From: an uncultured Gammaproteobacteria bacterium
GTDB lineage: Bacteria > Patescibacteriota > Microgenomatia > Levybacterales > UBA12049
NCBI GenBank assembly: GCA_964512695.1
Contig: CAZEJU010000005.1
Span: 5,668 to 69,667, forward strand
Reading direction: 5' to 3'
DNA: 64,000 nucleotides
Shown: piece after piece, positions 1 to 64,000 of the stretch
Position numbering within the stretch: the first letter of the stretch is position 1
Layout: every line of letters starts with the position of its first letter
The notes under the pieces: generated by a model
The model's input: only the letters and a program-made list of their open reading frames with translations
The model's database searches: none
What the model was told of the DNA's origin: nothing
Program-made: the position numbers and the translations under genes

Positions 1-130
1 CGGAACAAACAGATTGAACTATAGTGCCCCCAGTGGCTTGCTGACGAAGATCTTGTTGCTGACGAAGTAATAAGATAGTAACAACCATCCCTAATACAAG
101 GATAATGCCAAAAAGCACTTTTCGTGACAT
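1..130 (-). CDS. 5'-partial (runs off window start) secreted/anchored protein; N-terminus MSRKVLFGIILVLGMVVTILLLRQQQDLRQQAT is paralogous to the N-terminus of the 205..1086 protein
   Basis: Hand translation of rc(1..130): ATG at 130..128, hydrophobic helix, then the QQQDLRQQA motif shared with the ORFs at 1086 and 47517. No stop before the window edge. Confidence 0.35.
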   Translation of the reverse strand, partial: MSRKVLFGIILVLGMVVTILLLRQQQDLRQQATGGTIVQSVCS

Positions 131-204
131 GGTAAACATATTCTTTTGATTCTCTGACTGTTGCGTATTAGTTTTATTATTCCGTAATGCTTCTTCCATA
201 GGAT

Positions 205-1086
205 TTATTCACAGAATGGACACTCTACTTTTACATTTAATACTCTTTCTGGAACTGGACAACTTGATATGCTTGGTGTCGGAAATACTCTCGTCGGCTC
301 TGGCGTCTCAGTTGGTCTCGGCGTCGGAGTGTTCGTCGGCTCTGGCGTCATAGTGGGTGTCGCAGATGGACCTCTGGTCGGTGTTAATGTCGGACGAGGT
401 GTTAAAGTTGCTGTAGGTCGCGGGGTAAGAGTACTAGTCGGCCGTGGTGTCGGCGTGTTTGTCAGTCGAGGTGTCGGTGTATTCGAGGGTCTTGGGGTGG
501 GAGTGGGAGTTGGACCACTGCCTATCGGTAATGATGGAGTTGGAGTGCGTGTCGGTATTAAGGTCGGTGTGCTAGTCGGCCTCGGAGTAGGGGTAACAGT
601 TGGTCTGGGTGTGGGTGTATTTGTAGGAAATACCCGTGGAGGTTCTTCGGGTATTGGTGTAGCGGTAGGAAAAGGTTCTACTTTGGGAGTGGCGTAATTA
701 CAAGAGCGTGTCGAACCATCATAACAATTATTGGCAGGAAATATGAATCCAGGTTCACCCATACATTTCGGACATGGTTTATTATGCATTGTTAAACCAA
801 GACACTCCATCCCATAACCATAAAATCCCCTTGATGGATCCGGTGTTCCAAAGACCCTATCTATATCTTCTTTTGTTATATCTGTATATCCGGCAGAAGA
901 TTTTATTTGAGGCTTTGCATTGTCACATACCCAATCTGATGGAACATTAGAGGCACTCTGACGTAAATCTTGGTTTTGTTTTACCAGAAGTAATGTAATA
1001 GGAATACCGACAAGGAGTACTACGATTATTCCAAGTAATGAAGGATTTTGTCTGAGGTGAATAAGAAACGCTTTCAATTTTTCCAT
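205..1086 (-). CDS. Secreted/membrane-anchored protein with an N-terminal signal anchor, a Cys-containing domain and a long Pro/Thr-rich (TPTPRPT)n repeat linker
   Basis: 293-aa ORF. N-terminal hydrophobic segment followed by VKQNQDLRQSAS, then tandem TPTPRPT-type repeats over ~140 aa, and a Cys-rich C-terminus (CPVPERVLNVKVECPFCE). Confidence 0.6.
   Translation of the reverse strand: MEKLKAFLIHLRQNPSLLGIIVVLLVGIPITLLLVKQNQDLRQSASNVPSDWVCDNAKPQIKSSAGYTDITKEDIDRVFGTPDPSRGFYGYGMECLGLTMHNKPCPKCMGEPGFIFPANNCYDGSTRSCNYATPKVEPFPTATPIPEEPPRVFPTNTPTPRPTVTPTPRPTSTPTLIPTRTPTPSLPIGSGPTPTPTPRPSNTPTPRLTNTPTPRPTSTLTPRPTATLTPRPTLTPTRGPSATPTMTPEPTNTPTPRPTETPEPTRVFPTPSISSCPVPERVLNVKVECPFCE
269..700. repeat. 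Tandem nucleotide repeats encoding the Pro-Thr-rich linker (PTPRPT-type) of the 205..1086 protein
   Basis: Repetitive ggtgtcgg/ggcgtcgg-like units seen on the + strand. The protein shows (T)PTPRPT repeated more than 12 times. Confidence 0.6.
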
Positions 1087-1148
1087 AGAAAAAACTAGCT
1101 ATTTCTACTATAGATGTATTTTTCACAAAAATGCAAGAGCAGTTTGCA

Positions 1149-1454
1149 CTATAGTTTCGAGGGAGATTCGTTTCTAAGTTTTAGCTGGGAAAAAAATAAT
1201 GCAGGAATAATTGCTAATAAGGCAAAACAGGCAGAAACATAAAAAGCCACCATTACGCTAAAAGTATCTGAAATTACCCCTAATAGAATTGGTGAAACGG
1301 TTGTAGCGATATTGGTAAAAAAAGAATGTACGCCAAATGCTTTCTCATGGTTATCTTCATTCTCAAGAGACTGTGATACTAGAGTTTGAGCTACAGGGAT
1401 AGTACCCTTAGTGAGTACTCCTAATACAGTTGAAACTACTATAATTACAGGCAT
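1149..1454 (-). pseudogene. C-terminal remnant of an MFS-type transporter (about 3 TM helices), apparently 5'-truncated
   Basis: 101-aa ORF of hydrophobic helices (SFFTNIATTVSPILLGVISD...). Only 40 bp separate it from the upstream prfB stop, so there is no room for the N-terminal 9 or more TM helices. Confidence 0.35.
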
Positions 1455-1494
1455 TGCTGAAACAAAATATTAAGAAGTAAAAGATTAGCCTTCA

Positions 1495-2502
1495 TTATGA
1501 TAATTGTCGAAGTTCTTCTTCGATAAACATATCAAGCTCCCCATCTAAAATAGAATCCGGATTTGAAGATTCGACATCAGTTCGTAAGTCCTTGACCATT
1601 TTATAAGGATGGAGAACATATGATCGAATTTGGTTACCCCAACCAGGAGTTTTATAACCCCCTTTTAGTGCAGCTTCCTGTTTTTTCCTTTCTTCCTCTT
1701 TTAAAGCCCATAATTTCGCTCTCAACATTTTCATCGCATACTCTCGATTTTGAATCTGGTAACGTTGGGTTTGGGCCGTAACGACGATACCTGTAGGCTT
1801 ATGTTTTAATCTAACTGCTGTGGAAACTTTATTAACATTTTGTCCACCATGGCCACCTGAGCGAAACGCTTCAAACTCGATATCATCATCTTTTAGTTCT
1901 ATATCTGCGTTTCCTTCTATTTGGGGCATAACTTCAACTAATGCAAATGATGTTTGACGAAGCTTATCTGCATTAAAAGGTGACTGACGAACAAGTCTGT
2001 GAACACCAGCTTCATGTTTTAAATATCCATATGCGTATATCCCATTTACTGAAAGTGTAATACTTTTTATACCAGCCTCATCTCCAGGAGTTTCATCCAA
2101 AACATCAAATCCCCAACCTTTCTTCTCAAAATACCGCGTATACATTCTATACAACATTTCAGTCCAATCCATTGCTTCTGTTCCACCCTGTCCCGCGTGA
2201 ATTGCTAAAAGAGCATTTGCCTTATCATGGCTACCTGAAAAAAATAATAAAAGTTCTAATTTTCTAACAAGCTGTTCTGCTTCAGACAGCTCTCCTTCGT
2301 CTAACCATAACTGTAACAATTCTACCTCTTCAACTTCTTTTTGCAGCTGGGACATATCTTTCATATATTCTGCTGCACGTCTATGATCAGACCAGAAGTC
2401 AGGTTTCATACTCTCAGCTTCGATCTCACGAATCTTTTTCTTTTTTTCGTCAACTTGAACTTTTTCAAATACTTTTTGTGCTCTTATTCTTAACTCTTCC
2501 AT
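1495..2502 (-). CDS. prfB: Peptide chain release factor 2
   Basis: GGQ motif ([18 protein letters not shown]) and the RF2-specific SPF tripeptide ([15 protein letters not shown]). It is a continuous 335-aa ORF with no programmed +1 frameshift site. Confidence 0.9.
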
Positions 2503-2503
2503 A

Positions 2504-2911
2504 CTATCTTTCTAATAGTGAATTTATCTCACTAATTACATACTCTTTTATACCATTTACATCTTTTGCGATTTTAGCTGTCCTACTAAATCCATAAACG
2601 ACATCACCAATTTTAATATCTGATATTTTTTCTTTTGCTTGTAATGCATAATGGTGGATATCTTTTTTTATTTCTTTTTCGAAATTTGTTTGCGCACCTG
2701 CTACCGCTTTTTTTGATGTAAAAAACTGTGAGGCAATAACAGACCTAATAACATCCGCATATTGTACCACGAAGTATATGAGTGCAAAAAAAATAACAAG
2801 CAAGAATACCCGACATATAAAAAAAAACTTTTCCATGTAGTATAAAGATAACAAATTAAAAAGAGTGAGTAAACGCAGAACTAATTTCTGCCTTAAACGG
2901 CTAGGGTACAA
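2504..2911 (-). CDS. Hypothetical small membrane protein, co-directional and adjacent to prfB
   Basis: 135-aa ORF with one strongly hydrophobic N-terminal helix. Its start codon lies 1 nt from the prfB stop. Confidence 0.45.
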
Positions 2912-2938
2912 AACCCAAAAATAAAAAAGCGTATATTA

Positions 2939-3937
2939 TTACACCGTATTTATTGGAGAGTTTTGAAGAAAGTTAGTGATATTTTCTGCCGTGACTTTAA
3001 GAATAGTCTGCAGTGCTTCTTCACTGTTAAAAGCATTGTGAGGTGTAACGAGTACATTCTCTTTCTGGAGTAAAACGTGATTAAATAATTGTGTTCGAAG
3101 ATCACACTCTTGTATAAAAGATCCAGATAGTAATTGTCGTTCCTCTTTTATACCACACTCTTCTTCGAGAACATCTAGCCCTACAGCTTTTAATAGTCCT
3201 TTCTCTAAACTTATTAAAATAGCTTCTGTCTCTATTAGACCTCCACGCGCTGTGTTAATTAGTACACTTCCTTTTTTAAATTTATTAATATTCTTTTTAT
3301 TAATTAAATGATGGGTTTCTTTTGAATAGGGGACATGCAAACTCACAACATCGGAGATAGAAAGTAATTCGGGAAGATTGAGGAACGTTATACCGAGCCT
3401 TTTCGCCAGTTCTTCATCAGGATGACGAGTATAGGAAACTACTCGCATACCAAATCCTTTAGCAATTTTTATAACTTCTTTTCCTATGTGGCCTATCCCT
3501 ATAACGCCCATTGTCTTTCCATGTAAATCAAATCCCCGTAATCCCTCCAACTCAAAATTTCCTCTTCTAGTCCTTTCTATAGAGAATATAAGTTTACGGG
3601 ACAAAGCCAGAAGTAACGCGAACGTATGTTCTGCTACCGTGTTTGCTCCATATGTCGGAATATTGCAAACTGTTATTCCTTTTCTCTTACAATATTCAAT
3701 ATCGATATGATCATAACCAGTCGATCTCGTAACTATTAATTTTAGCTGAGGCATTTTTTCGATAATTGCTGCAGGAAGAGGTGAGTAAATAAACACTGAG
3801 AGAACATCAACATCATGTAGATTCTGAATGTCTTTTTCTTCAATGTGTGCTTTCATAAACACAACAGTATGTTCTGAAAAAGTTTTTTGTAAAAAAGGAA
3901 TTTCCCACTCCTCTATTTCGAAGAAAGCGATCTTCAT
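2939..3937 (-). CDS. D-isomer-specific 2-hydroxyacid dehydrogenase (D-lactate/glycerate dehydrogenase family), NAD-binding
   Basis: Rossmann GxGxxG (GVIGIGHIGKEV), the catalytic-domain pattern TRSTGYDHIDIEYCKRKGITVCNIP, and 332 aa in length. Confidence 0.85.
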   Translation of the reverse strand: MKIAFFEIEEWEIPFLQKTFSEHTVVFMKAHIEEKDIQNLHDVDVLSVFIYSPLPAAIIEKMPQLKLIVTRSTGYDHIDIEYCKRKGITVCNIPTYGANTVAEHTFALLLALSRKLIFSIERTRRGNFELEGLRGFDLHGKTMGVIGIGHIGKEVIKIAKGFGMRVVSYTRHPDEELAKRLGITFLNLPELLSISDVVSLHVPYSKETHHLINKKNINKFKKGSVLINTARGGLIETEAILISLEKGLLKAVGLDVLEEECGIKEERQLLSGSFIQECDLRTQLFNHVLLQKENVLVTPHNAFNSEEALQTILKVTAENITNFLQNSPINTV

Positions 3938-4047
3938 AACATATTATGTATGATATTACACCTATATTTGTCAATGATTGGAATAACTATTCTAGCAGAT
4001 ACATTTGTTTCTTTTAATAATTTTATATACAATATGCTTCGTATTCT

Positions 4048-4971
4048 ATGAAGAAACGAGCAAAAGTAGCGATGTTTGGTTGTGGAAGAGTAGGTATAAG
4101 CGCAGCGTATACCATGTATCTTAAAAATATTGCAGGAGAGATTATGCTTTACAGCAGAAACCCTGAAAAGTTAATTGGAGAGCAACTAGATTTTCAGCAC
4201 AGTTTGTCTTTTGTAGGCAATACCGCAGTCACAGTCGCAGAAGATATTGCTGACCTAAAAAATAGTGACATTATCGTATACTCAGCAGGAGTTGCACAGG
4301 AATCAGGAGAAACTCGACTGAATTTAACTACGAAAAACACAGAATTAGTAGAAGCCACTATTCCTGAAATTGTAAAACATGCACCAAACGCGATCATCAT
4401 CATGGTGACTAATCCAGTCGATATTTTAACGTATAAAGCATTTCAAATTGCAGGCATACCTTCTGGGAGACTTTTCGGCAGCGGAACAACACTCGATACT
4501 GCACGTTTTCGATTTCACTTATCGGGAATGCTTCATGTAAACTCGAGAAGTATCCACGCATATATTTTAGGAGAACATGGCGACAGTTCTTTTCCGGCAA
4601 TCTCTAGTGCAAATGTCGGGGGTCAGCCTATTATAACCTTTCCTCATTTCTCAAAAGAAAAAATTTTAGAAGCATATGAGGAAGCAAGAAATGCCGCATA
4701 TAAAATAATTGAAGCAAAAGGCGCCACTTATTATGCTATCGGTGTAGTGATATCTGAGTTAGTATATACCATTCTGCATGATGCTAAAAGAGTCTATCCT
4801 CTATCGATTCCGTTAGAAGGCAAATATGGTTATCACGATGTGGCACTAAGTGTGCCGTGTATTCTTGGAAAAAATGGTGTCGAAAGAATTCTTGAAGTAC
4901 CTTTGTCAGAGGAAGAAAAGAAACAATTTGATCATTCAGTAAAAACGCTGAAACAATACCTCGCAGAATAG
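4048..4971 (+). CDS. ldh: L-lactate dehydrogenase (LDH/MDH superfamily)
   Basis: N-terminal NAD fold (KVAMFGCGRVGISAAY), the substrate-loop/active-site region (GSGTTLDTARFR) and GEHGDS (catalytic His). Confidence 0.8.
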   Translation: MKKRAKVAMFGCGRVGISAAYTMYLKNIAGEIMLYSRNPEKLIGEQLDFQHSLSFVGNTAVTVAEDIADLKNSDIIVYSAGVAQESGETRLNLTTKNTELVEATIPEIVKHAPNAIIIMVTNPVDILTYKAFQIAGIPSGRLFGSGTTLDTARFRFHLSGMLHVNSRSIHAYILGEHGDSSFPAISSANVGGQPIITFPHFSKEKILEAYEEARNAAYKIIEAKGATYYAIGVVISELVYTILHDAKRVYPLSIPLEGKYGYHDVALSVPCILGKNGVERILEVPLSEEEKKQFDHSVKTLKQYLAE

Positions 4972-5613
4972 TTACTTAAGCTCTAAACTTTTCCACAAAT
5001 AACGAGAGGCGATAGATCGATAGGGTTTCCACTTTCCTGCAATAGTATCTATATCAGATTTCGTCGGTTCTGAAGAAAAATTGTACAACTTTTGAATAGC
5101 ACGTTTTAATCCTAAATCTCCATAGGAAAAAATATCAGGTCTACCCATTGTAAAAAGCAGAAACATTTCAGCTGTCCACCTTCCTACTCCCTTTATTTTA
5201 GTTAATTCAGTAATAATCTCTTCATCATTCATCAATGGAAATTTCTCAAAAACTTTGCCGCTTATTAAAGCATACTCAGCAATATTTTTAACATATGAGA
5301 CCTTTGACCATGACAAACCCGCGTCTCTCATTTTTTGAGAATCCATCCTAATGATTGTTTCAGCTGTTAACTCTTCATCCGACGTAAGTGCCTTTAATCG
5401 ACCAAAAATAGTATCAGCAGCCTTTACAGAGAGCTGTTGAGAAACGATTGATTCAACAAGTTCTACAAGATAGTTTTTAGAAAAATGCCATTCTGGTTCT
5501 GGGATTATATTAATGATTTTCCCAAGGACCGGATCAACATTTTTAATATGGTGAATAGCATGTTTTTGCATATCACGACTGATCACATTCATTCTTGCAT
5601 TATACCAGCTCAT
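4972..5613 (-). CDS. HhH-GPD superfamily DNA glycosylase (3-methyladenine glycosylase II / AlkA-like)
   Basis: Helix-hairpin-helix/GPD signature LTKIKGVGRWTAEMFLLFTMGRPDIFSYGDLGLKRAI with the catalytic Asp. Confidence 0.75.
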   Translation of the reverse strand: MSWYNARMNVISRDMQKHAIHHIKNVDPVLGKIINIIPEPEWHFSKNYLVELVESIVSQQLSVKAADTIFGRLKALTSDEELTAETIIRMDSQKMRDAGLSWSKVSYVKNIAEYALISGKVFEKFPLMNDEEIITELTKIKGVGRWTAEMFLLFTMGRPDIFSYGDLGLKRAIQKLYNFSSEPTKSDIDTIAGKWKPYRSIASRYLWKSLELK

Positions 5614-5654
5614 GCATATGGAATCTCAAAGAATGGTACAATAATTTAGCTGCC

Positions 5655-6851
5655 ATGAAAAACCGTGTACCGATAACTAAAACATTAGTTTATAGAATAC
5701 TTTTTCTTTTTTCCTTTGCAATCATCATTAGTGTGATTTTTGTTCAATATCGATCTCTAGAACAAAAGAAGTTCCAAATTTTTTCTTTATCACAAAACGA
5801 GTTAGCTTTAGAGAGACAGATTGCATCAATCAGCGCAGATTTAAAAACAGTTACATCAGAAGATCAATATGTAAAAAACAAAAAACAGGAAGAAGAAATA
5901 AAATTAATTAGTTTAACATATAAAAAGACAGTAAAGGTATATGAAGATTTATTAAAACTGAAAGAAGCAGGAGGAGAAACAGAGAAACTCGATGGGTTAA
6001 TTTCACAGTCTCTTACATATCTCTCTGATAAAAATTATGCATCCGCGGAAGCTGTCTTAACGACACTCGCAAATGATATAAAAAAAGAACAAGATGCTTT
6101 AGCACAAAAAGCTGCATCTTTCACAATTCCTGCAAATATAGTAACTAATAATACCCCTCCAGGAAGTGGATACAGTAGACAAAAAGTCCAAACAGAAATA
6201 GGAGATTTTCTTGTGGATATAATCTCTGCAGATCTAAACTCGACAAAAGTTATTATTGATACTGCTTCTGACGGTACGTGCGCGAATGACTGTCCTGTTC
6301 TATCACTTGCTGACTATGTTAGTCGTTCTGGAGCGTATGCTGGTATTAATGGATCTTATTTCTGTCCAGCAAGTTATCCTAGTTGTGCAGGCAAAACAAA
6401 TTCCTTTGATACCTTACTCATGAATAAAAATAAAATTTATTTTAATTCAGATAATAACGTATACAGCACTGTTCCTGTTGCTGTTTTCGGTAATGGCTGG
6501 GCTCGGTTTATCGGACGATCTTCTGACTGGGGACGAGATACGAGTGTAGATGGGGTTATAGCGAATCAACCACTTCTTTTATCTGGTGGGAATATCGTTT
6601 TCGGCGGTGATGGTGATCCGAAAAAAGGAAGTAAAGGTGCTAGATCATTCGTGGGAAATAAAGGAAGTACTGTTTATATAGGTGTTACGCATAATGCAAC
6701 AGTTGCTGAAAACGCGTATGTTTTAAAAGCTCTAGGGTTAGAAAACGCATTAAATCTTGATAGCGGTGGCTCTACTGCATTGTGGTCAGGTGGATATAAA
6801 GTAGGTCCTGGACGAACTATCCCAAATGCTGTTCTCTTTGTACGAAAATAG
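5655..6851 (+). CDS. Membrane-anchored protein with a coiled-coil region and a C-terminal phosphodiester-glycosidase-like (DUF2233/NAGPA-like) domain (putative)
   Basis: Start chosen at the internal Met (MKNRVPITK), which avoids overlap with the divergent glycosylase gene. There is a TM helix, and the C-terminal motif LNLDSGGSTALWSGGYKVGPGRTIPNAVLF resembles the DGGGSS motif of phosphodiester glycosidases. Confidence 0.45.
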   Translation: MKNRVPITKTLVYRILFLFSFAIIISVIFVQYRSLEQKKFQIFSLSQNELALERQIASISADLKTVTSEDQYVKNKKQEEEIKLISLTYKKTVKVYEDLLKLKEAGGETEKLDGLISQSLTYLSDKNYASAEAVLTTLANDIKKEQDALAQKAASFTIPANIVTNNTPPGSGYSRQKVQTEIGDFLVDIISADLNSTKVIIDTASDGTCANDCPVLSLADYVSRSGAYAGINGSYFCPASYPSCAGKTNSFDTLLMNKNKIYFNSDNNVYSTVPVAVFGNGWARFIGRSSDWGRDTSVDGVIANQPLLLSGGNIVFGGDGDPKKGSKGARSFVGNKGSTVYIGVTHNATVAENAYVLKALGLENALNLDSGGSTALWSGGYKVGPGRTIPNAVLFVRK

Positions 6852-6952
6852 TTATTCCCCAACTGTAACAACCGACACTTAACTATTCTAAAATTGGGTC
6901 AGACAAACACCCTTATAATGAGGGATTGGTTCTGTGTTTGTAAAACATACTT

Positions 6953-8347
6953 ATGTATAATACGAAAAAGATGACGAAGAAAATCGTAGGTACATTTATT
7001 CCACTTTCAGCACTTCCCAAAAATGGCACTATAGAAGACGGTATACAATTTCTTGATTGGCTTGAGAAGATGAAACAAAATGCATGGCAAGTATTACCAC
7101 TACATGAAACTCACTTAGAAAAAGGTTCAAAAACTAAACATGTTCCTTCTCCCTATAAAAGTTATGGAATTGGATTAGATCCTAAATATGGATATAAAAC
7201 TAAATCCCAAATACTTGAGATAAATGATGAATTTATACATTTTGAGAAGGATAATGCATTCTGGTTGTCAGACTATGCATTATTTTGTTCTTTAAGAGAT
7301 TATTTCGGTACTGATTTATGGACACAGTGGGATAAAAGTGCAAAATTCCGAGAACCCAACGCACTGTATAAATGGGAGAAGAAACTTATAACGCAGATAC
7401 AATCTTATAAAGTAACTCAATGGCAGCTACATAAAGAATTTAGTGTTTTACGAACACAAGCGGAAAAGAAAAATATTGCTCTGATCGGTGATTTACCGTT
7501 CTACTTACCATTACAAAGCCCACTTGTATGGGCAAACCAAAATTTATTTGATATTAATCCAGATGGTTCTCTATCAGTAATCTCAGGCGTTGTAAGACGA
7601 GCAGATAGTCCCTATGGACGTCAAATTTGGGGACATCCACTTTATAACTGGCAGGATCTGATCATAACACAGGCTATAACAAAGTTATTTATAAAAAGAA
7701 TAAAATATCTCGCAGGATTATTTGATGTTATTCGTCTAGATGCTATTAATTATCTTTTCAGATATTGTCGTATAAATATTGCAAATGAACACAAAGATAC
7801 CGTACTAAATGGTCCTGGAGAAACTATATTAAAAATAATATTACAAACAGCTAAAGAAAGTAATCTCTCTGTTTTTGCAGAGGATGCCGGAGCAGAACTT
7901 ACGAAGTTACAAAAAGCTCTAAAGGATACAGATATCCCCGGAATAAAAATTTTTCGCTATGCATACAACAATGTACTAGACGCATTTATTGACACATATA
8001 CCAATATTACTGAATATCCGGAAAATAGTTTCGCATATACCACAACACACGATACTGAACCTTTAGTTGTTTGGTTAGCTACCATACCGCACGAGAGGAA
8101 AGTTGAACTTGCAAAGAGAATAGGTGTTCCTTATGAGAAAGAAGACTCTAGACTAGCCAAGCATATACGTAAAGCAATCATACAATCTCCTTCAAAAATA
8201 ACAATCATTCCAATGCAGGATTGGTTGTTAACAAAAGAACGAATTAACATACCTGGAACAGAAAAAGAAGTTAACGATCCAAATTGGCGTTATAAATTAG
8301 CGACACCTATTAGTGAGTTACCAATAATTAATGTTTCTGAAGAGTAG
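6953..8347 (+). CDS. malQ: 4-alpha-glucanotransferase (amylomaltase, GH77)
   Basis: N-terminal GH77 pattern (GTFIPLSALP...FLDWLEKMKQNAWQVLPLHET...PYKSYGIGLDP), IGDLPFYL, catalytic-region RLDAINY, and AEDAGAE. Confidence 0.8.
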   Translation: MYNTKKMTKKIVGTFIPLSALPKNGTIEDGIQFLDWLEKMKQNAWQVLPLHETHLEKGSKTKHVPSPYKSYGIGLDPKYGYKTKSQILEINDEFIHFEKDNAFWLSDYALFCSLRDYFGTDLWTQWDKSAKFREPNALYKWEKKLITQIQSYKVTQWQLHKEFSVLRTQAEKKNIALIGDLPFYLPLQSPLVWANQNLFDINPDGSLSVISGVVRRADSPYGRQIWGHPLYNWQDLIITQAITKLFIKRIKYLAGLFDVIRLDAINYLFRYCRINIANEHKDTVLNGPGETILKIILQTAKESNLSVFAEDAGAELTKLQKALKDTDIPGIKIFRYAYNNVLDAFIDTYTNITEYPENSFAYTTTHDTEPLVVWLATIPHERKVELAKRIGVPYEKEDSRLAKHIRKAIIQSPSKITIIPMQDWLLTKERINIPGTEKEVNDPNWRYKLATPISELPIINVSEE

Positions 8348-10058
8348 TAAGCGTAGGCAGATACATGGTTTCGAAATATTCATATAACATCCGCGTAGTA
8401 CTATATCGTTCTATTACTAATTTTCTTGCATTTACCATGTTCTCAATCCAATCTTCAGATATTCCTGTAACATTTTTACCATAATACAACGGAATAATAT
8501 GTTGCTGAAGTGTTGTAAGTAAACTCTCAGTAATGTCATTGCTATCTATTTGCCATCCTATTTTATAAAGATCGATCTCGTCAACCCATCCATCTCTCGT
8601 ACTCAATGGCAAGACACCGTTTAAACATGCTTTCATACCACTTGTCCCGCATGCTTCAAAACCGACAACTGGTGTATTGAGCCATACATCACATCCTGAA
8701 GTTAAATATTTAGCCTCTTTTAAGCTATAGTTTGGTAAATATACAACATATCCATCAAACCTCGTTACTATCATACGCTGTAATTCCTCAAGCATTTGTG
8801 CCCCTTCTAGATCACTTTCATGTGCAGATCCGGCAATAACAATACGAAGAGGAGCTTTTTTATTCGTAAGTAGTTGGAGTAATCGATCTTGATCTTGAAA
8901 AATAGCTAAAGGACGCTTATAAGCTACCATTCGCCTTGCCCAACCGACAAGTAGATCGTTTTTATCCCATACTTGACCGGTTTTTTTCTGAATTAGATCC
9001 AATAATTCCTTCTTATTCTGCTGATGCTTTCTCCAAAAATTCTCTTTATCTGCTCCACTCAATTCTCCATTTTCAATTCTCAATTTTCCGATCTTATCCC
9101 AATTATGAATATGAATTCCGTTCGTTACTGCTTTCATAGGATACTCTTTCCAGATTTCTTTTGCTTTTTCTGCATGAAGTTTACTAACGGCGTTTGTATG
9201 AGAAGACATGCGGAGAGCTAGTGTCGTCATAGAGAAAATACTTGATTCTTGAATAGTTCCGAATGCAATTATTTCATGAAGAGGTACTTGAACCTCTTTA
9301 GCATAATCTGAAAGTAATGCAGCTACCATATCTGTATTAAACATATCATTCCCCGCTGCGACCAGTGTATGGTTGGTAAAGACGATATGCTGTTTTGCAC
9401 GTTCAATTTCATGAAGAAATGCTGTCTTATACTCACGCATTTCATGATATGCGATCTCTAACGTCAGCAGAGCAGAATGTCCCTCATTCAAATGATATAT
9501 ACTAGGATGGATTTTTAGAGCTTCTAAAAAACGTAACCCCCCAATACCTAATACCATTTCTTGCTTAAATCTTGTTTCTTTATCAACTATATAAAGTCTG
9601 TTCGTTATCTGGCGGTCTTCTGGCGTATTTTCTTCGATATTCGTATCGAGTAAAAGAAAACGTACAGTTTTACCTATTTGTTTTTCCCATGCAGATACTG
9701 TTATATTTCTACCTTGCATCGGAACATGAATAAGAATTGGTTTATTCTCAGTATTTACCACTTTATGGTAACCTATTTCTTCTGGATGTCTTCTCATCGG
9801 GAATTTTAGCATTGTTCCTTCTGAATATAACTCATGACGAAGATATCCTTCATGATAGTATAAACCGACCGCAACAAATGGTATTTCCTGATCAGCTGCT
9901 TCTTTTATAGTATCTCCAGCTAGTATACCTAACCCACCAGCATAAGTAGGTGAGGCATCATCCAGAGCAAACTCAGCACAAAAATATGCAATAGGCCGTT
10001 CCGTTAAACTTTGATAATCTACTGATGATCGGAATTTTTCAAACCAATTTTTAAACAT
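8328..10058 (-). CDS. glgP: Alpha-glucan (glycogen/maltodextrin) phosphorylase, short GT35 type
   Basis: N-terminal IAYFCAEFALDDASPTYAGGLGILAGD and the pyridoxal-phosphate Lys motif EACGTSGMKACLNGV. Confidence 0.85.
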   Translation of the reverse strand: MFKNWFEKFRSSVDYQSLTERPIAYFCAEFALDDASPTYAGGLGILAGDTIKEAADQEIPFVAVGLYYHEGYLRHELYSEGTMLKFPMRRHPEEIGYHKVVNTENKPILIHVPMQGRNITVSAWEKQIGKTVRFLLLDTNIEENTPEDRQITNRLYIVDKETRFKQEMVLGIGGLRFLEALKIHPSIYHLNEGHSALLTLEIAYHEMREYKTAFLHEIERAKQHIVFTNHTLVAAGNDMFNTDMVAALLSDYAKEVQVPLHEIIAFGTIQESSIFSMTTLALRMSSHTNAVSKLHAEKAKEIWKEYPMKAVTNGIHIHNWDKIGKLRIENGELSGADKENFWRKHQQNKKELLDLIQKKTGQVWDKNDLLVGWARRMVAYKRPLAIFQDQDRLLQLLTNKKAPLRIVIAGSAHESDLEGAQMLEELQRMIVTRFDGYVVYLPNYSLKEAKYLTSGCDVWLNTPVVGFEACGTSGMKACLNGVLPLSTRDGWVDEIDLYKIGWQIDSNDITESLLTTLQQHIIPLYYGKNVTGISEDWIENMVNARKLVIERYSTTRMLYEYFETMYLPTLTTLQKH

Positions 10059-10183
10059 GAAAATTATTATAAAGGCTGTAACAGAATACTTCCAGTACCA
10101 TTACTAGTATTTCCTGACCGCCCTGACTAAGCAAGTTATCAATCATAGAGTATACGAAATAAAACTACAGTACTTTTATCTAT

Positions 10184-11764
10184 TTAACCTTCTGATACTA
10201 TTTTATACGCAGGATGGGAAAGTGGACGGGCAGCACGCTTACGCTCTTCTATCACATGTTTATACCAAAGATCGTATTCTTTCGCTGCTTTTTCCCACGA
10301 GAAGTTAGACTGAAGACAATTTAGAACGAGTTTTCTCCATAATTTTTGCTGTTTATATGTTGTTAACGCCTCGATCATACTTCCATACAGAGCCCATGCG
10401 TCTTTCTGAAAAAACGAAAACCCATTCCCCTTTAGCCTTACTGGATTAAAATCCTCGATAATATCATGTAACCCCCCTGTCCTTCTAACTATAGGAACTG
10501 CACCGTATCGTAGTGCCTCAAATGCAACAATACCTCCTGGCTCGTATAAACTCGGTATTAAAATGAAATCTGCGCCTGCAAATATCTTCCGTGGTAACCG
10601 GAAGTCCGGTTGTAAATGAATCCCTAACTGTGTAGGATATTCTTTTTGTAAGGTAAGCAGTCTATTTCTATACCGATCATCCCCTCCACCCAAAATAATA
10701 ACTTGCACCTCAGGCCTACCAGTTAAAAGGTGAGATAAAGCTTCTATCAGGATATCTAAACCTTTCTGCTGCTGCAAACGTCCAGAGAAAGCAAAAAGCG
10801 GTCGACTTACATCAACAGGTAATAAAAAAACTTTTTGTAAATCGGCTTTATTTATCTTCCGTAATTTAAAATAATTTTTTTCATTAAAAGTTTGTTTAAT
10901 GATCGGATCAGTTGATGAGTTAAATTCCTCTGTATCTAAACCGTTTAAAATACCCGTTAATTTTCCTTTTATCTTTTGAAGAGTTTCATCAAGTCCTTCA
11001 GCATATTCAGGAGTTAGGACTTCTACTGCATGTGTGGGACTTACAGTACTCACAGCATCCGCATAGAGAAGTGCGCGTTTCAGAGGATTTTGTTTTTGTA
11101 GTTTAGGTGAAAGTAGAGCAGATAGCTCACTTTTACCATCATCGAAATCTTCTTTCGCGGCAAATCGATAATCATAGTTTCCTTGATAAGCGAAGTTATG
11201 AACAGTAAAAATGACTGCTGTTTTCGTAAAAAGTTTTTTATATCGTTTATCACGTCGTGCTAGCTCTACCGCATATGCAGTATGCCAATCATTACAGTGA
11301 ATAACATCTGGCCACCAGTCATCCTTCTGTAAAGTTTTACTACGCTGATAGAGCCATTCTAAGCAACCCTTAGATAATAATGCGAAGCGCACATGATCAT
11401 CCCTATATCCGAACACATTAGCTCTGAGTTCATAATATTCTCTATTCTCTAAAAAATATGTCGTAGTTTTTTTCTTCTTTTGATATTTTTTAATATTGCA
11501 AATAAGGTAATCTTTTTTATCTTGTTTTAATTGTTCATCTGTTGCGTTTTGCATAAGAGGTACATGAAGGTCTTTATAAACTATACTCATTCTCCATCCT
11601 TTACTTTCTAATGAAGTGTTTTCCATAGTTCCATATTTTGGTGTAAAGATTCGAACATCATGTCCGAGTTTAGTAAGGGCACGAGGAAGAAAGTACATTA
11701 CTTGGGATAAACCACCGACTGAAACGAAGGGTGCTACCTCAGCACAAACAAATAGAATATTCAC
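10184..11764 (-). CDS. glgA: Glycogen (starch) synthase, GT5
   Basis: Characteristic start MNILFVCAEVAPFVSVGGLSQV (the K/V-T-GGL-ADV region) and a GT-B C-terminal domain. Confidence 0.85.
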   Translation of the reverse strand: MNILFVCAEVAPFVSVGGLSQVMYFLPRALTKLGHDVRIFTPKYGTMENTSLESKGWRMSIVYKDLHVPLMQNATDEQLKQDKKDYLICNIKKYQKKKKTTTYFLENREYYELRANVFGYRDDHVRFALLSKGCLEWLYQRSKTLQKDDWWPDVIHCNDWHTAYAVELARRDKRYKKLFTKTAVIFTVHNFAYQGNYDYRFAAKEDFDDGKSELSALLSPKLQKQNPLKRALLYADAVSTVSPTHAVEVLTPEYAEGLDETLQKIKGKLTGILNGLDTEEFNSSTDPIIKQTFNEKNYFKLRKINKADLQKVFLLPVDVSRPLFAFSGRLQQQKGLDILIEALSHLLTGRPEVQVIILGGGDDRYRNRLLTLQKEYPTQLGIHLQPDFRLPRKIFAGADFILIPSLYEPGGIVAFEALRYGAVPIVRRTGGLHDIIEDFNPVRLKGNGFSFFQKDAWALYGSMIEALTTYKQQKLWRKLVLNCLQSNFSWEKAAKEYDLWYKHVIEERKRAARPLSHPAYKIVSEG

Positions 11765-11832
11765 GAAGCTATTGTATCACAGCATTAGAATCGAAGGAAT
11801 AACAAAAAAACGTCCTTGTTTCATATACGTTC

Positions 11833-12903
11833 ATGTCATACTATAAATATATGCTAGAGAATCAAGAAAAAAATAAGTTCTTAAAATATTTTATTCTTAT
11901 AATACTTGTCGCAGGTTTCATAACCACTTTTATCAGTGGATATATCTTAGGCAGGGTAACAATTGTTGAAAAAAAAATATATTCACAAATAACACCTACT
12001 CAAAAACCAATACCAACAATAGACAACATACAGGTAAATACTCTACCGTTTCTACCAGGAAAATTTTATTTCGACGACACAATAATAGCAATCACAAAAA
12101 CGAAACCTTTAAAAGCTGTTGCAGTAAGCGCGCGACGACTAGAGAACGAAAATGGCTATCTTCATAATACTGGCTTAAGTTTTTTTAATGGTGAAAATTG
12201 GAGTAGGGAAACCGAATCTGCTCAGACATCAGATACAGCTATTCCTCAAGGTAAACTTATTAATTCATGGGATACACAGCTCGATCCTTCACGTGTTCTG
12301 AAGCAGGCTATAACTACAAATCTCAGTATTAATGAAACTTTATTATCAATTGAAACAGGAACGTTGTCTAACGAAATAAGCCTGCGAAGTCTTCCAGGTT
12401 ATACAAAATTCATGTCTGCAGGTAATGGAAAACTAACAATAAACGAAATAAAATATGAAGTGTATATTCTGTATACACAAATTTATTCATTTAATTCATC
12501 AGATATTGCTTTTTATAACCAACCTCTTGATTTAACAACAGACTGGGTAGGATTTTGGGATGAAGAAAGAAACTTTTATCATATCGACATAACCAGAGTA
12601 AAGAAACCTATCCCCACATACCAAACACACACAATTGGAGTCATGAAAGATATGAAAGGTAACGTTTTAAAAACATTTACTGTCAATGTCCAACGAAATT
12701 CTGAAGAGAATCCAGAGAAATATTCAATATTTTTAAATAGCCCTATTAATACGACACTTCAATTCTCACGTATGAATACGCTTGATAAAGCGGTAAATAA
12801 TAATCATATTTGGTTAATGGGGATAATTGAAGGATCAATAATATCTTCAACAGGAAGAAATATAAATGGTATAGGACTAGTAGAATATATTCACGAAAAG
12901 TAA
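11833..12903 (+). CDS. Hypothetical N-terminally membrane-anchored exported protein
   Basis: 356-aa ORF with a single N-terminal TM helix and no recognisable motifs. Confidence 0.45.
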   Translation: MSYYKYMLENQEKNKFLKYFILIILVAGFITTFISGYILGRVTIVEKKIYSQITPTQKPIPTIDNIQVNTLPFLPGKFYFDDTIIAITKTKPLKAVAVSARRLENENGYLHNTGLSFFNGENWSRETESAQTSDTAIPQGKLINSWDTQLDPSRVLKQAITTNLSINETLLSIETGTLSNEISLRSLPGYTKFMSAGNGKLTINEIKYEVYILYTQIYSFNSSDIAFYNQPLDLTTDWVGFWDEERNFYHIDITRVKKPIPTYQTHTIGVMKDMKGNVLKTFTVNVQRNSEENPEKYSIFLNSPINTTLQFSRMNTLDKAVNNNHIWLMGIIEGSIISSTGRNINGIGLVEYIHEK

Positions 12904-12907
12904 AAAT

Positions 12908-13195
12908 TTAAAACCAGGGTCTTTCCGGACTTTGCATCTTTAAAAATAGGCTTAGTAGAACTGCCATGGCGAAAAGAAGAAATAATCCAAGTACCAGGTT
13001 TTTTTTTAACGATGTCCCTGTCAGTTTACTCCAAAATGTTCCTATACCTAAAACAGGTAAAGAAAATCCAGCGATAAGTATCGCTACTAATTTCGCTATG
13101 GGAATTAAAAGAACTGCAGGTAAAATAACAATTGCGTGTGCTGGAGAGACTAAAATAAAAAAAAATAATGAGATTGTAATAAATATTCCCAGCAT
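12908..13195 (-). CDS. Possible small membrane protein (2-3 TM helices)
   Basis: 95-aa hydrophobic ORF. It competes with an overlapping + strand 78-aa ORF, and in AT-rich DNA either could be spurious. Confidence 0.25.
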   Translation of the reverse strand: MLGIFITISLFFFILVSPAHAIVILPAVLLIPIAKLVAILIAGFSLPVLGIGTFWSKLTGTSLKKNLVLGLFLLFAMAVLLSLFLKMQSPERPWF

Positions 13196-13208
13196 ACAGT
13201 AATTATAT

Positions 13209-14546
13209 ATGAAAACTATTTATTATACAGGCGGTTTAGCAGAAACAGTGTCGCACCCAACACAACTTACAGCATCTTTTTTTTCATACTGGTTTACAGG
13301 GAAGGAAAGTTTAGGGAAAGCAATGAAGCTTCTTAAACTTCCATATACTTCTATTTCATTACCTGTGGTAGAGACGCATGATGATGAAATGGTCGTTAAT
13401 CTTCTTCATGAGGAAAAAACACTTTTTGGGAAGACAATTTTTCGATATAAAGATCGAAGTACTCTTCATGAAGAACCAGCATTAACAATTGCTTTAAACA
13501 AAGTATTTCACCCGCTGTATTGGTTAAATACACTCCATATACTTTTCCAACAATCTATGTGGATAGCACACAATAATCAAATTATAAAACGTGCTGAAAT
13601 GCTTATGAGCGAAATCCCAAACAGTAGTTCTGATAAAAATATCGTATCTATTGACACTCTATTAAAAGATACCGTTTGGCCACGAGTAATAGCTATTGGT
13701 CTTGTAACAGAATTTTTCCATCAGCTGTTAAAACATGAAGCAGGATCACAATGGAGCGATATCCAACAATGTATCAGTCAGAAAGTTGGAGAAAATGATT
13801 GGTTCTTTCACTCGATTACTGACCAAGCACTCGTTAAAAATAAACATCTTGATTTTGAGAAGTATATTGAACAATATGGACTGAGATCCGACAGTGATTA
13901 TGAACTAACCAGTCCACGGTGGTATGAACAAAAAGAAATCATAAAAAAAAGAATCACTAACGCTGTAGACGTACCGACACTAAAATATAAAAATATTACC
14001 TTCACTAAACATATCGAAATATTAGTAAATACTTTTGTTACACTACAAAGCTTTCGTACAGAAGCGAAAAGAAAAACACTCCTACATATAGACGCACTTC
14101 GCAGTGCAATTTTACCTTCTTTTCATAATAACTTCGACAGTATGGCTTTACATACACGAGATGAATTATTGTCTGGAAATATTTATATAAAAAAAACCTC
14201 GAAAAAAGTAATGGCAAAGAAAGTACTTTCTAAAGTTTCGAGACAAGGAAAAGGTGTTGCTGTATCAGCAGGTACTGTACAAGGGAAGATAACCCATGTT
14301 AAAAGTATCACACAACATATATCTGAACATAGCATAGGAGTTTTTCCAAACGCTAGCCCGGAATTCGCTTTACTCTATCCGAAATGTTCAGGAATGATTT
14401 TCTTAAAAGGAGGTCAAACATCCCACGGATCTATTGTCGCCCGAGAATTCGGCATCCCAGCACTCATAGATCCAGAAGCTATACATATACCACCAAATAC
14501 CCTCATAGAAATGAATGGGAATAAGGGGATCTGGAAAGTTCTCTAA
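13209..14546 (+). CDS. Protein with a C-terminal PEP-utilising-enzyme mobile (swivel phospho-histidine) domain and an uncharacterised N-terminal domain
   Basis: C-terminal KGGQTSHGSIVAREFGIPALI, matching the GGxTSHAAIxARExGIP phospho-His motif of PPDK/PEP synthase/rifampin-phosphotransferase swivel domains. Confidence 0.6.
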   Translation: MKTIYYTGGLAETVSHPTQLTASFFSYWFTGKESLGKAMKLLKLPYTSISLPVVETHDDEMVVNLLHEEKTLFGKTIFRYKDRSTLHEEPALTIALNKVFHPLYWLNTLHILFQQSMWIAHNNQIIKRAEMLMSEIPNSSSDKNIVSIDTLLKDTVWPRVIAIGLVTEFFHQLLKHEAGSQWSDIQQCISQKVGENDWFFHSITDQALVKNKHLDFEKYIEQYGLRSDSDYELTSPRWYEQKEIIKKRITNAVDVPTLKYKNITFTKHIEILVNTFVTLQSFRTEAKRKTLLHIDALRSAILPSFHNNFDSMALHTRDELLSGNIYIKKTSKKVMAKKVLSKVSRQGKGVAVSAGTVQGKITHVKSITQHISEHSIGVFPNASPEFALLYPKCSGMIFLKGGQTSHGSIVAREFGIPALIDPEAIHIPPNTLIEMNGNKGIWKVL

Positions 14547-14590
14547 AAAAAGATGTTTGTTACCTAAGATTCATTATATAATATGCAGAT

Positions 14591-15541
14591 ATGCATTGTT
14601 GGGAAAAGTTGCCAAGGGAATATTTAGAAAAAATTAAAAAAATTATTCTACCCGAAGAAATTGATGCAGCACTAGAATCTTATTGCAAACCAAAGAAATT
14701 AAGTATTCGCATTAATCAGCTTTTAACTTCAGTTGAGAAAGTGATAGAAGAGTTACAAAATTTTAACATACAGTTTGAAACTATTCCCTGGTACAGAAAT
14801 GCTCTTCTTCTTAAGGACATACAAAAAGAACAAATTACAAATTTAGAACTATATAAAACAGGCCAAATCTATCTTCAAAGTCTTTCAAGTATGATTCCTG
14901 CATTAATTCTTGATCCGAAAGAAAATGAAACTATTTTAGACATTACTGCTGCACCTGGAAGTAAAACTACACAGATTGCGCAAATGATGCATAACACTGG
15001 ACAAATTATAGCAAATGATATAAGTCGAGCTAGATTATATAAACTACAAGCAGTTCTTAAAGATCAACAAGTAAAAAATGTTAAAGTATTACTATCACAA
15101 GGAGAGCATATTTGGAGAAAATATCCCAATTTTTTTGATAAAACACTTGTTGATGTCCCCTGCACAATGGAAGGAAGATTCAATCCAGAAGATTCCAAAA
15201 CATTTGAAGACTGGACACCTAAAAAGTGCGAAAAACTTTCATCTCTCCAAAAAAAACTTCTTCGATCAGCATTTTTTGCGACAAAACCAGAGGGAACTAT
15301 AGTCTATGCTACCTGCACACTTTCTCCGGAAGAAAATGAAGAAGTTGTTGATTGGTTATATAATCAGGAAAATAAAAATATGCTTATAGAAACAATTTCA
15401 TTACCAAATATTTCTTTAAATGAATCTTTACCGTCGTGGAAAGGAAGAGAATTCTCAGCAGGCATAAAAAATACACGAAGGGTATACCCTTCAGAAACCA
15501 TGGAAGGATTCTATATTGCTAAAATTAAGCGCATGCTATAA
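14591..15541 (+). CDS. NOL1/NOP2/Sun (RsmB/RsmF-like) RNA cytosine-C5 methyltransferase
   Basis: SAM motif ILDITAAPGSKT and the two catalytic Cys motifs LVDVPCTMEGR (TC/PC motif) and IVYATCTLSPEENE. Confidence 0.8.
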   Translation: MHCWEKLPREYLEKIKKIILPEEIDAALESYCKPKKLSIRINQLLTSVEKVIEELQNFNIQFETIPWYRNALLLKDIQKEQITNLELYKTGQIYLQSLSSMIPALILDPKENETILDITAAPGSKTTQIAQMMHNTGQIIANDISRARLYKLQAVLKDQQVKNVKVLLSQGEHIWRKYPNFFDKTLVDVPCTMEGRFNPEDSKTFEDWTPKKCEKLSSLQKKLLRSAFFATKPEGTIVYATCTLSPEENEEVVDWLYNQENKNMLIETISLPNISLNESLPSWKGREFSAGIKNTRRVYPSETMEGFYIAKIKRML

Positions 15542-15551
15542 CGCATAAATA

Positions 15552-15917
15552 CTATTCTCCTTTTTTACAGTACCTTTCTACTTTTGCCAATAATGTTTCT
15601 ACATCAAAAGGTTTAGGGAGAAAATCTGTAGCTCCATTTATTTTAGCTATTGCTTCTGCAGAAGGATGAGCTGAAAGTACAATTGCTGGAATTGATCCCG
15701 TTTGCGGATGTTTCTTAAGCAGTATAAGAATATCTGCCCCATCCTTCCCCGATAGTAAAAGGTCAAGAAGTATAACAGAAGGTTTAAATTTTTGGGCAAG
15801 TGAAATAGTTTTATTTCCATCTGTATTTACCATTACCTCGTATCCATCATCTTCAAGAACAAGTTGTATTGCTTCTAAAATTGCAATGTCATCATCGATT
15901 ACAAGTACTTTTTTCAT
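15552..15917 (-). CDS. Single-domain response regulator (CheY-like receiver)
   Basis: MKKVLVIDDDIAILEA..., phospho-acceptor context ILLDLLLSGKDG, and a conserved Lys (PKPF). 121 aa. Confidence 0.8.
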   Translation of the reverse strand: MKKVLVIDDDIAILEAIQLVLEDDGYEVMVNTDGNKTISLAQKFKPSVILLDLLLSGKDGADILILLKKHPQTGSIPAIVLSAHPSAEAIAKINGATDFLPKPFDVETLLAKVERYCKKGE

Positions 15918-16386
15918 TTCTTATGAACATCGTCTATTATAGAGAACTTACATACTTTAATTAATGTTACGTTTTCAGACGGTAGTAACTAATTGGTGCT
16001 AAGCAGCTTTATCGAATTTGTCGATAAAGATAAATAAAACTAAAAGAAATTAGAAAAATGAAGATATTTTTTACAAAGATAAATTCCATACTTATTTCAT
16101 AGTATAGTAATTTTTCTTTGCTGTCTAGTAATAGTTTAGATTTGTAATTACCGTATCAACAAACTTACTAGATATACTGCCATCATTTCAGCACCGATAG
16201 CTAAACTTATTCCCACCATCATTAATGATGCTTTTTCAAATAAACCCAATTGTATATTAATTTTTTTTTGGGATACATCGTAAAAGTAAGAGTATTTTTA
16301 AATGAGCCTAGAAAACATATAATAGAAAAGTTACGTAATGATAAAATTGTAAGAATGTAAGAATAAAGCAAGAGCTAGAAGATTTT

Positions 16387-17151
16387 TTATTTACTATGCT
16401 TTTGGAGTAAACCTTGCAGTCCTTCCACCGCACGAAGCACTTCAATTGGTGTCACGAATACAACGGTATTAGATTGATCAGAAGAAATATCGTTAATTGA
16501 ATTTAAGGTTCTCAAATGTAAAGCACCAGGTTTATCCGCCATAAGAGCAGCTGCTTTCGCCAAATTCTCAGCAGCAATAACTTCTCCCTCTGAGTTAATA
16601 ATCGTCGCTCGACGTTCTCGTTCTGCTTCTGCCTGTTTCGCCATTGTTCTCTTCATTCCTTCGGGAAGGATAATGTCTTTTAACTCAACCGAAATTACTT
16701 CTAATCCCCATTGTGTTGTAGTTTCTTTCACAATATCTTTAATTCTGGTCGCAACTGCATCACGATTAGCAAGTAATGAATCAAGTTCTACTTCTCCAAC
16801 TACATTTCTCATCGTGGTTTGTGCAAGTTGATGAATAGCATAGTAAAAATTTTCCACTTCGAGAACTGCTTTTGAAGCGTTAATGACTTTATAATAAATA
16901 ACTGCTGATATACGCGCAGAAACATTATCCTTCGTGATAGCTTCTTGGTCAGGAACATCAACAGCTTTCGTACGAATATCTACTTTATGATATGATTGAA
17001 TAATGGGCCAAATAATTCTCCAACCAGGCTCCATCATACCAGCATACCGTCCAAAGGCGAACTTGATTCCCCGCTCATACTGATTAATTTGCTTTATTGA
17101 AATAAGAAGTAAAAATAAAAATACAATAAACGGAAGGAAAAGAATCTCCAT
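16387..17151 (-). CDS. SPFH/band-7 (stomatin/prohibitin-like) membrane protein
   Basis: N-terminal TM helix followed by a band-7 domain (GIKFAFGRYAGMMEPGWRIIWP...) and a C-terminal coiled-coil Ala/Glu-rich region. Confidence 0.8.
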   Translation of the reverse strand: MEILFLPFIVFLFLLLISIKQINQYERGIKFAFGRYAGMMEPGWRIIWPIIQSYHKVDIRTKAVDVPDQEAITKDNVSARISAVIYYKVINASKAVLEVENFYYAIHQLAQTTMRNVVGEVELDSLLANRDAVATRIKDIVKETTTQWGLEVISVELKDIILPEGMKRTMAKQAEAERERRATIINSEGEVIAAENLAKAAALMADKPGALHLRTLNSINDISSDQSNTVVFVTPIEVLRAVEGLQGLLQKHSK

Positions 17152-17212
17152 ATATAAGCTTTATACTACTGCTTCTTTTTACAGAATGCAATAGCTCTTC
17201 TATGAGCAATTG

Positions 17213-17794
17213 CTATAAAATAACCCCTGCAGCCTTTAGTGCGGCATAGTGATCGGAACTATTTCTTTTTAAATACTCAGCAACTTTTCCTCTTACCGGA
17301 ATAATTGGTAACTGGTGTTCTTGGGCAAAACGAGTTATTTTTTGAATGGCTATTTCTATATCTTTTATCGATTCGACCATTAATTCTATTTCTCCTACTG
17401 AATAACCAAAATCTAAAGTATCTAAATCAATAATAAAATCATCTTTTTTATATTTTTTTCTTGTAGTTGTTACTGTACAAAACGGCATATACCCACGTTC
17501 TCTAAGCACTTCTGTAAAATTACCTTTTTTTGGTAACGACAGAAAATCCCTGATTTCCTCTTCATTCTCTAATTCTTTATATTGGTCTATCAACCTTCGT
17601 ACATCATGCAAAGGAATTTTAAGTTCCCATTTGTTATCACGACTCCGAAGCCAAAGATCTTTAGTAGTTAATGAATACTTTTGTGTGTCATAGTAAGTAT
17701 CTGTAAATGTCTTCTCACTAAGAAATATCGAATTGGTTATAAGTCTCTCAATATCTTGCTCACGGAGGAAAAACTTTTTTTCAACTTCAATCAT
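17213..17794 (-). CDS. CYTH-domain (triphosphate tunnel metalloenzyme, CyaB/ThTPase-like) protein, putative
   Basis: N-terminal ExExK signature (MIEVEKKFFL) and 193 aa in length, typical of CYTH. Confidence 0.45.
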   Translation of the reverse strand: MIEVEKKFFLREQDIERLITNSIFLSEKTFTDTYYDTQKYSLTTKDLWLRSRDNKWELKIPLHDVRRLIDQYKELENEEEIRDFLSLPKKGNFTEVLRERGYMPFCTVTTTRKKYKKDDFIIDLDTLDFGYSVGEIELMVESIKDIEIAIQKITRFAQEHQLPIIPVRGKVAEYLKRNSSDHYAALKAAGVIL

Positions 17795-17802
17795 AAGATT
17801 GT

Positions 17803-18885
17803 TTAATGAAGATAAACTCCTACTTTTTTTGCTACTTGGTACTCTGGAGTATCCTCTGTAATTTTCTTAAGTTTTTCTACGGCTTCAGAGATAGGTACTG
17901 TTTTCATTTTACCAGCACTTAAACAAACAATTTTATTAAATTCTTTCTTATCGTATGCTTCCATGGCAGCTACACCATATCTACGTGCTAATATTCTGTC
18001 TTCAGCATCAGGAGAACCACCACGCTGTGTATGACCAAGAACAACATTTCTCATTTCAAACTCACCTGGAGCCATATCCTCTACCATATTCATGAGCTGA
18101 AAAGATACTCCACCAAGTTTTACTTCTGAACTAGAACCATATGATTGATGAACAAGTTTATCGCGTATTTTTAAACCTTCTGCAACTACTACAACTGCAG
18201 CATATTCATGATGCTTTCTTCTATTACGTAAGAATTGAATAAACTTATCGGCAGAAAAAGGAAATTCCGGGAGTAAAATCGCACTTGCACCCCCTGCTAA
18301 GCCAGCAAAGAGAGAAATCCAACCGGTATATCTTCCCATACATTCGACAAAAATAACCCTATCATGACTAAATGCAGTTGTCTGGACTTTATCAATTGCA
18401 TCCATTGCTACTCCTACGGCTGTACTAAACCCGAATGTTTGGTCTGTGCTTCCTAAGTCATTGTCAATAGTTTTTGGTACACCGATAATATTTACTCCAT
18501 ATTCAGCTAGTTGTAAACCTCCGGTCATAGTTCCATCACCACCTATGAGGATGAGACCCTCAACTCCTAACGTATCAAGATGCTGCTTTGCTTCTTCTAA
18601 TATCTCCTTAGGTATTTCCCCTTTTGAACCTTCTCCTACTTTCCCTCCAAATCTTCCTTTATTTGTCGTGCGCAATATAGTGCCTCCAAGATAACTGATA
18701 TTTTTAACAGAATCTAACGTTAACTCTCGATACATAAGAGGAGACAGAAGCCCTTCCCATCCTCTTTCGAAACCAATAAATGAATATCCAAGGGGTGTAC
18801 CACTTTTAACTACAGCTGAAATAACAGCATTAATTCCTGCACAGTCTCCACCAGCATTAACAATTCCAATTTTTTTCTTTGACAT
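17803..18885 (-). CDS. pfk: 6-phosphofructokinase (PfkA family)
   Basis: KKIGIVNAGGDCAGINAVI, GGDGT, PKTIDND, GHTQRGG. Residues equivalent to E. coli 104/124 are G/K. Confidence 0.85.
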   Translation of the reverse strand: MSKKKIGIVNAGGDCAGINAVISAVVKSGTPLGYSFIGFERGWEGLLSPLMYRELTLDSVKNISYLGGTILRTTNKGRFGGKVGEGSKGEIPKEILEEAKQHLDTLGVEGLILIGGDGTMTGGLQLAEYGVNIIGVPKTIDNDLGSTDQTFGFSTAVGVAMDAIDKVQTTAFSHDRVIFVECMGRYTGWISLFAGLAGGASAILLPEFPFSADKFIQFLRNRRKHHEYAAVVVVAEGLKIRDKLVHQSYGSSSEVKLGGVSFQLMNMVEDMAPGEFEMRNVVLGHTQRGGSPDAEDRILARRYGVAAMEAYDKKEFNKIVCLSAGKMKTVPISEAVEKLKKITEDTPEYQVAKKVGVYLH

Positions 18886-18979
18886 ACAATTTGTTCAATC
18901 CGTATTTTAACGCAAAGCAAGAGTAACTGCAATGTATCGTAACTTATACATGTATACTTTAGAGAATTCCGGTGATATC

Positions 18980-20062
18980 TTAGCGATAAAATTCTTTTAT
19001 ACGTTGAGTTACTGTTAACACTTCTTCGTCCAAAAGAAATTGATGACACGGTAAAGAAAGAATATGCTCTGCCTTATATTCGGTAATTGGAAGTGCTAGT
19101 TGATTAAACTCTGGATAACAGTCTTGTTTATGAATTGGCACCGGATAATGAATCAGCGACTGCACATTATGCTCTTTAAGATAAGTTTGTAAGGCATCAC
19201 GTTTCTCTACTTCTATAACAAAAAGATGAAACGTATGCAAGGCGTTTTCTCTTAATTTCGGTAACGTCAATCCATCAATGTTTAATAGTTCTTTTTTATA
19301 GAGTTCTGCTATCTGGTTTCTTCGTATGTTACCTTCACTAAGATAAGGAAGCTTTACACGTAAAATTCCAGCTTGAATTTCATCGAGCCGGCTATTTATA
19401 CCTTTAATTTTATGATGATACCTATCTTTTTGTCCATAATTACGAAGCATTTTACATACCTCATATAACTCTTGAGAATTTGTCGTTATCGCGCCTCCAT
19501 CTCCGTATCCTCCTAAATTTTTTGTGGGATAAAAACTAAAACATCCCAAAGTACCAAGTGCCCCAGCTTTTTTCTGAAAAAATTCAGCTCCAGCTGCCTG
19601 ACATGCATCTTCAACTACAGTAAGATTATGTTTTTTAGCAATCTCATTAATTGTATGCATATCTGCTATCTGGCCGAAAAGGTGTACTGGGAGAATTATT
19701 TTCGTTCGCGGAGTTATATACTTCTCAATACTATTTACATCCATATGAAAATACTCATCAATATCTATGAATACTGGTTTTGCACCGACATTGGTAATAG
19801 CTAGCGTAGTTGCTACAGCAGAATTTGAAACAGTGAGAACTTCATCATCCTTACCCACACCTAATGCCATAAGCGATATCTGTAAGGCCTCTAATCCATT
19901 TGCTACACCGATAGCATATTGCGTACCAATATATGAAGCGAAATCTTTTTCAAACTCTTCAACTTGTTTTCCCAAGATATACCATCCACTTTCCAATGTT
20001 TCTGTAACTGCTTTAAGAATAGAATCTTTATGAAACAGGTATTCTTTTTTAAAATCGTTCAT
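18980..20062 (-). CDS. DegT/DnrJ/EryC1/StrS-family PLP-dependent sugar aminotransferase (FdtB-like)
   Basis: The family pattern is present (ALGTLGCFSFYPTKNLGGYGDGGAITT). Start placed at the internal Met (MNDFKKEY) just downstream of the stop of the preceding cupin gene. The ORF-track start at 20155 would overlap that gene by 80 nt. Confidence 0.75.
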   Translation of the reverse strand: MNDFKKEYLFHKDSILKAVTETLESGWYILGKQVEEFEKDFASYIGTQYAIGVANGLEALQISLMALGVGKDDEVLTVSNSAVATTLAITNVGAKPVFIDIDEYFHMDVNSIEKYITPRTKIILPVHLFGQIADMHTINEIAKKHNLTVVEDACQAAGAEFFQKKAGALGTLGCFSFYPTKNLGGYGDGGAITTNSQELYEVCKMLRNYGQKDRYHHKIKGINSRLDEIQAGILRVKLPYLSEGNIRRNQIAELYKKELLNIDGLTLPKLRENALHTFHLFVIEVEKRDALQTYLKEHNVQSLIHYPVPIHKQDCYPEFNQLALPITEYKAEHILSLPCHQFLLDEEVLTVTQRIKEFYR

Positions 20063-20075
20063 TACTATCATAGTT

Positions 20076-20504
20076 TTAAATATCATGTACTGCTGCTTTA
20101 AAAGTTGCGTAATCTCTAATATAATCTGAAGGTTTATAAATGTCTGAAGCGACAACCAGAAGAACTGTATCAGGCGTGAAGTCTATCATTTCATGCCACA
20201 TCATCGTATCCAGAAATACTCCTTCATTAGAACTATGTAATCTTAGTGTTTCACGTGCTTTTCCATTATCTAGTATGAGAGTAATGCTCCCTTTTATACA
20301 GAAAAGTATTTGCTGCGTTTCTTTATGAGCATGAAAACCACGTTTCGCACCTTTAATCACATCGGAAATATAGTATATTCTCTTTATCTGAAACGGTAAA
20401 TCTGGTTCTTCTAAAAAACAGAGAAATCCTTCATCCTCGATTTTCGGAACTGTAATAATATAAGAGAGTGCTGTATGTGTAATTGTATTATTTCCTTTTT
20501 TCAT
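20076..20504 (-). CDS. WxcM/FdtA-like cupin: dTDP-4-keto-6-deoxyhexose 3,4-ketoisomerase (putative)
   Basis: 142 aa with a cupin fold and the His-containing motif GFHAHKETQQILFCIKGS typical of FdtA/WxcM-like sugar isomerases. Confidence 0.65.
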   Translation of the reverse strand: MKKGNNTITHTALSYIITVPKIEDEGFLCFLEEPDLPFQIKRIYYISDVIKGAKRGFHAHKETQQILFCIKGSITLILDNGKARETLRLHSSNEGVFLDTMMWHEMIDFTPDTVLLVVASDIYKPSDYIRDYATFKAAVHDI

Positions 20505-21597
20505 ACTCCAATACTTCCTTTATAAATGCGTCAAACATTCCTGCAACTCTATCCCACGTATATTGCTTTGCAAAAGTACGTGCTTTCACTCTCATTGTAT
20601 CATTCAATTTCTTATTAGTTGCTTTTACTAGAAGCTTACCATATTCATCTAAATCAAAGGGCTTTGCTTTTAAGTAAAAATCATCAGGCGCCCAACGACA
20701 CTCAGGTAAATCAAAGCCTACCATAGGTAATCCAGACGCTAATGCTTCAAGTGCCCATAAGGATAATTCATCATGTCGTGATGGAAAGGTTACAAAAATT
20801 GCTTCTGATAATAATGCTTCTTTTTTCTTTCCGTAAGCAGAACCTACCATATGAACTTTTTTTTCGAGTCCATAATCTTTAATTAGTTTTCTAATTTTCC
20901 CTTCATCCGGACCATGACCTGCAATAACAAGTGGATATCCTATTATAGACGATACTTTTGCGTAAGCCTCTATGAGTAAATCAATACCTTTTTGACTCAT
21001 ATCTAATCTGGAGAGAAAAAGGATGTGCTTCGGCGCGGTATGTTTAATATTAAAGAACGACTCATCAACACCTTGGGGTACAATCTTATATATAATTGAT
21101 GGATTAAGTTTCTTCATTTTAGAACTATCTACATCTGAATATGGTAAAAAATATTTATAAAATTTAGCACCATACTGTTCAATTAAATGAAATGGTAAAT
21201 GATATTTTTTTGAAAATTCCTTAGCATTGAACATGGAAGGTAATCCGATGATCGGCGTTGAGGTAAATCTGGGTGTACCGATCGTAGAAACAGGAGCAAC
21301 GAATGACTCAATAATAACATCGGCTTTTACTTTCCGAACATAAAAAGGCAGCATGAGGATATAAAAAAGATTGTTAAGACGTATAAACTTACTACCTACT
21401 GCTATATGTTTGTATGTTATACCATCTTCTACTCGATCTTGGTAACCCGGATAACGAGAACAATATACAGAAATATCATACCCAAGTTTATGTAGACGAC
21501 GACCTACTTCATATGTTGCTCTTGCCTGACCAGCCCCAAGAAGAGGATTTTTTAGATCATCAAAATCAAAATAACTCACTTTTATTTTCTGTTTCAT
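20488..21597 (-). CDS. Glycosyltransferase family 4 (GT-B, GT1-domain)
   Basis: C-terminal GT1 domain pattern (ILFLSRLDMSQKGIDLLIEAY...VHMVGS...EAIFVTFPSRHDELSLWALEALASGLPMV). Confidence 0.7.
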   Translation of the reverse strand: MKQKIKVSYFDFDDLKNPLLGAGQARATYEVGRRLHKLGYDISVYCSRYPGYQDRVEDGITYKHIAVGSKFIRLNNLFYILMLPFYVRKVKADVIIESFVAPVSTIGTPRFTSTPIIGLPSMFNAKEFSKKYHLPFHLIEQYGAKFYKYFLPYSDVDSSKMKKLNPSIIYKIVPQGVDESFFNIKHTAPKHILFLSRLDMSQKGIDLLIEAYAKVSSIIGYPLVIAGHGPDEGKIRKLIKDYGLEKKVHMVGSAYGKKKEALLSEAIFVTFPSRHDELSLWALEALASGLPMVGFDLPECRWAPDDFYLKAKPFDLDEYGKLLVKATNKKLNDTMRVKARTFAKQYTWDRVAGMFDAFIKEVLEYEKRK

Positions 21598-21610
21598 ATA
21601 GTTGTTTTCA

Positions 21611-22846
21611 TTACCAACGAAATACTTTACGTAGTATTTGTAGTACCATTGGTGTTTTTTTAGACGCGTTTAATTTATTATATATATTTACTATCCCATC
21701 TCGTAAAGTAGGCTTTATTCCTCTTCTTACTGAAATTGTAACAACTTCTGATTCAGCATTTGATAAATCTTTCTTATATGGATAAATACCGAGTGAAAAG
21801 TTATATGCCTTTATCCCTCTTTTTCTACATTCTTCCATGCACAATGTATGAAGTATATAACCGATTCTTAATCGTTTGTTATTTACCTGACCTAATTGAA
21901 GATTAAAAACATCGTTGAAACCGAGCTGATATCCATATGCCACGCCATTATCAACAAATAATGAAAGACAACCGAGCGTTCCAATTTTTTTACTTCTTAC
22001 TCGAAAAAGAATGACAGATTTATATCGTAACAATTTTGGAATGATTATTTCCTGAAACTTAGTGAATCGTTTTGAATCAAACATACTACGTTTGCCTAGT
22101 TTTTTCCATGTAGCGTTATATAATGTAATCAACTCCCTTTGAATATCTAAAGCATGCGAGGCTTTTTCTGCCCATTCAATTTGCAAATCATTATCGAGGA
22201 GCTTCATACTTCTTCGAAGTTTATAGCGGGTATCTTTCGATAAGGTTTCTAAAACAGGAGTCTTAGAAAATTTTATAAAATCATAGAAAAGCACTGGGTG
22301 TTTATCTATATGAAAAGCATAAGATTTTTCCTGTAAAACGTTAAGTACTGTATCCGATTCTTCCTGATTAAATTCATCAAAAACTATTTCCTCCCAGTCG
22401 AATGAAGACTTAATAATTTCAATTAAACCAGTATAAAACGCGGGTTTATATTTTTCAATTACAAGTACCCTATTATTAACCATACCTATACGATCTTTAA
22501 ATGCTTCTCCTGCAGTACCTATGTGGTATGCTTTCACTGGAAAAGGCAAATGTCGTTCTTTTTCTTTTGTAATTAATGTAATTCCGCAAGGAATATTATC
22601 TATCGCTGCTATTACAAACCAATAGTCAACGGTCTCTTTATAAATCTGCAGCCATGTATCCACCCATTTCCATTGGGAAGTTAAACATTGAGAAGAAACT
22701 TGCTTTTCAATTTTCTGCCAAGTATCTGCTAGTTCATGATACTTTTTATTTTCTATAAGATAGAATGAGAGTTGGTCTATTCTTTTTTCACTAAGCTTTT
22801 TGCCAGGTATAGTACTTCTATATACCTTCTGAACTTCCTTTTTCAT
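21611..22846 (-). CDS. FemAB/CelD-like GNAT-fold acyltransferase (putative), part of the sugar-modification cluster
   Basis: 411 aa with W/Y-rich features resembling Acetyltransf_6/FemAB proteins. No sharp motif could be confirmed by eye. Confidence 0.3.
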   Translation of the reverse strand: MKKEVQKVYRSTIPGKKLSEKRIDQLSFYLIENKKYHELADTWQKIEKQVSSQCLTSQWKWVDTWLQIYKETVDYWFVIAAIDNIPCGITLITKEKERHLPFPVKAYHIGTAGEAFKDRIGMVNNRVLVIEKYKPAFYTGLIEIIKSSFDWEEIVFDEFNQEESDTVLNVLQEKSYAFHIDKHPVLFYDFIKFSKTPVLETLSKDTRYKLRRSMKLLDNDLQIEWAEKASHALDIQRELITLYNATWKKLGKRSMFDSKRFTKFQEIIIPKLLRYKSVILFRVRSKKIGTLGCLSLFVDNGVAYGYQLGFNDVFNLQLGQVNNKRLRIGYILHTLCMEECRKRGIKAYNFSLGIYPYKKDLSNAESEVVTISVRRGIKPTLRDGIVNIYNKLNASKKTPMVLQILRKVFRW

Positions 22847-22930
22847 AGCTGACTATTATACTAAATATAGGTCTAAATATACAGTGCTTTTATATCCTAT
22901 AAGAAAATGGTATAATCATAGGAAATTACT

Positions 22931-24283
22931 ATGGTTAGGAAAGAAAAGATTACCATTGTAGGAGCAGGGCCAGTAGGATGTTTCATGGCTATTTTGCTGG
23001 CAAAACGAGGCTTTCAAGTTACTGTTTACGAAAGAAAAGCAAAAGAAGAGTTTCAGAATCCCTCCTCACATCTATCATACCACATTACATTTTATTCTCG
23101 AGGTGTAAATGCTCTTAAAAAAGCAGGTGTTTGGGATGAACTCAAAAAAAATGCCGTACCATTAGACGGGACTGTCGTACATCCTCTCTATGCACAGGCT
23201 TCATTTAGTAGGTTAAGGAAAAAAGACACTCTCTATTTTGCTGTACAACGCTGTGAGTTACTGAAGATCCTCATGAAAGAAGCTAAAAAGTATCCAAATA
23301 TACAGTTTCATTTTAATAGAAAGTTCATCAATGTTAGTCACTACGAGAGGTCTATTGTAATTCAAAATATGCATAATAATAACTATGAGACTATACCATC
23401 TGCTATAGTGATTGGTGCTGATGGAATTAACTCACGAGTCAGATCTAATATACAAATAGGACAACCTGTGGAATATACTCAAATTTATGAGACATGGGGA
23501 TATAAACATGTTCTTTTTAATAAAGATTTAGTTACATCACTTGGTCTTCGAAACCACGCAATGCATGTATGGCCAAGGAAAAATGTTATTTTAGTGGCTT
23601 TCCCTAACAGCAATGGTTCATTAACAGGAATGCTGGTTCTTCCACAAAAACAAGATGAAAGATATACGCGGTTAGATTCGAAGACGGATATTCAGTCATT
23701 TATAAAAAGTAATTTCCCGGATCTCGCACTAGCAACAGATGAGATTGTACATTCCATAAGAGATAACCCGGAGGGTACGTTATCAACAGTCTATACCGCA
23801 CCATGGTATTACAAAGATTTTTTAGTTCTCATAGGTGATGCTGCTCATGGAACCGTGCCATTTTATGGCCAAGGAACTACAGCAGGCTTTGAAGATTGTC
23901 TTGCATTTATCTCACTTGTAGACACCTACAAAACTGATTGGTCAAAAATATTTCCAGAATACCAATATAAAAGGAAAAGACATACTGATGTTCTAGCAAA
24001 TTTATCCCGAGATAATTTTAAACAGTTCCGTCGACATAAAGAAGCAGATTACAATGCTATCCACTCTCATTTAGAGATGATTTTACATAGACTCTTCCCT
24101 TCATTCTGGATATACCCACTTTATATGCTAATGGTTGCGGATAACGATAACTTTGCAGATATTCTAGAAAAACATAAAAAACAAAAAAAGAAAGCTCTTT
24201 TCACGGGTGTTTCACTTGTAGCTCTACTGCTGACAGGAGTCATAGAAGCAAAATCAAAGCTCAGATTTCTAAAGAATAAATAA
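22931..24283 (+). CDS. Class A FAD-dependent monooxygenase, kynurenine-3-monooxygenase-like, with a C-terminal membrane anchor
   Basis: FAD Rossmann motif KITIVGAGPVGCFMAILLAKRGFQVTVYER, the DG motif region (GADGINSRVR), GDAAHGTVPFYGQGTTAGFEDC (a KMO-type active-site motif), and a C-terminal hydrophobic segment (ALFTGVSLVALLLTGVIEA). Confidence 0.65.
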   Translation: MVRKEKITIVGAGPVGCFMAILLAKRGFQVTVYERKAKEEFQNPSSHLSYHITFYSRGVNALKKAGVWDELKKNAVPLDGTVVHPLYAQASFSRLRKKDTLYFAVQRCELLKILMKEAKKYPNIQFHFNRKFINVSHYERSIVIQNMHNNNYETIPSAIVIGADGINSRVRSNIQIGQPVEYTQIYETWGYKHVLFNKDLVTSLGLRNHAMHVWPRKNVILVAFPNSNGSLTGMLVLPQKQDERYTRLDSKTDIQSFIKSNFPDLALATDEIVHSIRDNPEGTLSTVYTAPWYYKDFLVLIGDAAHGTVPFYGQGTTAGFEDCLAFISLVDTYKTDWSKIFPEYQYKRKRHTDVLANLSRDNFKQFRRHKEADYNAIHSHLEMILHRLFPSFWIYPLYMLMVADNDNFADILEKHKKQKKKALFTGVSLVALLLTGVIEAKSKLRFLKNK

Positions 24284-25258
24284 TCAGGAAAGATACTTTT
24301 TCTTCATTGTAAATGCATAATATCCAACACCTATTAAGGAAATGCCCGCAACCATTAATGAGAGTGGCCAACCTAGTGTTCCGCTGAAATATTCTCCTGT
24401 TATTTTTAAAATATAGAGCATAAGAAAAATTGTCCCCCAAGTTAAGAAAGCTTTACTCTTCAACTTCACACTTAACAATAAAATAGAAAAAACGATTAGG
24501 GGGAATGCCAGCTCCCAAAAAATATTTTGCGAAGGTTGCCATCCGCCTAAAACTAAAGCCGCACCAAGGAAGAAAAGAGTTCCGAAGCTATAAAGCGGCT
24601 CTGTAAGCGCTTTTTGCTCTGTAAAGGAAAAATAATATCCTAAAAATAAGTAAGATAAACCAACAAAAAGAAATCGGTATTCATGAAATTTCATATTTGT
24701 GAAATAAGGATTCGGACCAATAAGAAAGTTGGTAAAGTTAAAAAAGAACCATGTAGCATACATGATGCTAAATAAGGTAAAAATAGTTTTTTTAAATACA
24801 AAAAATGAAATAAGATACATAATAAAAACTATACCCGTAATAAGACTCTGCATGAAAGGATACCCTGGATCAAAACCCGCTTGGTCAAACGCAATATTTA
24901 AGCCAAGAGGAATAACAAGCGCGGCAATGAGATGAAATGCTAATCCGACTGCTCCATATTTTTCTTCTTTATTAAAAAGTACCCCTACTATGTATGAGGC
25001 AATGCCAAATCCTAAGGTCACAAGTATTTTCGTAAAAGCGTTTAATGAATTCCAATTCTGAAATACAAGTATCGCTATCCCTATAAAAACGATAAATCCT
25101 CCTATAAAATACAATACTTCTGAAATACCTACTTCTCGAGTTAATGATCCTACTTTTTTATCTTTTCCTCTTTCGTATGCCGAAACCACTTCATCTTTCG
25201 TTAGAAGATTTTGTGAAGACATTGTTGTAATTGTTGATAAAATTGATTCTTTATCCAT
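24284..25258 (-). CDS. Hypothetical polytopic membrane protein (about 8 TM helices) with a short soluble N-terminal region
   Basis: 324-aa ORF dominated by hydrophobic helices. Confidence 0.5.
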   Translation of the reverse strand: MDKESILSTITTMSSQNLLTKDEVVSAYERGKDKKVGSLTREVGISEVLYFIGGFIVFIGIAILVFQNWNSLNAFTKILVTLGFGIASYIVGVLFNKEEKYGAVGLAFHLIAALVIPLGLNIAFDQAGFDPGYPFMQSLITGIVFIMYLISFFVFKKTIFTLFSIMYATWFFFNFTNFLIGPNPYFTNMKFHEYRFLFVGLSYLFLGYYFSFTEQKALTEPLYSFGTLFFLGAALVLGGWQPSQNIFWELAFPLIVFSILLLSVKLKSKAFLTWGTIFLMLYILKITGEYFSGTLGWPLSLMVAGISLIGVGYYAFTMKKKYLS

Positions 25259-25259
25259 A

Positions 25260-25766
25260 TTAGTCTACTACCCACCCTAAAAATGAAAAACCGTTTGAAT
25301 AAGTTGACCCATCGTTCTCTAAATCTACTTTTTTACTACTATACTTTCCAACAAGGTACTTACTATCATAGTTATTATCATACCAAAAAAAAGGAAAGAA
25401 ACCTCTGTGTACACTCCCATTTTCTATAGTATATCCGTCAGGAGACTTCCTATTATTATTTAATACGAGTCGTGAAGCATCTTCATAAGAGATAGCCATA
25501 CTATTATTTGTTTTTACATTATAGATATATAGTTGAGGTTCGGTATACGTTTCATATGGATAGTATGTCTCAGTATAATCTCGTTGATACTTTTGCAAAC
25601 GATTATTTCTTACTAAGTAAAAATACTCACGTCCCGAACTGTAAAGAAAATTATAACGAGGTTTATGAAAAAAGTTTGGAATATATATCGCAATAACTAT
25701 AAAAAGGATCATAAATAGAGGTATCGAGAAACCAAAAATAAGAGGAAGATTTTTTTTATTAAACAT
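25260..25766 (-). CDS. Hypothetical N-terminally anchored Tyr/Asn-rich protein
   Basis: 168-aa ORF with an N-terminal TM helix. It is adjacent to and co-directional with the 24284..25258 ORF. Confidence 0.4.
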   Translation of the reverse strand: MFNKKNLPLIFGFSIPLFMILFIVIAIYIPNFFHKPRYNFLYSSGREYFYLVRNNRLQKYQRDYTETYYPYETYTEPQLYIYNVKTNNSMAISYEDASRLVLNNNRKSPDGYTIENGSVHRGFFPFFWYDNNYDSKYLVGKYSSKKVDLENDGSTYSNGFSFLGWVVD

Positions 25767-25878
25767 ATATTTAATCGTTAGTAAGTAATGTACTTTATCC
25801 TATATCTAAAAATTAATCAGCAAATTATCTATCATTGTGCTATCAAATAGATAGCCATATAAACTTAATGTTTATATA

Positions 25879-26967
25879 TCAGTCTTTTCCTATGGTAATA
25901 ACGATATCAAACTCAGCTGACTGAGTGGCTTCCTCTACTATTATAAGTGGAAAGTCACTTCTTAGCACATTCTGAATATCCTTAACTAATTCAGAAGAAA
26001 ACTGTTCGGAGTATGTGAGGGTTGTTTGATTTTCTAAAGCTCGTGCGTTGCCAATCGATATATTTTTATAACCACTAGCATTTAGAATTAAACCCATTTC
26101 TCCCGCCTGACCTTTAATACCAGAACCATTAAGTATCTGAATTTTAATCGCAGACTTATCGGGGGATTTTATGGTAGGACTTAGCAGAACAGTGGGTGAA
26201 AGTGTAAGAGTCACGTCAGATGTGGTTAAAGAAAGTTGTGGAGCATGATCTTGATCTTTAGCGAATGGATTCGTGACTAAATTACGCTGTATCAATGCGT
26301 AAATGGAAACTGCGACTAGTATTACCAAACCAATGACCAATGTAACATACTGATATTTTAAATTAGGCTTTGGAGTCTGTATGTTTAACTCTGATTCAAT
26401 ACCATCTGCTTCTTCTTTTGAAATCTTTTCAGCTTTTAAAAGATTGTATTTGTTTAGTACACTGCCGTTCTTCAGAATTCCTTTCGCATCAGTTACAGAA
26501 ATGCTTGAAACTTCTCTATTTGTTATTATGCTTAATGGTACAACTGCGCTAACACCAATATTTTTCACTTTCAAAGTTTCTATAACTACTTTGTAAAGAT
26601 CGCTATTTGCGGCTAAAAGTTCAATTTTTTTACCTTTTTTTACCGTTAATTTTGCTATTTTTGCTCTATTTATAGGAATGTATTGGTAAAAGCGTTTCTC
26701 ATTTTCTCCTTTTTTTTCAGAATCCTCTATCTCTTCTGAAAAAACAAACTGGTTGGAAAGAACAATAACAGCTTTTCCTTTAAGCTGGCTATTACTTATT
26801 ACCTCATTCAAACCCTGAGTAAAAAGTTTTTCATCTGAAAGTTCTCCATAGGTAACAGCGCCAGGAGGAAAAGTATACACGATAGTTTTCCCGGAAGGAG
26901 GTATAATCTGAAGAAGAGTCGTACTGATAAACACCAGGAATTTACCCTCTGGAAGGACCATATACAC
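25879..26967 (-). CDS. Bitopic membrane protein with a C-terminal LytR_C-like domain; architecture is cytoplasmic N-domain, then TM, then extracytoplasmic LytR_C
   Basis: TM helix (YVTLVIGLVILVAVSIYALI). C-terminal KIQILNGSGIKGQAGEMGLILNASGYKNISIGNA...TTLTYSEQF resembles the LytR cell-envelope-related C-terminal domain. Confidence 0.45.
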   Translation of the reverse strand: MYMVLPEGKFLVFISTTLLQIIPPSGKTIVYTFPPGAVTYGELSDEKLFTQGLNEVISNSQLKGKAVIVLSNQFVFSEEIEDSEKKGENEKRFYQYIPINRAKIAKLTVKKGKKIELLAANSDLYKVVIETLKVKNIGVSAVVPLSIITNREVSSISVTDAKGILKNGSVLNKYNLLKAEKISKEEADGIESELNIQTPKPNLKYQYVTLVIGLVILVAVSIYALIQRNLVTNPFAKDQDHAPQLSLTTSDVTLTLSPTVLLSPTIKSPDKSAIKIQILNGSGIKGQAGEMGLILNASGYKNISIGNARALENQTTLTYSEQFSSELVKDIQNVLRSDFPLIIVEEATQSAEFDIVITIGKD

Positions 26968-27000
26968 TAGTGTAGCAAATTTGAAAAATCATCGCGAGAT

Positions 27001-27504
27001 TTATCTTGAAGCAGATATTGTAGTTGAGCCTTCAGCTCTGCAAGCCGTTACAGTTACTATATTATTTGCATCAACAACAATCCCGTATCCTGTTGAGGTC
27101 GAACTCGACGACAGGCTTGGGTCGACAGGAATTGTTTTTAAGTATTTAACGAGCGGAGTCGCAAGATTTGTGCAGCTTGAAGCTGTGACACTGCATCCTC
27201 CTGTTGAAATTGCACATCCCGATGAAGCTGATCCAAGCTGGACTTGTGACATTCCGGTAGAAAGCCCCGACGGAAGAGAACCACCGTTATCTACTATATA
27301 AGCATGGACCGCAGTAAGGATCGTATTTACATCTGAGGTGCGTCGTGCGTTTCTCGCGTCTTGAAATCTTTGCGCTGGATTAAGTGCTACGAATACTACT
27401 ACGGCCAAAGTTGCTATAATAACTATTACGATTAAAAGTTCAATAAGAGTAAAACCTTCTTTGGAATTTTGGAGTTTGAATTTAAAATTTAAATATTTCT
27501 TCAT
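27001..27504 (-). CDS. Type IV pilin (class III signal peptide, probable major pilin)
   Basis: MKKYLNFKFKLQNSKEG|FTLIELLIVIVIIATLAVV is a prepilin cleavage/methylation motif (G-F-T-L-I-E). Start moved to the internal Met so the leader is 17 aa. The C-terminal region is Cys-containing. Confidence 0.75.
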   Translation of the reverse strand: MKKYLNFKFKLQNSKEGFTLIELLIVIVIIATLAVVVFVALNPAQRFQDARNARRTSDVNTILTAVHAYIVDNGGSLPSGLSTGMSQVQLGSASSGCAISTGGCSVTASSCTNLATPLVKYLKTIPVDPSLSSSSTSTGYGIVVDANNIVTVTACRAEGSTTISASR

Positions 27505-27560
27505 AGGCAGAATATTATATAAAGTTATCGTATCGTGTAGTGCATAAAAAATCAAGTAAT

Positions 27561-27944
27561 TTATATCTCTTTCCAACTTGAGATCGTCAAATAAGATCCT
27601 CCTCTGTTTACTACAGCCTGGACTGTTCTTCTGTAATCTGTCGCGGTAGTTGTGGTAGTAACTGTGTAATTAGATCCTGCTTGAGACACGGTTATGGTAC
27701 ATATTCCTTCAGGTCGAGATATTGTTCCACCTGCATAAGACGCGCTATTTCTAAGCTTTAAAAGCGCGTCTTCCATACACCCTTCTATAAAAACCAAAGC
27801 ACCTTCGCCTTTCGTAATCGCTAGTGAAACTTGTCCTTCACCTACACCAAGCTGAGCAACGGTTATCATAACACCCGAAATGACGACAGTTAATATGAGG
27901 ATAATTGATATCGCTACATATCCTTGTTCAGATTTTTTTTTCAT
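27561..27944 (-). CDS. PilX-like minor pilin (hydrophobic N-terminus without the canonical GFxxxE)
   Basis: 127 aa starting MKKKSEQGYVAISIILILTVVISGVMITVA, lying inside the prepilin gene cluster. Confidence 0.45.
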   Translation of the reverse strand: MKKKSEQGYVAISIILILTVVISGVMITVAQLGVGEGQVSLAITKGEGALVFIEGCMEDALLKLRNSASYAGGTISRPEGICTITVSQAGSNYTVTTTTTATDYRRTVQAVVNRGGSYLTISSWKEI

Positions 27945-27945
27945 A

Positions 27946-28494
27946 TTAATTACCCCTTAATTCAGCACTACTCTCAATAACCACTGAATCCTGATACTCC
28001 TGACGTGCAGCCACAAAAGAGGCTGCTACTGTCATTACAAACTGTATGTGTTTCGATTTATTGTCAACTGAGCTATAGTTTGTAAATGTTAGAAGTGTAA
28101 TAACAGTATTACTAGAGTTAATAGCTACTGCACTACCGACACCTTGTTTAATTCTTATATTCCCTCCTGATAAATCAATTACAGTCGGATTCGTCCCAGG
28201 CGTTGAAGTTGCAAGGGAAAGAGATGTTGCAGAAACAGAATTTATACCCGTAGCATTCCTAATCTCATATTTGATTCGTTCAGTAATATACCGTGCGTTC
28301 GCATTTACCTCTTGAGCAGTCGCACTTTTTACGCCTAATTCAACACTGTTCCAGGCAAAAGGAACAAGTGCAGATAAAATAATTGTTATTAAAGCAATGT
28401 ACAGAATAAGCTCGATTAAGGTAAAACCACGTTCATGTGAACTGAATGTGATAAAACCATTATTATTTTGTGAAATTATATGTAGACTTCGCAT
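27946..28494 (-). CDS. Prepilin-type minor pilin (PilW/pseudopilin-like)
   Basis: ERGFTLIELILYIALITIILSAL N-terminal methylation motif. Confidence 0.7.
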   Translation of the reverse strand: MRSLHIISQNNNGFITFSSHERGFTLIELILYIALITIILSALVPFAWNSVELGVKSATAQEVNANARYITERIKYEIRNATGINSVSATSLSLATSTPGTNPTVIDLSGGNIRIKQGVGSAVAINSSNTVITLLTFTNYSSVDNKSKHIQFVMTVAASFVAARQEYQDSVVIESSAELRGN

Positions 28495-28495
28495 A

Positions 28496-30004
28496 TTATT
28501 GTGGCTTAAGTATTAAAAACTCGGACGAACTATTTGTATCAGCGATAAATATACGATCATTGCTCGTATCATATACAACTTCTTTTGGAAAATTTACAAT
28601 ATTTAGTGATCCCAATGCCGGCAAACCTGGTAATGAATCTAGATTACTGCCATTGATAACTAAAAAATCATTTGTTGCCGAATTAGTTCCTAGAAAAAGT
28701 AGATTATTCCCAAAACTTATAGAGTTTACATCTGCTCCAATTTCAACAGTTGATTTAAGCAAAAGACTTGTTGGTGTGGAAACATCAATTGAGTAAAGTT
28801 CTGGCGCTCCGCTGGAAACTCTTCCCACCAAAATTCTATTCCCTCCGGCATTATAAATCGCAATCGCGTTTGCAGGATTGTTTCCGCTATCAAGATTAAA
28901 AATAGCATCACGCGCAAGCGTTGTAAGATTTATTACTTGTACTTCAGCAGCATTATCATCAGATGTAACAAACGCATAACTTCCTACAATAACTACCCCA
29001 GTAGGAGTTCCCGTTATTCCAGAACCAGTCCCGGTAATTGTGGGAGAAGCCGGATTTGAAATATTAAACTTAATAAACTCATTACCTCCATTCCTTACCA
29101 TATATAAAAAGTTTCCGGAAATCGCCAGAGCAATAGCATCAGCGTTATCATTACCACTGTTAACGACCGTTAAATTTACGGAATTCAACGTTGCAGTTGA
29201 AAGGCTTGTTGGAGAGCTAATATCTATAATCTGCAACTCCTGAGAGTTATTAGTTGATGCAATATATGCGTAATTACCATTAATAACAATATCATTTACG
29301 TCACCTCCAAGTTCGCGTTGGCAGTTTACACACATAGAGGGAACAGTAGTATTTGATACATCAATTGAAAAAAATTCAGTACCAACTGAACTAGCACGAC
29401 CTAAAAAAATATAGTTACCAGATCTTACAAGAGATATTCCATTAGCAGCATTTGCACCGCTATTTGCTAGTGTTAAATCGAAGCTCGAATCAAGAGATGG
29501 ACTTGCCCAATTTCCCACAATTGCCTTTCTCCAATCCGATAAATAACTTGAGAGGACAACAGAATTAGATCTTGTAGATGTAAAGTTCCAAGAAACTGTT
29601 GATGTAATTTTCTTAGTCAGAGGGTCAACAGTACCCCCACTTGTCACAATATTTCCGTTTCCATCCCTTGAAACATCAGATACTGTTATGACTCTCGTAT
29701 ACTTACTACTTAGAATATTATTGCTTCCTGAAAAACTCCAGACATTTCCCACTCTGGAAATACCTGTCCCAGGACTGTTTACCAAACTCGCAAAATTCTG
29801 GTTTTTAATTGAACGGGTTGCCTCAATACCTTCAGATGCATACTGTGTAGCTATGGTTTGCTCTTCTCCAAGCCTATTTGAGTCTAATCCTTGCAGCATA
29901 ACCATGACTGCACCAGATGCTAATATCATAAACAAAGCAGTAGCTATAATAACTTCAATAACCGAAAATCCCTTTTGGTGACACTCTTCAAAATATAATT
30001 TCAT
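28496..30004 (-). CDS. Large prepilin-headed protein with about 6 beta-propeller-type (LVIVD-like) repeats; candidate pilus tip adhesin (PilV/PilY1-like function)
   Basis: QKGFSVIEVIIATALFMILASGAVMV prepilin N-terminus, then repeated ~45-aa units (..ASTNNSQELQIIDIS.., ..RASSVGTEFFSIDVS.., ..RVSSGAPELYSIDVS.., ..TNSATNDFLVINGS.., ..DTNSSSEFLILKP). Confidence 0.6.
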   Translation of the reverse strand: MKLYFEECHQKGFSVIEVIIATALFMILASGAVMVMLQGLDSNRLGEEQTIATQYASEGIEATRSIKNQNFASLVNSPGTGISRVGNVWSFSGSNNILSSKYTRVITVSDVSRDGNGNIVTSGGTVDPLTKKITSTVSWNFTSTRSNSVVLSSYLSDWRKAIVGNWASPSLDSSFDLTLANSGANAANGISLVRSGNYIFLGRASSVGTEFFSIDVSNTTVPSMCVNCQRELGGDVNDIVINGNYAYIASTNNSQELQIIDISSPTSLSTATLNSVNLTVVNSGNDNADAIALAISGNFLYMVRNGGNEFIKFNISNPASPTITGTGSGITGTPTGVVIVGSYAFVTSDDNAAEVQVINLTTLARDAIFNLDSGNNPANAIAIYNAGGNRILVGRVSSGAPELYSIDVSTPTSLLLKSTVEIGADVNSISFGNNLLFLGTNSATNDFLVINGSNLDSLPGLPALGSLNIVNFPKEVVYDTSNDRIFIADTNSSSEFLILKPQ

Positions 30005-30438
30005 CTGCTAACTACTCCTTGAGAATTAATCACAAATTGTTTTGAGGTATCGTTACTAGTAATAGAGTATGTGCCTGTAGTGCTGGGTAAACCAGTAACT
30101 TTTGTAAAAACAACTTCAGTAAAGCCTGCAATAGATATATTGGAGTTGACCCTGAATGTTTCATCAAAAGCTGCATTGCGTGTAGCATACGAATTTCCTT
30201 GAAAAAGAGTTAAGGTATTTGATCCAAAACGCACTCCCCAATTACCGTTTTGCCTACCCATCATCGCATAGATTTGAGCTTTTCTCGCTTCTCCTAAGAA
30301 TTGATCCTGTACATTGGCTACAGCGTTTTGCGTCAAGAAACGGGAAAAGAAAACTACTGAGAATGTGCCAATAGAAATTATTATCGCGATAACTAAGAGT
30401 AATTCAATAATGGTAAAACCAGCAGCTTTTCTGTACAT
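30001..30438 (-). CDS. Prepilin-type minor pilin (GspH/FimT-like)
   Basis: MYRKAAGFTIIELLLVIAIIISIG motif. Start moved to the internal Met to remove the 68-nt overlap with pilC. Confidence 0.65.
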   Translation of the reverse strand: MYRKAAGFTIIELLLVIAIIISIGTFSVVFFSRFLTQNAVANVQDQFLGEARKAQIYAMMGRQNGNWGVRFGSNTLTLFQGNSYATRNAAFDETFRVNSNISIAGFTEVVFTKVTGLPSTTGTYSITSNDTSKQFVINSQGVVSR

Positions 30439-30448
30439 ATCATGACAC

Positions 30449-31534
30449 TTAGCGCTTGATACTACTACTAAACTGATAAATCGGTCCAATAATGGAAACT
30501 GCAATAAAGGCAACAATCAACCCTACTATTATTAATATTACTGGCTCAAGAATTGTTGAAAGATTCTTGGAAGTACTATCAACTTCATCTTCAAAATAAT
30601 CCCCTAAGTAACTGAATGTCTCGTCAAGTTTACCCGTTTTTTCTCCAACGCCCAGCATCCTGACTGCAATAAGCGGAAAAAAATTAAATTTTGAATGATC
30701 AAAAATGCTCTCAAGTGTTTTGCCTCTCTCTACCCCTTTTTGAATCCTGTCTATATATTCCCTGAAGATCATATTTTGCGTGGATTCTTTTTGAATTTCC
30801 AGTGCGCGTGTAATTGGGATTGAACTTTGAAGCAAAGTACCCATATTCCTGCAGATTGACGCAAGCTGTACATTTTGTATAAACGAACCAATTACAGGAA
30901 GGCTTAGCAAAAATCTATGCCATAAAGGTTTTGCAAATTTTTGGGAGATAGTTACTTTAAACGCGATCACACAAATACCTAAAAATGCGAAGATATAAAT
31001 CCCATAATTGTTCATTACGTTTGCAAACCAAAGAAGAATTCTTGTTGTTATCGGAAGCTCTACATCCAGGGAATTAAATAGGTCAACTAACTTTGGTAAA
31101 ACAAAAATACTCAAACCAATTGCGGCTGTAAACGCGACTAAAAGCACAATAGTTGGATAGAGTAATGCGCTCTTAATTTTTTGCGAGAACTCATGGGTCT
31201 TTCTTAAATGTGTTGCAAGGTAATCCAGATTCTTCTCAAGGTTTCCTGATTGTTCCCCGACTTTTATAAGCTGCACATAAAATGGATCAAAAAATTTTGG
31301 ATAAAAAGATAATGCCTTATCAAACTCTTGCCCATTTACAACTTCTTCGCGGATTTTATGCAAAACCTTTCTGAAATATACATTATTGTTCTGCCTAGAA
31401 ACTATTTCGATTGATTCAGCCAGGGGTATTCCACTTTTAAGCATAATGGAAAGGTGCTTCGTAAACGTCAGTCTTTCAACCGCACTGACACCTCCAAAGA
31501 TTACTATGTTATCAGACATCTTAGGCAGTTTCAT
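30449..31534 (-). CDS. pilC: Type IV pilus inner-membrane platform protein PilC (GspF family)
   Basis: Two T2SS_F repeats, 3 TM helices and the typical length of 361 aa. Adjacent to pilB. Confidence 0.85.
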   Translation of the reverse strand: MKLPKMSDNIVIFGGVSAVERLTFTKHLSIMLKSGIPLAESIEIVSRQNNNVYFRKVLHKIREEVVNGQEFDKALSFYPKFFDPFYVQLIKVGEQSGNLEKNLDYLATHLRKTHEFSQKIKSALLYPTIVLLVAFTAAIGLSIFVLPKLVDLFNSLDVELPITTRILLWFANVMNNYGIYIFAFLGICVIAFKVTISQKFAKPLWHRFLLSLPVIGSFIQNVQLASICRNMGTLLQSSIPITRALEIQKESTQNMIFREYIDRIQKGVERGKTLESIFDHSKFNFFPLIAVRMLGVGEKTGKLDETFSYLGDYFEDEVDSTSKNLSTILEPVILIIVGLIVAFIAVSIIGPIYQFSSSIKR

Positions 31535-31605
31535 ATTTGAATTTAAAATTTGGACTGTTGAATACAGAATTTAATTATTAAAATCTATACTTCAGATTCT
31601 AGAGT

Positions 31606-33300
31606 CTACTCGCGCGTTGCACGTAATACTTCTTCAATAGTTGTTATTCCTTCAGCTATTTTTTCCAGACCGTCTTCGGCCATTTTTCTCATTCCTTCTT
31701 TTATCGCCATCTGTTCAATTGTGTCAGAATCTGCTTTTTGGACAATTAAAGCTCTGATTGCCTCATTCATTTCTAGAACTTCAAAGATACCTATTCTTCC
31801 CATGTACCCACTCATGTGGCAAACAGAACATCCTTTTCCTTTATATATCCTTATTGATGATTTACTTCCGTAAATTTTTCTGATCAAGTCACGGCTAAAA
31901 TCTTTTAGAAGTTCCGACAGCTCGATGTCTAGAGAATATTTACACTTCTCACAAATTTTACGAACCAAACGTTGCGCGATTACAACATTTATTGTCGATG
32001 CGACTAAAAACGGTTCTACTCCCATGTCAATAAACCTTGGAACCGCTGTCGCCGCGTCATTTGTATGCAGTGTAGAAAGGACAATATGTCCTGTTAAAGC
32101 AGAATTAATTGCAATGTCCGCAGTCTCATCATCTCTGATTTCACCAATATATATGATATTCGGGTCTTGCCTCAAAATTGAGCGCAATCCTTCCGCAAAT
32201 GTTAAATTAGTTTTTGCATTAACTTGAATCTGGTTTATACCCTCCACGTCATACTCAACGGGATCTTCAATTGTCGCGATATTTTTGTCAGGTGTGTTTA
32301 AAATTTTAAGAATTGCATACATAGTAGTTGTTTTACCGCTTCCAGTTGGCCCCGTGGACAATATCATACCGTACGGTTTATTCATGGCGTTAACCACTTT
32401 CTCATGGTCTTCTTTGCTCATTCCCAGATTAGATAAACTAAACTGCCTGAAATGTGAAGCTAAAAGCCTTAAAACAGCTTTCTCCCCATGAACTACCGGC
32501 ACCATTGAGACACGGATATCCAAATCTTCTTCAGGAAGTTGAACCTGTATCTTTCCATCCTGTGCTGAGGCATGCTCATCAGTTTGTAATGAAGCTAAAA
32601 CCTTAATCCTTAGAACCACCTGCTTATATACCTCCAAAGATAAGGTCAAAACTTCGTGCATAATCCCGTCAATCCTAAACCTTACCTGCGCGTTATCTTT
32701 TGCAGGCTCTATATGAATGTCAGACGCGTTATTCCTATATGCGTATTCGATAAGTAAATCCACTATTTTTATAATCGGTGCTTCATAGATTTTACCGTCT
32801 CCTAAAATATCAACTTGTTCAGCTAAAAGCGCATCGAATTTTTTTTGCAGATCTTTTTTATAGATTTTTAGCGATTGCTCAATATCACGCCGTATAGCAA
32901 AATATGGAATTACTTTTTTATTCACTTTGCGTTGGATAAATTCAAGCAATTTGAGGTTCGAGGTGTTCGCAAGTGCAATTTTAACATTATCTGGATTGTC
33001 TTGAAAAACGATAGCACTAAACTCTTTCGCGAGTTGCTCGGGTATTATATACGAGGCGCTATCAGGAATAGAAACAGTCTGAAGATTAATATACGGAACA
33101 TTAATCATATCTGCAATGATTCTGCCAAGCCCAACAGAATCTATTAAATCATGGTCGATAAGTGCTTCAGCAAACGATACATTTTCCTTCTCACATTCTG
33201 TAAATGTTTTGATCAGTTCTTTTTCTTCAATAACTTTCAGTTCTTTTAAAGAGTTCAATAAATCCTTGGCGAATGGTTCCATACTTTTTAATCGTATCAA
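31606..33300 (-). CDS. pilB: Type IV pilus assembly ATPase PilB (GspE family)
   Basis: N-terminal GSPII_E_N-like region, Walker A LSTGPTGSGKTTT, Asp box and His box, and a tetracysteine motif CEKCK...CSVCH. Confidence 0.9.
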   Translation of the reverse strand: MIRLKSMEPFAKDLLNSLKELKVIEEKELIKTFTECEKENVSFAEALIDHDLIDSVGLGRIIADMINVPYINLQTVSIPDSASYIIPEQLAKEFSAIVFQDNPDNVKIALANTSNLKLLEFIQRKVNKKVIPYFAIRRDIEQSLKIYKKDLQKKFDALLAEQVDILGDGKIYEAPIIKIVDLLIEYAYRNNASDIHIEPAKDNAQVRFRIDGIMHEVLTLSLEVYKQVVLRIKVLASLQTDEHASAQDGKIQVQLPEEDLDIRVSMVPVVHGEKAVLRLLASHFRQFSLSNLGMSKEDHEKVVNAMNKPYGMILSTGPTGSGKTTTMYAILKILNTPDKNIATIEDPVEYDVEGINQIQVNAKTNLTFAEGLRSILRQDPNIIYIGEIRDDETADIAINSALTGHIVLSTLHTNDAATAVPRFIDMGVEPFLVASTINVVIAQRLVRKICEKCKYSLDIELSELLKDFSRDLIRKIYGSKSSIRIYKGKGCSVCHMSGYMGRIGIFEVLEMNEAIRALIVQKADSDTIEQMAIKEGMRKMAEDGLEKIAEGITTIEEVLRATRE

Positions 33301-33407
33301 AACATAAATCCTCAGACAAGAAAGACATAGTAAGTGTCTCTAGATCAATATTCATTTTTGCGGTGCTATAAGAAAGTTTGCAGCTGAATTTTTCTAGTAA
33401 AGGAGAA

Positions 33408-33716
33408 TTAAGTACCAATCACGGTATTAATCTTTGTAATTACATCATTGATTGATAGGTCTGATTTTATTATATAATCACGCGCTCCTAATTTCATTCC
33501 ACGATCAATATCTTCTTTTTGCCCTAAATTTGAAGCAATAATAACAGGAATCCTTTTCCAGTCCGGATTATTTTGAATTTCTTCTAAAACCGTAAACCCG
33601 TCTTTTTTAGGCATCATAAGATCCAGTAACATAACATCTGGGACAAATGTTTTGAGCGTATCAATTGCCTCCTGGCCGTCTGCTACTAATGTAACATCAA
33701 ACCCTTCCTTTGCCAT
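33408..33716 (-). CDS. CheY-like receiver domain protein lacking a canonical AUG-initiated N-terminus (see findings)
   Basis: Receiver motifs are present (VMLLDLMMPKKDG; conserved K in ASNLG). In-frame codons upstream of the ATG encode PIIKNITAEDDKFLANAYRVK, i.e. the missing beta1-DD segment, with no ATG/GTG/TTG before the upstream stop. Confidence 0.6.
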   Translation of the reverse strand: MAKEGFDVTLVADGQEAIDTLKTFVPDVMLLDLMMPKKDGFTVLEEIQNNPDWKRIPVIIASNLGQKEDIDRGMKLGARDYIIKSDLSINDVITKINTVIGT

Positions 33717-33927
33717 TTTTACGCGATATGCATTAGCGAGGAATTTATCATCTTCAGCTGTTATATTTTTTATAATTGGCTAAAAGCTTTATCGGATGAT
33801 GCAATTTTTACTTCCTAAACCTGATGTACTTCTTATGGAAAATATAGACATCGGTTTTCTATCAGCTTTTTTCGCATTTCCATAAATTTATTCTTTCAAG
33901 TTTTACAGTCCTAACACTCTTAAAGTG

Positions 33928-34308
33928 TTATAAGTAGCTTTTAACCTCTTCTGCTATTGCTGACAAACTTGCATCTGATTTGACCAGAAAATCTATGGCT
34001 CCCATTTCTTTCGCCATTTTTTTATCTTCTTCTTGCGATAAATTCGAAGTGATAATTACTTTTGTGTTTATCCCTTTTTCACGAATAACTGATAGTACCT
34101 CCCAACCATCAATACCAGGCATCATGATATCTAAAAGGACTAAGGAATAAGTCCCTGATTGCAATTCCTTTAATCCTTCCTCACCGCTGAAGACCACGTG
34201 AGCAGTAATGCCCCCTTTTTGAAGCTTTATCTCCATCGCTTTTCCCATTGCTTTTTCGTCCTCAATAATAAGAACTTTTTTTGTATTGTTACTATTTACA
34301 CTTTCCAA
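33928..34308 (-). CDS. Single-domain response regulator (CheY-like receiver)
   Basis: KKVLIIEDEKAMGKA..., LVLLDIMMPGIDGWEV, conserved K (SNLSQ..K). 126 aa. Confidence 0.8.
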   Translation of the reverse strand: MESVNSNNTKKVLIIEDEKAMGKAMEIKLQKGGITAHVVFSGEEGLKELQSGTYSLVLLDIMMPGIDGWEVLSVIREKGINTKVIITSNLSQEEDKKMAKEMGAIDFLVKSDASLSAIAEEVKSYL

Positions 34309-34359
34309 ACTGTAATATTCACCCTCTTTCTTTTTATATTTTCTCTTCTGTTTGAGAAT

Positions 34360-34782
34360 TTAATAGAGCTGCACTTCTTTATCTTGCAAATCAAAAATCC
34401 CATTTAATTTTTCAACTATTTCTTCTAGGGAATTTTCTGATTTAACAAGATAATAAGACGGCTGGTCGGTTACTACATGAGTTAACCTTTCGTCATTTGT
34501 ATCAAAATTCGTAAGAATAACCACTGAAGCATATTTACCCCATTTATTCTCACGTAACTTATGTAACATAGTCAGACCATCCATTTTGGGCATTTCAATA
34601 TCCAGTAAAATTGCGTTCGGATGATTTTTTAATGCAGCATCCAGCCCAGTTGCTCCGTCCCCAGCTTCTAAAACTAAAAACCCTAAGCTTTCTAGTTTCA
34701 CGGCAATTGCTTGCCTAAGAGAGGCATCATCTTCAATGATAAGAATGGACTTACTCGTTTCCAAATTATTTTGATTTGCCAT
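34360..34782 (-). CDS. Single-domain response regulator (CheY-like receiver)
   Basis: KSILIIEDDASLRQA..., ILLDIEMPKMDGLTML. 140 aa. Confidence 0.8.
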   Translation of the reverse strand: MANQNNLETSKSILIIEDDASLRQAIAVKLESLGFLVLEAGDGATGLDAALKNHPNAILLDIEMPKMDGLTMLHKLRENKWGKYASVVILTNFDTNDERLTHVVTDQPSYYLVKSENSLEEIVEKLNGIFDLQDKEVQLY

Positions 34783-35170
34783 ATAAGCATTCTTTTAGAG
34801 CCTCAACTATTTGATCTAAGCGAAAATTCGCCTTAACAAAGTACTTATTCACCCCCAGCTGCATATACATTCTCACTTTTTCTTCGCTTGCCGTATTACT
34901 TACAACAAAAATTGGAATATGTTTCCATTTTGAATCAGAACTTTTGATTTTTGTAACCAAATCTAATCCGTCATCTTTACCTAACAAATAGTGGTCTAAC
35001 CAAATTCCATCCACCTGACTAAGTTCTTCCAAATAAGACATGGCTTGTTGTACACTTCTTGCGGTAGCCACATTAATATTGTTATTCTCAAGCTTTATCT
35101 TAATCACTTCTAACAATGGAATTTCATCCTCAATAACTAAAATCGTTTTTGTCTCCATAAAGATAGTCAC
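34766..35170 (-). CDS. Single-domain response regulator (CheY-like receiver)
   Basis: KTILVIEDEIPLLEV..., IWLDHYLLGKDDGLDLV. 134 aa, overlapping the next receiver gene by 17 nt. Confidence 0.75.
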   Translation of the reverse strand: MTIFMETKTILVIEDEIPLLEVIKIKLENNNINVATARSVQQAMSYLEELSQVDGIWLDHYLLGKDDGLDLVTKIKSSDSKWKHIPIFVVSNTASEEKVRMYMQLGVNKYFVKANFRLDQIVEALKECLYGKSK

Positions 35171-35179
35171 CTCCTTCCT

Positions 35180-37381
35180 TCATTTTAATCTTCTATTACC
35201 GTCTTTCTTCACCATTCCAGAAAGAGGCAATAACACAAAAAACGTTGTACCTTTATTTTCTTCCGAATAAAACCATATTTTACCTCGGCAATGATCTATC
35301 AATGATTTTACAAGATACAATCCTAACCCAGTTCCATCAGTATTTTGTACTCTGACATTATCTGCCCTAAAAAGTTTTTCGAAAACTTTTCCTTGTTGCA
35401 TGGTGGTTATTCCGATACCATTATCCTCAACTTCTATAAGAAGACTATTCTCTTCTGCTTTTACCCCACCAACTGCTTCTTCCTGCTGGATAGTTTTTAA
35501 AGAGATTTTTATTTCTCCGTTTTCATTGGTGTATTTGATTGAATTTGTAAGCAAGTTCTGGAGTATGATTGTAGTTAAGTTAGGATCAAGCATGATTTGG
35601 GGCATATCATCTTTCTCGAGGACTACTCTTAATTTTTTCTCATCTATCATAGGCTTTGACTCATCCAGGATAGAACGGGTTAATCTCACAATATCAACCA
35701 TTTCAGGTTCAATCATGTAATTGCCTGTTTCAATTCTCGACACATTCAGTAGTGCATTTACCAGCTTTGACAGGCGCTGACTTCCTTGATAGGCTTCCTG
35801 GATAAACTTTTTTTGCTCATCTGTTACATTACCTGCATCTCCAGATAAAAGAAGTTCACAATACCAATTGATAGTTGAGAGAGGCGTACGCAGCTGATGA
35901 GATGCTAAAGAGATAAATTCTGACTTAGCCCTGTCTATTTGCTTTTCTCTCGTAACATCATGCAGAACAGTAACCGTGCCCAATAGTTTATTCCTCAGTA
36001 GAATGGGAGTAATCGTAACTAATACCGCAATCTTTTCTCCATTTTTTTTGGTATAGATCACTGCACTGCTGATCTTCTCTTTACGGGATAGCACTTTATT
36101 TATAATTCTTTCCGCAGGAGGTATGACTCTTCCATTTTCATCTTCCGCCTTAATAGCTTCAATTAATTTTCTCTCTACCAGATCCTGTGGGGTATATCCT
36201 AATAACTCTTCTATTGCTTGATTTATCCTCACAATTTGTCCCTTCTCATCTGTGACGATCAGTCCGTCCCCAATACTTGATATAAGAACTTCATCATATA
36301 TGCGTTCTTCCTCAAGATGGGTTATATCCTCTTCTGTCCCTATAAAGCCAATTATCCTATCTTCCTTTTTTATGGGTGAAATATGGGTAATCACGGTGTA
36401 ATATTCACCATTTTTTCGTCTATTCTGTAGCTCCCCATCAAATCCTTCACCTGCTCGTATTGTTTGCCATAGTTTTTGGTACAAGTCTTGAGTCATAATA
36501 CCACCCCATAAGCGAGGCGTATTATTTTTCATCTCCTCAAAACTAAAACCTGTCATTTGCTGAGCTTTTTTATTTGCAAAAACAACAAACCCGTTTACAT
36601 CAGTTATCACAACGTGATTGCGGGAGTCTTGAATTGCTTGCAACATAATATTCTTCTCTGTTTGTTCATTATTAAAATCAGATTCTGTTAAAATAGTATC
36701 ATTTATTCTTGGATAGTGTTCCTCAAAACGCATGTTCTGAAAAGGAGTATTTCTGCGGGCTAGAAGCACATATGTCTCATCAATAAACCCCTGCGGACCA
36801 CAAATAAAGAAAAGATCCTCCGCAAAATTGATTCCTGATGGAAAAAGTTCATTTGATATTTTTCCAATATGGTTTACAAATACGATATTTTGCTGTGCAG
36901 TTATCCTGGAAAGCTCTTCTGAGAAAGCGCTTTTTTCAGAAGCTGAGTTAACATACATAAGTGTTAAATTTGGATTCATCTCTTCCTGGAGAGAGTTAAT
37001 AATTGAAAGAAATGGTGCAATCCCGACTCCGCCTGCGATCATAACTATATTTTGTTTTTGATTTTTAAGTGAATAGGAACTCCCAAATGGACCGAGTATT
37101 TTTACCCTACTTTGAAGTGGAAGTTCTAAAAGCGTTTTTATATATCCTGAATCTGAATTGCGAAAAAGAATAGAGCAGGATTTTTTATTCAAAGAACTGG
37201 AGATAATAGAGAAAGCTCTTCTCCCTCCTTTTAGATCCGGGTATAAAAGCTCGGACACAATTACCCAGACATATTGACCGGGAGAAAAACTAAAATCTTG
37301 TTCAAAGAAGAAGGTAATGACTGTCGTGTCTTTTGCAACTGTTTTCTTTTCCTGAATTGTCGCCCACATTTCATTACTCAT
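35180..37381 (-). CDS. Hybrid sensor histidine kinase: N-terminal ferredoxin-NADP-reductase-like FAD/NAD(P)-binding oxidoreductase module, then 2 PAS domains, HisKA and HATPase_c
   Basis: FNR-family motifs RRAFSIISS (RxYS FAD site), MIAGGVGIAPFLSII (GGxGxxP NAD site) and FFICGPQGF. Two PAS-like segments. H-box ASHQLRTPLSTI, N-box LLTNSIKYT, G1 VEDNGIGI, G2 GTGLGLYLVKSL. Confidence 0.8.
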   Translation of the reverse strand: MSNEMWATIQEKKTVAKDTTVITFFFEQDFSFSPGQYVWVIVSELLYPDLKGGRRAFSIISSSLNKKSCSILFRNSDSGYIKTLLELPLQSRVKILGPFGSSYSLKNQKQNIVMIAGGVGIAPFLSIINSLQEEMNPNLTLMYVNSASEKSAFSEELSRITAQQNIVFVNHIGKISNELFPSGINFAEDLFFICGPQGFIDETYVLLARRNTPFQNMRFEEHYPRINDTILTESDFNNEQTEKNIMLQAIQDSRNHVVITDVNGFVVFANKKAQQMTGFSFEEMKNNTPRLWGGIMTQDLYQKLWQTIRAGEGFDGELQNRRKNGEYYTVITHISPIKKEDRIIGFIGTEEDITHLEEERIYDEVLISSIGDGLIVTDEKGQIVRINQAIEELLGYTPQDLVERKLIEAIKAEDENGRVIPPAERIINKVLSRKEKISSAVIYTKKNGEKIAVLVTITPILLRNKLLGTVTVLHDVTREKQIDRAKSEFISLASHQLRTPLSTINWYCELLLSGDAGNVTDEQKKFIQEAYQGSQRLSKLVNALLNVSRIETGNYMIEPEMVDIVRLTRSILDESKPMIDEKKLRVVLEKDDMPQIMLDPNLTTIILQNLLTNSIKYTNENGEIKISLKTIQQEEAVGGVKAEENSLLIEVEDNGIGITTMQQGKVFEKLFRADNVRVQNTDGTGLGLYLVKSLIDHCRGKIWFYSEENKGTTFFVLLPLSGMVKKDGNRRLK

Positions 37382-37436
37382 AAGAAATAACGTGGACTTC
37401 AGGAGTCTCTTATAATAGTAGTATATACTAATTCAA

Positions 37437-37967
37437 TTACTTTGTTACATGATTTTCTGATACTTCATCGAGTGTTTCCATACCAATAAAAAATTCTACT
37501 TCTCCTTTAACATCAAGTATGGGAGAAATCCTGAGTAGAACAGGATAAAGCCGTCCATTTTTGTGTTTGTTGGTTACTTTTACCATGATAGCTTTCTTTT
37601 GCACTGCAATTTGATCCCACATCTCTTGATAGAATTCTCTTGTCATTTGGTTACCCCACAAGGCTGGAGTCTTCCCGAGTATCTCATGTGAAGAGTAACC
37701 GGTCGCAGCAACTACCTGTTCGTTTACATATAAAATAACACCATTTTTATCAGTTATAATAACTTGTCGTTCAATATCTTTTGAAATTGAGTTTATAAGT
37801 CCACAGCGCTCGCATTTTATATCAAATAACTGGAGCATGATCTGTTCTATGACAAGCAATTTGTTACATTTTGTACATCTATGTTTCTTCAGTAACTGTG
37901 TCTTAGCAACTTCAAGAGGAAATGAAACTGGTAAAAGACCTTGAGTACTACCTCGGTTATTGTTCAT
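37437..37967 (-). CDS. Zinc-ribbon (CxxC-x17-CxxC) + PAS domain protein
   Basis: CTKCNKLLV...CERCG followed by a PAS fold (ITDKNGVILYVNEQVVAATGYSSHEILGK...). 176 aa, immediately upstream of and co-directional with the sensor kinase. Confidence 0.55.
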   Translation of the reverse strand: MNNNRGSTQGLLPVSFPLEVAKTQLLKKHRCTKCNKLLVIEQIMLQLFDIKCERCGLINSISKDIERQVIITDKNGVILYVNEQVVAATGYSSHEILGKTPALWGNQMTREFYQEMWDQIAVQKKAIMVKVTNKHKNGRLYPVLLRISPILDVKGEVEFFIGMETLDEVSENHVTK

Positions 37968-38145
37968 ATTGTACTTAAAGGTATTCTACCAAAAAACTCG
38001 TAGGTATTGCAGCGTTTGCCTTAGAGTTACTGAATCCATCTCTTCTATATTTTTGAGCTTTGCCTATATACCTTCTTTTCACGATAGTTGATCAATTAGT
38101 AACAAGTATTATTCAATTCCCAAAAAAAGAGTTTAAATTATTATA

Positions 38146-40896
38146 TCAACCCAGATCACTATTGAGATGACATTTTTTATATTTCTTCCCTGACCCACAC
38201 CAGCAGGGATCATTCCTGCCTGGTTTTTTAGGTTTAGAGCTAGATACGTTTGCAGCATTACCTCCTGCAGTACCTGAATGTGCGAGATTAGTTCTATTTT
38301 GCGTACCTGGTTTTTTCTGAGAATCTCCACTAACTTCACTCACGGGAGTATTCGTATGTATGTGCTGATGAAACTCCGGCGAAACCTGGACTTGTACTTT
38401 AAATATTCTGTGAACAATCTCGTCATCGACAGAGAACATTAATTGCTCAAACATACGAAAAGCTTCATTTTTATATTCTACCAATGGATCTTTCTGAGCA
38501 TAACCGCGTAATCCTATTCCTTGCCTCAAATCATCAATTGCATCGAGATGATCCATCCATAAACGATCAATTGATGCTAAAAATACATATCTTTCAATCT
38601 GTTTTGTTGTTTCTTTCCCTACTTGTTTCTCTTTCTTATCGTAAAGATCTTTTGCTAAATTTTGTAAAAATTCAATCTTCTCTTCTGGCATATGTACTTG
38701 CTGTAACTGTTTCATAAGTTGTTTTTGCGAAGATTCATCAAATGGTATAATGCTTTGAAAACTACTTACTATTCCTTCGTTTCCTGAGTCCACACTATCA
38801 GCTGACTCTGATGAGGCAAGAGAAATATGCACAATTGTTTCAATAGCTTTATCCACTCTCTGTAATATTTCTTTTTTCGCAAACTCGTCATCTGAATCAG
38901 TTTTTAATAAAATATCTCGTCGTAATGCATAAATAACTTCACGTTGTTTATTTAATACATCATCATATTCCACCAAATGCTTTCTAATATCGAAATTAAA
39001 TCCTTCTACTTTAACTTGTGCATGCTCTATGGAGCGTGAAACAAGTGGATGCTCGAGAGGAACATCCTCAGGCATATTAAATCTCGTCATTAATCCTGAA
39101 ATTCTATCTCCTCCGAAAAGCCGCATTATATCGTCATCTAATGATACATAAAAACGCGATTTTCCCGGGTCTCCCTGTCTTCCAGATCGTCCACGAAGTT
39201 GGTTATCAATACGTCGAGATTCATGTCGCTCCGTACCAATAACATATAATCCGCCTAACTCTAAGACTTCTTTATGCCCCTTTTCCCACTGTTTCCACTC
39301 TGTCGTTCCAAGCATGGGACGACCATCAGTATGTTTGGGACTCTCTCCACCAAGAATAATATCAACTCCCCGACCTGCCATGTTTGTTGCTACAGTCACT
39401 GCGCCTTTTTTCCCAGCTTGGGCAATAATTTGTGCTTCCCGAGCATGGTTTTTAGCGTTAAGTACTTCATGCTTTATACCTCTACGGCGCAATAGCTGTG
39501 ATAAGATTTCATTTTTTTCTATAGACGTTGTACCCACGAGAACTGGTTGACCTTCAGCATGCGCTTTTTCAATGTCATCAACAACAGCAGTTAATTTCGC
39601 ACGGGTGGTTTTATAGACAGCATCTGACTGATCCAAACGAGCCAAAGGATTATTTGTAGGAATAACAACAACGTCCAATTTATAGATCTTCTGGAATTCT
39701 TCAGCTTCTGTCACTGCTGTACCAGTCATACCAGCAAGTTTTTCATACATACGGAAATAATTCTGCAGTGATACTGTAGCAAGAGTTTTAGACTCTCTCT
39801 GAATAGGGACATTTTCTTTTGCTTCAATTGCTTGATGAATACCTTCTGATAATCTTCGTCCTTCCATAAGTCGTCCAGTAAATTCATCCACAAGGATAAC
39901 TTGATTATCACGTACAATGTATTCTTTCTCTTTATGAAACAATGTCCGGGCTTTTAAGGCTGCTTCTAAATGATAAACTGTATCAAAATCTTTTTCATAG
40001 ATATCCGCTATTCCGTACATTTTTTCAATTTTTGCGATACCATGATCTGTTAAATGCGCAGTTCGAAGTTTTTCATCAATTTTATAGTCGATTTCTGGAG
40101 TCAAACGCTGTACTACTTTTGCATATTCATAATATTTTTCGGATGGTGCTTCATCTGGAGCAGAAATAATATGCGGTGTTCTCGCTTCATCTATTAATAC
40201 CGAATCCACTTCATCAACAACTGCATAATAGTAATCTCGCTGAACTATATCTTTACTATCTTGTGCCATATTATCGCGGAGATAGTCAAAACCAAATTCA
40301 GAATTAATGCCATACGTTATATCTGTTTGATATGCTTCTTTGCGTGTGATAGGCCGGAGATGTGATAATCGATAGTCAATAGCGTTTTCATCCGTGTACT
40401 CTGGATCAAAAAGAAAAGAAGCATCATTTATAATTGAGGACACAGATATACCCAGAAGGTGAAATACTTGTCCCATCCAGCCCGCATCACGACGGGCAAG
40501 ATAATCGTTTACAGTCACTAGATGGACATTCTTACCTGTAAGACTATGAAGGTATAATGCAAAAATCGCTGTGAGTGTTTTTCCTTCTCCTGTTTTCTGT
40601 TCTGCAATCTTTCCACGTGATAAGGCAATTGCAGCCATTAGCTGTACATCATATGCGTGTATACTTAGTTTCCTTTTTGTGGCTTCACGTACGAGTGCAA
40701 AAGCCTCTGGTAGTAAACTATCAAGGGATTCCCCAGAAGTAAACCGTTCTTTAAATTCCGCAGTTTTTTTGGGAAAATCTTTCTCCTTAAGAGATGAAAG
40801 TGTATCTTCTAACGCATTAATTTGGTCAACAATAGAGCGAAGTCTTTTTACTTCTTTTTCATTCGAGTCAAATAGACTACTCAGGAATCGTACCAT
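38146..40896 (-). CDS. secA: Preprotein translocase ATPase SecA
   Basis: DEAD-like motor motifs, 916 aa, and a C-terminal zinc-binding tail CWCGSGKKYKKCH. Confidence 0.95.
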   Translation of the reverse strand: MVRFLSSLFDSNEKEVKRLRSIVDQINALEDTLSSLKEKDFPKKTAEFKERFTSGESLDSLLPEAFALVREATKRKLSIHAYDVQLMAAIALSRGKIAEQKTGEGKTLTAIFALYLHSLTGKNVHLVTVNDYLARRDAGWMGQVFHLLGISVSSIINDASFLFDPEYTDENAIDYRLSHLRPITRKEAYQTDITYGINSEFGFDYLRDNMAQDSKDIVQRDYYYAVVDEVDSVLIDEARTPHIISAPDEAPSEKYYEYAKVVQRLTPEIDYKIDEKLRTAHLTDHGIAKIEKMYGIADIYEKDFDTVYHLEAALKARTLFHKEKEYIVRDNQVILVDEFTGRLMEGRRLSEGIHQAIEAKENVPIQRESKTLATVSLQNYFRMYEKLAGMTGTAVTEAEEFQKIYKLDVVVIPTNNPLARLDQSDAVYKTTRAKLTAVVDDIEKAHAEGQPVLVGTTSIEKNEILSQLLRRRGIKHEVLNAKNHAREAQIIAQAGKKGAVTVATNMAGRGVDIILGGESPKHTDGRPMLGTTEWKQWEKGHKEVLELGGLYVIGTERHESRRIDNQLRGRSGRQGDPGKSRFYVSLDDDIMRLFGGDRISGLMTRFNMPEDVPLEHPLVSRSIEHAQVKVEGFNFDIRKHLVEYDDVLNKQREVIYALRRDILLKTDSDDEFAKKEILQRVDKAIETIVHISLASSESADSVDSGNEGIVSSFQSIIPFDESSQKQLMKQLQQVHMPEEKIEFLQNLAKDLYDKKEKQVGKETTKQIERYVFLASIDRLWMDHLDAIDDLRQGIGLRGYAQKDPLVEYKNEAFRMFEQLMFSVDDEIVHRIFKVQVQVSPEFHQHIHTNTPVSEVSGDSQKKPGTQNRTNLAHSGTAGGNAANVSSSKPKKPGRNDPCWCGSGKKYKKCHLNSDLG

Positions 40897-41039
40897 AGCA
40901 CTTCATTTTAACATAGTGTAGGCTCAAATAAAAGTTAACCAAGTTTATTCGTATAAACTCATATCGAAATCATATATTAGAAAAAACAGTAAATGGTTAA
41001 TCGCTGGGAATCATATTTCCTAAAAAAATCCCCTACCGA

Positions 41040-41075
41040 AAAGGGCAGGGGATTTACCAATCGATCAATTGGTAT
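41040..41075 (-). terminator. Rho-independent terminator (minus strand): 8-bp GC-rich stem (AAAUCCCC/GGGGAUUU) with an internal loop, followed by a U7 run
   Basis: Minus-strand RNA reads 5'-AAAUCCCCUGCCCUUUUCGGUAGGGGAUUUUUUUA-3'. It sits about 25 nt downstream of the micro-ORF stop. Confidence 0.55.
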
Positions 41076-41098
41076 TGATCAAAAAACGTAAAGAAAAG

Positions 41099-41158
41099 TT
41101 ACTTTCTTTTCTTTGTTGCTTTTTTCTTTACGACTTTCTTTGTTTTCTTTGCTGCCAT
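41099..41158 (-). CDS. 19-aa Lys-rich micro-ORF (MAAKKTKKVVKKKATKKRK) with a strong SD (GAAGGGGGG 8 nt upstream); speculative
   Basis: Hand translation. It is preceded by a GC-rich hairpin-forming leader and followed by a palindrome and the terminator above. It is below the ORF-track size threshold. Confidence 0.2.
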   Translation of the reverse strand: MAAKKTKKVVKKKATKKRK

Positions 41159-41512
41159 GGTATAATCACCCCCCTTCGCCCTCCATTATTTTAGCGATGG
41201 AGGGTTTCCGCACCTTTGTTATTTATTAATCCGTTTCCTAATGTAGTATCAGGCTTCGGCGGGGCAGGCCCCCTTCCCGTATATCTTTCCCAAACTGAAA
41301 GAGCAGGTTATATTTATAGTTCACTATTTCGAGGCTGTTTGTCAAGAAAAAACGCAGCTTCAAAACTGATCATTTAGGTTGATAAACCAATAAAAATTAA
41401 TGAAGCTAAATATTTTTTTTTAAAAAATAAAACGAAGCTAAATGAGAGGAATTTTAAATTTACAATATTAAAAAATTGATTATAAATTTCAAATTATAAA
41501 GTAAAAATTATC

Positions 41513-42775
41513 TCAGTATGACTTTATAACATCTTTACCTATATATTTTCTTAAGACCTCAGGAACAACTACTGTTCCGTCTTCTTGCTGATAGTTTTCC
41601 ACTATAGCAATAAGTGTCCTACCTATAGCGAAAGCTGTTCCATTGAGAACATACGCAAACTCTGTACTATTTCCATCACGATAACGAATTTTCAATCTTC
41701 TCGACTGGAAATCTGTCACTGTCGATACCGATGTTACTTCGCGGTATTTATTCTGAGCTGGCATCCATGCTTCTATATCATACTTACGAGCTGCTGGAAA
41801 TCCAAGATCCCCTGTACACATTTTTACCACTTGATAAGGAATATCTAATGATTGAAAAAATCTCTCTTCAAGCGACAAAAGATATTCATGCTCTTCATCA
41901 TCTTTACCTTTTTCTACATACGAAACCATCTCCACTTTATGAAATTGATGAACTCTTAGAATTCCTCTCGTATCTTTTCCATAAGAACCAGCTTCCCGGC
42001 GAAATGCGCTTCCAAAACCAACATATCTTTTTGGTAAATCTTTCTTATCCAAAATTTCTTCACGATGCATGGGAACTAATGCATGCTCTGCCGTACCCAC
42101 AAGTACAAGATCATCAGATGGAATCATAAACATATCTTCATCTCCTCCATTTTCCATATAACCAAGTCCTTGCATTGTTTCTTTTTTAATGAGATCTGGA
42201 GTCATTACGGGTGTGAATCCTTCCTTAGTTAAGGTTTCCATAGCGAACTGTACAAGCGCCAACTCCAGTAAAACAGCATCTCCTTTAAGATACGCAAATC
42301 GCGCACCAGAAACCTTAGATGCCCGCTCAATATCTATAATTCCCAATTTTTCACCCAATTCTAGATGGTCTTTTGGAGTAAATGAAAACTTTGTTGGCTC
42401 TTTGTAAGTACGAATAACTTCATTTTCTTTATCATCTTTTCCTATTTTTACATCAGATTTTGCCGGGTTTGGTATGGATATAAGTAATGGATGAAGTTCT
42501 TCATGTGAAGTTTTCAATAGTTCTTCTTTCTCATCAAGTTTTTGTTTTAAAACCTTTCCCTCTTGAATTATTTTTTGTCTTTCACCATTTGCTGCCTGCG
42601 AAACTTCTTTTGCGAATTTATTTCTTTCTTCACGCAGTTTTTGGACTTCTAAAAGGAGTGTCTTATGTGTCTCAACCTTTTCGAGAATAGCATCAATATC
42701 CACGCTGATTCCTTTATGCGAAGCAGCATCTTTAATCTTTTGTGGGCTCTCGAGGATAACATTTATATCTAACAT
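41513..42775 (-). CDS. serS: Seryl-tRNA synthetase
   Basis: N-terminal coiled-coil arm and class II core motifs (e.g. FRREAGS, GTAFAIGRTLIAIVENYQ). 420 aa. Confidence 0.9.
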   Translation of the reverse strand: MLDINVILESPQKIKDAASHKGISVDIDAILEKVETHKTLLLEVQKLREERNKFAKEVSQAANGERQKIIQEGKVLKQKLDEKEELLKTSHEELHPLLISIPNPAKSDVKIGKDDKENEVIRTYKEPTKFSFTPKDHLELGEKLGIIDIERASKVSGARFAYLKGDAVLLELALVQFAMETLTKEGFTPVMTPDLIKKETMQGLGYMENGGDEDMFMIPSDDLVLVGTAEHALVPMHREEILDKKDLPKRYVGFGSAFRREAGSYGKDTRGILRVHQFHKVEMVSYVEKGKDDEEHEYLLSLEERFFQSLDIPYQVVKMCTGDLGFPAARKYDIEAWMPAQNKYREVTSVSTVTDFQSRRLKIRYRDGNSTEFAYVLNGTAFAIGRTLIAIVENYQQEDGTVVVPEVLRKYIGKDVIKSY

Positions 42776-42786
42776 ATAAATACCTT

Positions 42787-43113
42787 CTATTTCTTAGAGG
42801 ATGTCTTCTTTTCCGCTTTTTTAACACCTGGCTTTTTCGAAGCTGTTTTTGTAGGAGTTTTTGACTTCACTGTAGGAGTAACATCTACAGACTTTGCTAA
42901 AGAAGCTTTCAGACGTGCAGCTTTATTTTTATGAATAATATGCTTTTTTGCAGCTTTATCAATACTTGAATAAGCTTCGCTAAGCATTTCCTTTGTGGGA
43001 TTGGCTTTCGCTTTTTTTACCAGCTTTTTAAAAGTCTCTTTTATTTTGAGATTATCTGCTGTTCGTTTTTTATCTTGTCGTAACTTTTTCTTTGCGTGTT
43101 TTAGTACTGGCAT
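42787..43113 (-). CDS. rpsT: 30S ribosomal protein S20 with a Lys/Ala/Thr-rich C-terminal extension
   Basis: MPVLKHAKKKLRQ...IIHKNKAARLKASLAK matches the S20 signature (IHKNKAAR.KA.L). There is an extra tail TPTVKSKTPTKTASKKPGVKKAEKKTSSKK of about 30 aa. Confidence 0.8.
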   Translation of the reverse strand: MPVLKHAKKKLRQDKKRTADNLKIKETFKKLVKKAKANPTKEMLSEAYSSIDKAAKKHIIHKNKAARLKASLAKSVDVTPTVKSKTPTKTASKKPGVKKAEKKTSSKK

Positions 43114-43269
43114 TCCGCTATTTTAGCATGCTATACTTAAAAACACAACAATCCGCCCTTTGGGCGAATGTACAATTTGTCATTTTCTATTGTCCATTTT
43201 TAGCAATAAATTTCCTCGTCTATCAATGCAAATGGAAAATGGCATCTGGAAAATGGAAAATATAGATAT

Positions 43270-45009
43270 ATGGCCCAAAACCTTCTACAAAAAAGTCTTA
43301 ACCTTCTCCTAAAACGACAAACGAACATTCTTTCCGCAGCTTTTATTATCATGTTAACAGTTATACTCTCTCAGATATTAGGGCTTGTGCGCCAACGTTT
43401 GTTAGTATCGATCTTCGGCGCATCAAGTACTCTAGGTATTTATAACTTCGCGACATTACTACCAGATACTATTTTCCAGCTAACAATTGCTGCTGCATTA
43501 TCTAGTGCATTTATTCCAGTTTTCTCTGATTTTCTTCATAAAGGAAAAAAAGAAGAAGCACATACTTTCACATCTACCCTTTTAGTACTTGGCCTAACTA
43601 CATTTTTTCTTTTATCAATACTTCTTTCACTCTTTGCTCCCTTTCTTTTACAACTTTTTAATGGGAGGGGACAGTTTACTACTCATGAAATGGACCTCAT
43701 GGCAAACTTGATGCGCATTGTTGTCTTCGGTCAGTTGTTATTTATTATAGGTACATTTCTTACTGCCATTCTACAATCGTATAATCATTTTTTTATACCG
43801 GGAATTGCAGCCGCCTTATATAATTTAGGCATTATTATCGGAGTTTTTTTTCTATCTGGATCGATCGGTATATATTCTGCCCCAGTAGGCATTATAATCG
43901 GCTCTACAATTTTTATTCTTGTTCAGTTACCGCTTGTATATAAAATTGGGTTTCATTTCAGACCAAAATTGCATTATCTTCGTTCAGAAGGTGTTAAACG
44001 AATAATTCATCTTATGTTACCCCGTACTATATCTATTATTGTCTTCCAGATAGGAACATTAGCTATAGCCTCACTTATTTCATTTCTTATAGATCCCGGC
44101 CGAATGCTGGTTATTTACGATTTCGCGAAAACGCTTGCTTTTGCTCCAGTAGTGCTTTTTGGCCAATCAATTGCCCAAGCAGCATTTCCAGTACTATCTC
44201 GAGAAAAAGATAACCTCCGGGTTTTTAAACAAACCTTTCTAAGCAGCTTTAACCAAATGTTATATCTCATTCTTCCTATTTCGGCATTAATTCTTGTATT
44301 AAGGATACCTATAGTTCGCCTTGTTTTTGGAGCTGATATGTTCGACTGGGATGCTACTGTTTTAACAGGACGGACCTTAGCGTTCTTCGCGCTATCCATC
44401 TTCGCATCTGCTCTGATATCACTCATTTATCGTGCTTTTTATGCTCTTCATGACACATTTTTACCATTTATAGTAGGTTTAATCTCTACACTTCTCATGA
44501 TCTTTCTTTCAGGACTTTTTGTGCTTATTTATAATAGTGGTTTGCAAAAACTTGTTTATCCATACTCCCTTTTCAACAGAATGATAGAAGGCGAATTAGT
44601 CGTAAGCTTCGGGGTAGAAGGATTAGCGTTTTCCTATACGATATCTACAATCGTGAGTCTTATGTTCCTGCTTATATTATTACGGCAACGTATTGGAGGT
44701 TTTCAGGATGCTGAATTTTTTACGCCACTTTTTAAAATCTTTTTCTCATCAATACTTACTACAATAGCTCTATACATCCCTTTAAAACTACTCGACCAGC
44801 TTGTCTTTGATACATCGCGAACAGTAGGTCTTCTCATTCTCACAGGGATTTCAAGTGCTATCGGACTTATGCTCTATCTTTTCCTTACATGGTTACTTGA
44901 TGTAAAAGAAGCAAAAACTTATCTATTAATGTTCAAAAAGGTTGGTAACTGGAAAGAAATCCTCGGTATATCTGAGGAAGTTATAGACGCCAACCGCGTC
45001 AACCCTTGA
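43270..45009 (+). CDS. murJ: Lipid II flippase MurJ (MviN)
   Basis: The N-terminal pattern LSAAFIIMLTVILSQILGLVRQRLLVSIFGASSTLGIYNFATLLPDTIFQL is typical of MurJ. About 14 TM helices, 579 aa. Confidence 0.8.
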   Translation: MAQNLLQKSLNLLLKRQTNILSAAFIIMLTVILSQILGLVRQRLLVSIFGASSTLGIYNFATLLPDTIFQLTIAAALSSAFIPVFSDFLHKGKKEEAHTFTSTLLVLGLTTFFLLSILLSLFAPFLLQLFNGRGQFTTHEMDLMANLMRIVVFGQLLFIIGTFLTAILQSYNHFFIPGIAAALYNLGIIIGVFFLSGSIGIYSAPVGIIIGSTIFILVQLPLVYKIGFHFRPKLHYLRSEGVKRIIHLMLPRTISIIVFQIGTLAIASLISFLIDPGRMLVIYDFAKTLAFAPVVLFGQSIAQAAFPVLSREKDNLRVFKQTFLSSFNQMLYLILPISALILVLRIPIVRLVFGADMFDWDATVLTGRTLAFFALSIFASALISLIYRAFYALHDTFLPFIVGLISTLLMIFLSGLFVLIYNSGLQKLVYPYSLFNRMIEGELVVSFGVEGLAFSYTISTIVSLMFLLILLRQRIGGFQDAEFFTPLFKIFFSSILTTIALYIPLKLLDQLVFDTSRTVGLLILTGISSAIGLMLYLFLTWLLDVKEAKTYLLMFKKVGNWKEILGISEEVIDANRVNP

Positions 45010-45123
45010 AACTTCTACAAATAAAGTAAAAAACGATACCTTTTCTTATTCTTTTAAGGCTAATCTAATAGGTGTTTCTACTATTTAGTCAATGACTAAA
45101 TTAAATAAACATACCATTCTAAG

Positions 45124-45150
45124 CAAACAAAAAATCCGCTTGCGCGGATT
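45124..45150 (-). terminator. Rho-independent terminator for groEL (7-bp stem AAUCCGC/GCGGAUU, loop UUGC on the + strand, U-run on the minus-strand transcript)
   Basis: Minus-strand RNA reads GGAAUCCGCGCAAGCGGAUUUUUUGUU. It lies about 40 nt after the groEL stop and is also convergent with the murJ end. Confidence 0.55.
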
Positions 45151-45188
45151 CCTTATAAAACTTTTCACTTTCAATTTTTAACAATTAA

Positions 45189-46862
<1,674 letters not shown>

Positions 46863-46877
46863 TTAAGTTAAAAATGA

Positions 46878-46946
46878 AAAGTCAAAAGTGTAAAGTAATT
46901 AGCAAAAAATAATTATAAATTCCTAAACTTTTAATTTTTGACTTTT
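46878..46946. repeat. 11-bp perfect inverted repeat (AAAAGTCAAAA ... TTTTGACTTTT) separated by 47 nt in the groES-groEL intergenic region
   Basis: Seen directly at 46878-46888 and 46936-46946. It is not a CIRCE element. Confidence 0.4.
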
Positions 46947-46962
46947 AAATTTTAATTTTGAA

Positions 46963-47262
46963 CTATTCAACTATTGCTAATAAATCAGACTGCTTAACAA
47001 GCTTCCATTCCTGATTTTCGACCTTTACTTCATTTCCACCCCACTTGGTATACATAACTTTCATACCAACTTTAACCACCATAGGAATTTTATTCCCTTT
47101 TTCATCGATTCCACCATCCCCAACTGCCATAACTTCCCCTATTTGTGGTTTTTCTTTTGCTGTTTCTGGAAGATAGATACCACTTTTCGTTTTTTCCTCT
47201 GCCTGAAGAGGTTTTACTAGTATATTGTCAAAGAGTGGTTTTATATTAAGTTTCGTTGCCAT
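46963..47262 (-). CDS. groS: Co-chaperonin GroES (10 kDa)
   Basis: MATKLNIKPLFDNILVKP...SGIYLPETAKEKPQIGEV..., 99 aa, upstream of groEL. Confidence 0.9.
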   Translation of the reverse strand: MATKLNIKPLFDNILVKPLQAEEKTKSGIYLPETAKEKPQIGEVMAVGDGGIDEKGNKIPMVVKVGMKVMYTKWGGNEVKVENQEWKLVKQSDLLAIVE

Positions 47263-47516
47263 AACAATAAATTCTAAAAACTATAATCACTTGGATTAAC
47301 TTACTGCTAATTTATACACTATGTTGTGAAATCTTGTCAATAACCTATAGTTTATTAAATTGGTTTCAATAAAATATTGTAAAATAAGTAAAACTTATAA
47401 AAATAATATTTTTAAAAGAAGTATTTGATACTTTTGATATGCTTTTGATACCTTTTACATTTCTTTCACTTGACATTAACATAACTTCTTCTATACGATA
47501 ATCTTAAGCCGGAATC

Positions 47517-48725
47517 TTGGCTTTTACATATATGAATGTAACTCCAAAAAAAATTGTAGTTTTTGGCTTTATTGCTGTATTACTAGTTGGAATTCCTGTA
47601 TCCTTATATCTTTTACAACAACAACAAGAAACACGATCTCAAGCTGAAAAATCAACCACATTATCATTTTTACCTGAATCCACAACAACTACTCCTATTA
47701 AAAAAGCAGTAAACGATGAAATTACACTTGATGTTCAGGTTAATCCAGGTAAAAATGTTGTGTCTTTCGTAAAGCTTGAAATTCAATACGACGAAACAAA
47801 ATTAGCAACAGCTGCAGCAGATAGTTTTCGCGTAAATGAAACAGCCTTCCCCATAACCCTTGAAGGTCCAGCTTTTTCTCCAGGTAAAATAGCTGTAACA
47901 TTATCGATAGGTTCGGATCCAACCAAAGCTATACAAACTATTACCAGAGCAGCTACAATAAAATTAAAAGCAAAGGCAAACACAGGTAGCACGCCAACGA
48001 ATGTTATATTTGGAAATAATACAGAAATACTATCTATAGGAGAAACTGATCAAGCGCAGGAAAATGTTTTATTAAATGTTAATCCTGCGGTAATAGAAAT
48101 AGGAGGAACTGCACCTATTACACCTTCTGTATCCGTAACATTAGCACCAAGTGTAACAGTAGCACCTACTACCCCACCAGTACCTACATCGCCTCCTCCA
48201 GTCACCCAACCAACTGCTGTTCCATCACCAGGACCAACAACGATTAATCAACTTCCTATCTGTAGTACTCTTACTATCGATAGAGCGACAACAGGAGCTG
48301 CACCTTATTCTGTAACTTTTACAGCAACAGGAACTGATGCTGATGGTACAATTAGCAAAGTTACATTTAATTATGGTGATGGGCCTGTAGAACCTGTTTT
48401 AAGTACTGGAGGGATAGGAACAAATAGTGTTAGCGTTCAACGTTCTCACACATATAACAATGCTGGTACGTATCAAGCATCGGCAACTCTTACCGATAGT
48501 GCAAATGGGGTAAATGACCCCAGCACATGTAAAGTAACTATCATAGTACAAGGAGTACCTACGGGGACCGGTAGCGGGGGAACAACACCAGTATCAGGCT
48601 CAACTTCAACACCAAAACCTACAGTATCTATCGATAAGCCAGGTCCTGGAGATACAATACTTGGAGCAGGCGCTATTGCATTACTTATAACAGTTATCGG
48701 AGGCTTCCTATTCTTCGCCATGTAG
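47517..48725 (+). CDS. Exported protein with an N-terminal signal anchor (the same QQQQETRSQA motif family), a PT-rich linker, a PKD domain and a C-terminal hydrophobic anchor
   Basis: PKD-domain pattern VTFTATGTDADGTISKVTFNYGDGPVE...RSHTYNNAGTYQASATLTDSANG. C-terminal KPGPGDTILGAGAIALLITVIGGFLFFAM. Confidence 0.65.
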   Translation: MAFTYMNVTPKKIVVFGFIAVLLVGIPVSLYLLQQQQETRSQAEKSTTLSFLPESTTTTPIKKAVNDEITLDVQVNPGKNVVSFVKLEIQYDETKLATAAADSFRVNETAFPITLEGPAFSPGKIAVTLSIGSDPTKAIQTITRAATIKLKAKANTGSTPTNVIFGNNTEILSIGETDQAQENVLLNVNPAVIEIGGTAPITPSVSVTLAPSVTVAPTTPPVPTSPPPVTQPTAVPSPGPTTINQLPICSTLTIDRATTGAAPYSVTFTATGTDADGTISKVTFNYGDGPVEPVLSTGGIGTNSVSVQRSHTYNNAGTYQASATLTDSANGVNDPSTCKVTIIVQGVPTGTGSGGTTPVSGSTSTPKPTVSIDKPGPGDTILGAGAIALLITVIGGFLFFAM

Positions 48726-48795
48726 ACGAGAATTAATATATTCGTTGAGTGGTAACTTTTTCTATTGAAGGATCTTAGACTTAACTTCTTAAATG

Positions 48796-50523
48796 CTATT
48801 TCTCAATCATGGAGAACAAAGCTTCTTGAGGGAGACTAACTTTACCCGTAGCTATCATGCGTTTTTTTCCTTTTTTCTGTGCTTCAAGAAGTTTATCTTT
48901 ACGAGTTCTATCTCCACCACTCATTTTTGCAAGAACATCTTTTCTAAATGGAGGAATTTCTTCACGAGCTACTATATTATTATCTACAGTTGCCTGAATA
49001 ATCTGTCTAAATTGTTGTCGTGGTAATGATTCTTTCAATTTACCTGTTTTCTCCCGTGCGATATACAAAGCTTCGTCTTTATAGACGAGTTCTGAAAGAA
49101 CATCAATTGGATTTGTATTAATTAATATTTGAAGATATGTCAGATTTGCAGGTTTATAGTCGCTTAACTCATAATCAATACTTGCATACCCTGCAGAAAC
49201 TGATTTCAGATCTGAAGATAGACCTCTGATAAACATACTGTAAGGCATTTCATATGTGAGAACAGCATATGCCTCATGATACTGCATATCGGTTAACTCA
49301 CCCTTTTTCTTTTGACACACAGCCATAACTCCGCCGACGTAATCTCGTGGTACATAAACAGATAACATCATATAAGGTTCAAGCATTGTTTCATTTTCCT
49401 CTTTTTTATAGAGTACCTGTGGCATAGTAAGCAATAATTCCAGTCCAAACTCTTGTTCTAAACGTTCTTTAACAATCTCTGCATGGAGTAGTCCAAGAAA
49501 ACCTACTCTGAAACCACTACCTAAATATGCAGAATATTCTTCAGTGTATGTAAGCGCAGTATCATTTAACACTAACTTTCCGAGTGACTCCCGAAGTTTA
49601 GGAAAGTCGTCTTGGTTTTTAGGATAGATTCCAAAAAAGACCATCGGTTTAGGAGTTGTATAACCTGGTAGTGGTTCTACCATTTCTCCCACTTTCATTA
49701 CAGTGTCCCCGACGCGACACTGTCTAATATCCTTAATACCTGTAATAATATAGCCGATTTCACCAGCTGCGAGTTCTTTAGCAGGCGTCAAAAATGGAGA
49801 GAAATATCCCACTTCCGTAACAATAGTTTTTACACCACTCTGAAATAACGTTACCTCATCACCAGTTTTAACTGAACCGTCCATAACGCGAACATACGTA
49901 ACAACCCCTCGATACTCATCATAAACAGCATCGAATATTAATGAGCGTAACTGTTTAGCTTCATTTCCGACGGGAGGAGGAATCTTTTTTATAACGTGTT
50001 GCAGTAACGTTTCGACATTTTCACCAGTTTTTGCGGAAATAGTAAGAATTTCTTCTGGCTGAAATCCAAATGATTCAATAAGCTCTTTCATAACCACTTC
50101 AGTCTGTGCATTAGGCAAATCAATTTTATTTAATACTGGAATTAACCGTAAATCTTCTTTCTTAGCGGCATAAAAATGCGCAACCGTTTGGGCTTGAATT
50201 CCTTGAGTAGCATCTACTAGAAGAACTGCGCCTTCACACGCAGCTAATGTACGAGAGACTTCATACGAAAAATCAACATGCCCTGGAGTATCTATTAAAT
50301 GTAACTCATATGTAACCCCTTCATATTCATAGCTCATGCGGACAGGTGCTAATTTTATCGTAATTCCTCTCTCCCTACTTATAGGATTTTGATCGAGAAA
50401 TTGTTCCTGCATTTTATCTTTAGAAATTGTTTTTGTAATCTCTAATAATCTGTCAGAAAGCGTAGATTTTCCATGATCTATATGTGCAATAATCGCAAAA
50501 TTTCTAATATGTTCTTGATTCAT
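48796..50523 (-). CDS. lepA: Elongation factor 4 (LepA)
   Basis: IRNFAIIAHIDHGKSTL G-domain motifs and a LepA-type C-terminal domain. 575 aa. Confidence 0.9.
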   Translation of the reverse strand: MNQEHIRNFAIIAHIDHGKSTLSDRLLEITKTISKDKMQEQFLDQNPISRERGITIKLAPVRMSYEYEGVTYELHLIDTPGHVDFSYEVSRTLAACEGAVLLVDATQGIQAQTVAHFYAAKKEDLRLIPVLNKIDLPNAQTEVVMKELIESFGFQPEEILTISAKTGENVETLLQHVIKKIPPPVGNEAKQLRSLIFDAVYDEYRGVVTYVRVMDGSVKTGDEVTLFQSGVKTIVTEVGYFSPFLTPAKELAAGEIGYIITGIKDIRQCRVGDTVMKVGEMVEPLPGYTTPKPMVFFGIYPKNQDDFPKLRESLGKLVLNDTALTYTEEYSAYLGSGFRVGFLGLLHAEIVKERLEQEFGLELLLTMPQVLYKKEENETMLEPYMMLSVYVPRDYVGGVMAVCQKKKGELTDMQYHEAYAVLTYEMPYSMFIRGLSSDLKSVSAGYASIDYELSDYKPANLTYLQILINTNPIDVLSELVYKDEALYIAREKTGKLKESLPRQQFRQIIQATVDNNIVAREEIPPFRKDVLAKMSGGDRTRKDKLLEAQKKGKKRMIATGKVSLPQEALFSMIEK

Positions 50524-50597
50524 ATGCTGTTAATTGTATACTACCAGCCTTTCGTTTTGCAAAAATGTGATATGCGAAGTTATCTAAAAAATCTGAA

Positions 50598-52442
50598 TTA
50601 CTTAGGCACACACTGAAGATTCACGAGTTGGAGAGCTTTGCTTGAACTTGATACAGAAGGCTGCCTACATTCATACGCACTGCCTACAGGACCTGGAGGA
50701 ACATTCGTAGGAACAATTGGTTGTTGGTCTTCTCCGTCATGGATACCTATGGAAAGTGTCTGCTCATTTTGGTCTTCTGTAATCTCAAAAGGATCTGATA
50801 AAGCAGCCACTTTACCGCCTATCCGGACAATAATTCTATAATGACCAGGTACAATAATTAAATAACAATATCCATCACTACTTGTCGTTGCTGTAGGGGA
50901 ATACATCCTTTTTGGAAATATAGTGAACTCGGCACCCGATACACCTTTTTCACCTGCGTCGGCTTGTCCATTTTTATTAGCATCAGAAAAAACGAAACAT
51001 CGAAACCGAACTACAAGCCGACGTGGACGTTGGGTAGGTGTAGGAGGAATCTGGGTTACCGTCGCTGTAGGCTGAGGGGTAACTGTTAGCGTCGCTGAAG
51101 GCCTTGGAGTCAATGTCGGAGTGCTACCAGGCGGAGGCGTAGTTGTAGCTGTCGGTACAGGTGTGTTAGTAACAGTCACACCTCCACAAGCAGGATCATC
51201 TAATATTTTTTTCATATTTAAACGCTTTCCGCCTAAAGAAGTATCTATAGGATCTCCATTACGCACAAGACAATCTAGAACCTGATCTGGTGTTAATGAT
51301 TTCTGTGAGAGTAATAAGGCCACAGCCCCCGCTACATGCGGAGATGCCATAGATGTTCCTTGCAGGCTTTTATATCCTCCTCCCTTATACGTAGACACTA
51401 TAGTAGTACCTGGAGCCCCGATCTCTACTTTAGATCCATAGTTAGAAAATGATGCTCTCCTGTCATTCTGATCTGTAGCACCTACAGTAATAACTCCATT
51501 ACATGAAGCAGGTGTAAATGCACCAGCATCTGTCCCATCATTCCCCGCAGCTACAACAACTACTGTCCCCTGGCTACGAGCATAATTTACAGCATTTTGA
51601 TAAACGGACGCACACGGACCCCGTCCTCCCAAACTCATGTTTATTACTTTTGCACCATTTTTTGCAGCCCACTCAATACCTCTACTAATACCCGATGAAG
51701 GACCAGAACCATTATCTCCCAATACTTGAACAGCCATTAACCTAACATCCCAATTAATACCGCTTACCCCAGTAGAATTATTTGTCAAAGCACCAACTGT
51801 ACCTGAGACATGTGTCCCATGTCCTTGTCTGTCAATAGGATCTCCGTCAGCAGATGTGAAATCCGGACCTTTTATAATGTCCCTTGGTAAATCTGGATGA
51901 TTATAATCTACTCCAGTATCTAATATTGCCGCTATAATAGCTTTTCCACCAGTAGTTTTATCCCAAGCTTCCTCTAAACCAATTTTTTTATAATGCCACT
52001 GTTGTGCATAATATTGATCATTCGGCAACTTCGTAGCCTTAACTATTACATCTACCTCGACAGATTTAATTTCTTCATAGTCTATTATTATATTTCCAAC
52101 TTTCTCTAAATCTGTTCCTTTTTTAAATTCTAAAATATAGAAATTTTTTAATTGTGCGTCATCGCCATTGAATAATTTTTTATGTCCAATAACTCCTATA
52201 TTATTAAATTTTTGTTTTATTACTTCTGGACTCTTACCTTCTACAAATTCTACAAGGAGTCTGTCAGAGACATACTCTACTCCCTCAGCGATAAAAAAAG
52301 TTTTTCTGGGTACTTTCTTTCCTGTCTGTGCCAATGAAGTTACTAATAACACTAAAATACTAAAAGCTACCAATATGAATATAATTATCCACTTTTTATT
52401 TAAAGTCTGCAGTTTAGACATATCTATTTCATTGTTACACAT
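50598..52442 (-). CDS. Subtilisin-like serine protease (peptidase S8) with an N-terminal anchor/signal, an I9 propeptide and a C-terminal PT-linker plus extension domain
   Basis: Catalytic triad motifs AILDTGVDYNHPDL (D), HGTHVSGTVGA (H) and GTSMASPHVAGAVAL (S). PT-rich linker TNTPVPTATTTPPPGSTPTLTPRPS. Confidence 0.85.
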   Translation of the reverse strand: MCNNEIDMSKLQTLNKKWIIIFILVAFSILVLLVTSLAQTGKKVPRKTFFIAEGVEYVSDRLLVEFVEGKSPEVIKQKFNNIGVIGHKKLFNGDDAQLKNFYILEFKKGTDLEKVGNIIIDYEEIKSVEVDVIVKATKLPNDQYYAQQWHYKKIGLEEAWDKTTGGKAIIAAILDTGVDYNHPDLPRDIIKGPDFTSADGDPIDRQGHGTHVSGTVGALTNNSTGVSGINWDVRLMAVQVLGDNGSGPSSGISRGIEWAAKNGAKVINMSLGGRGPCASVYQNAVNYARSQGTVVVVAAGNDGTDAGAFTPASCNGVITVGATDQNDRRASFSNYGSKVEIGAPGTTIVSTYKGGGYKSLQGTSMASPHVAGAVALLLSQKSLTPDQVLDCLVRNGDPIDTSLGGKRLNMKKILDDPACGGVTVTNTPVPTATTTPPPGSTPTLTPRPSATLTVTPQPTATVTQIPPTPTQRPRRLVVRFRCFVFSDANKNGQADAGEKGVSGAEFTIFPKRMYSPTATTSSDGYCYLIIVPGHYRIIVRIGGKVAALSDPFEITEDQNEQTLSIGIHDGEDQQPIVPTNVPPGPVGSAYECRQPSVSSSSKALQLVNLQCVPK

Positions 52443-52465
52443 GTATAAATGTTTTGTAAAGTTTG

Positions 52466-53944
52466 CTAGTTACGTGGTGTACAAATGAGATTAATCATCT
52501 GCAAAGCTTTCTTATTCGCCGTTCCTGGAGGCAAGATGCATTGATAACCAGGGTCACCCGGTAGCCCAACTACCGGTGTAAGCGTAGGAGTTGCTAAAGG
52601 AGTCGGAGTAGGAGTTGCTCTACTGACAGTACATGCGGAATCACTAACAAGTCTTTCTACGTTTAACCGTTTTCCGATTGGCTTATCTGTTGAAATAGAA
52701 TCTGCATTTCTTACTATGCAATCTTCTACTTGCTGTGGAGTAAGATACGGATTAAGAGAAAGTAATAATGCTGCTGCTCCTGTTACATGGGGAGCAGCCA
52801 TGGATGTTCCTTCCCACTCAAAATATTTTAACCCACCTAATGATCGTGATCTTGTCGAATAAGTCGAGTATATTTTTACTCCCGGTGCTGCTACGTCTAC
52901 GACAGAACCGAAATTAGAGAACGAAGCACGTTCATCAGATTGTGTACTCGCACCTACCGTTATGACATTATTACAATTAGCAGGCACCTGACCCGCTGCA
53001 TCTTCACCATCATTTCCTGCAGATACCACCACTATAACATTCTTTCGAATAGCATAATCAATCGCATCCTGAAAGAGACTTAAGCATCGTTCTTTGTACC
53101 CCAAACTTAAATTAAGTACTCGTGCGCCATTATCCACTGCATAATTCATTCCACGCGCCACTTCAAGCTTACTACCACTACCATTCCAGTAAAGGACCTG
53201 AACTGCCATCAAACGAATATTCCAATTCATTCCTGTTACTCCTTTACCATTATTTGCTACAGCACCTATGACACCTGCTAAGTGAGTACCATGACCGTTC
53301 TCGTCCATAGAGTCTCTATCCCCACTATTCCAGCTCGTATCTTCACCGTTAATTATGTCACTCGGTAGGTCTTCATGAGTATAATCTATTCCTGTATCCA
53401 GTACAGCAACTATGATATTCTTTGATCCAGTAGCTATATCCCATGCATCTTCCATTCCTATCTTTGACATATTCCATAAACGAGATCCATAAGAGGGATC
53501 GTTGGGAGATATATCTATTTTAATAACTGCATCGCCTTCTATAGTTTCTATCTCTTCCATTTTTTCAAGCTGCTTCCCAGCTTGTTCTAAAGTAACTCCT
53601 TTGGCTAAAAATAGCGCATAATAATTCTTCATAGGACCATCTATATCTTTATATACCCTCTCCTGTTTCTCGACTCCAGCATCAAGAAGCTTTTGAAGAA
53701 CACTTTTCTTTTTCGCAGTTTCCATGATATCGTCTGGACTATAACCTTCTTTAAAACGAACTAGTAGCCTATCAGGGATATATTTTGTACCCTGCTCAAG
53801 TTTCAAAAGCTTTTTATGGGAATTTTGATTTTTAGTATCAGAAGAAACAATCGTAGATACATAAATAACAAAACAAAAAATAAGAATTAAAAAAATAAAA
53901 AAGATTAACCGTTTTGATTGTAATAACTGCAATATTTGTTCCAT
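52466..53944 (-). CDS. Subtilisin-like serine protease (peptidase S8), tandem paralogue of the 50598..52442 gene
   Basis: AVLDTGIDYTHEDL, HGTHLAGVIGA, GTSMAAPHVTGAAAL. The C-terminal motif is shared with the paralogue (KALQ.(I/V)NL.C.P). Confidence 0.85.
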   Translation of the reverse strand: MEQILQLLQSKRLIFFIFLILIFCFVIYVSTIVSSDTKNQNSHKKLLKLEQGTKYIPDRLLVRFKEGYSPDDIMETAKKKSVLQKLLDAGVEKQERVYKDIDGPMKNYYALFLAKGVTLEQAGKQLEKMEEIETIEGDAVIKIDISPNDPSYGSRLWNMSKIGMEDAWDIATGSKNIIVAVLDTGIDYTHEDLPSDIINGEDTSWNSGDRDSMDENGHGTHLAGVIGAVANNGKGVTGMNWNIRLMAVQVLYWNGSGSKLEVARGMNYAVDNGARVLNLSLGYKERCLSLFQDAIDYAIRKNVIVVVSAGNDGEDAAGQVPANCNNVITVGASTQSDERASFSNFGSVVDVAAPGVKIYSTYSTRSRSLGGLKYFEWEGTSMAAPHVTGAAALLLSLNPYLTPQQVEDCIVRNADSISTDKPIGKRLNVERLVSDSACTVSRATPTPTPLATPTLTPVVGLPGDPGYQCILPPGTANKKALQMINLICTPRN

Positions 53945-53972
53945 GATATACCCATCAGCTTATTGCTTTCAA

Positions 53973-56900
53973 TTATTTAGTTGAAGTCGTTGGCACTGCC
54001 ATGGTTTGATTTTGTTGGACATTATTTTGGGAAACTGGAATCTGAACACTAGTAGAATCATTTTTTTCTATTTCTCCTAAAACAAATTTTCCAGCTTCTA
54101 ATTTAGATGTAAGATAAGCTTTTGTTTCCAAAAGACTAAACCCTCCTAAAAGAATCAAAGGTAGTACAGAAGACAATCTTTGTATTCCTGCATTTACATC
54201 ACTTTTATTTTCTGAACTTAAAAGACCGAGTATTTCATTTATTATATTTATATCTCCTAAAATCCATGTTTTTCTATCAACGCCAGTTGGAGGTTCATTT
54301 AGTTGATAATGTTCTATCCACTCTTTTTTTACAGCTTCATAATCTTCTATACTTACTTGTTGAAGCTGATTCGTCGAGGGGAGAAAGATATGCTCTGGGT
54401 TATTTATATCTTTTGTTTTTGCCATTTGTTCAGAAGCATGTAAGAGAGCATCTGCTGTCGAGTTTCCTTGGTTTTTATCCTGAATAAGTTTCTCATGTAC
54501 TTCTTTTATTTTTTCTTTTTGATTTTCTAAAACAGTCTGATCAGGTTCTGACAATGAAATAAGAATGTTTTTTAATTTTTCAAGTTCATTCTTCTCAGCA
54601 GTTTTTGATGTTACTGTTGCATAATCAAACCGTGCTATATCTCGCATTGACGGAATTGACATATTAATCATTGTTACATAGACGTTCTCAGGTGCTTTTT
54701 GAGGTTTTGAAGCAGCTAATGAATCAAGCGATGAAGATTCAATATCATCTTCTTCAGGTAAGTTTACTGCTTGTGCTTGAGCTTTTTCAGCATGTTGGGA
54801 ATTTGTGGAAGTTTTAACCGTAACTAATGTGTCTTCTTCTTCCTCCTTTACCCTTATTTCCTCAAGTACGGTTTTACCTGCTTCACTCTTTGCACGTAAA
54901 TACGCTACAATCTCATCTTTTGTGAATCCCCCGAGTAATAAGAAAGGTAAAATATTTCCAACCTGTTCCATTCCTTGTTCAATCTGTGCAGGATTATCCG
55001 AACTCAACAACGTCATAATCTCGTTAATTTGAGCAATATCTCCCTCGATCGTTTTCTTCTTGTTTAAAGAACTCTCTTCTTCCATATTCTTATAATTCTC
55101 TACCCACATCTTTTTAACTGCTTCATAATCTTCTAAACTGACTTGCTGTATTCTATTATTCTGCGGAAGTATAGTCGCTGAAGGAGTAATAATAGTTGCT
55201 TGTGCGGCAACTATTGTCAGCATATCGACAGCGAGTAAATCTCCTTTTTCCTTTGCTTCAACGAGTTTTTCTTTAATTGTTTGCATTTCTTGAGGCGTGG
55301 CTCTGTTTCCTGACACATCTAATATTCCTGAAAGTAGAAAACTAGCAAGTTGGCTTCCTTGTTTTTGAGCTTCAATTAATTTATCTTTTACCTTTGTGAA
55401 TCTGTCTTTCTCTTTAACCTCTGTTAGGATAGAAGGATTATCCAATTTCATTAAAGTCGTTTGTAAAGCACCCGTATCTACTTGAGTGATAGCCTTAGAT
55501 AAAATAGAGTTTGCAGCTTTATCGCCATTGAGACTTGCTTCTATTAATTTTTCTTTAATATCTCTTAACTGTTCACCTTTTAAGGTAGTTGTATCTTTAT
55601 TGGAAGAAAGCTCTTTTGTTGAAGAGAGAATCGTAGTCGCCAGTTCATTGCCTTGTTGACTTTCTTTTATAAGAACTTCTCTTAGTTCTTTTAATTTTTC
55701 TTTTTCTTGAGAAGACTCAACTTTTTCTGGATTAGCAATTTGTGTCAGAACATTATTAATTCCGCTATTGATCTGGTGATTCATGTTCATAATGTTAGAA
55801 TTTGAGGCTATATTAGCCGCGTGAAGAATGGAATTTGCTACATTATTACCCTGCTGACTAGTTTGAACTAATCTATCACGAATCTTCGTAATTCTCTCTC
55901 TGTCTAGGGTATTCGTAACAATTGTAGGATTTGCTACCTGGATCAAAGTCTCACGCATGCGGGTCACCTCAGATTGACTACGCGTATCGCTAGATCTACT
56001 TAATGTCTCATATTTAGCGATATCGCGAATTGTAGGAATAGAAAGGTTGGTCAAATTCAGCAGCTCATTATTTACAAAGTTTTGTCTTAACAAGTCTTGG
56101 TTTACCTGCTGAGTAGATGAATTAACATTCGCAATCGGAAGCTGCAAAGCTTGACCTGCACCTTTTGGAAGTTCAGGAATCGCATATTGTTTAAAAGGTA
56201 AACGCGCTGTTCCAGTAGGCTGAGATGGAGGACCCACAGGAGGAATTGCAGGAGGAGGTGTTACACGATTACGAACTATATTAAGTACCTGTTGCATTCC
56301 AGCTCCCTCAGTTGTGAAAAAAGACCAAGCATGATCAAGAAATATTCGTAATAATATCCATGGCACAAGAATAACCATCCATAACATTACTAATGCAACA
56401 AGATATAGAGCAAAAGTATCAGGGTTATTAATACTGTTATCGAGTGCTACTTGTTGCCCAGGCCCTCCTAGAAGAATGTTAATCGAAGTAGGGAATACGA
56501 TTCTTGATTGAGGACTATCCAGATTAAATTGCATAGGAATACGTGTTCTCCATAAAGCAACTAATCCGGCAAGGAAAATTGAAAAAAGTGGACCATATAA
56601 AAGCCACCGAAAGAATTCTCCTACCCAAATCTTCGCAGTATTACGTAATGGATAGTAGAACAATAAAAGAGGGAAAACAGGTGAAACAATAATAAAAAAC
56701 CATAAGATAACCTTTCGGATAATAAGGGTAATAACCATTGTGTAATATGTTAAAGCTGTTATTTTTACGAAAAGTAAAGACATAAAAGCAGATTCAGCAT
56801 TCATATCACCTGATTTTCGAAGACCGAAGAATGGACCATACTGCCAACCTACATACAATAAATCAGTCTGGGAAATACACGTAGGAGGACAAGAACGGTT

Positions 56901-57353
56901 AATATCACTACGAAGAAAAAATCCTTGAACAGCATCAAAACTTTGGTAAATAAATTGAACAAGACTAAAAGAAAAATATATCAATACAAAAACCCAAATA
57001 AAACGAGGTATTACCTTTTTAATCGTCAGACTTTTTCCCCGTGTAGCAATAAGGATAAACGCTGTAGCCATAACAAATAAAATCATAAGAATATAAATTA
57101 AATTTCTTATAAGTGCCCAGAAAGGAAGAATGGGATTTTGGAGTCCCGCTGTTGAAGACGCCCACTGATAATCTCGCAAGGTCCAGTCAAGTAACAAACC
57201 GGAACGAGCCGCATTTTTACCGGTAAAGGTAACTTCAGGATCTACGACCCAAGTATCATCAGGCACTGCTGGAGGTGTCTGCGCGAAAACCGTAAAAGCA
57301 GAAACTACAAAGAGAAAACATGATAAAAACAAAACAGGCAGGAACTTTCTCAT
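53973..57353 (-). CDS. Large (1126 aa) polytopic membrane protein: signal peptide, about 8 TM helices, then a long alpha-helical region built from duplicated modules of ~38-aa repeats
   Basis: N-terminal TM block of ~350 aa. Repeated (K/R)(E/D)KL(I/V)(E/Q)...QGN(E/N)(L/V)A..(I/L)L units. Two modules, each starting with (L/M)SIP..RDIA(K/R) and ending with QQVS(L/I)EDYEAVKK.W...(L/I)LLGGF. Confidence 0.6.
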   Translation of the reverse strand: MRKFLPVLFLSCFLFVVSAFTVFAQTPPAVPDDTWVVDPEVTFTGKNAARSGLLLDWTLRDYQWASSTAGLQNPILPFWALIRNLIYILMILFVMATAFILIATRGKSLTIKKVIPRFIWVFVLIYFSFSLVQFIYQSFDAVQGFFLRSDINRSCPPTCISQTDLLYVGWQYGPFFGLRKSGDMNAESAFMSLLFVKITALTYYTMVITLIIRKVILWFFIIVSPVFPLLLFYYPLRNTAKIWVGEFFRWLLYGPLFSIFLAGLVALWRTRIPMQFNLDSPQSRIVFPTSINILLGGPGQQVALDNSINNPDTFALYLVALVMLWMVILVPWILLRIFLDHAWSFFTTEGAGMQQVLNIVRNRVTPPPAIPPVGPPSQPTGTARLPFKQYAIPELPKGAGQALQLPIANVNSSTQQVNQDLLRQNFVNNELLNLTNLSIPTIRDIAKYETLSRSSDTRSQSEVTRMRETLIQVANPTIVTNTLDRERITKIRDRLVQTSQQGNNVANSILHAANIASNSNIMNMNHQINSGINNVLTQIANPEKVESSQEKEKLKELREVLIKESQQGNELATTILSSTKELSSNKDTTTLKGEQLRDIKEKLIEASLNGDKAANSILSKAITQVDTGALQTTLMKLDNPSILTEVKEKDRFTKVKDKLIEAQKQGSQLASFLLSGILDVSGNRATPQEMQTIKEKLVEAKEKGDLLAVDMLTIVAAQATIITPSATILPQNNRIQQVSLEDYEAVKKMWVENYKNMEEESSLNKKKTIEGDIAQINEIMTLLSSDNPAQIEQGMEQVGNILPFLLLGGFTKDEIVAYLRAKSEAGKTVLEEIRVKEEEEDTLVTVKTSTNSQHAEKAQAQAVNLPEEDDIESSSLDSLAASKPQKAPENVYVTMINMSIPSMRDIARFDYATVTSKTAEKNELEKLKNILISLSEPDQTVLENQKEKIKEVHEKLIQDKNQGNSTADALLHASEQMAKTKDINNPEHIFLPSTNQLQQVSIEDYEAVKKEWIEHYQLNEPPTGVDRKTWILGDINIINEILGLLSSENKSDVNAGIQRLSSVLPLILLGGFSLLETKAYLTSKLEAGKFVLGEIEKNDSTSVQIPVSQNNVQQNQTMAVPTTSTK

Positions 57354-57606
57354 AAAAAGAAGTTATATATCAATTAAAGGTGATATGAGAAGTATTGTCA
57401 AATAAATTTTGCTACACATGAGTCGCATTACTACTAATTATCGTACAGTTGATTTATAATTTAATGAATGAACAATACAGTACATATTATATCCTCTTTA
57501 GCTAAAGAAGTCGGACAATTGTTACTGCTGAAAGTAAAGCAAATGTATACCACATAATTAATTAGTATAACAAAGTTGAGGCTATAGATGTGGTATAATC
57601 ATCATT

Positions 57607-59439
57607 ATGATTTCCTCCGCAGACATAGTAAAAAAATATATCCAATTCTTTAAAGATCGAGGACATACGCAAATCCCAAACTCTCCACTCGTGCTTCAAA
57701 ATGATCCAACAACATTGTTTACAAGTTCAGGTATGCAACCTCTTGTCCCCTACCTCCTCGGTGAACCACATCCACAAGGTACGCGGTTAGTGAATGTACA
57801 AAACGCCATACGAACTCAAGATATTGAAGAAGTCGGTGATAATAGGCACACAACTTTTTTCCGTATGTTAGGGAACTGGTCATTAGGAGACTACTTCAAA
57901 AAAGAAGAAATCCCATGGTTTTGGGATTTTCTCACAAAAGAATTGCAATTGCCTAAGGATAAATTATACATTACAGTGTTCGAAGGCAGAGGTGATATTC
58001 CACAAGATGAAGAAGCAGTATCTATCTGGAAAGATATTCTTTTGAAAGAAGGACTCAATACTGAAGATAAAATTTATTATTACAGTGATAAAAGCAATTG
58101 GTGGTCACGAGCAGGTGTTCCTGAGAAAATGCCTACTGGTGAACCCGGTGGTCCTTCAAGCGAAGTATTTTATGAATTTACACAGGTAGAACATAATCCA
58201 AAATTTGGAGAAAAATGTCACCCGAATTGCGATTGTGGAAGATTTATGGAAATAGGAAATTCTGTTTTCATGCAGTATGTAAAGCAAGAAAACGGATCTT
58301 TCAAACCATTACCGAAAAATAATATTGATTTTGGAGGTGGTCTCGAAAGAATTGCAGCAGCTGTTTATGACACACCTGATGTATTTATGACCGATTTGTA
58401 TTTACCAATTATTCAAACAGTAGAAAAGAGTGCCAAAAAAACATATACAGATGAAAATAATAAAGCAATGCGTGTTATTGTTGACCATATAAAAGCAGCA
58501 ACATTTCTAATCGTTGATGATGTTCAACCATCTAACAAAGAACATGGGTATGTCCTGAGGAGATTACTTAGAAGAGCAGCTGTTAAAATGTATGAACTTA
58601 ATAACAATAAACTTTCGCCTGATTTATTCCATCCGGCAATACAAGCAGTTTTAGATATAGAAGAAAAAGTAGGAGACAATGTTTCATTAGAAAAACATGA
58701 ACAAGCAGTTCTTCAAGTTATTGATGATGAAATAAACAGATTTAGTAAAACACTCGAACGTGGTTTGAGGGAAGTAGAGAAAAACATTAATACTATTGAT
58801 GAAAAAGCGTTCGACTTATATCAATCATATGGATTTCCATTTGAACTGTTAGAAGAAATTGTTCACGAAAAAGGAAAAACTGTCGATAAGGAACGATTCC
58901 AAAAGCAATTGCAGCATCATAGAAGTCAGTCACGGACTGCCTCATCAGGTAAATTTAAAGGAGGATTAGCTGATCATCAAGAAAGAACTATCATGGGCCA
59001 TACAGCGACACACCTTATGCATCAGGCTTTAAGAGATGTTCTCGGAAATCATGTACACCAAACTGGATCCAATATTACGACAGAAAGAATTCGTTTTGAT
59101 TTTAATTACGATCAAAAACTAACAGATGAACAGATCGACAAAGTCGAGAATATTGTAAATGAAAAAATTAAAGAGAACTTGCCAGTCCATTTTGAAATGA
59201 TTCCAACAGAACAAGCCAAACAAATGGGAGCTATAGGACTTTTCGAAGACACATATACCGAAACATCAAAAATTTACTTTATAGGAGACACATCTACAAC
59301 CTACGCAAATGCTTATTCAATCGAATTTTGTGGCGGACCACACGTCGATTTTACAGGAAAGCTAAAATCGTTTAAAATTATAAAACAAGAAAGTCTTGGG
59401 AAAAACCAGAAAAGACTATATGCTGTAGTAAGTAGTTAA
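57607..59439 (+). CDS. alaS: Alanyl-tRNA synthetase, short form (catalytic + tRNA-recognition + editing domains; no C-Ala domain)
   Basis: Class II AlaRS N-terminal motifs (FFKDRGHTQIPNSPLV.NDPTLFTSSGM; RHTTFFRMLGNWSLGDYFKKE). Editing-domain Zn motifs HTATHLMH and CGGPHV. Only 610 aa. Confidence 0.85.
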   Translation: MISSADIVKKYIQFFKDRGHTQIPNSPLVLQNDPTTLFTSSGMQPLVPYLLGEPHPQGTRLVNVQNAIRTQDIEEVGDNRHTTFFRMLGNWSLGDYFKKEEIPWFWDFLTKELQLPKDKLYITVFEGRGDIPQDEEAVSIWKDILLKEGLNTEDKIYYYSDKSNWWSRAGVPEKMPTGEPGGPSSEVFYEFTQVEHNPKFGEKCHPNCDCGRFMEIGNSVFMQYVKQENGSFKPLPKNNIDFGGGLERIAAAVYDTPDVFMTDLYLPIIQTVEKSAKKTYTDENNKAMRVIVDHIKAATFLIVDDVQPSNKEHGYVLRRLLRRAAVKMYELNNNKLSPDLFHPAIQAVLDIEEKVGDNVSLEKHEQAVLQVIDDEINRFSKTLERGLREVEKNINTIDEKAFDLYQSYGFPFELLEEIVHEKGKTVDKERFQKQLQHHRSQSRTASSGKFKGGLADHQERTIMGHTATHLMHQALRDVLGNHVHQTGSNITTERIRFDFNYDQKLTDEQIDKVENIVNEKIKENLPVHFEMIPTEQAKQMGAIGLFEDTYTETSKIYFIGDTSTTYANAYSIEFCGGPHVDFTGKLKSFKIIKQESLGKNQKRLYAVVSS

Positions 59440-59523
59440 AAGTTTAACGTGCGAAGTCTAAAACTAATCTGACTGTAATAACTATAACTTTTCACAATTA
59501 ACTTTTAACTTTAAAATTTCTTT

Positions 59524-61860
59524 ATGAACCTGCCCATCAAATTACCTATTTTCGGAAAAAAAATTAAAGTCGAATATTTCCTCGCCTTACTATTACGTGA
59601 TGAAAAAGTAACAGCCATTACATTTAAACAGAGTGGAGGAGTTATTACCATCATAGGTACCGCTGACGAACAACTACAGGATTCTCTTGAACAAACAAGC
59701 ATCGATGATCTCACGAATGCATTAGATAAAGCAATTAGTCATGCTGAAGAAAAAATTCCTGAAGATATTCAGACACAAAATACCGTTTTTGGAGTTAAAG
59801 AAAGTTGGGTTGAAGAAAAAACGATTAAAAAAGATTACCTTAAAAAATTAAAGTATGTTTCTGAAAAATTGAATCTAGTTCCTATTGGCTTCATCGTTCT
59901 TTCTGAAGCGATAGCACATTTAATAAACGAAGAAGAAGGCGCTCCACTATCCGCATTACTAACTGATATAGGTACACGCACGGTTACTGTTAGTTTATTT
60001 CGAGCAGGGAAACTTATTGAAACAAAATATAAAAATATAGAAACAACAGCAATGGAAGCTGTTGATAGGGCATTAAAAGAATTTGAGCGTGTAGAAATAT
60101 TCCCATCACGAGTTATTCTCTTCCATGCAGTTCCCTCACATGAAACACATAAGAATGATGTATTAGCTCAAGAATTTATCGCTCATCAATGGAGTAAAGG
60201 ATTACCATTTCTTCATGTTCCACAGATTTCAATTTTGCCTTCAGGATTTGATGGAAAAGCTATTGTGGCAGGTGCTGCAACGCAACTTGGTTTTTCACTA
60301 TCCGGGATTACTATTGCTAATCATTCAGATATTCAGACAGTTCAACAAAGAGATTTAGAACACCATAGCCGAAAACATCACAGTCCAGACACTTCGGAAG
60401 AAAATGAAACGAAAGATATAAAACAAAGTGTAGAAGATAATGTTACCCCTGATAATTTCGGTTTTGTAATGAATAAAGATATATTAATTGATAAGATTGA
60501 AGAAACGGATAAAGCAGATCTACAAGATACTACTACACAAAACCCTCGTGAAGAATTAGAGAATAGAGAATTACACAATGAGGTTGAAGCTCATGAAGAA
60601 TTAGTTGAAGAATCAGAACATGAAACTTCTACAAGTAAGAAGAAACTTTTTTCCTTTCCAAAATTCCTTCCAAGTTTTGCATTACTAAAAAATAGACATC
60701 TTCCTTTTACAGACAAAATTTCTATAAAAAACCGTGTTTTATTTATACCTCCTTTTATTTTATTAGGGGTAATAGGATTATTGCTCCTCTATATGTTTAC
60801 AGTTAAGGCTACTGTTACACTAGGAATTGTCCCTATACAAGCTGATGAAACAACAAAGATTACATTCGTATTAGCAGAAGAAAACAACTTCGAACAAAAT
60901 AGTATAAAAGCAACACCTATAACAGCAGAACTTGAAGGGTCTGTTAGCACTGAAACTACAGGAGAAAAAGAAGTAGGAAATAAAGCAAAAGGAACCGTTA
61001 CTATATATAATAGTGGAAGTTCGAAACGAACGCTCAAAGAAGGAACCACTGTCACTTCAGATAACGGTCTCAGCTATATTACAGATAAAGAGATAAGCGT
61101 TGCATCTGCATCTGGAGATATTTTTTCGGGAATTAAGTCCGGAACAGCACAAGTAGCTATTACTGCAAAAAAAATAGGAACTGAATATAACTTACCTTCT
61201 AATACTAAATTTAGTATTGAAGGAGCAACCGACGTTGCAGCAAAAAATGATGCGGCGTTTTCAGGTGGATCAAAAAAGAAAGTAACTGTGGTTACGAAAA
61301 AAGATACCGATAAACTTCTCGCTGAATTACCAAAAAAGTTAGAAGAGAATGCGAAACAAACCCTCACTGGTAAACTAGGAAATGATGAAGTGTTAATAGG
61401 AGATTTTAGAGAAATTGAAATAACGAAGAAGACATTCGATAAGGATATTGATGAAGAAGCTAAAACTGTAAATCTTAAAGGTACAGTTATCTTTACAACG
61501 TATATGTACAACCGTAGTAATATGCAAGATTTCATCAAATCACTTTTATCGAAAAAATATTCGGATGGAAACTATAACTTTAATGAAGATTTTTCTGTAA
61601 ATATATCAGGCATTAAAAAGGTCGACGATACGGAAATAACAAGTGTAGCAGAGATAAAAACTGGACTTATTCCTAAATTAGATACAAAGGCTATAGCTAA
61701 AAATCTGGCAGGTAAATCTTTCAGTCAAGCTCAAGAGTATAGTAAGTCCCTAAAACAAGTTCAACAACTCCGTATACAACTCCATCCTGACTTACCGCTT
61801 ATTCCTAAACTACTTCCTCGTTTGGATAAAAATATAACAGTTGTTATTCAACCAAACTAA
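59524..61860 (+). CDS. Hypothetical bitopic protein (~400-aa cytoplasmic N-domain, one TM helix, ~360-aa extracytoplasmic C-domain)
   Basis: Single TM helix (VLFIPPFILLGVIGLLLLYMFTV) with an acidic low-complexity segment before it. The N-terminal sequence pattern loosely resembles that of the 25879..26967 protein. Confidence 0.45.
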   Translation: MNLPIKLPIFGKKIKVEYFLALLLRDEKVTAITFKQSGGVITIIGTADEQLQDSLEQTSIDDLTNALDKAISHAEEKIPEDIQTQNTVFGVKESWVEEKTIKKDYLKKLKYVSEKLNLVPIGFIVLSEAIAHLINEEEGAPLSALLTDIGTRTVTVSLFRAGKLIETKYKNIETTAMEAVDRALKEFERVEIFPSRVILFHAVPSHETHKNDVLAQEFIAHQWSKGLPFLHVPQISILPSGFDGKAIVAGAATQLGFSLSGITIANHSDIQTVQQRDLEHHSRKHHSPDTSEENETKDIKQSVEDNVTPDNFGFVMNKDILIDKIEETDKADLQDTTTQNPREELENRELHNEVEAHEELVEESEHETSTSKKKLFSFPKFLPSFALLKNRHLPFTDKISIKNRVLFIPPFILLGVIGLLLLYMFTVKATVTLGIVPIQADETTKITFVLAEENNFEQNSIKATPITAELEGSVSTETTGEKEVGNKAKGTVTIYNSGSSKRTLKEGTTVTSDNGLSYITDKEISVASASGDIFSGIKSGTAQVAITAKKIGTEYNLPSNTKFSIEGATDVAAKNDAAFSGGSKKKVTVVTKKDTDKLLAELPKKLEENAKQTLTGKLGNDEVLIGDFREIEITKKTFDKDIDEEAKTVNLKGTVIFTTYMYNRSNMQDFIKSLLSKKYSDGNYNFNEDFSVNISGIKKVDDTEITSVAEIKTGLIPKLDTKAIAKNLAGKSFSQAQEYSKSLKQVQQLRIQLHPDLPLIPKLLPRLDKNITVVIQPN

Positions 61861-61875
61861 GAACAATCATGAAAT

Positions 61876-62601
61876 ATGCCTTATATCTATAAAAAACATG
61901 ATAAACAAAAGACAAGAAAGAAAGTTAGATATGCTGGGTTGAGTCTTTTTGTCTTTGGTTTGATGCTACTTTTATATATCTCCTTCCCACTCATCTCATG
62001 GGCTTTCATTTTCGAGCCTGCTTTTGCATCGGGCTCAATGCAGTCCCCTATACCACGAGCAACTGTACTCCATAAAGACGCTATAAAAACACTTATAGCT
62101 TCAGCAGTAGATTCATTTAGTAAAGATTATACAGATGCACAGAACTGGTTTCCTTCATATGTTCTTCATAAAGAAAAAACTGATTCTATAATTACAACCT
62201 ATAACCTAAGTATCCCAAAAATAGGCGTCAAATATGCAAACGTTTCAACGGTAGATACAGATTTGTCAAAACACCTTGTACATTACCCGGGTACTCCTCT
62301 TCCCTCTAAAAAGGGAAACGCAGTCATCTTTGGGCATTCCACATTACCTGGGCTTTTTAATCCCACGGATTATAAAACTATTTTCGCCAAAGCACATACT
62401 CTAAAAATTGGTGATACATTTTTAATCACCATGAATGCGAAAGAGTATAACTACCAAATTGAGAATATTACTATTACAACTCCTGACGACACGTCTATAT
62501 TTTTTCAAATGACAGATGCCAGCTATCTTACACTTGTTACATGTACACCTCCTGGAACTACATGGAAGCGGCTTATCATTAAAGCGAAGCTTATACAGTA
62601 A
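61876..62601 (+). CDS. Sortase-family transpeptidase
   Basis: N-terminal TM anchor, the His motif (AVIFGHSTLPG), catalytic TLxTC (YLTLVTCTPPG) and a downstream Arg (WKR). Confidence 0.65.
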   Translation: MPYIYKKHDKQKTRKKVRYAGLSLFVFGLMLLLYISFPLISWAFIFEPAFASGSMQSPIPRATVLHKDAIKTLIASAVDSFSKDYTDAQNWFPSYVLHKEKTDSIITTYNLSIPKIGVKYANVSTVDTDLSKHLVHYPGTPLPSKKGNAVIFGHSTLPGLFNPTDYKTIFAKAHTLKIGDTFLITMNAKEYNYQIENITITTPDDTSIFFQMTDASYLTLVTCTPPGTTWKRLIIKAKLIQ

Positions 62602-62794
62602 CTGGTGACATTTTCAAGATAGTTTTGTAGAATAAGACGTATGCAACAACCAAGTAGATTTAGAATTCTTTTAAAAGATATCTGGCCAATTATCTATAAA
62701 GTTATTAATAATGTATTCTATTTCATAATTAATCTTATTAAATCAACGGTTAGAGATATATTCCGAATGATTAAGACAGGGGGAACGGGATAAG

Positions 62795-64000
62795 ATGGAT
62801 AGGAAAGCACTTGTATTAGAAGCAATACAAAAAAAACTTACAGGAAAAACTCTCACATATAAAGAAATTCTAGCAATCATGGATGAAATCGCTCATAAGC
62901 GACTTGGAGATATTCTTACTACTTACTTTGCTGCTTCTGGATATTCTAAAGGGTTTACTGACGAAGAGTTATATTACTTAACGAAAGCAATGGTAGAAAC
63001 TGGAGAACATTTAAAATTTCCAGGTATAGTGGCAGATAAACATTCTATCGGAGGTGTCCCAGGTACTAGAACAACAATGATTGTTGTACCTATTATAGCT
63101 GCTGCAGGATTTACAATACCGAAAAATTCCTCCCGTGCTATTACAACTCCAGGTGGCACTGCTGACGATATGGAAGTACTTGCGCCTGTCACGTTTGACA
63201 AAGAAGGCATTTATAAAATTGTTGAAAAAGCCAATGCTTGTATTGTGTGGGGTGGCGGCGTAGATATCGCACCTGCAGATGATGTGCTTATCAAAGTTGA
63301 AGAACCATTAATGTTTGAAAGTTTTGATAAAATCCTGGTTTCAATTATGGCAAAAAAAATTGCTTTTGGTTCTACCCATGTTGTTATAGATCTTCCATAT
63401 GGTGATCACGTAAAAGTACATAATCAACAAGACGCGGAACTTGTAAAAGAAAAATTCGAAAAATTAGCTAAACGATTTTCGATTAAAATAAGAGTTCGAA
63501 TTCATAAAACTCAAGAACCCGCTGGCCGAGGCATAGGACCCTTGTTAGAAGCTAAAGAAGCTTTAAAAGTCCTTGAACAGCATCGAGACAGGCCCTTAGA
63601 TTTAGAACAGCGTTCTATATCTCTGGCTTCTGAGTTACTTGATCTATGTTTGAATGATGCTACGCAAAGTAAGAAAGAAGAAATTCACAAGGAATTTAAT
63701 ACCCCTGACAAATGGGCACGGCACATCCTTTCTACAGGACAAGCACATAAGAAAATGCTTGAAATTATAGAAGCTCAAGGAGGCAATGCAAATATCGAAA
63801 GTACAGACTTACTTCCTGGTAAAGAATCTTATAATATTTTAGCAAAGAAAAAATGTCGTATAGAAAAACTAAACAGTAAAAATATTTCTATAATTGCAAA
63901 GATTCTGGGATGTCCAGCTGAAAAAAAAGCCGGTATATATCTACATAATAAAATTGGAGACACGGCGCAAGAAGGTGAAGTCTTATATACCTTGTATGCT
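62795..64000 (+). CDS. AMP phosphorylase / thymidine phosphorylase family protein (DeoA-like), 3'-partial (continues beyond the window)
   Basis: Hand translation from the ATG at 62795 (SD GGGGGAACGGGATAAG). Motifs HSIGGVPGTRTT and TTPGGTADDMEVLAPV correspond to the phosphate/nucleoside-binding loops of the family. No stop before 64000. Confidence 0.75.
   Translation, partial: MDRKALVLEAIQKKLTGKTLTYKEILAIMDEIAHKRLGDILTTYFAASGYSKGFTDEELYYLTKAMVETGEHLKFPGIVADKHSIGGVPGTRTTMIVVPIIAAAGFTIPKNSSRAITTPGGTADDMEVLAPVTFDKEGIYKIVEKANACIVWGGGVDIAPADDVLIKVEEPLMFESFDKILVSIMAKKIAFGSTHVVIDLPYGDHVKVHNQQDAELVKEKFEKLAKRFSIKIRVRIHKTQEPAGRGIGPLLEAKEALKVLEQHRDRPLDLEQRSISLASELLDLCLNDATQSKKEEIHKEFNTPDKWARHILSTGQAHKKMLEIIEAQGGNANIESTDLLPGKESYNILAKKKCRIEKLNSKNISIIAKILGCPAEKKAGIYLHNKIGDTAQEGEVLYTLYA

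Follow-up and report, generated by a model that had tools for sequence, protein, structure and literature searches.

Three genes in the window, the whole stretch of 64,000 nucleotides that was analysed, encode proteins that begin with one and the same leader of about 35 residues. The leader stands at the N-terminus of otherwise unrelated surface proteins in many genomes of Levybacteria, which are tiny CPR bacteria not yet cultured, and of their relatives, is conserved as a peptide, ends in a sharp boundary at an alanine, and is associated with sortase substrates and sortase genes. It probably represents a lineage-specific class of Sec-type signal peptide that is cleaved after this invariant alanine and is shared by Levybacteria and close Microgenomates (CPR) relatives. 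The class is most likely undescribed, as no Pfam model, NCBIfam model or paper was found for it: in Pfam and NCBIfam scans (E ≤ 1), none of the three N-termini of the window matched a signal-peptide family, and literature searches gave no description of the leader, nor of LPXTG proteins or cohesin/dockerin in CPR. The three copies are located as follows.

35..130, minus strand: leader of gene B, MSRKVLFGIILVLGMVVTILLLRQQQDLRQQA, last residue the invariant Ala; HMM E = 1e-4
952..1086, minus strand: leader of gene A, MEKLKAFLIHLRQNPSLLGIIVVLLVGIPITLLLVKQNQDLRQSA; HMM E = 1.9e-10
47532..47645, plus strand: leader of the cohesin-PKD protein, MNVTPKKIVVFGFIAVLLVGIPVSLYLLQQQQETRSQA; AF2 helix at residues 5-34

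The truncated ORF 130..1 on the minus strand, which runs past the edge of the window, has the N-terminus MSRKVLFGIILVLGMVVTILLLRQQQDLRQQATGG, ORF 1086..205 (minus strand, 293 aa) starts with MEKLKAFLIHLRQNPSLLGIIVVLLVGIPITLLLVKQNQDLRQSASNV, and the plus-strand ORF ending at 48725 contains KKIVVFGFIAVLLVGIPVSLYLLQQQQETRSQAEKS; the translations agree with the N-termini that an earlier note on this DNA had quoted for all three. Each consists of a basic n-region, a hydrophobic helix of about 21 residues and the sequence QQQ-[DE]-x-R-[SQ]-x-A. The n-region is short and usually contains KK or RK, with KK, RK or H/R/Q in the three window copies. The h-region, predicted to be helical, lies with its ~21 residues at the upper end of the range for monoderm signals, and the centre of the helix usually carries a [GAS]-[IV]-P-x-T kink. 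Past the hydrophobic helix, a helical Q-Q-Q-[DE]-x extension leads into an extended R-[S/T/Q]-x-A segment; the c-region of 10 residues is rich in Q, contains D/E plus one or two Arg, and is longer and more charged than usual. An HMM of 35 positions, built only from orthologues of the cohesin-PKD protein in other genomes and containing no window sequence, was run against 889 six-frame window ORFs of at least 30 aa. The three leaders scored E = 5.6e-21, 1.9e-10 and 1e-4, and the best remaining ORF E = 0.8, which rules out a chance resemblance.

The genes at the start of the window comprise the following features.

1..130, minus strand: 5' part of gene B, assigned by synteny with locus L012
205..1086, minus strand: gene A, 293 aa, with leader, Cys-rich head domain, PT-rich stalk of ~150 aa and C-terminal Cys module
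208..267, minus strand: C-terminal module of gene A, SSCPVPERVLNVKVECPFCE; alignment A8

These two genes had been regarded as tandem paralogues, a reading that did not survive a BLASTP comparison of the 293-aa protein with a full-length orthologue of gene B, in which no similarity was found outside the leader. Both belong to a conserved A-B-sortase unit, in which gene A encodes the stalk protein, gene B the LPXTG protein and the third gene the sortase. Gene A is 43% identical to its orthologue P0269 in L012 in the head domain and 86% identical in the C-terminal module. At their C-termini, gene-A-type proteins conserve this module, whose sequence is similar to that of the opening ~20 residues of a Cys-containing domain in P0215/P0260. 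As a side idea, the C-terminal 20-mer of gene A might dock in the manner of a split domain onto the first Cys-containing fn3-like domain of gene B and add a strand to its sandwich. Gene A has no family match in Pfam or NCBIfam, a homologue search with its first 144 aa gave no match, and its relatives came only via the leader profile and synteny. The 43 aa of gene B encoded in the window are 55% identical to the N-terminus of gene B in L012, from related Levybacteria, where the complete protein has 449 aa and comprises the leader, an fn3-like Cys domain, PKD, LPPTG and a TM segment. The orthologues of gene B carry LPPTG or LPSTG plus a TM segment at the C-terminus and are followed by a sortase gene. 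The description of the proteins as PT-rich suits the 293-aa protein well; in the 402-aa cohesin-PKD protein it applies just to a linker.

The third leader belongs to a larger protein, and a sortase is encoded further along the window.

47532..48725, plus strand: cohesin-PKD surface protein, 402 aa; Pfam PKD match
48636..48722, plus strand: C-terminal anchor of this protein, KPGPGD plus hydrophobic helix (...LFFAM)
61876..62601, plus strand: sortase gene, Pfam PF04203, E = 3.2e-22; TLVTCTPPG catalytic motif

The ORF list places an upstream start of the cohesin-PKD gene at TTG 47517, and the earlier note had adopted it; the likelier start is ATG 47532 (MNVTPKK...), where the database protein P0001 and the family consensus begin. 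The leader is followed by a cohesin-like domain, a PT-rich linker, the PKD domain, a low-complexity linker and the C-terminal anchor. The protein has more than 320 homologues, several of them with a PF00963 Cohesin match, and its gene is syntenic with groES/groEL and lepA, an arrangement that recurs in a distant genome (L029). Exact look-ups of gene A and P0001 gave short Logan contigs only, and two neighbouring window proteins, RF2 and 2-hydroxyacid dehydrogenase, had no exact record. Judging from the family consensus ...IAPTG... plus TM plus LFFxL, the C-terminus resembles a sortase signal of the LPXTG type that lacks the basic tail, an assignment that we infer, because the NCBIfam scan (E ≤ 1) of the protein gave no LPXTG-anchor family. 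The window sortase may be the enzyme that acts on the C-terminal signals of proteins with the leader. SecA is also encoded in the window.

The distribution of the leader was surveyed with profile A5, which was searched against 1.84 billion representative proteins and gave 335 matches at E ≤ 1e-3 and 29 at E ≤ 1e-10. Among the matches listed, the leader begins at residues 1-41, that is, N-terminally, and the mature part is devoid of cohesin and PKD in 27 of 149. The domains found behind it include Cohesin, PKD, CHRD, CarboxypepD_reg, SdrD_B/SpaA, Big_13 and fn3; Ig-like and Cys-rich mature parts also carry it, and some leader proteins have dockerin-like C-terminal ends that fall under the Pfam threshold. 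A metagenome scan confirmed at least 15 leader loci, the genomic loci stem from Levyibacteriota and Patescibacteria MAGs, and two of them (L008 and L010) contain tandem arrays of leader genes. All classes of leader proteins share the same order of leader, domain or domains, PT-rich linker and C-terminal anchor. The earlier note had allowed for a pattern restricted to the paralogues of the window and lacking conservation in related genomes; what was found is a lineage-specific N-terminal element of surface proteins, as that note had proposed, present in many genomes of Levybacteria and their relatives in front of unrelated mature domains.

In 120 orthologues of the cohesin-PKD protein (47-78% identity), the leader reaches 3.1-3.4 bits per column and equals the folded domains (2.7-3.9), with the linkers at 0.8-2.4. 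In pairwise comparisons, the codons of conserved leader residues agree in just 35% of cases. Nucleotide identity among the three copies in the window is no more than 51-61%, with differing synonymous codons, which rules out recent gene conversion among them. These comparisons indicate that the leader is under selection at the peptide level. In the cross-family alignment, constraint is seen at each position from -19 to 0 and at none past the Ala, although part of the apparent conservation of the h-region is a sampling effect, because the sample was gathered with a profile built mainly from one family. It is very improbable that the N-terminus has no special function and is a generic signal peptide, kept as a relic of common ancestry or spread by recombination among surface-protein genes, comparable to the conserved 5' ends of variable surface-protein families. 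The tandem leader genes at the start of the window and in L008 and L010 would fit such a history, as would the frequent exchange of modules in surface-protein families; however, the mature parts are non-homologous, the window copies differ at the nucleotide level to the extent just given, and the leader is as conserved as folded domains at ~50% orthologue identity, whereas generic signals drift.

The residues around the alanine were counted in 269 proteins, 239 of the cohesin family and 30 of other families. P1 is Ala in all 269, P1' is Pro in none, and P3 is small in about 86%. While P3 is S/T in 214/239 cohesin-family proteins, the other families show S in 16/30, S or G in 17/30 and Q/E/N in 13/30, and both genes at the start of the window belong to this last group (RQSA and RQQA). 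P4 is R in about 72-77% of the leader proteins, and P6 is D/E. Taken together, the Ala at P1, the mostly small P3 and the absence of Pro at P1' fit the -3/-1 rule and the S1/S3 pockets of SPase I (PMC9360617). The claim that the site is unlike a canonical SPase I site was therefore overstated, since some 86% of the leaders obey this rule, with P1 Ala throughout. It retains some truth for the other families, where Q/E/N at P3 in 13 of 30 leaders and the unusually long, charged c-region render the site atypical. In mutagenesis studies on LepB, such residues at -3 are reported to give poor SPase I substrates. The AF2 model of the cohesin-PKD protein (mean pLDDT 82.6) has a helix at residues 5-34 that ends at T34 and runs six residues past the membrane segment, followed by coil from R35 to S41 and the first cohesin β-strand from T42, so that A38|E39 lies in exposed coil three residues short of the domain. 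The first folded domain begins 1-4 residues past the Ala, with no spacer. A crude regex search for the box motifs of SPase I found none in the 227 kb covered (window plus loci).

Several known classes of signal were considered and set aside. The earlier note had stated that the leader is neither a lipobox nor a class III prepilin signal, and both exclusions hold: in the cross-family alignment, Cys is absent from the leader segment and from the positions just past the Ala, so that no lipobox Cys for SPase II is available, and the three window proteins have no PF07963 match, in contrast to four ORFs of the type IV pilus cluster in the window. A Tat signal is excluded by the n-regions of the three window leaders, which have no RR pair, a strongly hydrophobic h-region and the absence of a Tat family in the NCBIfam scan. 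The YSIRK/GXXS, KxYKxGKxW and SipW-cognate families gave no match in Pfam or NCBIfam, and neither a YSIRK nor a KxYKxGKxW motif is present.

A different fate of the leader, namely as an uncleaved signal-anchor, appears rather unlikely. It would remain a permanent N-in/C-out helix, in which the GIPxT kink and QQQ-[DE]-x-R-x-x-A serve to retain the protein, to form oligomers or to contact a membrane partner, e.g. a sortase or a secretion or assembly factor. A stretch of TM length whose sequence is kept across families indeed suggests helix-helix or helix-protein recognition, and the extension of the AF2 helix beyond the membrane segment as well as the P3 residues unfavourable for SPase I in 13 of the 30 non-cohesin leaders point in the same direction. 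Some SurA_N-type foldases act as membrane-anchored proteins; the leader-bearing family P0238/P0256 bears a weak resemblance to these foldases (E = 0.007, below threshold). On the other hand, many carriers have a C-terminal TM or LPXTG-like anchor beside a sortase gene, so that a retained N-terminal helix would tether both ends of the protein. The PT stalk linkers are always C-terminal, with the first domain following the Ala almost immediately, and the abrupt end of conservation at an invariant small residue, with no Pro at P1', is what one expects around a scissile bond. Between retention and cleavage, the domain boundary and the C-terminal anchors speak for cleavage.

If the leader is cleaved, the enzyme need not be SPase I. 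A dedicated protease of another type that recognises R-x-x-A, such as a membrane-anchored subtilase, a rhomboid or an "N-terminal sortase-like" enzyme, would make the leader part of a true sorting system, the mirror image of C-terminal signals built from motif, TM segment and basic tail. The motif is far more specified than any SPase I site (P4 R, P6 D/E and the QQQ run), P3 is often non-permissive outside the cohesin family, and ordinary signal peptides exist in the same genome: the 1126-aa ORF 57353..53973 starts with the ordinary short signal peptide MRKFLPVLFLSCFLFVVSAFTVFA|QTPP. Furthermore, two membrane-anchored S8 subtilases are encoded 2-5 kb from the window cohesin gene. They are missing from the cohesin neighbourhood in L029, however, and were discarded as a conserved partner of the cohesin gene. 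No peptidase gene consistently adjoins the leader genes, the sole recurrent neighbour being the sortase, whose known substrates are C-terminal, and most leaders obey the -3/-1 rule. A dedicated protease is regarded as improbable.

The presence of a type IV pilus cluster in the window raises the question of a pilin-like assembly helix, which would stay on the mature protein and pack into a filament core. Like class III prepilin signals, the leader combines a conserved hydrophobic N-terminus with varied C-terminal parts, and a Pro/Gly in the middle of the helix is also found in pilins. The prepilin cut, however, precedes the helix at G|F and is accompanied by Glu5, neither of which is a feature of the leader: it has no G|F-x-x-x-E class III site and, unlike the four pilus-cluster ORFs, no PF07963 match. 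At their C-termini the carriers moreover show anchors for the wall or the membrane and dockerin-like ends, and conservation halts at the Ala and does not continue into an α1-C segment. Of all readings considered, this one is the hardest to credit.

For the preferred reading as a cleaved Sec-type signal peptide, the following sequence of events is proposed. The long hydrophobic segment would insert N-in via SecYEG, probably co-translationally through SRP, and translocation of the polypeptide would follow. The cut directly past the invariant Ala may be made by a type I signal peptidase, be it the housekeeping enzyme or a paralogue specialised for this task, and the mature protein would be kept on the cell by its C-terminal device, which could be a sortase-processed LPXTG-like signal, a dockerin-like module that binds the cohesin protein or, for gene A, its Cys module. 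Cleavage alone does not explain why the sequence of a TM-length h-region is conserved. The ordinary signal peptide in the window marks the leader as a subclass, and its strict conservation in a genome that also uses ordinary signals implies that it has a further function. By analogy with YSIRK/GXXS, this may be the choice of peptidase or the timing or site of secretion. Going beyond this, it is possible, if doubtful, that the leader serves as a sorting signal in the strict sense, recognised by machinery of its own, and labels practically the entire surface proteome with which Levybacteria and related Microgenomates contact their hosts: the cohesin scaffold, its dockerin-bearing partners, the LPXTG proteins and the gene-A stalk proteins. 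A specialised signal peptidase or a protease outside family S26 might provide such machinery, or the leader might be coupled to sortase or to a particular place of secretion.

Life in attachment to host cells is assumed for CPR/Patescibacteria, most of whose surface proteins lack an annotation. The leader HMM picks out the exported surface proteome of Levybacteria from sequence, including the sortase substrates and what appears to be a cohesin/dockerin display system. Generic predictors might call the leaders plain transmembrane anchors, because the hydrophobic stretch is long. Should the leader have its own peptidase or route, it would constitute a new class beside Tat, lipobox, class III, YSIRK and KxYKxGKxW, and a tool for secretion engineering and for the interpretation of CPR metaproteomes. 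With its own machinery, it would be the first N-terminal counterpart of lineage-wide sorting of the PEP-CTERM/LPXTG type, and a single HMM would open up the surface interactome of an uncultured CPR phylum.

Among known systems, generic monoderm Sec/SPase I signals share with the leader a basic n-region, a long h-region with mid-helix Gly/Pro, a small residue at -1, usually a small residue at -3, and no Pro at +1. They keep properties and not sequence, whereas the leader has a fixed motif that spans about 20 residues. Its c-region of about 10 residues with D/E and Arg sets it apart, as does Q/E/N at P3 in 13 of 30 leaders on non-cohesin families. Another is YSIRK/GXXS (PF04650; e.g. S. aureus protein A) of Gram-positive sortase substrates, likewise a conserved motif within an otherwise ordinary Sec signal. 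It is found on surface proteins that are not homologous and in many cases are sortase substrates, and signals that lack the motif occur in the same cell. In staphylococci, the YSIRK/GXXS motif directs septal secretion (PMC5962339, PMC11898559). The YSIRK motif has a different sequence and is located at the n/h boundary, however, whereas the conserved part of the leader comprises the C-terminal half of the h-region and the long Q-rich, charged c-region. YSIRK occurs in Firmicutes; the leader occurs in CPR and has no YSIRK-type Pfam or NCBIfam match. Finally, LPXTG/sortase, PEP-CTERM/exosortase and PGF-CTERM/archaeosortase are based on tripartite signals of motif, TM helix and charged cluster that many surface proteins of a lineage share without being related, and that set these proteins apart as a "sorted" sub-proteome. 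With its basic cluster, TM helix and motif, the leader is the N-terminal mirror image of these C-terminal sorting signals. Each of them has a co-occurring dedicated transpeptidase, whereas for the leader SPase I may suffice.

Translation of the window bore out the three N-termini quoted in the earlier note, each of which carries the ~35-residue leader (basic n-region, hydrophobic helix and QQQ-[DE]-x-R-[SQ]-x-A):

130..1, minus strand: truncated gene B ORF, N-terminus MSRKVLFGIILVLGMVVTILLLRQQQDLRQQATGG
1086..205, minus strand: gene A ORF, 293 aa, N-terminus MEKLKAFLIHLRQNPSLLGIIVVLLVGIPITLLLVKQNQDLRQSASNV
47532..48725, plus strand: third leader ORF, a 402-aa cohesin-PKD protein, containing ...KKIVVFGFIAVLLVGIPVSLYLLQQQQETRSQAEKS

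The third ORF likely starts at the ATG at 47532 (MNVTPKK...), since this Met is also the first residue of P0001, an identical protein in the database, and of the family consensus. As a test of chance, a 35-position HMM, trained exclusively on other genomes' orthologues of the third protein, was run against the window's complete six-frame set of 889 ORFs (>= 30 aa; window G+C 35.8%); the three leader ORFs scored E = 5.6e-21, 1.9e-10 and 1e-4, the next best ORF E = 0.8. Neither Pfam nor NCBIfam yielded a model for the leader, and in HMM scans none covered the three N-termini.

The two genes at the window start had been described as tandem paralogues, a reading that has to be given up, because sequence comparison detected no similarity between A and B beyond the leader. 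Their arrangement is complete on JAYRIM010000023 (L012), a related Levybacteria contig that shares synteny with the window (RF2, MFS and others):

Gene A (P0269), 285 aa: leader, Cys-rich head, PT-rich stalk, C-terminal ...SCPIPERVLNVKIECPFCEQ
Gene B, 449 aa: leader LLQQQQDLRQRA, fn3-like Cys domain, PKD, LPPTG, TM segment
Sortase gene: completes the A-B-sortase unit

A second, more distant contig (L028, 44% G+C) has the A-B-sortase unit too, with B ending in LPSTG and a TM segment. The head domain of the 293-aa window ORF is 43% identical to that of L012 gene A and its C-terminal module 86%; by sequence, this ORF is assigned to gene A and the truncated ORF 130..1 to the start of gene B, whose cognate sortase, from synteny, should lie just past coordinate 1. 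A similar sortase gene is present in the window:

61876..62601, plus strand: sortase

Immediately upstream of it lies a 778-aa ORF (59524..61860, plus strand) that lacks an obvious signal peptide and has weak Baseplate_J/GlxA-barrel matches only. A 101-aa MFS_1 fragment situated between gene A and RF2 (1149..1454, minus strand) is probably a deletion remnant or pseudogene, as L012 encodes a complete 388-aa MFS transporter in the corresponding place (8772..9938). The C-terminus of gene A (window 208..267, minus strand; L012 10001..12209; L028 5474..7161) reads SCPxPxxVxN[VI]x[VI]ECPxC and can be aligned to the opening ~20 residues of a Cys-containing domain found uninterrupted in the database proteins P0215 and P0260 (C..P..V.NV.V.FP.C.G..C.F..ASC.WD...; P0253 belongs to the same observation), and the fn3-like domain of the neighbouring gene B, judged by eye, begins at the subsequent C.V..A.C.WD. 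A and B may represent a split domain, with the stalk protein A docking onto sortase-anchored B by strand complementation or a disulfide.

Confinement of the pattern to the window paralogues, which the earlier note had named as refuting its proposal, was looked for; the leader occurs in other genomes and on diverse mature parts, and is therefore not so confined. In a scan covering one genome for each species it occurs in nine loci, on contigs named Candidatus Levyibacteriota (part of the Microgenomates group, Patescibacteria/CPR), Levybacteria or Patescibacteria, with some MAGs labelled Gammaproteobacteria. We regard the latter as mislabelled, given how closely related their sequences are. The labels of four such TPA assemblies, 'uncultured Gammaproteobacteria bacterium' MAGs L004, L007, L008 and L010 (contigs CAZCYO010000003, CAZWXQ010000001, CAZVON010000028 and CAZXND010000011, respectively), look wrong; their leader, cohesin-PKD and dockerin-like genes are typical of Levybacteria. 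The 402-aa protein has >320 homologues, several with precomputed Cohesin (PF00963) and PKD matches, and almost all share the N-terminus GKKLFLIGF..VLLVGIPLTVYLLQQQQE[TV]R[ST]RA. Run against 1.84 billion representative proteins, the 35-position leader profile gave 335 matches at E <= 1e-3, 29 of them at E <= 1e-10; in every protein among the matches listed the leader begins within the first ~41 residues, and the mature part of the 149 listed is cohesin/PKD in 122 and other in 27. Extra leader ORFs stand in the flanks of the fetched loci, often as tandem arrays (three consecutive in L008, three in L010). Mature domains comprise Cohesin, PKD, CHRD, CarboxypepD_reg, SdrD_B/SpaA prealbumin-like, Big_13 and fn3; some proteins have dockerin-like C-termini scoring under the Pfam threshold, and several have Cys-rich regions matching no known family.

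An alignment of 24 leaders from different protein families, anchored on the final Ala, gave the consensus [AGS]-[ILV]-P-[VLI]-T-[VIL]-[YFL]-L-[VL]-[QRK]-Q-Q-Q-[DE]-x-R-[SQ]-[RQK]-A, preceded by ~10 additional hydrophobic residues and a KK-type n-region, with no constraint at any position after the Ala. Among 269 profile-matching proteins (239 cohesin-family, 30 others), P1 is Ala throughout and P1' never Pro; P4 is Arg in 172/239 and 23/30, and P3 is S/T in 214/239 of the cohesin family and S (16), G (1) or Q/E/N (13) in the others. Sampling explains some of this regularity, above all in the h-region, as proteins with these residues score better against the profile. In the flanks of L008, L010, L012 and L028, independently identified leader genes have low profile scores, yet retain T..L..QQ[DE].R..A. 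Across 120 aligned orthologues (47-78% identity), information per column is 3.1-3.4 bits in the first 40 residues, 2.7-3.9 in the cohesin and PKD domains and 0.8-2.4 in the linkers; beside these values, a shared relic devoid of function is very improbable. The three window copies have 51-61% DNA identity over 23 core codons, synonymous codons differing at most conserved residues, and at conserved residues just 35% of codons agree across all pairs of loci, which rules out recent gene conversion as the source of the likeness. Selection appears to act on the peptide.

On balance we favour a Sec-type signal that would insert N-in, probably in an SRP-dependent manner given its long hydrophobic core, and then be cleaved on the C-terminal side of the Ala, either by type I signal peptidase or by a specialised paralogue of it; sortase-dependent or protein-protein C-terminal anchoring would keep the mature proteins on the cell. 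Cleavage is favoured by the sharp conservation boundary, the invariant P1 Ala, the mostly small P3 and the absence of Pro at P1'; in most of the proteins the site agrees with the -3/-1 rule and with the S1 and S3 pockets described for SPase I (PMC9360617). In an AF2 model of the cohesin-PKD protein (49-sequence alignment, mean pLDDT 82.6), residues 5-34 form a helix, R35-S41 a coil, and the first cohesin strand starts at T42; because of this coil, the A38/E39 bond is predicted to be exposed, three residues ahead of the cohesin domain. Every leader-protein architecture comprises leader, domain(s), PT-rich linker and a C-terminal attachment device (LPXTG-like signal with TM, dockerin-like end or Cys module), as in Gram-positive surface proteins, which lose their N-terminal signal. 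An uncleaved signal-anchor is unlikely, as LPXTG-type proteins that retained the helix would be tethered by both termini. Several features speak against a plain SPase I site: the Q/E/N at P3 in 13/30 non-cohesin-family leaders, including both window-start genes, the ~10-residue c-region with D/E and Arg, the sequence-conserved h-region of transmembrane length, and a weak SurA_N foldase likeness in one leader-bearing family (E = 0.007, under threshold). A dedicated processing system other than SPase I is quite improbable, and a role of the h-region as a pilin-like assembly helix scarcely credible.

The leader is a subclass rather than this organism's general signal-peptide form, since a 1126-aa window ORF has an ordinary short signal (MRKFLPVLFLSCFLFVVSAFTVFA/QTPP) and two S8 subtilases have N-terminal hydrophobic segments lacking the motif. 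The tandem subtilases (50598..52442 and 52466..53944, both minus strand), with hydrophobic anchors or signals free of the Q-rich motif, share a similar C-terminal module flanked by Cys, C-x11-12-KALQ[LM][VI]NL.C.P.., which resembles the gene A C-terminal module only loosely. The gene of the 1126-aa protein (53973..57353, minus strand; canonical short signal peptide, several hydrophobic stretches, no Pfam match) lies directly upstream of both subtilase genes on the same strand. A type IV pilus cluster with response regulators and kinase occupies 27001..33300 and 33928..37967 (both minus strand); it has four N_methyl prepilin-motif ORFs, one with LVIVD repeats, PilC-like T2SSF and PilB-like T2SSE, and adjoins three single-domain response regulators as well as a PAS histidine kinase whose fused N-terminal part is FAD/NAD oxidoreductase-like.

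Levybacteria appear to own a cohesin-dockerin surface display system (window 47532..48725, plus strand; L008, L009, L010; proteins P0227, P0259, P0262), in which a wall-anchored cohesin-PKD protein would form the core and many leader proteins ending in dockerin-like repeats the partners. The cohesin-PKD gene is syntenic with groES/groEL and lepA, even in the distant genome L029. The repeats, DxNxDGxxD, close many leader-bearing proteins, and Pfam Dockerin_1 gives them 17-21 bits, under the cut-off of 22.9. Sorting-like C-termini are LPXTG variants (LPPTG, LPSTG, IPPTGP, LAPTGS, IAKTGV, LPPPGD, SPGPGD, KPGPGD) followed by a TM helix, in the window (48636..48722, plus strand), in P0148, P0164, P0215, P0243, P0255 and P0260, and in gene B of L012 and L028; the helix ends hydrophobically (LFFAL, IFLW) without a basic tail, which is atypical for sortase substrates.

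In an incomplete literature library we found no paper describing this leader, nor any description of LPXTG or cohesin-dockerin systems in CPR. In practice, the leader gives access to the surface proteome of a phylum not in culture; a dedicated sorting machinery behind it is a tentative possibility and, if true, would be the more notable finding. As for known signal classes, Tat, lipobox, class III, YSIRK, KxYKxGKxW and SipW-cognate signals were rejected, their defining motifs being absent or no such family appearing in HMM scans. The leader fits the generic Sec/SPase I class in position, n-region and h-region, with mixed agreement at -3, and is classified as a motif-bearing Sec signal peptide. 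Its conservation exceeds what cleavage needs, which suggests an additional role in peptidase choice or in the timing or site of secretion, by analogy with staphylococcal sortase substrates, whose YSIRK/GXXS leaders target them for secretion at the septum (PMC5962339, PMC11898559).

Follow-up and report, generated by a model that had tools for sequence, protein, structure and literature searches.

A putative type IV pilus operon with a candidate two-component switch upstream of pilB in an ultra-small Microgenomates bacterium

The 64-kb stretch of DNA analyzed here (the window), from an ultra-small bacterium (Patescibacteria/Microgenomates), carries on its minus strand, at 27001-37967, what we read, with a modest preference, as a Microgenomates type IV pilus operon with its own two-component switch at the head, which would act on the motor. 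The order of kinase, receiver and pilB genes is found in every related pilus locus examined, and for this reason the block is probably a previously undescribed way to switch a pilus motor.

The cluster comprises 13 minus-strand genes and not 11, as a first-pass annotation had counted them; ORF and Pfam checks support all of them, with their domains, where that annotation had placed them. The order runs from a Zn-ribbon-PAS protein and an FNR-like-PAS-PAS kinase through four receiver-only genes to PilB, PilC and five pilin-like genes (three prepilin-type minor pilins, a PilX-like gene and a pilin). Intergenic gaps go from -68 to +211 bp, with 107 bp preceding pilB and the widest (211 bp, 33717..33927) lying between REC3 and REC4. 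This last gap is a possible internal promoter region; it gave no match in an Rfam search, and a consensus scan placed no promoter-like or terminator-like site within it. Compared with shuffled sequence, the scan returned fewer promoter-like sites and about as many terminator-like ones, and it is thus uninformative on where transcripts begin or end. CheA, CheW and MCP are absent from the whole 64-kb window, in agreement with the first-pass annotation, and so are PilT and PilD.

Gene order upstream of pilB

Nine comparison pilus loci were ascertained through PilB alone. They represent six lineages, between which PilB identity does not exceed 65%, and the genes flanking them are unrelated. All nine contain, in this order, a HisKA kinase, one to three Response_reg-only genes, PilB, PilC and pilins, usually accompanied by a LytR_C gene, with the kinase and receivers directly upstream of pilB; the synteny in relatives on which the first-pass annotation had staked its proposal is thus present. 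The identical order in nine of nine loci indicates that the arrangement in the window is not due to chance. Three loci ascertained through the kinase, from Levybacteria (L008), Saccharibacteria (L002) and L144, show the order of the window as well. In the case of L108, a receiver lies 27 bp before pilB and the FNR-kinase occupies the opposite end of the operon.

The number of receivers per block, counting relatives and window together, goes from one to four, and the sensor part of the relatives' kinases can be missing or consist of a HAMP or one PAS domain; the closest pil relative, L008, has a kinase lacking both the FNR and PAS1 domains. As judged from these comparisons, what is conserved at the core is a P-type receiver (the orthogroup of REC4) located 33-133 bp upstream of pilB and combined with a kinase of any kind, and the FNR-like input and the four-receiver count are lineage-specific. 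The "FNR-HK plus multi-CheY" combination, previously put forward as the conserved unit, is therefore not what is kept, and the earlier interpretation is partly supported.

Four stand-alone receivers

All four minus-strand receivers carry Response_reg as their only Pfam domain. REC1 (34766..35170) is of the A-type, the kinase-proximal orthogroup, and its orthologues (38-44% identity) directly follow the kinase in L008 and L162-L164; L165_A groups with this type in the alignment. REC1 has equivalents of CheY D12/D13, D57, T87 (as S), Y106 and K109, and the phospho-acceptor and switch residues are all kept in REC1-REC4, for REC4 in its full-length reading. REC2 (34360..34782), of the B-type, has relatives at 40-57% identity in L159 as well as in numerous loci with an FNR-kinase, and REC3 (33928..34308), of the C-type, has pilB-proximal orthologues in L008 (61% identical) and L108 (40%). 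REC4 (33408..33776) belongs to the P-type, the pilB-proximal orthogroup, with orthologues of 50-70% identity at the above distance from pilB in L159, L160 and L162-L164; identities are 50-58% to L160 and L163. A receiver also occupies the REC4 slot in L165-L167, that of L165 aligning as P-type. Helix alpha1 and the beta4-alpha4-beta5 face are nearly invariant in the alignment of P-type receivers, and the closest solved relative of REC4 is RR468, the partner of HK853 (E 1.7e-21).

The start of REC4 deserves a separate comment. Its ATG ORF (33408-33716, start at 33716), which corresponds to the 102-aa form in public gene calls, includes neither strand beta1 nor the acidic pair and covers only positions 20-100 of the Response_reg profile. 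The full-length protein (122 aa) requires an ATT start at 33776, where orthologues have ATG, and the in-frame upstream sequence 'IIKNITAEDDKFLANAYRVK' matches, residue by residue, the orthologue starts 'MAKILVAEDDKF'. Strand beta1 reads KNITA, with two polar residues, versus KILVA in orthologues. Given the ATT codon and these two residues, REC4 may be weakly made or decaying; AUU is a usable but weak start codon in bacteria. A rather unlikely reading takes this further, and regards the circuit of this genome as being rewired or in decay, with a REC4 that has lost its start codon and its function, and a C-type REC3 that has taken over the output. The start codon, the altered beta1, the truncated gene call and the A-P-C-pilB order of L008, where the C-type and not the P-type adjoins pilB, would all fit such a scenario. 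However, the remainder of REC4 is intact (62-70% identical to its orthologues in L008, L159, L162 and L164), it keeps every catalytic residue in the full-length reading, neither a frameshift nor an internal stop was found in it, AUU could still serve for initiation, and a single-base assembly error is possible in a metagenome-assembled genome.

The presence of several receivers for one kinase, together with an additional orphan receiver away from the cluster (15552-15917), could also point to a phosphate-sink or phosphorelay network whose output is a distant DNA-binding regulator setting pil transcription, following a PilS-PilR-like logic. The L144 block even encodes an Hpt protein, directly before its pilB-proximal receiver. 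This possibility is clearly unlikely: Hpt proteins and DNA-binding regulators are absent from the nine PilB-ascertained blocks and from the window, and in the minimal blocks of L160, L161 and L166 one kinase and one receiver precede pilB. Moreover, the Hpt of L144 would feed the pilB-proximal receiver, and its position next to it identifies that receiver as the last acceptor in a phosphorelay, which is consistent with an end point there. Since no DNA-binding output domain is present in the kinase/receiver block of the window, transcriptional control is unlikely as the direct output.

The sensor kinase and its companion

The kinase gene (35180..37381, minus strand) encodes a 733-aa protein with FAD_binding_6, NAD_binding_1, two PAS, HisKA and HATPase_c domains, all above the Pfam gathering cut-offs, which bears out its earlier description as a flavin-reductase-fused kinase. 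The FNR-like part spans residues ~1-225, followed by PAS1 (~240-355), PAS2 (~360-480) and HisKA/HATPase_c (481-733). The motifs RxFS, GGxGxxP and (C)G(P), as well as H495, are conserved in 32 homologues. The AF2 model (mean pLDDT 86.6) shows a beta-barrel plus Rossmann-type topology for residues 1-220 and depicts a soluble protein, no membrane segment being predicted. The closest sequence relatives of the N-domain in the PDB are the reductase modules of T4moF, BenC and flavohemoprotein, which share the FAD_binding_6 + NAD_binding_1 fold and motifs; the 2Fe-2S or haem partner domain of such modules is absent here. Flavin redox sensing is an established way to control signalling output in NifL and Aer, but in the known sensors (NifL, Aer and the PAS-FAD of MmoS) it is a PAS domain that carries the flavin, whereas the window kinase has a complete two-subdomain reductase module fused upstream of PAS-PAS-HK, a combination for which no paper was found in the literature. 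Among solved structures, the kinase core comes closest to HK853 (33% identity, TM about 0.7 on target) of Thermotoga maritima, a HisKA kinase also paired with a stand-alone receiver, RR468; HK853 differs in its periplasmic sensor and in having neither FNR-like nor PAS domains, and we know of no link between this pair and pili.

Directly upstream lies the gene for a 176-aa protein (37437..37967, minus strand) with a Zn-ribbon (CxxC...CxxC) and a single PAS domain (Pfam E 1.7e-13), Zn_ribbon_Com and DUF2310 falling just under the cut-off. It has a 'TPxLWG...FY..W' signature in common with PAS1 of the kinase, and a 49% identical homologue is found in L121, ~1 kb upstream of an FNR-kinase.

The family of FNR-PAS kinases amounts to 358 clusters. 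Of ~17 independent loci, only 3 are near pilus genes and ~14 are devoid of pil genes within 10 kb, which indicates that the redox input is not specific to pili; nor do the kinase cores show a clear pil-specific orthology, with 38-47% identity throughout. This distribution and the gaps before REC4 and pilB could suggest mere neighbours with no functional coupling, the two-component module serving, for example, general redox adaptation. We regard this as very unlikely, because the order is kept in six independent lineages with unrelated flanks, a dedicated receiver orthogroup adjoins pilB, and the chance that a receiver lies immediately upstream of a given gene is estimated to be of the order of 1% per genome. 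It is highly improbable that the kinase watches the pilus and not the environment, in the manner of PilS, with pilin or assembly state feeding back on it and the receivers tuning assembly: the short kinases of relatives (372-385 aa) have no recognised sensor domain and could be membrane-embedded like PilS, but the FNR-like and PAS domains of the window kinase, its soluble model and the absence of a sigma54-type regulator argue against it.

Pilus genes and the proposed circuit

The pilus genes, all on the minus strand, start with a 558-aa assembly ATPase of the PilB/GspE family (31606..33282, ORF to 33300; T2SSE E 1e-130) with an MshEN-like N-terminal domain (E 8e-9), which scores about 523 bits with both the GspE and PilB NCBIfam models and 255 with ComGA, and is 57-68% identical to Microgenomates PilB proteins. 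The platform protein PilC/GspF (30449..31534) has two T2SSF repeats (E 3e-59). The first minor prepilin (30001..30438, ORF to 30516; N_methyl), whose start was inferred from the sequence, has the leader MYRKAAG/FTIIE and weak ComGD and GspH similarity (NCBIfam). The second (28496..30004), a large protein of 502 aa with N_methyl and LVIVD beta-propeller repeats (E 2.6e-19), is a candidate tip adhesin; in relatives its slot is taken by a protein of 591-653 aa whose Pfam domains are different or missing altogether. A third minor prepilin (27946..28494; N_methyl E 1.2e-6) precedes the small PilX-like protein (27561..27944), which has a hydrophobic N-terminus but no G/FxxxE motif and matches no Pfam or NCBIfam family; homologues occupy the equivalent slot in L008, L106 and L108. 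The pilin (27001..27504, ORF to 27576; N_methyl E 1.5e-7) has the leader ...NSKEG/FTLIE and an IV_pilin_GFxxxE domain above the cut-off.

The pil block ends outside this region with a minus-strand gene (25879..26961) for a cytoplasmic domain, a TM helix and an extracellular LytR_C domain (Pfam). The AF2 model of its N-domain (pLDDT 80-90) matches PilM (5eou, 2ych) and cyto-EpsL/GspL (1yf5, 4pht) in Foldseek (E 3e-7 to 1e-5), with marginal sequence similarity to PilM, so that the product is PilM/GspL-like by predicted fold; the first-pass annotation, right about PilT and PilD, had missed it in stating that PilMNO are not in the window. The single TM helix that follows is as in GspL, but the extracytoplasmic part is LytR_C instead of the ferredoxin-like domain of PilN/GspL. 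A LytR_C gene also follows the pilin in L159, L160, L162, L164, L166 and L167, and PilM_2+SH3 takes its slot in Saccharibacteria L002.

In the proposed circuit, the FNR-like flavin module, which looks intact, and the two PAS domains would let the kinase sense the redox or NAD(P)H state of the cell, perhaps with help from the Zn-ribbon-PAS protein, and the kinase would phosphorylate the stand-alone receivers. Once phosphorylated, the receiver next to pilB would bind PilB, or a PilM/GspL-like or PilC partner, altering pilus extension activity post-translationally, and the A-, B- and C-type receivers would shape the response, either as sinks that compete for phosphate or as outputs in parallel.

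This arrangement corresponds, as already proposed, to neither Pil-Chp nor PilS-PilR. In Pil-Chp (ChpA, PilJ, PilI, PilG, PilH) and the cyanobacterial Tax1 system (PixL, PixG, PixH), several CheY-like stand-alone receivers control pilus extension, some being antagonistic or sinks, and the cyanobacterial ones bind PilB1. The window resembles them in its receivers, but where it has a soluble HisKA-type PAS kinase, they rely on a CheA-type kinase together with CheW and MCP. PilS-PilR of Geobacter and Myxococcus is likewise a two-component system beside pil genes; however, PilS is a multi-pass membrane sensor of pilin, and PilR acts on pilA transcription through sigma54 AAA+ and HTH domains, whereas the receivers of the window have no output domain and its kinase is soluble.

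The proposed direct action of the pilB-proximal receiver on the motor is modelled on EmvR of Xanthomonas, a single-domain regulator that interacts with the classical kinase ColS, downstream of which it has been proposed to act, and that represses the ATPase of PilB, to which it binds (PMC11973254). DrdR, a receiver-only protein also from Xanthomonas, binds both PilB and PilT (PMC13507683). Both share with our proposal an output-less receiver acting directly on the PilB ATPase and, in the case of EmvR, a position downstream of a classical (non-CheA) kinase. The likeness is one of proposed mechanism: EmvR and DrdR are orphans encoded outside the pilB operon, in diderm Proteobacteria and with no FNR-like kinase involved, whereas the P-type receiver is encoded beside pilB.

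Gene content of the minus-strand cluster

The run of minus-strand open reading frames between positions 27001 and 37967 is unbroken, with intergenic gaps of -68 to +211 bp, and a Pfam search confirmed every type of gene that the first-pass annotation had listed there, their number rising from 11 to 13. All of them lie on the minus strand: a protein of 176 aa in which a CxxC...CxxC segment is combined with a single PAS domain (Zn-ribbon-PAS); a 733-aa kinase (35180-37381) with FAD_binding_6, NAD_binding_1, two PAS, HisKA and HATPase_c domains; four proteins of 122-140 aa matching Response_reg alone (REC1 to REC4), that is, stand-alone CheY-like receivers of the PilG/PilH sort; PilB, with T2SSE (E 1e-130) and an N-terminal MshEN-like domain; PilC, with T2SSF (E 3e-59); four prepilins, recognised by the Pfam N-methylation motif (N_methyl), whose class III signal peptides (G|F-x-x-x-E) were read from the sequence; and a small PilX-like gene to which no family was assigned. 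A PilB/GspE ATPase with a PilC/GspF platform protein places the machinery in the type IV pilus/type II secretion class. In NCBIfam, PilB scored below every equivalog cut-off, so that PilB and GspE are not separable there, and neither the pilins nor the kinase received a name in the same search. One of the four prepilins, of 502 aa and with LVIVD beta-propeller repeats (28496-30004, minus strand), is a large minor pilin that looks like a fast-evolving tip adhesin; its counterparts in related loci have 591-653 aa and carry a DUF4082/lectin-like domain or no recognised one.

Directly downstream of the pilin, a further minus-strand gene (25879-26961) was assigned to LytR_C by Pfam. Its N-terminal domain, modelled with a pLDDT of 80-90 from a shallow alignment of four sequences, found in Foldseek PilM (E 2.8e-7) and cyto-EpsL (3.3e-6), within matches ranging from 3e-7 to 1e-5, and the order of its parts is a PilM/GspL-like N-domain, a TM helix and LytR_C. 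By predicted fold, then, a PilM/GspL-type cytoplasmic alignment component is present, and the earlier statement that PilMNO were missing from the window has to be withdrawn to that extent. This gene is part of the conserved pil block: a LytR_C gene closes the block in six of the nine loci from other genomes that were found through PilB, and in the Saccharibacteria locus L002 its slot holds a PilM_2+SH3 gene. From the model, the product seems to be a GspL analogue that is anchored in the cell wall and serves a monoderm pilus. PilT and PilD are indeed absent from the 64-kb window by ORF scan, and may be encoded elsewhere in the genome; likewise, a domain scan of the window ORFs gave no match to CheA, CheW or MCP.

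Scans for promoter and terminator consensus sequences say nothing about operon structure, since promoter-like sites were fewer than in shuffled sequence and terminator-like sites about as many. An Rfam search of positions 25000-41500 gave no credible RNA element and thus no riboswitch in the gaps. The longest of these, the 211-bp gap before REC4 (33717-33927), has a short inverted repeat (AACACT..AGTGTT) directly past the REC3 stop codon and a second one (ATGGAAA..TTTCCAT); it had no Rfam match, and neither repeat scored as an intrinsic-terminator-like site.

The window as a whole has a G+C content of about 36%, and the labels of its homologues are Patescibacteria, Levybacteria, Daviesbacteria and similar, which makes the host a Microgenomates-type bacterium of the candidate phyla radiation (CPR). 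Its remaining ORFs include housekeeping genes (SecA, SerRS, GroES/EL, LepA, PFK and glycogen enzymes). Two S8 subtilases adjoin each other (50598-53944), and an ORF of 1126 aa (53973-57353) has no Pfam match; a sortase (61876-62601) comes after a protein of 778 aa (59524-61860), a segment of which resembles Baseplate_J. A fifth receiver-only gene, an orphan of 121 aa (15552-15917, minus strand), adjoins an oppositely oriented RsmB/F methyltransferase gene and falls outside the receiver types of the cluster.

Synteny of the kinase/receiver and pilus blocks

The first-pass annotation had proposed that the kinase/receiver block and the pilus block belong together, a claim that would fall if the two were not syntenic in relatives. 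Relatives were therefore sampled through PilB alone, with kinases playing no part in the selection (n=9 contigs); since only PilB matches of at least 56% identity were listed, this sample is confined to Microgenomates. Synteny held in 9/9 loci, each with a HisKA kinase, 1-3 receiver-only genes, PilB, PilC and about four pilin-like genes, among them one of ~600 aa. An N_methyl pilin was recognisable in eight of the nine, the pilin-like genes of the remaining locus (L159) being without Pfam match. The nine loci represent six lineages, with PilB identities between lineages of 65% or less, and the genes flanking the block differ in every lineage, which indicates that it is inherited as a unit.

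The same order recurs in loci found through the kinase, from Levybacteria (L008), Saccharibacteria (L002) and a third locus (L144), and in another (L108) a receiver is followed by PilB through pilin, with an FNR-kinase at the opposite end. L144 is a phosphorelay version of the design: a 134-aa Hpt-domain protein (14294-14698 of that locus) lies directly upstream of the pilB-proximal receiver, and farther upstream are a PAS kinase, two more receivers and a GT2 glycosyltransferase. In a scan of contigs with a full-length kinase alignment, which used generic H-box/N-box patterns, mostly unrelated PAS kinases and no FNR-containing match were obtained, together with L002, L008 and four HK-REC-PilB loci from outside the CPR. 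In these four metagenome bins (L027, L040 of Phycisphaerales, L049 of Dehalococcoidales, and L056) a PAS kinase and a receiver-only gene lie just upstream of pilB, so that the kinase-receiver-pilB theme may extend beyond Patescibacteria/CPR. In L040, an HD-GYP-type (HD_5) protein stands between the PAS kinase and the receiver-only gene near pilB.

The stand-alone receivers were clustered against REC1-REC4 of the window and then aligned with E. coli CheY, and two clear orthogroups emerged. The first, which we call P-type (REC4; 50-70% identity), precedes pilB by 33-133 bp in L159, L160 and L162-L164, and a receiver also occupies the pilB-proximal slot in L165-L167. The second, A-type (REC1), comes directly after PAS-containing kinases; types B and C are not always present. 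Each type retains the equivalents of CheY D12/D13, D57, T87(S), Y106 and K109, and helix alpha1 and the beta4-alpha4-beta5 face hardly vary within the P-type. As for the kinases, their sensor part differs among relatives, being either not recognised, HAMP, or one PAS, and the kinase of the closest pil relative, L008, is without the FNR and PAS1 domains. The variable sensor and the optional receivers indicate that the conserved core is any kinase plus a P-type receiver plus pilB. Of the proposal that an FNR-containing kinase and multiple CheY-like proteins are conserved beside pilB, the kinase and receiver(s) thus stand, and the FNR input and the number four do not; these two, together with the Zn-ribbon-PAS gene (found again in locus L121 alone), are features of the lineage of the window.

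The start of REC4 deserves separate treatment. Read from the ATG at 33716, this ORF is without strand beta1, helix alpha1 and the acidic pair, and public gene calls give the 102-aa truncated product. The in-frame codons upstream, IIKNITAEDDKFLANAYRVK, match residue for residue the starts of the orthologues, MAKILVAEDDKF, so that an ATT at 33776 occupies the position of the ATG of the relatives. REC4 is otherwise intact, and its beta1 strand has polar N and T (KNITA versus KILVA in orthologues). Either translation starts at a weak AUU codon, or the protein is truncated and inactive, or the assembly contains a single-base error. In the Levybacteria locus L159 (GCA_016182185.1), a CheB-CheA-CheC/X-CheD-CheY cluster (1-3674) is found ~6 kb upstream of the kinase-receiver-receiver-pilB block; the 21.7 kb of this locus showed no flagellar gene, which leaves the pilus block as the sole motility apparatus near the Che cluster.

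A flavoreductase-like PAS kinase family

The kinase of the window is a classical HisKA kinase, with HisKA at E 1.4e-16, HATPase_c at E 4.5e-25, a Foldseek match to HK853 and an H-box, SHQLRTP, whose H495 is invariant across 32 homologues. Its N-terminal 225 residues score above the gathering thresholds of the two FNR-family models in Pfam (FAD_binding_6, 23.8 bits against a cut-off of 21.1; NAD_binding_1, E 9e-8). In the FAD subdomain, the R-x-F-S motif is conserved as R55-A-F57-S58, with F57 and S58 invariant. In the segment AGGVGIAPF of the nucleotide subdomain, G118 and P123 are invariant in the 17-sequence N-terminal alignment, and the alignment of 32 sequences, in which a (C)G(P) motif is also kept, shows conservation of 90% or more for G118, G120 and P123. 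AF2 models a barrel, with beta-strands at residues 4-99 (pLDDT ~90), and a Rossmann-type fold confidently, and the nearest PDB relatives of the domain are the reductase modules of T4moF, BenC and flavohemoglobin. Both hallmarks of the FNR (ferredoxin-NADP reductase) superfamily are found, namely a six-stranded beta-barrel FAD subdomain with R-x-Y/F-S/T and a Rossmann NAD(P)H subdomain with G-G-x-G-x-x-P. Pfam matches, motifs, structural relatives and model together suggest that this domain is likely to bind flavin and NAD(P)H. The model has no membrane helices, the FNR-like N-terminus being soluble, and a Foldseek search with the whole kinase returned mostly PAS-kinase structures and was uninformative for the FNR-like domain. 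A LOV-like mode of flavin binding was weighed for PAS1 and rejected by eye: NTPRLW aligns with NCRFLQ, but the other flavin-contacting Asn and Gln are not preserved.

Kinases with the FNR-like+PAS1 module at their N-terminus form a large, so far unnamed family, with more than 100 close matches and 358 clusters at 50% identity (E <=1e-30); in the first search, all six members whose source was named came from Patescibacteria. Kinase cores are 38-47% identical throughout, pil-linked kinases and FNR-kinases elsewhere alike, and that of the window shows no clear orthology to either group. In the loci examined, the FNR-PAS kinase is nearly always followed by at least one stand-alone receiver, and pil genes lie within 10 kb in only three of ~17 independent metagenomic loci. 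A literature search found no paper on an FNR-fused PAS kinase, and this family is a sizeable unnamed class of candidate redox sensors.

Known systems and a candidate route to PilB

As the first reading had held, the cluster is neither a Pil-Chp nor a PilS-PilR arrangement. Pil-Chp systems share stand-alone receivers with it, but they rely on a CheA-type kinase, MCP and CheW, whereas the sole kinase of the cluster has HisKA/HATPase_c with FNR-like and PAS domains, and no CheA domain, MCPsignal or CheW accompanies it. PilS-PilR, for its part, combines a membrane kinase with a sigma54/HTH regulator, whereas the receivers here carry no sigma54 AAA+/HTH output and the kinase is not of the polytopic membrane type. 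The nearest solved pair to the kinase core and REC4 is HK853/RR468. By analogy, the system most alike in its working may be EmvR/ColS: EmvR is a single-domain regulator that binds PilB and represses its ATPase, and it interacts with the classical kinase ColS and has been proposed to work downstream of it (PMC11973254). DrdR was reported to bind both PilB and PilT (PMC13507683). Unlike EmvR/ColS, the system of the window is putatively operon-encoded, belongs to a monoderm CPR lineage and has a dedicated receiver orthogroup and, here, a previously undescribed flavoreductase-fused kinase.

In no version of the block does any gene encode an output domain that binds DNA or acts as an enzyme. The output must therefore run through protein-protein contact, and the P-type receiver, constant beside pilB, would be the obvious one. 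Going beyond gene content and synteny, we infer a pathway in which the window kinase would sense redox or NAD(P)H and autophosphorylate, passing the phosphoryl group to the receivers; the P-type receiver would act on PilB or one of its partners (the PilM/GspL-like protein or PilC), and the remaining ones would serve as sinks or parallel outputs. Its conserved adjacency to pilB suggests that the P-type receiver may be an EmvR-type, phosphorylation-dependent PilB binder, and the Hpt protein directly before the pilB-proximal receiver in L144 is as expected if this receiver ends the phosphate path. The full proposal, which we advance tentatively and regard as rather doubtful, is that in Microgenomates, and probably in other Patescibacteria, a P-type receiver is hard-wired to the pilus assembly ATPase and interchangeable kinases are plugged into it; here, a PAS kinase carrying an entire FNR-like NAD(P)H/flavin reductase would let the status of reducing power directly throttle pilus extension, the three further receivers being sinks or parallel outputs.

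Few surface machines of CPR bacteria are as well conserved as type IV pili. A study of cultivated Saccharibacteria attributes host binding, motility and competition to them (PMC11623550); it mentions no kinase and uses the word 'regulator' once. More generally, the literature searched, including that study and a review on PilB cofactors, does not mention a kinase-receiver pilus switch, and a search combining Microgenomates, type IV pili and histidine kinase found no paper. If the proposal were true, it would amount to an energy-taxis-like logic from a type of sensor not yet described, and the throttled organelle would be the pilus by which episymbionts find and hold their hosts. A kinase-receiver module heading the pilus operon would be a testable entry to the signals that switch CPR host attachment on and off, and the pilB-adjacent orthogroup would extend the recent mechanism of receivers binding PilB (EmvR, DrdR) from Xanthomonas orphans to an operon-encoded, phylum-wide design.

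A last question is related to PilB itself (31606-33282), whose N-terminal ~150 aa match MshEN in Pfam (E 8e-9). The c-di-GMP-binding motif of such N-terminal domains reads RLGxxLLxxGLI... In 24 Microgenomates PilB proteins, compared by eye with this motif, the corresponding positions read LxExLxxxDLISDENLG, with an invariant Asp (D45) at the expected second Gly and no conserved Arg. The MshEN-like domain may thus have acquired a new role in binding a protein partner. Longer forms of PilB in relatives (624-659 aa) were considered as receiver-PilB fusions and rejected as such, their extensions being Lys/Pro-rich low-complexity tails; in four Microgenomates proteins (P0144, P0145, P0160 and P0162) the Lys/Pro-rich extension is N-terminal and 80-100 aa long.

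Follow-up and report, generated by a model that had tools for sequence, protein, structure and literature searches.

The gene at positions 28496..30004 (minus strand) of the window, the 64,000-nucleotide stretch of DNA analyzed here, encodes a 502-aa modular minor pilin of a type IV pilus of an ultrasmall bacterium (Patescibacteria), in which a pilin head is joined to a seven-bladed LVIVD β-propeller. We consider it fairly probable that the protein is part of an HIJK tip complex and that its propeller is an exchangeable specificity module, the ligand of which would be found on partner cells or on surfaces. Its role as a candidate pilus tip adhesin, put forward in a preliminary description of this DNA, appears to be the best-supported function by analogy with characterized modular pilins and with PilX2 of Nanosynbacter lyticus TM7x. 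Judging from the sequences of related operons in Patescibacteria, the minor pilin in this slot is as a rule large and bears a module.

Pilin head and propeller in one reading frame

The reading frame begins with ATG, ends with a stop codon at 28496-28498 and is continuous; as the preliminary description had noted, it contains no internal stop. Its start codon and the stop codon of the pilin gene before it overlap in the sequence ATGA, AAGGAG lies 10 nt upstream, and 1 nt separates its own stop from the start of the following pilin gene. It is therefore a translationally coupled operon gene. An identical product was also called on an independent public contig.

The protein starts with a class III leader peptide, MKLYFEECHQKG (aa 1–12; 29969..30004, minus strand), whose removal by prepilin peptidase is predicted. 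The leader ends in Gly and is followed by FSVIEVIIATALFMILASGAV, with Glu at position +5 of the hydrophobic segment. We infer that prepilin peptidase cleaves behind G12 within QKGFSVIEVIIA (aa 10–21), which would leave F1-S-V-I-E5 at the mature N terminus. The Pfam N_methyl model matches aa 9–32 (E 9e-6, 25.5 bits against a cutoff of 21.2), and E17, the mature Glu5, is conserved at 90% or more in alignment A1 and invariant in the head alignment A2. By these sequence marks the type IV pilin signature is canonical, and both the class III signal and the prepilin methylation motif of the preliminary description are borne out (N_methyl above cutoff; G-1, F1 and E5 present).

An AlphaFold2 model of the 502-aa protein, obtained from an alignment of 49 full-length homologues, reached a mean pLDDT of 90.5 and a pTM of 0.72. 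It comprises a helix (aa 15–69), a small antiparallel sheet (aa 77–156) and a propeller with 28 strands (aa 170–500). The helix falls within the segment of aa 13–69 (29798..29968, minus strand), which holds the mature N terminus (F1, E5) as well as the long α1 helix, the putative polymerization interface. The sheet belongs to the globular part of the pilin (aa 70–165; 29510..29797, minus strand), the conserved carrier head, which ends at a W158-[RK]-x-x-I junction. The head region, modeled at pLDDT 84–95, thus has the long helix and antiparallel sheet of a pilin. It runs straight into the propeller (aa 166–502; 28499..29509, minus strand), so that in this high-confidence model the N-terminal helix is contiguous with the propeller, as the preliminary description had supposed. 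The orientation of the head relative to the propeller is uncertain because of the pTM of 0.72.

The 28 strands make up seven four-stranded blades with ~44–54 aa per repeat, as read from the model together with the register of the loops, and the blades start near aa 189, 236, 289, 334, 380, 426 and 473. Each follows the order strand A, GN turn, strand B, xxNxxE, strand C, ISxPxxP, strand D; in the model, an N-terminal strand (aa 170–175) probably closes blade 7. The repeats had earlier been counted as about six of ~45 aa, and while their existence stands, their number has to be raised to seven. Their LVIVD-like nature is also upheld: the match to Pfam LVIVD (PF08309; E 2.6e-19, 68.7 bits against a cutoff of 20.2) is far beyond chance.

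Foldseek returned more than 1,000 matches in the PDB at E ≤ 0.001. The best were seven-bladed WD40-type propellers (for example beta-TrCP, YncE and RACK1), with E ~1e-10 and target-normalized TM scores of 0.6–0.77. Sequence searches of the PDB, run with the whole protein and with a head profile, gave no significant matches, and the Pfam model of RCC1 did not match the 502-aa protein at E ≤ 1. The choice-of-anchor-B model TIGR04312 scored 40.8 bits against a cutoff of 100, which marks the protein as related to this family but not a member of it; 48 of the 49 homologues likewise match TIGR04312 below the cutoff. We conclude that the propeller is of the LVIVD/choice-of-anchor-B kind, with a generic WD40/YncE-like fold, and not of the PilY1 type to which it had been likened. 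Membership in the PilY1 family was rejected on three counts: the Pfam model (Neisseria_PilC/PilY1, IPR008707) gave no match even at E ≤ 1, no PilY1 chain was present among the 50 best Foldseek matches in the PDB, and a class III signal followed by a pilin head is present here. A search of a viral fold library yielded generic propellers only, some of them inside phage tail or fibre proteins.

We know of no ligand for LVIVD propellers. Conservation of the top-face and bottom-face loops differs little (0.53–0.62) and is uninformative as to a binding face. If the propeller were instead an enzyme or some other non-adhesive effector displayed on the pilus, for example one that modifies glycans or the cell wall, it would not be without parallel: peptidase modules have been predicted in some modular pilins, lactonases and lyases are found among propellers, weak matches to Lactonase and 6-phosphogluconolactonase models occur in some of the homologues, and two related operons (L003 and L007) carry an extra gene for a secreted Vgb_lyase-like propeller fused to Peptidase_M23. 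However, the 502-aa protein itself showed no significant match to catalytic families in Pfam or NCBIfam, and the few invariant residues of its propeller occupy positions that serve the repeat structure, for instance the Glu ahead of strand C. We regard an enzymatic or effector role as improbable.

The fusion of head and propeller is widespread. A word-indexed search found dozens of full-length homologues with 30–81% identity, and when 1.84 billion cluster representatives were searched exhaustively, 9,103 matched at E ≤ 1e-3, 488 of them at E ≤ 1e-30. Among the best 150 of the 9,103, pilin head and LVIVD occur together in 131, 11 are giant non-pilin LVIVD proteins, and 8 have the head without LVIVD. 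The lengths of the 131 head-LVIVD proteins cluster at 400–500 aa (one propeller) and at 900–1,000 aa (two), with a maximum of 1,998 aa. Conservation of the fusion, a point that the preliminary description had referred to a homologue search, thus extends over hundreds of homologues.

These numbers also bear on whether a small pilin gene could have been wrongly merged with a separate propeller gene, the error that the preliminary description had named as its possible undoing. In favor of such an artefact, head-only genes of 150–206 aa do occupy the same slot in some genomes. Against it stand the uninterrupted frame 28496..30004, the identical protein called on the independent public contig, the fusion shared by 131 of the best 150 cluster representatives and an AlphaFold2 model that is confident through the head-propeller junction. 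We reject the artefact, whose remaining probability is vanishingly small.

Pilus operon and place in the minor-pilin set

The gene lies in a cluster of co-directional genes, all on the minus strand. A PilB/GspE assembly ATPase (31606..33300; Pfam T2SSE E 1e-130, plus MshEN) comes first, and a PilC/GspF platform protein (30449..31534; Pfam T2SSF E 3e-59) second. Next is the upstream minor pilin in the H slot (30001..30438), GspH/ComGD-like by sub-cutoff NCBIfam matches and 145 aa long when read from an internal ATG (the longest ORF extends to 30516); its orthologues are also ~145 aa. Gene 28496..30004 is followed by the downstream minor pilin in the J slot (27946..28494), a ComGF/HpsC-like protein of 182 aa with GFTLIE, and by a fourth minor pilin-like protein in the K slot (27561..27944; 127 aa), whose hydrophobic N terminus, G-YVAIS, is without Glu5. 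The probable major pilin (27001..27504) is GspG/ComGC-like, with KEG-FTLIE and an N_methyl match at E 1.5e-7. Read from an internal ATG it has 167 aa, the length also called on the public contig (the longest ORF extends to 27576). A membrane protein with a C-terminal LytR_C domain (25879..26967; Pfam LytR_C E 3.7e-9) closes the operon. One cluster thus encodes T2SSE, T2SSF and four pilin-like proteins besides the one under study. The remaining window resembles a small fermentative genome.

Related loci were collected by a contig search with head alignment A2; a query with the single protein had given no confirmed relative. The order PilB, PilC, H-like pilin, the 502-aa protein or its counterpart, J-like pilin, K-like protein without Glu5 and major pilin is shared by 56 Patescibacteria genomes, and the LytR_C gene is syntenic in many of the related loci. 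The closest relatives are from Patescibacteria: Levybacteria, Daviesbacteria, Gottesmanbacteria, Woesebacteria, WWE3, Saccharibacteria, Peregrinibacteria and others.

For slot assignment, homologue families from the 56 related genomes were scanned against NCBIfam. With all scores below the curated cutoffs, the H-slot family matched GspH in 44 of 49 sequences and ComGD in 42 of 49, and the J-slot family, in which E28 is invariant, matched ComGF and HpsC in 29 of 51 each. At the same sub-cutoff level, the commonest matches of the family of the 502-aa protein were ComGE (21/49), PilV (12/49), XpsI (11/49) and GspI (7/49); GspJ (4/49) and XpsH (3/49) were minority matches. The 502-aa protein itself scored 18.1 bits with PilV (cutoff 52.2) and 17.6 bits with ComGE (cutoff 49), and the GspI/PilV/ComGE matches cover mainly the N-terminal helix. 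The K-slot family had essentially no matches in NCBIfam, and a scan of 44 homologues of the K-slot protein showed no conserved Glu near the N terminus. A head-only AlphaFold2 model from a 16-sequence alignment had a pLDDT of 44, too low for a fold search against GspI and PilV. Gene 28496..30004 occupies the second place in an H-I-J-K gene set whose K member is without Glu5. Family matches and gene order together suggest, with moderate confidence, that the set reproduces H-I-J-K (ComGD-E-F-G), with 28496..30004 in the I slot.

The composition of the operon is relevant to a different role of the head. The protein could merely prime a short pseudopilus or stay anchored in the membrane, with its head acting as an export or anchoring device. 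This would be in keeping with the sub-cutoff matches of 48 of 49 homologues to the choice-of-anchor-B model, which describes propellers with various anchors, and with the existence of giant non-pilin LVIVD surface proteins. PilT was also not found among window ORFs of at least 140 aa; neither were a prepilin peptidase (Peptidase_A24) or a secretin. Yet a probable major pilin is encoded in the operon along with a complete HIJK-like set, and Patescibacteria do form genuine pili, the function of which is affected by a minor pilin that bears a module. We hold the pseudopilus or anchor role to be unlikely.

C-terminal modules on the conserved head

About 60 proteins have heads that are 55–77% identical to the head of the window protein (aa 1–165) and C termini that are unrelated to its propeller. 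We clustered the tails of 174 head-bearing proteins. LVIVD tails accounted for 84, and a W-rich class of ~430 aa with no Pfam match accounted for 75; the remainder comprised one class of short Cys-rich tails, four less frequent classes and six genes of 150–206 aa that had no tail. At least seven unrelated tail classes, or no tail, are thus found on heads with 55–77% identity, and across the 56 genomes all tail classes sit in the same operon slot. In loci L003–L031, conservation of the head equals that of PilB and PilC (55–75% identity to the window), and an LVIVD tail is undetectable. The junction is sharp and lies just behind the conserved W158-[RK]-x-x-I.

Among 71 homologues that do bear LVIVD, the identity of the head to the query correlates only weakly with that of the tail (Spearman 0.26). 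The discordance can run in either direction: P0021 has a head with 78% and a tail with 35% identity, whereas P0018 has a head with 34% and a tail with 53%. On this sequence evidence, head and propeller appear to evolve separately, the head behaving as a carrier and the C terminus as an exchangeable cassette, because heads with 55–77% identity bear at least seven unrelated tail classes or none.

The exchange of tails also bears on the proposal that the operon makes a Com-like DNA-uptake filament whose propeller catches DNA from outside the cell instead of attaching to a cell surface. The minor pilins are in the order ComGD-ComGE-ComGF-ComGG, and ComG models are their commonest matches; the Foldseek matches include E. 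coli YncE, one of them as a DNA complex (ranks 22, 25 and 32). Patescibacteria depend on scavenged nucleotides, and DNA uptake has been proposed earlier for the essential TM7x pilus. On the other side, the YncE match is no better than those of dozens of unrelated propellers, and neither ComEA nor ComEC was seen among the window ORFs scanned. In close relatives, moreover, the module is replaced by unrelated folds, which suits a variable ligand over universal DNA. Such cassette turnover seems easier to reconcile with a module that determines specificity than with a universal ligand, and to DNA capture we assign a low probability, whereas a specificity module for a partner cell or surface is the reading that we prefer.

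We also put forward, as a tentative extension of that reading, that the I-slot minor pilin may work like a phage receptor-binding protein, with the head plugging into the tip complex and the swapped cassette setting the range of hosts or surfaces. Such a cassette might be swapped by recombination at the fixed junction near W158-[RK]-x-x-I. If so, a general, recombining determinant of host range would reside on the I subunit, whereas in the systems studied so far it is a different subunit that is known to carry effectors.

Proposed mechanism and comparison with known systems

Patescibacteria live in obligate or near-obligate partnership with other microbes. They are also generally thought to have neither an outer membrane nor a secretin, so that nothing obvious would limit the size of a module at the pilus tip. 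In the mechanism that we propose, the 502-aa protein would be processed by prepilin peptidase, and its head would take the I (GspI/PilV/ComGE) position within the HIJK-type complex that initiates assembly on the PilC platform. Together with the H, J and K subunits, it would prime polymerization of the major pilin by PilB. Because pili grow from the base, the initiation complex would then be carried to the distal tip as the pilus lengthens. There the displayed propeller of ~35 kDa could bind the surface of a partner cell or a substrate, the ligand probably being a glycan or a protein. The conserved head would serve as the carrier, and the LVIVD propeller would be one of several specificity cassettes used at the I slot. 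Studied systems follow a similar course: the HIJK complex nucleates assembly and reaches the tip of the filament, with the Glu5-less K subunit as its cap (PMC9934059).

The design itself introduces no new principle. Pilin-LVIVD proteins are already catalogued and are common in Patescibacteria, and both modular pilins and a propeller-bearing pilin of Patescibacteria were published beforehand (PMC8179133, PMC11623550). The 502-aa protein fits the definition of modular pilins by Raynaud et al. 2021 (PMC8179133), having N_methyl and LVIVD matches and two domains in its model. Dataset S1 of that study lists the architecture IPR012902-IPR013211, in which IPR013211 is the InterPro entry for the LVIVD repeat, for ~30 of 1,219 proteins; one listed case is a Falkowbacteria protein with 12 copies of a "motif of unknown function" (PMC8179133). 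The rarity that the preliminary description implied for a pilin-propeller fusion was therefore overstated, as LVIVD modular pilins had been listed in 2021 and module-bearing pilins are usual at this slot. The 502-aa protein instead exemplifies a very common, uncharacterized class of pilus-borne propellers in Patescibacteria. Less charted is the systematic swapping of modules while the I-slot head is conserved, a pattern that could point to determinants of episymbiont host range. As a hot spot for the exchange of binding modules, this one operon slot would offer concrete candidates for host-recognition proteins.

The 502-aa protein resembles GspI, PilV and ComGE in being encoded by the second of four minor pilin genes and in its weak but commonest matches to ComGE, PilV, XpsI and GspI. 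Its neighbors match H and J models, and the fourth protein is without Glu5, as K subunits are. To our knowledge, however, the I subunits described so far are smaller than all other minor pilins and have no additional domain, whereas the head here carries a propeller.

The first description of the LVIVD repeat came from cell-surface proteins of archaea and bacteria (PMC2447325), and the repeat was earlier modeled on a propeller template (PMC8078820). With LVIVD/choice-of-anchor-B proteins the 502-aa protein shares a common repeat family, its Pfam LVIVD match being above cutoff, but its anchor is an N-terminal pilin instead of a C-terminal sorting signal. In Streptococcus sanguinis, PilB (vWA) and PilC (lectin) are modular pilins whose adhesive role has experimental support and that have been modeled at the tip with the I-like PilA (PMC8179133, PMC9934059). 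They share with the 502-aa protein an N-terminal pilin module, a short linker and a bulky functional module, as well as a monoderm-type pilus without a secretin and a proposed location at the tip. The module differs, being a seven-bladed LVIVD propeller here, known from sequence and model, and not a vWA or lectin domain; in addition, the I-like PilA carries no module, while here the carrier is apparently an I-type subunit itself.

PilY1/PilC of diderm type IVa pili likewise places a propeller at the pilus tip with a minor-pilin complex, and the role that we propose is analogous. PilY1 differs in that it is not a pilin, docks non-covalently and has a propeller of a different family. The 502-aa protein, though not of the PilY1 family, would thus plausibly work like PilY1.

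A further parallel is PilX2 of N. lyticus TM7x, a minor pilin that bears an RCC1 propeller of seven blades; when it is deleted, host binding drops to approximately half, yet pili continue to be formed (PMC11623550). Both are minor pilins of Patescibacteria with a C-terminal seven-bladed propeller and are candidate tip adhesins. The propeller is of the RCC1 family in PilX2 and of the LVIVD family here; PilX2 is without a predicted PilD signal and is encoded in a pilin-only locus, in contrast to the 502-aa protein, which has a canonical signal and is encoded in a PilB-PilC operon. According to the authors of the PilX2 study, pilin C termini diversify across Patescibacteria (PMC11623550).

Modules and additional genes in related pilus operons

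The commonest alternative module on the pilin head of the target, the modular minor pilin of the I slot, is a C-terminal region, roughly 430 aa long, in which WDG/WNGxxW motifs recur. This W-rich module was present in 75 of 174 sampled head-bearing proteins and had no match in Pfam. Its carriers occur at loci L003–L031 of the set of related pilus operons (e.g., L003:7983-9785; L-loci are given in their own coordinates) and include the head homologues P0046, P0049, P0052, and P0057. At L043:4687-8130, the longest head-containing ORF starts with a 23S_rRNA_IVP domain, which precedes the pilin head in the same reading frame; this join is probably an artefact of the longest-ORF choice.

In some genomes, the enlargement is found not in the I slot but at the K-slot protein (290–515 aa; L011:9648-11072, L030:10312-11859, L042:4149-5594, and L019:9966-10838) or at the H-slot pilin (289–429 aa; L009:6640-7929 and L011:6785-7918). 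Therefore, minor pilins at other slots of the operon can also receive grafted modules. Two related operons contain an additional 550-aa gene (L003:9808-11460 and L007:9845-11506), which separates the module-bearing pilin from the minor pilin that follows it. In its product, a Sec-type N terminus occurs together with a Peptidase_M23 domain and a propeller resembling Vgb_lyase (E = 5e-99); the protein may be secreted and act on the cell wall as a partner of the pilus.

The minor pilins of an Amesbacteria genome are followed by five tandem major-pilin paralogues of 171–173 aa each (L034:10640-13257). L002, L005, L008, L017, L018, and other loci carry a Patescibacteria-type pilus operon, yet their assemblies are titled "uncultured Gammaproteobacteria bacterium"; these labels are probably wrong.

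An acidic loop in the pilin head

Within its pilin sheet, the target contains a conserved acidic, glycine-rich loop, DVxRDxxGNIVxSGGTxD (aa 110–127 of the head; window 29624-29677, minus strand). Residues D110, D114, G117, N118, and D127 are invariant or almost so among close heads, and the loop may be a metal-binding site.

Genes elsewhere in the window, upstream of pilB and at the end of the operon

The stretch at 50598-62601 of the window encodes two S8 subtilases (50598-53944) and a sortase (61876-62601). Between them lie a 1,126-aa protein that matches nothing in Pfam (53973-57353) and one of 778 aa, part of which is Baseplate_J-like (59524-61860).

Directly upstream of pilB and on the same, minus strand, the region at 33408-37381 of the window contains four ORFs for stand-alone response regulators and one for a kinase that combines HisKA and HATPase with PAS domains and an FNR-like FAD/NAD domain. 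These proteins may regulate the pilus operon. The last gene of the operon (window 25879-26967, minus strand) encodes a 362-aa LytR_C protein whose N-domain is cytoplasmic and whose LytR_C domain is extracellular, with one transmembrane helix between them. The gene keeps its syntenic position in over 25 related loci. Since no PilM/N/O were recognized, this protein may substitute for the alignment proteins.

Follow-up and report, generated by a model that had tools for sequence, protein, structure and literature searches.

Four small receiver genes stand between a histidine kinase gene and the pilus ATPase gene pilB in a Patescibacteria (CPR) genome. The question raised by this locus was whether they are distinct proteins served by one kinase, and what they would act on. 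In the window, the whole 64-kb stretch of DNA that was analysed, four consecutive receiver ORFs were found on the minus strand at 34766–35170 (RR1, 134 aa), 34360–34782 (RR2, 140 aa), 33928–34308 (RR3, 126 aa), and 33408–33716 (RR4, 102 aa). The array was bounded by a PAS-HisKA-HATPase protein, here called the sensor (35180–37381, minus strand), and by the type IV pilus assembly ATPase PilB (31606–33300, minus strand). PF00072 was the sole Pfam family in each ORF, with 57.0, 65.7, 77.8, and 70.6 bits for RR1 to RR4 at a cut-off of 30.2, and the Pfam search found no output domain in any of the four. RR1 and RR2 overlapped by 17 nt (34766–34782). An earlier note on this DNA had described four consecutive CheY-like genes of 102–140 aa in the kinase-to-pilB interval, two of them sharing a 17-nt overlap and all of them without an output domain; the coordinates and PF00072 matches agreed with this description.

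The genes formed an operon-like block, all on one strand. The gaps from the Zn-ribbon-PAS gene upstream of the sensor down to RR3, together with that between PilB and PilC, were five in number, the smallest being the 17-nt overlap and the largest 71 nt. Larger gaps lay on either side of RR4, of 151 nt (counted from the ATT described below) and 107–125 nt. Between 33200 and 35400, the terminator scan found no terminator-like site, and the sigma-70 and terminator scans gave no signal exceeding the shuffled expectation. PilB (T2SSE 436 bits, N-terminal MshEN 35.8 bits) has a probable start at ATG 33282, judged from the start context. It was followed on the minus strand by the platform protein PilC (30449–31534, T2SSF 199 bits) and the downstream genes of the pilus operon (27001–30516, N_methyl and LVIVD matches). 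The latter comprised an unassigned 127-aa ORF (27561–27944) and four genes for pilins or pseudopilins that bear an N-methylation motif; one of the four products, 502 aa long, is a fusion of a pilin with an LVIVD beta-propeller. The downstream pilus gene order matched that in a related locus (L001). The module of receivers and sensor is physically coupled to the pilB-pilC assembly genes.

The relationship of the four receivers was investigated by pairwise comparison, a tree, and profile models. Pairwise identity was 24–34% (BLASTP), and BLASTN found no DNA similarity among the four genes outside the shared 17 nt. The six alpha1 specificity positions were all different among the four receivers (EILEIK, DARQIA, EKGKME, and DKANYR). 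In a neighbour-joining tree of 136 Patescibacteria receivers, built with no bootstrap, the four fell into four separate clades, A, B, C, and D. HMMs of these clades were built without the window sequences. RR1 scored 185 bits against the clade A model and at most 73 against the others; RR2 scored 150 against clade B and 86 against the next clade; RR3 scored 156 against clade C and 102 against the next. RR4 scored 167 against clade D and 130 against clade C, the boundary between C and D being soft. Assignment by the nearest window receiver was too noisy to separate C from D and was replaced by the tree clades and HMMs. RR1 orthologues were 55–79% identical across Patescibacteria. By these sequence comparisons, the array has a single member from each of four stand-alone receiver families whose divergence is ancient.

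The start codons and active sites of RR1 to RR3 were then compared. The RR1 ORF opened with GTG 35170; ATG 35158, preceded by AAGGAGG and giving 130 aa, is most likely the true start, and the database copy has 130 aa. The ATG of RR2 sat 17 nt inside the 3′ end of RR1, an overlap that suggests translational coupling and that recurred between the A and B genes of loci L083 and L084. The start codon of RR3 was TTG. At the positions of CheY 12/13, 57, 87, and 109, RR1 to RR3 had an E-D pair, the phospho-Asp, Ser/Thr, and Lys, and the acidic motif of RR2 was E-D-D. This catalytic set was kept in essentially all members of all clades, so the receivers look competent. The surroundings of the active site were atypical. 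Position T+1 was Asn in all four receivers and in 129 of 136 relatives, compared with Ala or Gly in 74% of receivers in general (PMC12632262); K+1 was Ser or Ala, not the typical Pro; and in RR1 the column of CheY Pro61 (D+4) held Gly, within an active-site loop LD-H-Y-L-L-G instead of LDxxMP. Since Ala/Gly at T+1, Pro at D+4, and Pro at K+1 are typical and not defining, membership of the receivers in PF00072 stands. None of the four reached the cut-off of any NCBIfam model, including those of PilG, PilH, and CheY. The best matches were the receiver halves of PhoB, CseB, AdeR, and PleD, at 49–73 bits against cut-offs of 296–474, and all matches in the NCBIfam and PDB sequence searches were generic, with no named receiver subfamily.

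RR4 differed in its start. The 102-aa ORF aligned to the receiver profile only from position 20, and beta1 and the acidic pair were absent from it. The in-frame sequence upstream of its ATG was TAG-P-I-I-K-N-I-T-A-E-D-D-K-F-L-A-N-A-Y-R-V-K-M; the acidic pair is therefore encoded upstream of ATG 33716. Between the TAG stop and ATG 33716 there was no ATG, GTG, or TTG, and an ATT (33776–33774) occupied the position of the ATG in L040. The RR4 homology (33408–33776, minus strand) reached its full length of 122 codons only with a start at ATT 33776 or ATA 33773, and it had all five catalytic residues only in the frame extended to ATT 33776. Among the matches listed, the offset of the E-D motif fitted the ATT start in 97 of 118 D-type homologues, and all but one of the 118 other D-type homologues had a full length of 115–140 aa. 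RR4 departed from the consensus at one of the 46 positions that are at least 90% conserved. Two Logan assemblies, independent of each other and made from two sequencing runs, had the identical TAG...ATT sequence, so an assembly artefact was ruled out as the cause of the lost start. The Shine-Dalgarno sequence was no guide, since the kinase, PilC, and SecA genes also had no obvious one. The RR4 gene is either in decay or weakly translated. The array is thus three intact stand-alone receiver genes and a fourth without an ATG start. The DD/D/K residues that had been ascribed to each receiver were present in RR1 to RR3, with E-D in place of D-D, and the 102-aa RR4 had no acidic pair. The RR3-RR4 spacer (33777–33927, minus strand) was non-coding, with stops in all frames. 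It had no Rfam match, and its fold was unremarkable (z = −0.5). When the 211 nt preceding ATG 33716 were searched with blastx, protein similarity was confined to the final 54 nt, which encode the RR4 N-terminus. A hidden RNA element or gene remnant in the spacer was rejected on these grounds.

The conservation of the module was investigated in related loci. Of the 41 clade A receivers, 38 were the first gene behind the kinase, clade B receivers usually adjoined the kinase, most often as the second gene, and 12 of the 21 clade C members lay directly before pilB. The receiver directly upstream of pilB in relatives was of C or D type, and six of the nine best non-self matches of RR3 were receivers in that position. 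The commonest order around related pilB genes was HK-REC(n)-pilB-pilC, where n was usually 1 and the single receiver was of B, C, or D type; n of 4 was seen only in this locus. The order HK-A-B-C-PilB recurred in L083 (GCA_964435665.1) and in the complete genome CP174360.1 (L038), HK-A-D-C-PilB in L088 and L094, and HK-A-B-D-PilB in L101. In a PilB-anchored metagenome sample, a stand-alone receiver lay directly upstream of 33 of 56 pilB genes, and in 24 of those 33 loci the receivers directly followed the kinase family of this locus. The HK-anchored sample was retrieved by a pattern including SHQL and is therefore biased. Among the 32 loci with at least 8 kb on both flanks of the kinase, pilB was at most 10 kb from the kinase in 12. 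As the other 20 were not near pilB, the output of the module may not be pilus-specific. The array is not peculiar to this genome: modular arrangements of this kind, in which the number of receivers varies, are widespread in Patescibacteria, and this one is the largest seen.

The sensor is a cytoplasmic protein of 733 aa with an FNR-like FAD/NAD(P)H module at about residues 1–230, two PAS domains, HisKA, and HATPase_c (Pfam). The N-terminal module matched NAD_binding_1 with 33.2 bits (cut-off 22) and FAD_binding_6 with 23.8 bits (cut-off 21.1), and in PDB sequence matches it resembled the T4moF, benzoate dioxygenase, flavohaemoglobin, and PyrK reductases. The RxFS, GGxGxxP, and CGP positions were at least 90% conserved in 41 sensor homologues. 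These features are those of an FNR-like flavoprotein module, for which cofactor binding is predicted.

The reading that we consider probable is a branched circuit of one sensor and several receivers, in which the type IV pilus motor is the target of receivers that have no output domain. Phosphotransfer and PilB contact by the array receivers are what we infer from sequence and gene order. The FNR-like and PAS modules of the sensor would respond to the redox, flavin, or NAD(P)H state inside the cell, and the sensor would set the phosphorylation level of the receivers. Because they have no output domain, the receivers would act through protein contact. The pilB-proximal type, C in this locus and D in many relatives, would be the arm touching the PilB/PilC motor. 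The A type would be the primary partner of the sensor, since it comes first after the sensor, is linked to B in translation, and exceeds the sensor in conservation; it may provide a second output or compete for phosphoryl groups. The outcome would be pilus extension gated by the branched circuit. The D copy of this genome, having lost its ATG, would be in the course of loss or made at a very low level.

The locus could also consist of two independent modules side by side, one formed by the sensor with A and B, with redox input and a non-pilus output, and the other by C, D, and pilB with another phosphodonor. Many relatives have the two blocks apart and reversed, as REC-PilB-PilC-pilins followed after 3–4 kb by HK-A-B. 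No pilB was near the kinase at the 20 full-flank loci mentioned above, and 9 of the 33 pilB-proximal receivers had no kinase directly upstream. However, the adjacency of the blocks far exceeds chance for a genome of about 1 Mb, and the commonest order, HK-single receiver-PilB, has no other phosphodonor present. When nearly all ORFs of 120 aa or more in the 64-kb window were searched against Pfam, no second kinase, no output-domain receiver, and no CheA, CheW, MCP, or Hpt were found. Two separate modules are therefore unlikely.

In the branched circuit, the step from one kinase to four acceptors is uncertain because Gln stands at H+1 of the sensor instead of Glu or Asp. The HisKA and HATPase_c domains scored 60.7 and 88.7 bits, and the N, G1, F, and G2 boxes at residues 609, 653, 667, and 683 were intact and invariant across the sensor family. 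The H-box was S-H495-Q-L-R-T-P-L, with Thr at H+4, and departed from the canonical H-(E/D)-x-x-(T/N) by the Gln. Among database homologues, 116 of 119 had this Gln, and so did 24 of 29 kinases of the PilB-anchored sample, in which the kinase played no part in the selection. An acidic H+1 residue is required for HisKA autokinase activity, as tested in few HisKA proteins; CrdS E372Q was kinase-negative and phosphatase-positive in vitro, and NtrB E140Q gave phenotypes consistent with loss of kinase and retention of phosphatase (PMC3510030). By analogy, the sensor may not be the phosphodonor. The HisKA protein could then be mainly a phosphatase or phosphoryl shuttle that sets receiver~P levels through regulated dephosphorylation, the receivers being charged by a small-molecule donor, e.g., acetyl phosphate. 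The wide occurrence of SHQLRTPL and the behaviour of the CrdS and NtrB variants are consistent with this mode, but the invariant ATP-binding boxes are hard to explain without ATP use, the acidic-H+1 rule comes from those few proteins, and Asn at T+1, which is bulkier than Ala or Gly, could hinder small-molecule access (inferred from PMC12632262). We consider such a phosphatase-centred mode quite unlikely. The H-Q HisKA family offers a natural test of the generality of the acidic-H+1 rule. The claim of four phospho-acceptors for one kinase is weakened on both sides, as only three receivers have a normal start codon and the donor is uncertain.

Covariation of the kinase DHp helix with the type of the first receiver was also tested. 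Many positions were associated with it, but the groups were different lineages, and the result, being confounded by phylogeny, was set aside. The DHp consensus was nearly unchanged whichever receiver type followed the kinase.

A His-Asp-His-Asp phosphorelay with one receiver in the role of Spo0F would fit several stand-alone receivers and no output-domain regulator. It is highly improbable, since neither an Hpt nor a Spo0B-like protein came up in the Pfam search of the cluster and the rest of the 64-kb window (a divergent small Hpt could escape), and none was annotated among the genes listed for related loci. Recent tandem duplication providing gene dosage, for which nothing spoke but adjacency and similar size, was practically ruled out by the 24–34% identity, the absence of nucleotide similarity, the four tree clades with their HMMs, orthologues reaching 60–79% identity in other phyla-level lineages, and the differing specificity residues. 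Recent duplicates with identical specificity residues had been named beforehand in the earlier note as the finding that would point to gene dosage; the low identity, differing alpha1 residues, and distinct conserved clades favour functional divergence.

The branched circuit was compared with known systems. PilG/PilH of the Pseudomonas Pil-Chp system and PixG/PixH of Synechocystis Tax1 are similar in that one kinase has several CheY-like receivers without a DNA-binding output. These receivers control type IV pilus extension, in part antagonistically (PMC11656802; PMC12288463), and PixG, which contacts PilB1/PilC, and PATAN regulators act on these proteins, PixH being the antagonist (PMC12288463). 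The two systems differ from the array in having a CheA-type kinase with MCP, CheW, CheR, and CheB, and PixG has a PATAN domain. The kinase of PilG/PilH is ChpA, with Hpt and P-domains, encoded with the MCP PilJ and the CheW PilI; the array has a soluble FNR-like/PAS/HisKA sensor and no chemosensory genes.

The closest mechanistic precedent, by analogy, is the ColS/ColR and EmvR one-to-two system with DrdR. In Xanthomonas oryzae, the receiver EmvR acts downstream of the HisKA-type kinase ColS, with which it interacts, and it binds PilB and represses the PilB ATPase (PMC11973254). In X. campestris, DrdR has PilB and PilT as its targets (PMC13507683). EmvR and DrdR are output-less, as the array receivers are, and bind PilB and modulate its ATPase. 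EmvR and DrdR, however, are orphan genes away from pilB, and ColS also has a DNA-binding partner, whereas the array has three to four receivers, none with an output domain and all in the pilus operon. The likeness is one of mechanism, and the array receivers belong to none of the PilG/PilH, PixG/PixH, and ColS-EmvR families.

CheY1/CheY2 of Sinorhizobium are a phosphate-sink pair. PilH has also been proposed as a possible phosphate sink (PMC11656802). The array resembles such pairs in its extra stand-alone receivers, which would compete for the phosphoryl groups of one kinase. A phosphate sink needs only its kinase interface conserved, whereas the A type (55–79% identity) is more conserved than the sensor (35–56% among homologues), which argues for an additional conserved partner. 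The suggestion in the earlier note of a sink, a branched relay, or PilG/PilH-like regulators therefore survives in part: a branched or sink circuit is plausible, as the genes are not recent duplicates, and they are not PilG/PilH, with a HisKA sensor in place of a CheA-type kinase and no MCP, CheW, or Hpt in the window. Among solved structures, RR468 of Thermotoga maritima (4ja2/3dge) was closest to RR1, with E-values of about 2e-8 to 7e-8, a similarity at family level only. HK853-RR468 is likewise a HisKA kinase with a stand-alone receiver. The H-box of HK853 is canonical HE, unlike the H-Q of the sensor, and in the alignment RR468 has Met-Pro at D+3/D+4, in contrast to the RR1 loop.

Cultivated Patescibacteria need type IV pili for host attachment, twitching, and episymbiosis (PMC9894109, PMC11623550). 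No description of the regulation of Patescibacteria type IV pili was found in the literature searched. Since Patescibacteria keep only about 5 two-component genes (PMC7137472), a conserved sensor whose one to four receivers are built into the pilB operon probably serves the cell as a main behavioural switch. A bolder reading, which we put forward only tentatively, is an undescribed lineage-wide pilus-control circuit with a soluble, flavin/NAD(P)H-sensing H-Q sensor that current rules would call kinase-dead, up to four output-less receivers whose active-site periphery is unusual (Asn at T+1 and no Pro at K+1), one receiver type docking on PilB, and non-canonical phosphoryl chemistry that would be either phosphatase-dominated or based on another catalytic base. 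If true, the redox or energy state of the symbiont would be coupled to pilus extension through the PilB-docking receiver type. The A–D receivers, the FNR-PAS sensor, and the Zn-ribbon-PAS protein are cloneable candidates for the pilus-extension decision of an ultra-small symbiont.

The Zn-ribbon-PAS protein (37437–37967, minus strand, 176 aa) has two CxxC motifs and a PAS domain of 51 bits, and its gene lies 55 nt upstream of the sensor. Its Zn_ribbon_Com match of 21.2 bits was just below the cut-off. It is likely an accessory component of the sensor. A PAS-protein gene preceded the kinase in L001, L083, L085, and L086, and in L002 a Zn-ribbon-PAS homologue lay between a receiver and pilB. The small PAS protein belongs to the module in the closest relatives.

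The window carried, all on the minus strand, genes for SecA (38146–40896), a Zn-ribbon-PAS protein (ZnR-PAS, 37437–37967), a soluble 733-aa sensor with an FNR-like FAD/NAD(P)H module, two PAS domains, HisKA and HATPase_c (35180–37381), the receivers RR1 (34766–35170), RR2 (34360–34782), RR3 (33928–34308) and RR4 (33408–33716, 102 aa from its ATG), PilB (31606–33300) and PilC (30449–31534). The core observation of the earlier note, four receiver-only ORFs between kinase and pilB, was right: each matched PF00072 alone, and the reported 17-nt overlap lay between RR1 and RR2. The module genes were co-oriented and closely spaced. Five gaps, from ZnR-PAS to RR3 and between PilB and PilC, ranged from this overlap up to 71 nt; longer gaps flanked RR4 (151 nt from RR3 to an ATT codon at 33776; 107–125 nt from RR4 to PilB). 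A scan of 33200–35400 found no terminator-like site. The mechanical ORF starts probably overshoot for RR1, whose likeliest start is ATG 35158 (AAGGAGG upstream; database copy 130 aa), and for the kinase, whose deposited form of 729 aa starts four codons downstream of 37381. A run of pilin/pseudopilin genes followed PilC on the minus strand. One of these pilins, a 502-aa protein (28496–30004), joins a prepilin N-methylation motif to an LVIVD-repeat beta-propeller and may be a pilus-tip adhesin; the related locus L001 carried the same gene at the equivalent place.

The four receivers shared 24–34% pairwise identity, and apart from the shared 17 nt their genes had no similarity at the nucleotide level. 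Their alpha1 specificity positions were all different (EILEIK, DARQIA, EKGKME, DKANYR), and only 6–11 of 34–35 residues of the alpha4-beta5-alpha5 face were in common. Recent duplication with identical specificity residues, the alternative named in the earlier note, was thus ruled out. In a neighbor-joining tree of 136 stand-alone receivers, the four fell into four separate deep clades, A to D. Clade HMMs built without the window sequences clearly reassigned all four: RR1 to A (185 bits; next best 73 or less), RR2 to B (150; next best 86), RR3 to C (156; next best 102) and extended RR4 to D (167; next best C, 130). An orphan fifth receiver-only gene (121 aa, 15552–15917, minus strand), between genes for an RsmB/F-type rRNA methyltransferase and an SPFH/Band 7 protein, lay outside all four clades (best score 80 bits).

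Catalytic residues were kept in all receiver clades. Asn occupied T+1 in 129 of the 136 receivers (window and loci L001–L081); Ala or Gly is found there in 74% of receivers generally (PMC12632262). K+1 was Ser or Ala, not Pro, in nearly all these Patescibacteria receivers. The A-type loop was LD-H-Y/N-L-G versus LDxxMP, with His at D+1 and Gly at the CheY Pro61 (D+4) column.

For comparison, 80 loci anchored on the kinase were taken from GTDB species genomes, with seven more by exact protein look-up; a further 80, anchored on PilB, came from metagenomes and formed a sample without selection on the kinase. Named genome records were nearly all Patescibacteria, a few having evidently wrong bin labels. 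Type A was the first gene after the kinase in 38 of 41 cases. Type B adjoined the kinase (second in 19, first in 15, just upstream in 8), and type C stood directly before pilB in 12 of 21. Among the PilB-anchored loci, the receiver types immediately preceding pilB were D (20 loci), C (6) and B (6). Of the 56 pilB genes evaluable in that sample, 33 had a receiver directly upstream; in 24 of these 33, receivers directly followed the kinase (one in 18, two in 3, three in 3). Of 32 fully flanked loci, 12 had pilB within 10 kb of the kinase, far above chance in genomes of roughly 1 Mb.

Of the relatives with a full array, the closest (L083; RR1 orthologue 79% identical) had the order ZnR-PAS, FNR-HK, A, B, C, PilB, with the same 17-nt A/B overlap. 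Other orders were FNR-HK-A-B-C-PilB-PilC (complete genome CP174360.1), HK-A-D-C-PilB (L088, L094), HK-A-B-D-PilB (L101) and HK-B-C-PilB (L001); many other genomes had the reverse, REC-PilB-PilC-pilins and then HK-A-B. Among kinase-anchored loci, at least one receiver followed the kinase in 62, at least two in 25 and at least three in 5; four occurred in the window only. Among the arrays seen, that of the window is the most complete form of a modular receiver set linked to pili, with one copy per type. In one relative (L085:10312-11136), a C-type receiver was followed, in place of pilB, by a 274-aa protein with a PilB-like MshEN N-domain and an unrelated C-terminus, which hints that the PilB N-domain is the receiver's partner.

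Three of the four receivers were normal genes; the fourth, RR4, had no canonical start. The receiver profile matched its 102-aa ORF only from position 20, so this ORF lacks beta1 and the acidic pair, and the DD/D/K residues ascribed earlier to each receiver were incomplete here. Upstream of ATG 33716 the frame read TAG-PIIKNITAEDDKFLANAYRVK-M, and blastx of the 211 nt upstream matched D-type receiver N-termini in the last 54 nt only. One of the other 119 best database matches was a near-identical copy likewise called at 102 aa; 118 were full-length (115–140 aa, 58–70% identity). The E-D motif lay 7 residues from the start in 97 of these 118, the offset that ATT 33776, where the L040 homologue has ATG, would give. 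RR4 departed from the family at 1 of 46 positions conserved at 90% or more, and its beta1 was NIT versus the family ILV. Two Logan assemblies, independent of each other and from different runs, had the identical TAG...ATT. Over 1.2 kb the second assembly and the window differed at two sites, both nonsynonymous and within RR4, too few for significance. Judged by sequence, RR4 is a D-type receiver gene intact apart from the lost ATG. A young pseudogene and weak translation from ATT are of roughly even probability, leaning slightly to decay. The same locus in a second sample (SRR11524805; L087) had, besides two nonsynonymous substitutions within RR4, 24 nt deleted in frame from the pilB 5' region close to the PilB N-terminus (window 33205–33228).

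The FNR-like module (kinase residues 1–230; window 36690–37381, minus strand) was fused to the PAS histidine kinase and kept its cofactor motifs (RxFS, GGxGxxP, CGP), suggestive of an input from redox state or NAD(P)H. Many relatives had the module, though not all, and in some it was a separate ORF; a keyword search of the literature found no description of such a fusion. The sensor departed from canonical HisKA kinases in one feature that defines them: its H-box, SHQLRTPL (residues 494–501), has Gln where Glu/Asp normally follows the phospho-accepting His. This Gln was family-wide (24 of 29 kinases in the PilB-anchored sample; 116 of 119 database homologues). E-to-Q at H+1 made CrdS kinase-dead and phosphatase-active in vitro, NtrB E140Q phenotypes match kinase lost and phosphatase kept, and E-to-A had the same effect in HK853 and two other kinases (PMC3510030). 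Even so, the ATP-binding boxes were intact and invariant across the family. The family either has another catalytic arrangement or is phosphatase-dominated, with receivers charged elsewhere; the latter is unlikely.

In the working proposed here, the sensor would set how far several receivers are phosphorylated, and these would act through protein contact. Rather than being a mere sink, type A would be a primary partner that has its own conserved target, because it was more conserved across the phylum than the sensor (55–79% versus 35–56% identity), stood first after the kinase and, in the closest relatives, probably has its translation coupled to that of B. By analogy, the C or D type next to pilB would be a natural candidate to contact the pilus motor. 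EmvR offers one precedent: it interacts with the kinase ColS, downstream of which it acts, and it binds PilB and represses the PilB ATPase (PMC11973254). DrdR (PMC13507683) and PixG/PixH with PATAN regulators (PMC12288463) are precedents for receivers on the pilus motor, DrdR for an output-less one. The cluster probably works like PilG/PilH, PixG/PixH or ColS-EmvR. Searches of the literature turned up no account of a two-component module linked to pili in Patescibacteria. Of the earlier interpretation, divergence stood and branching was plausible; PilG/PilH identity fell, as did Pil-Chp or Tax membership, with CheA, MCP and CheW absent and no curated model reaching cut-off. A phosphorelay was rejected because a Pfam survey covering almost every window ORF from 120 aa upwards found no Hpt; it likewise found no output-domain regulator, second kinase or chemosensory genes. 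Surface-protein genes unrelated to the receiver array lay at 50598–57353 (minus strand) and 59524–62601 (plus strand), encoding a 1126-aa protein with no Pfam match, two subtilases, a Baseplate_J-like domain protein and a sortase.
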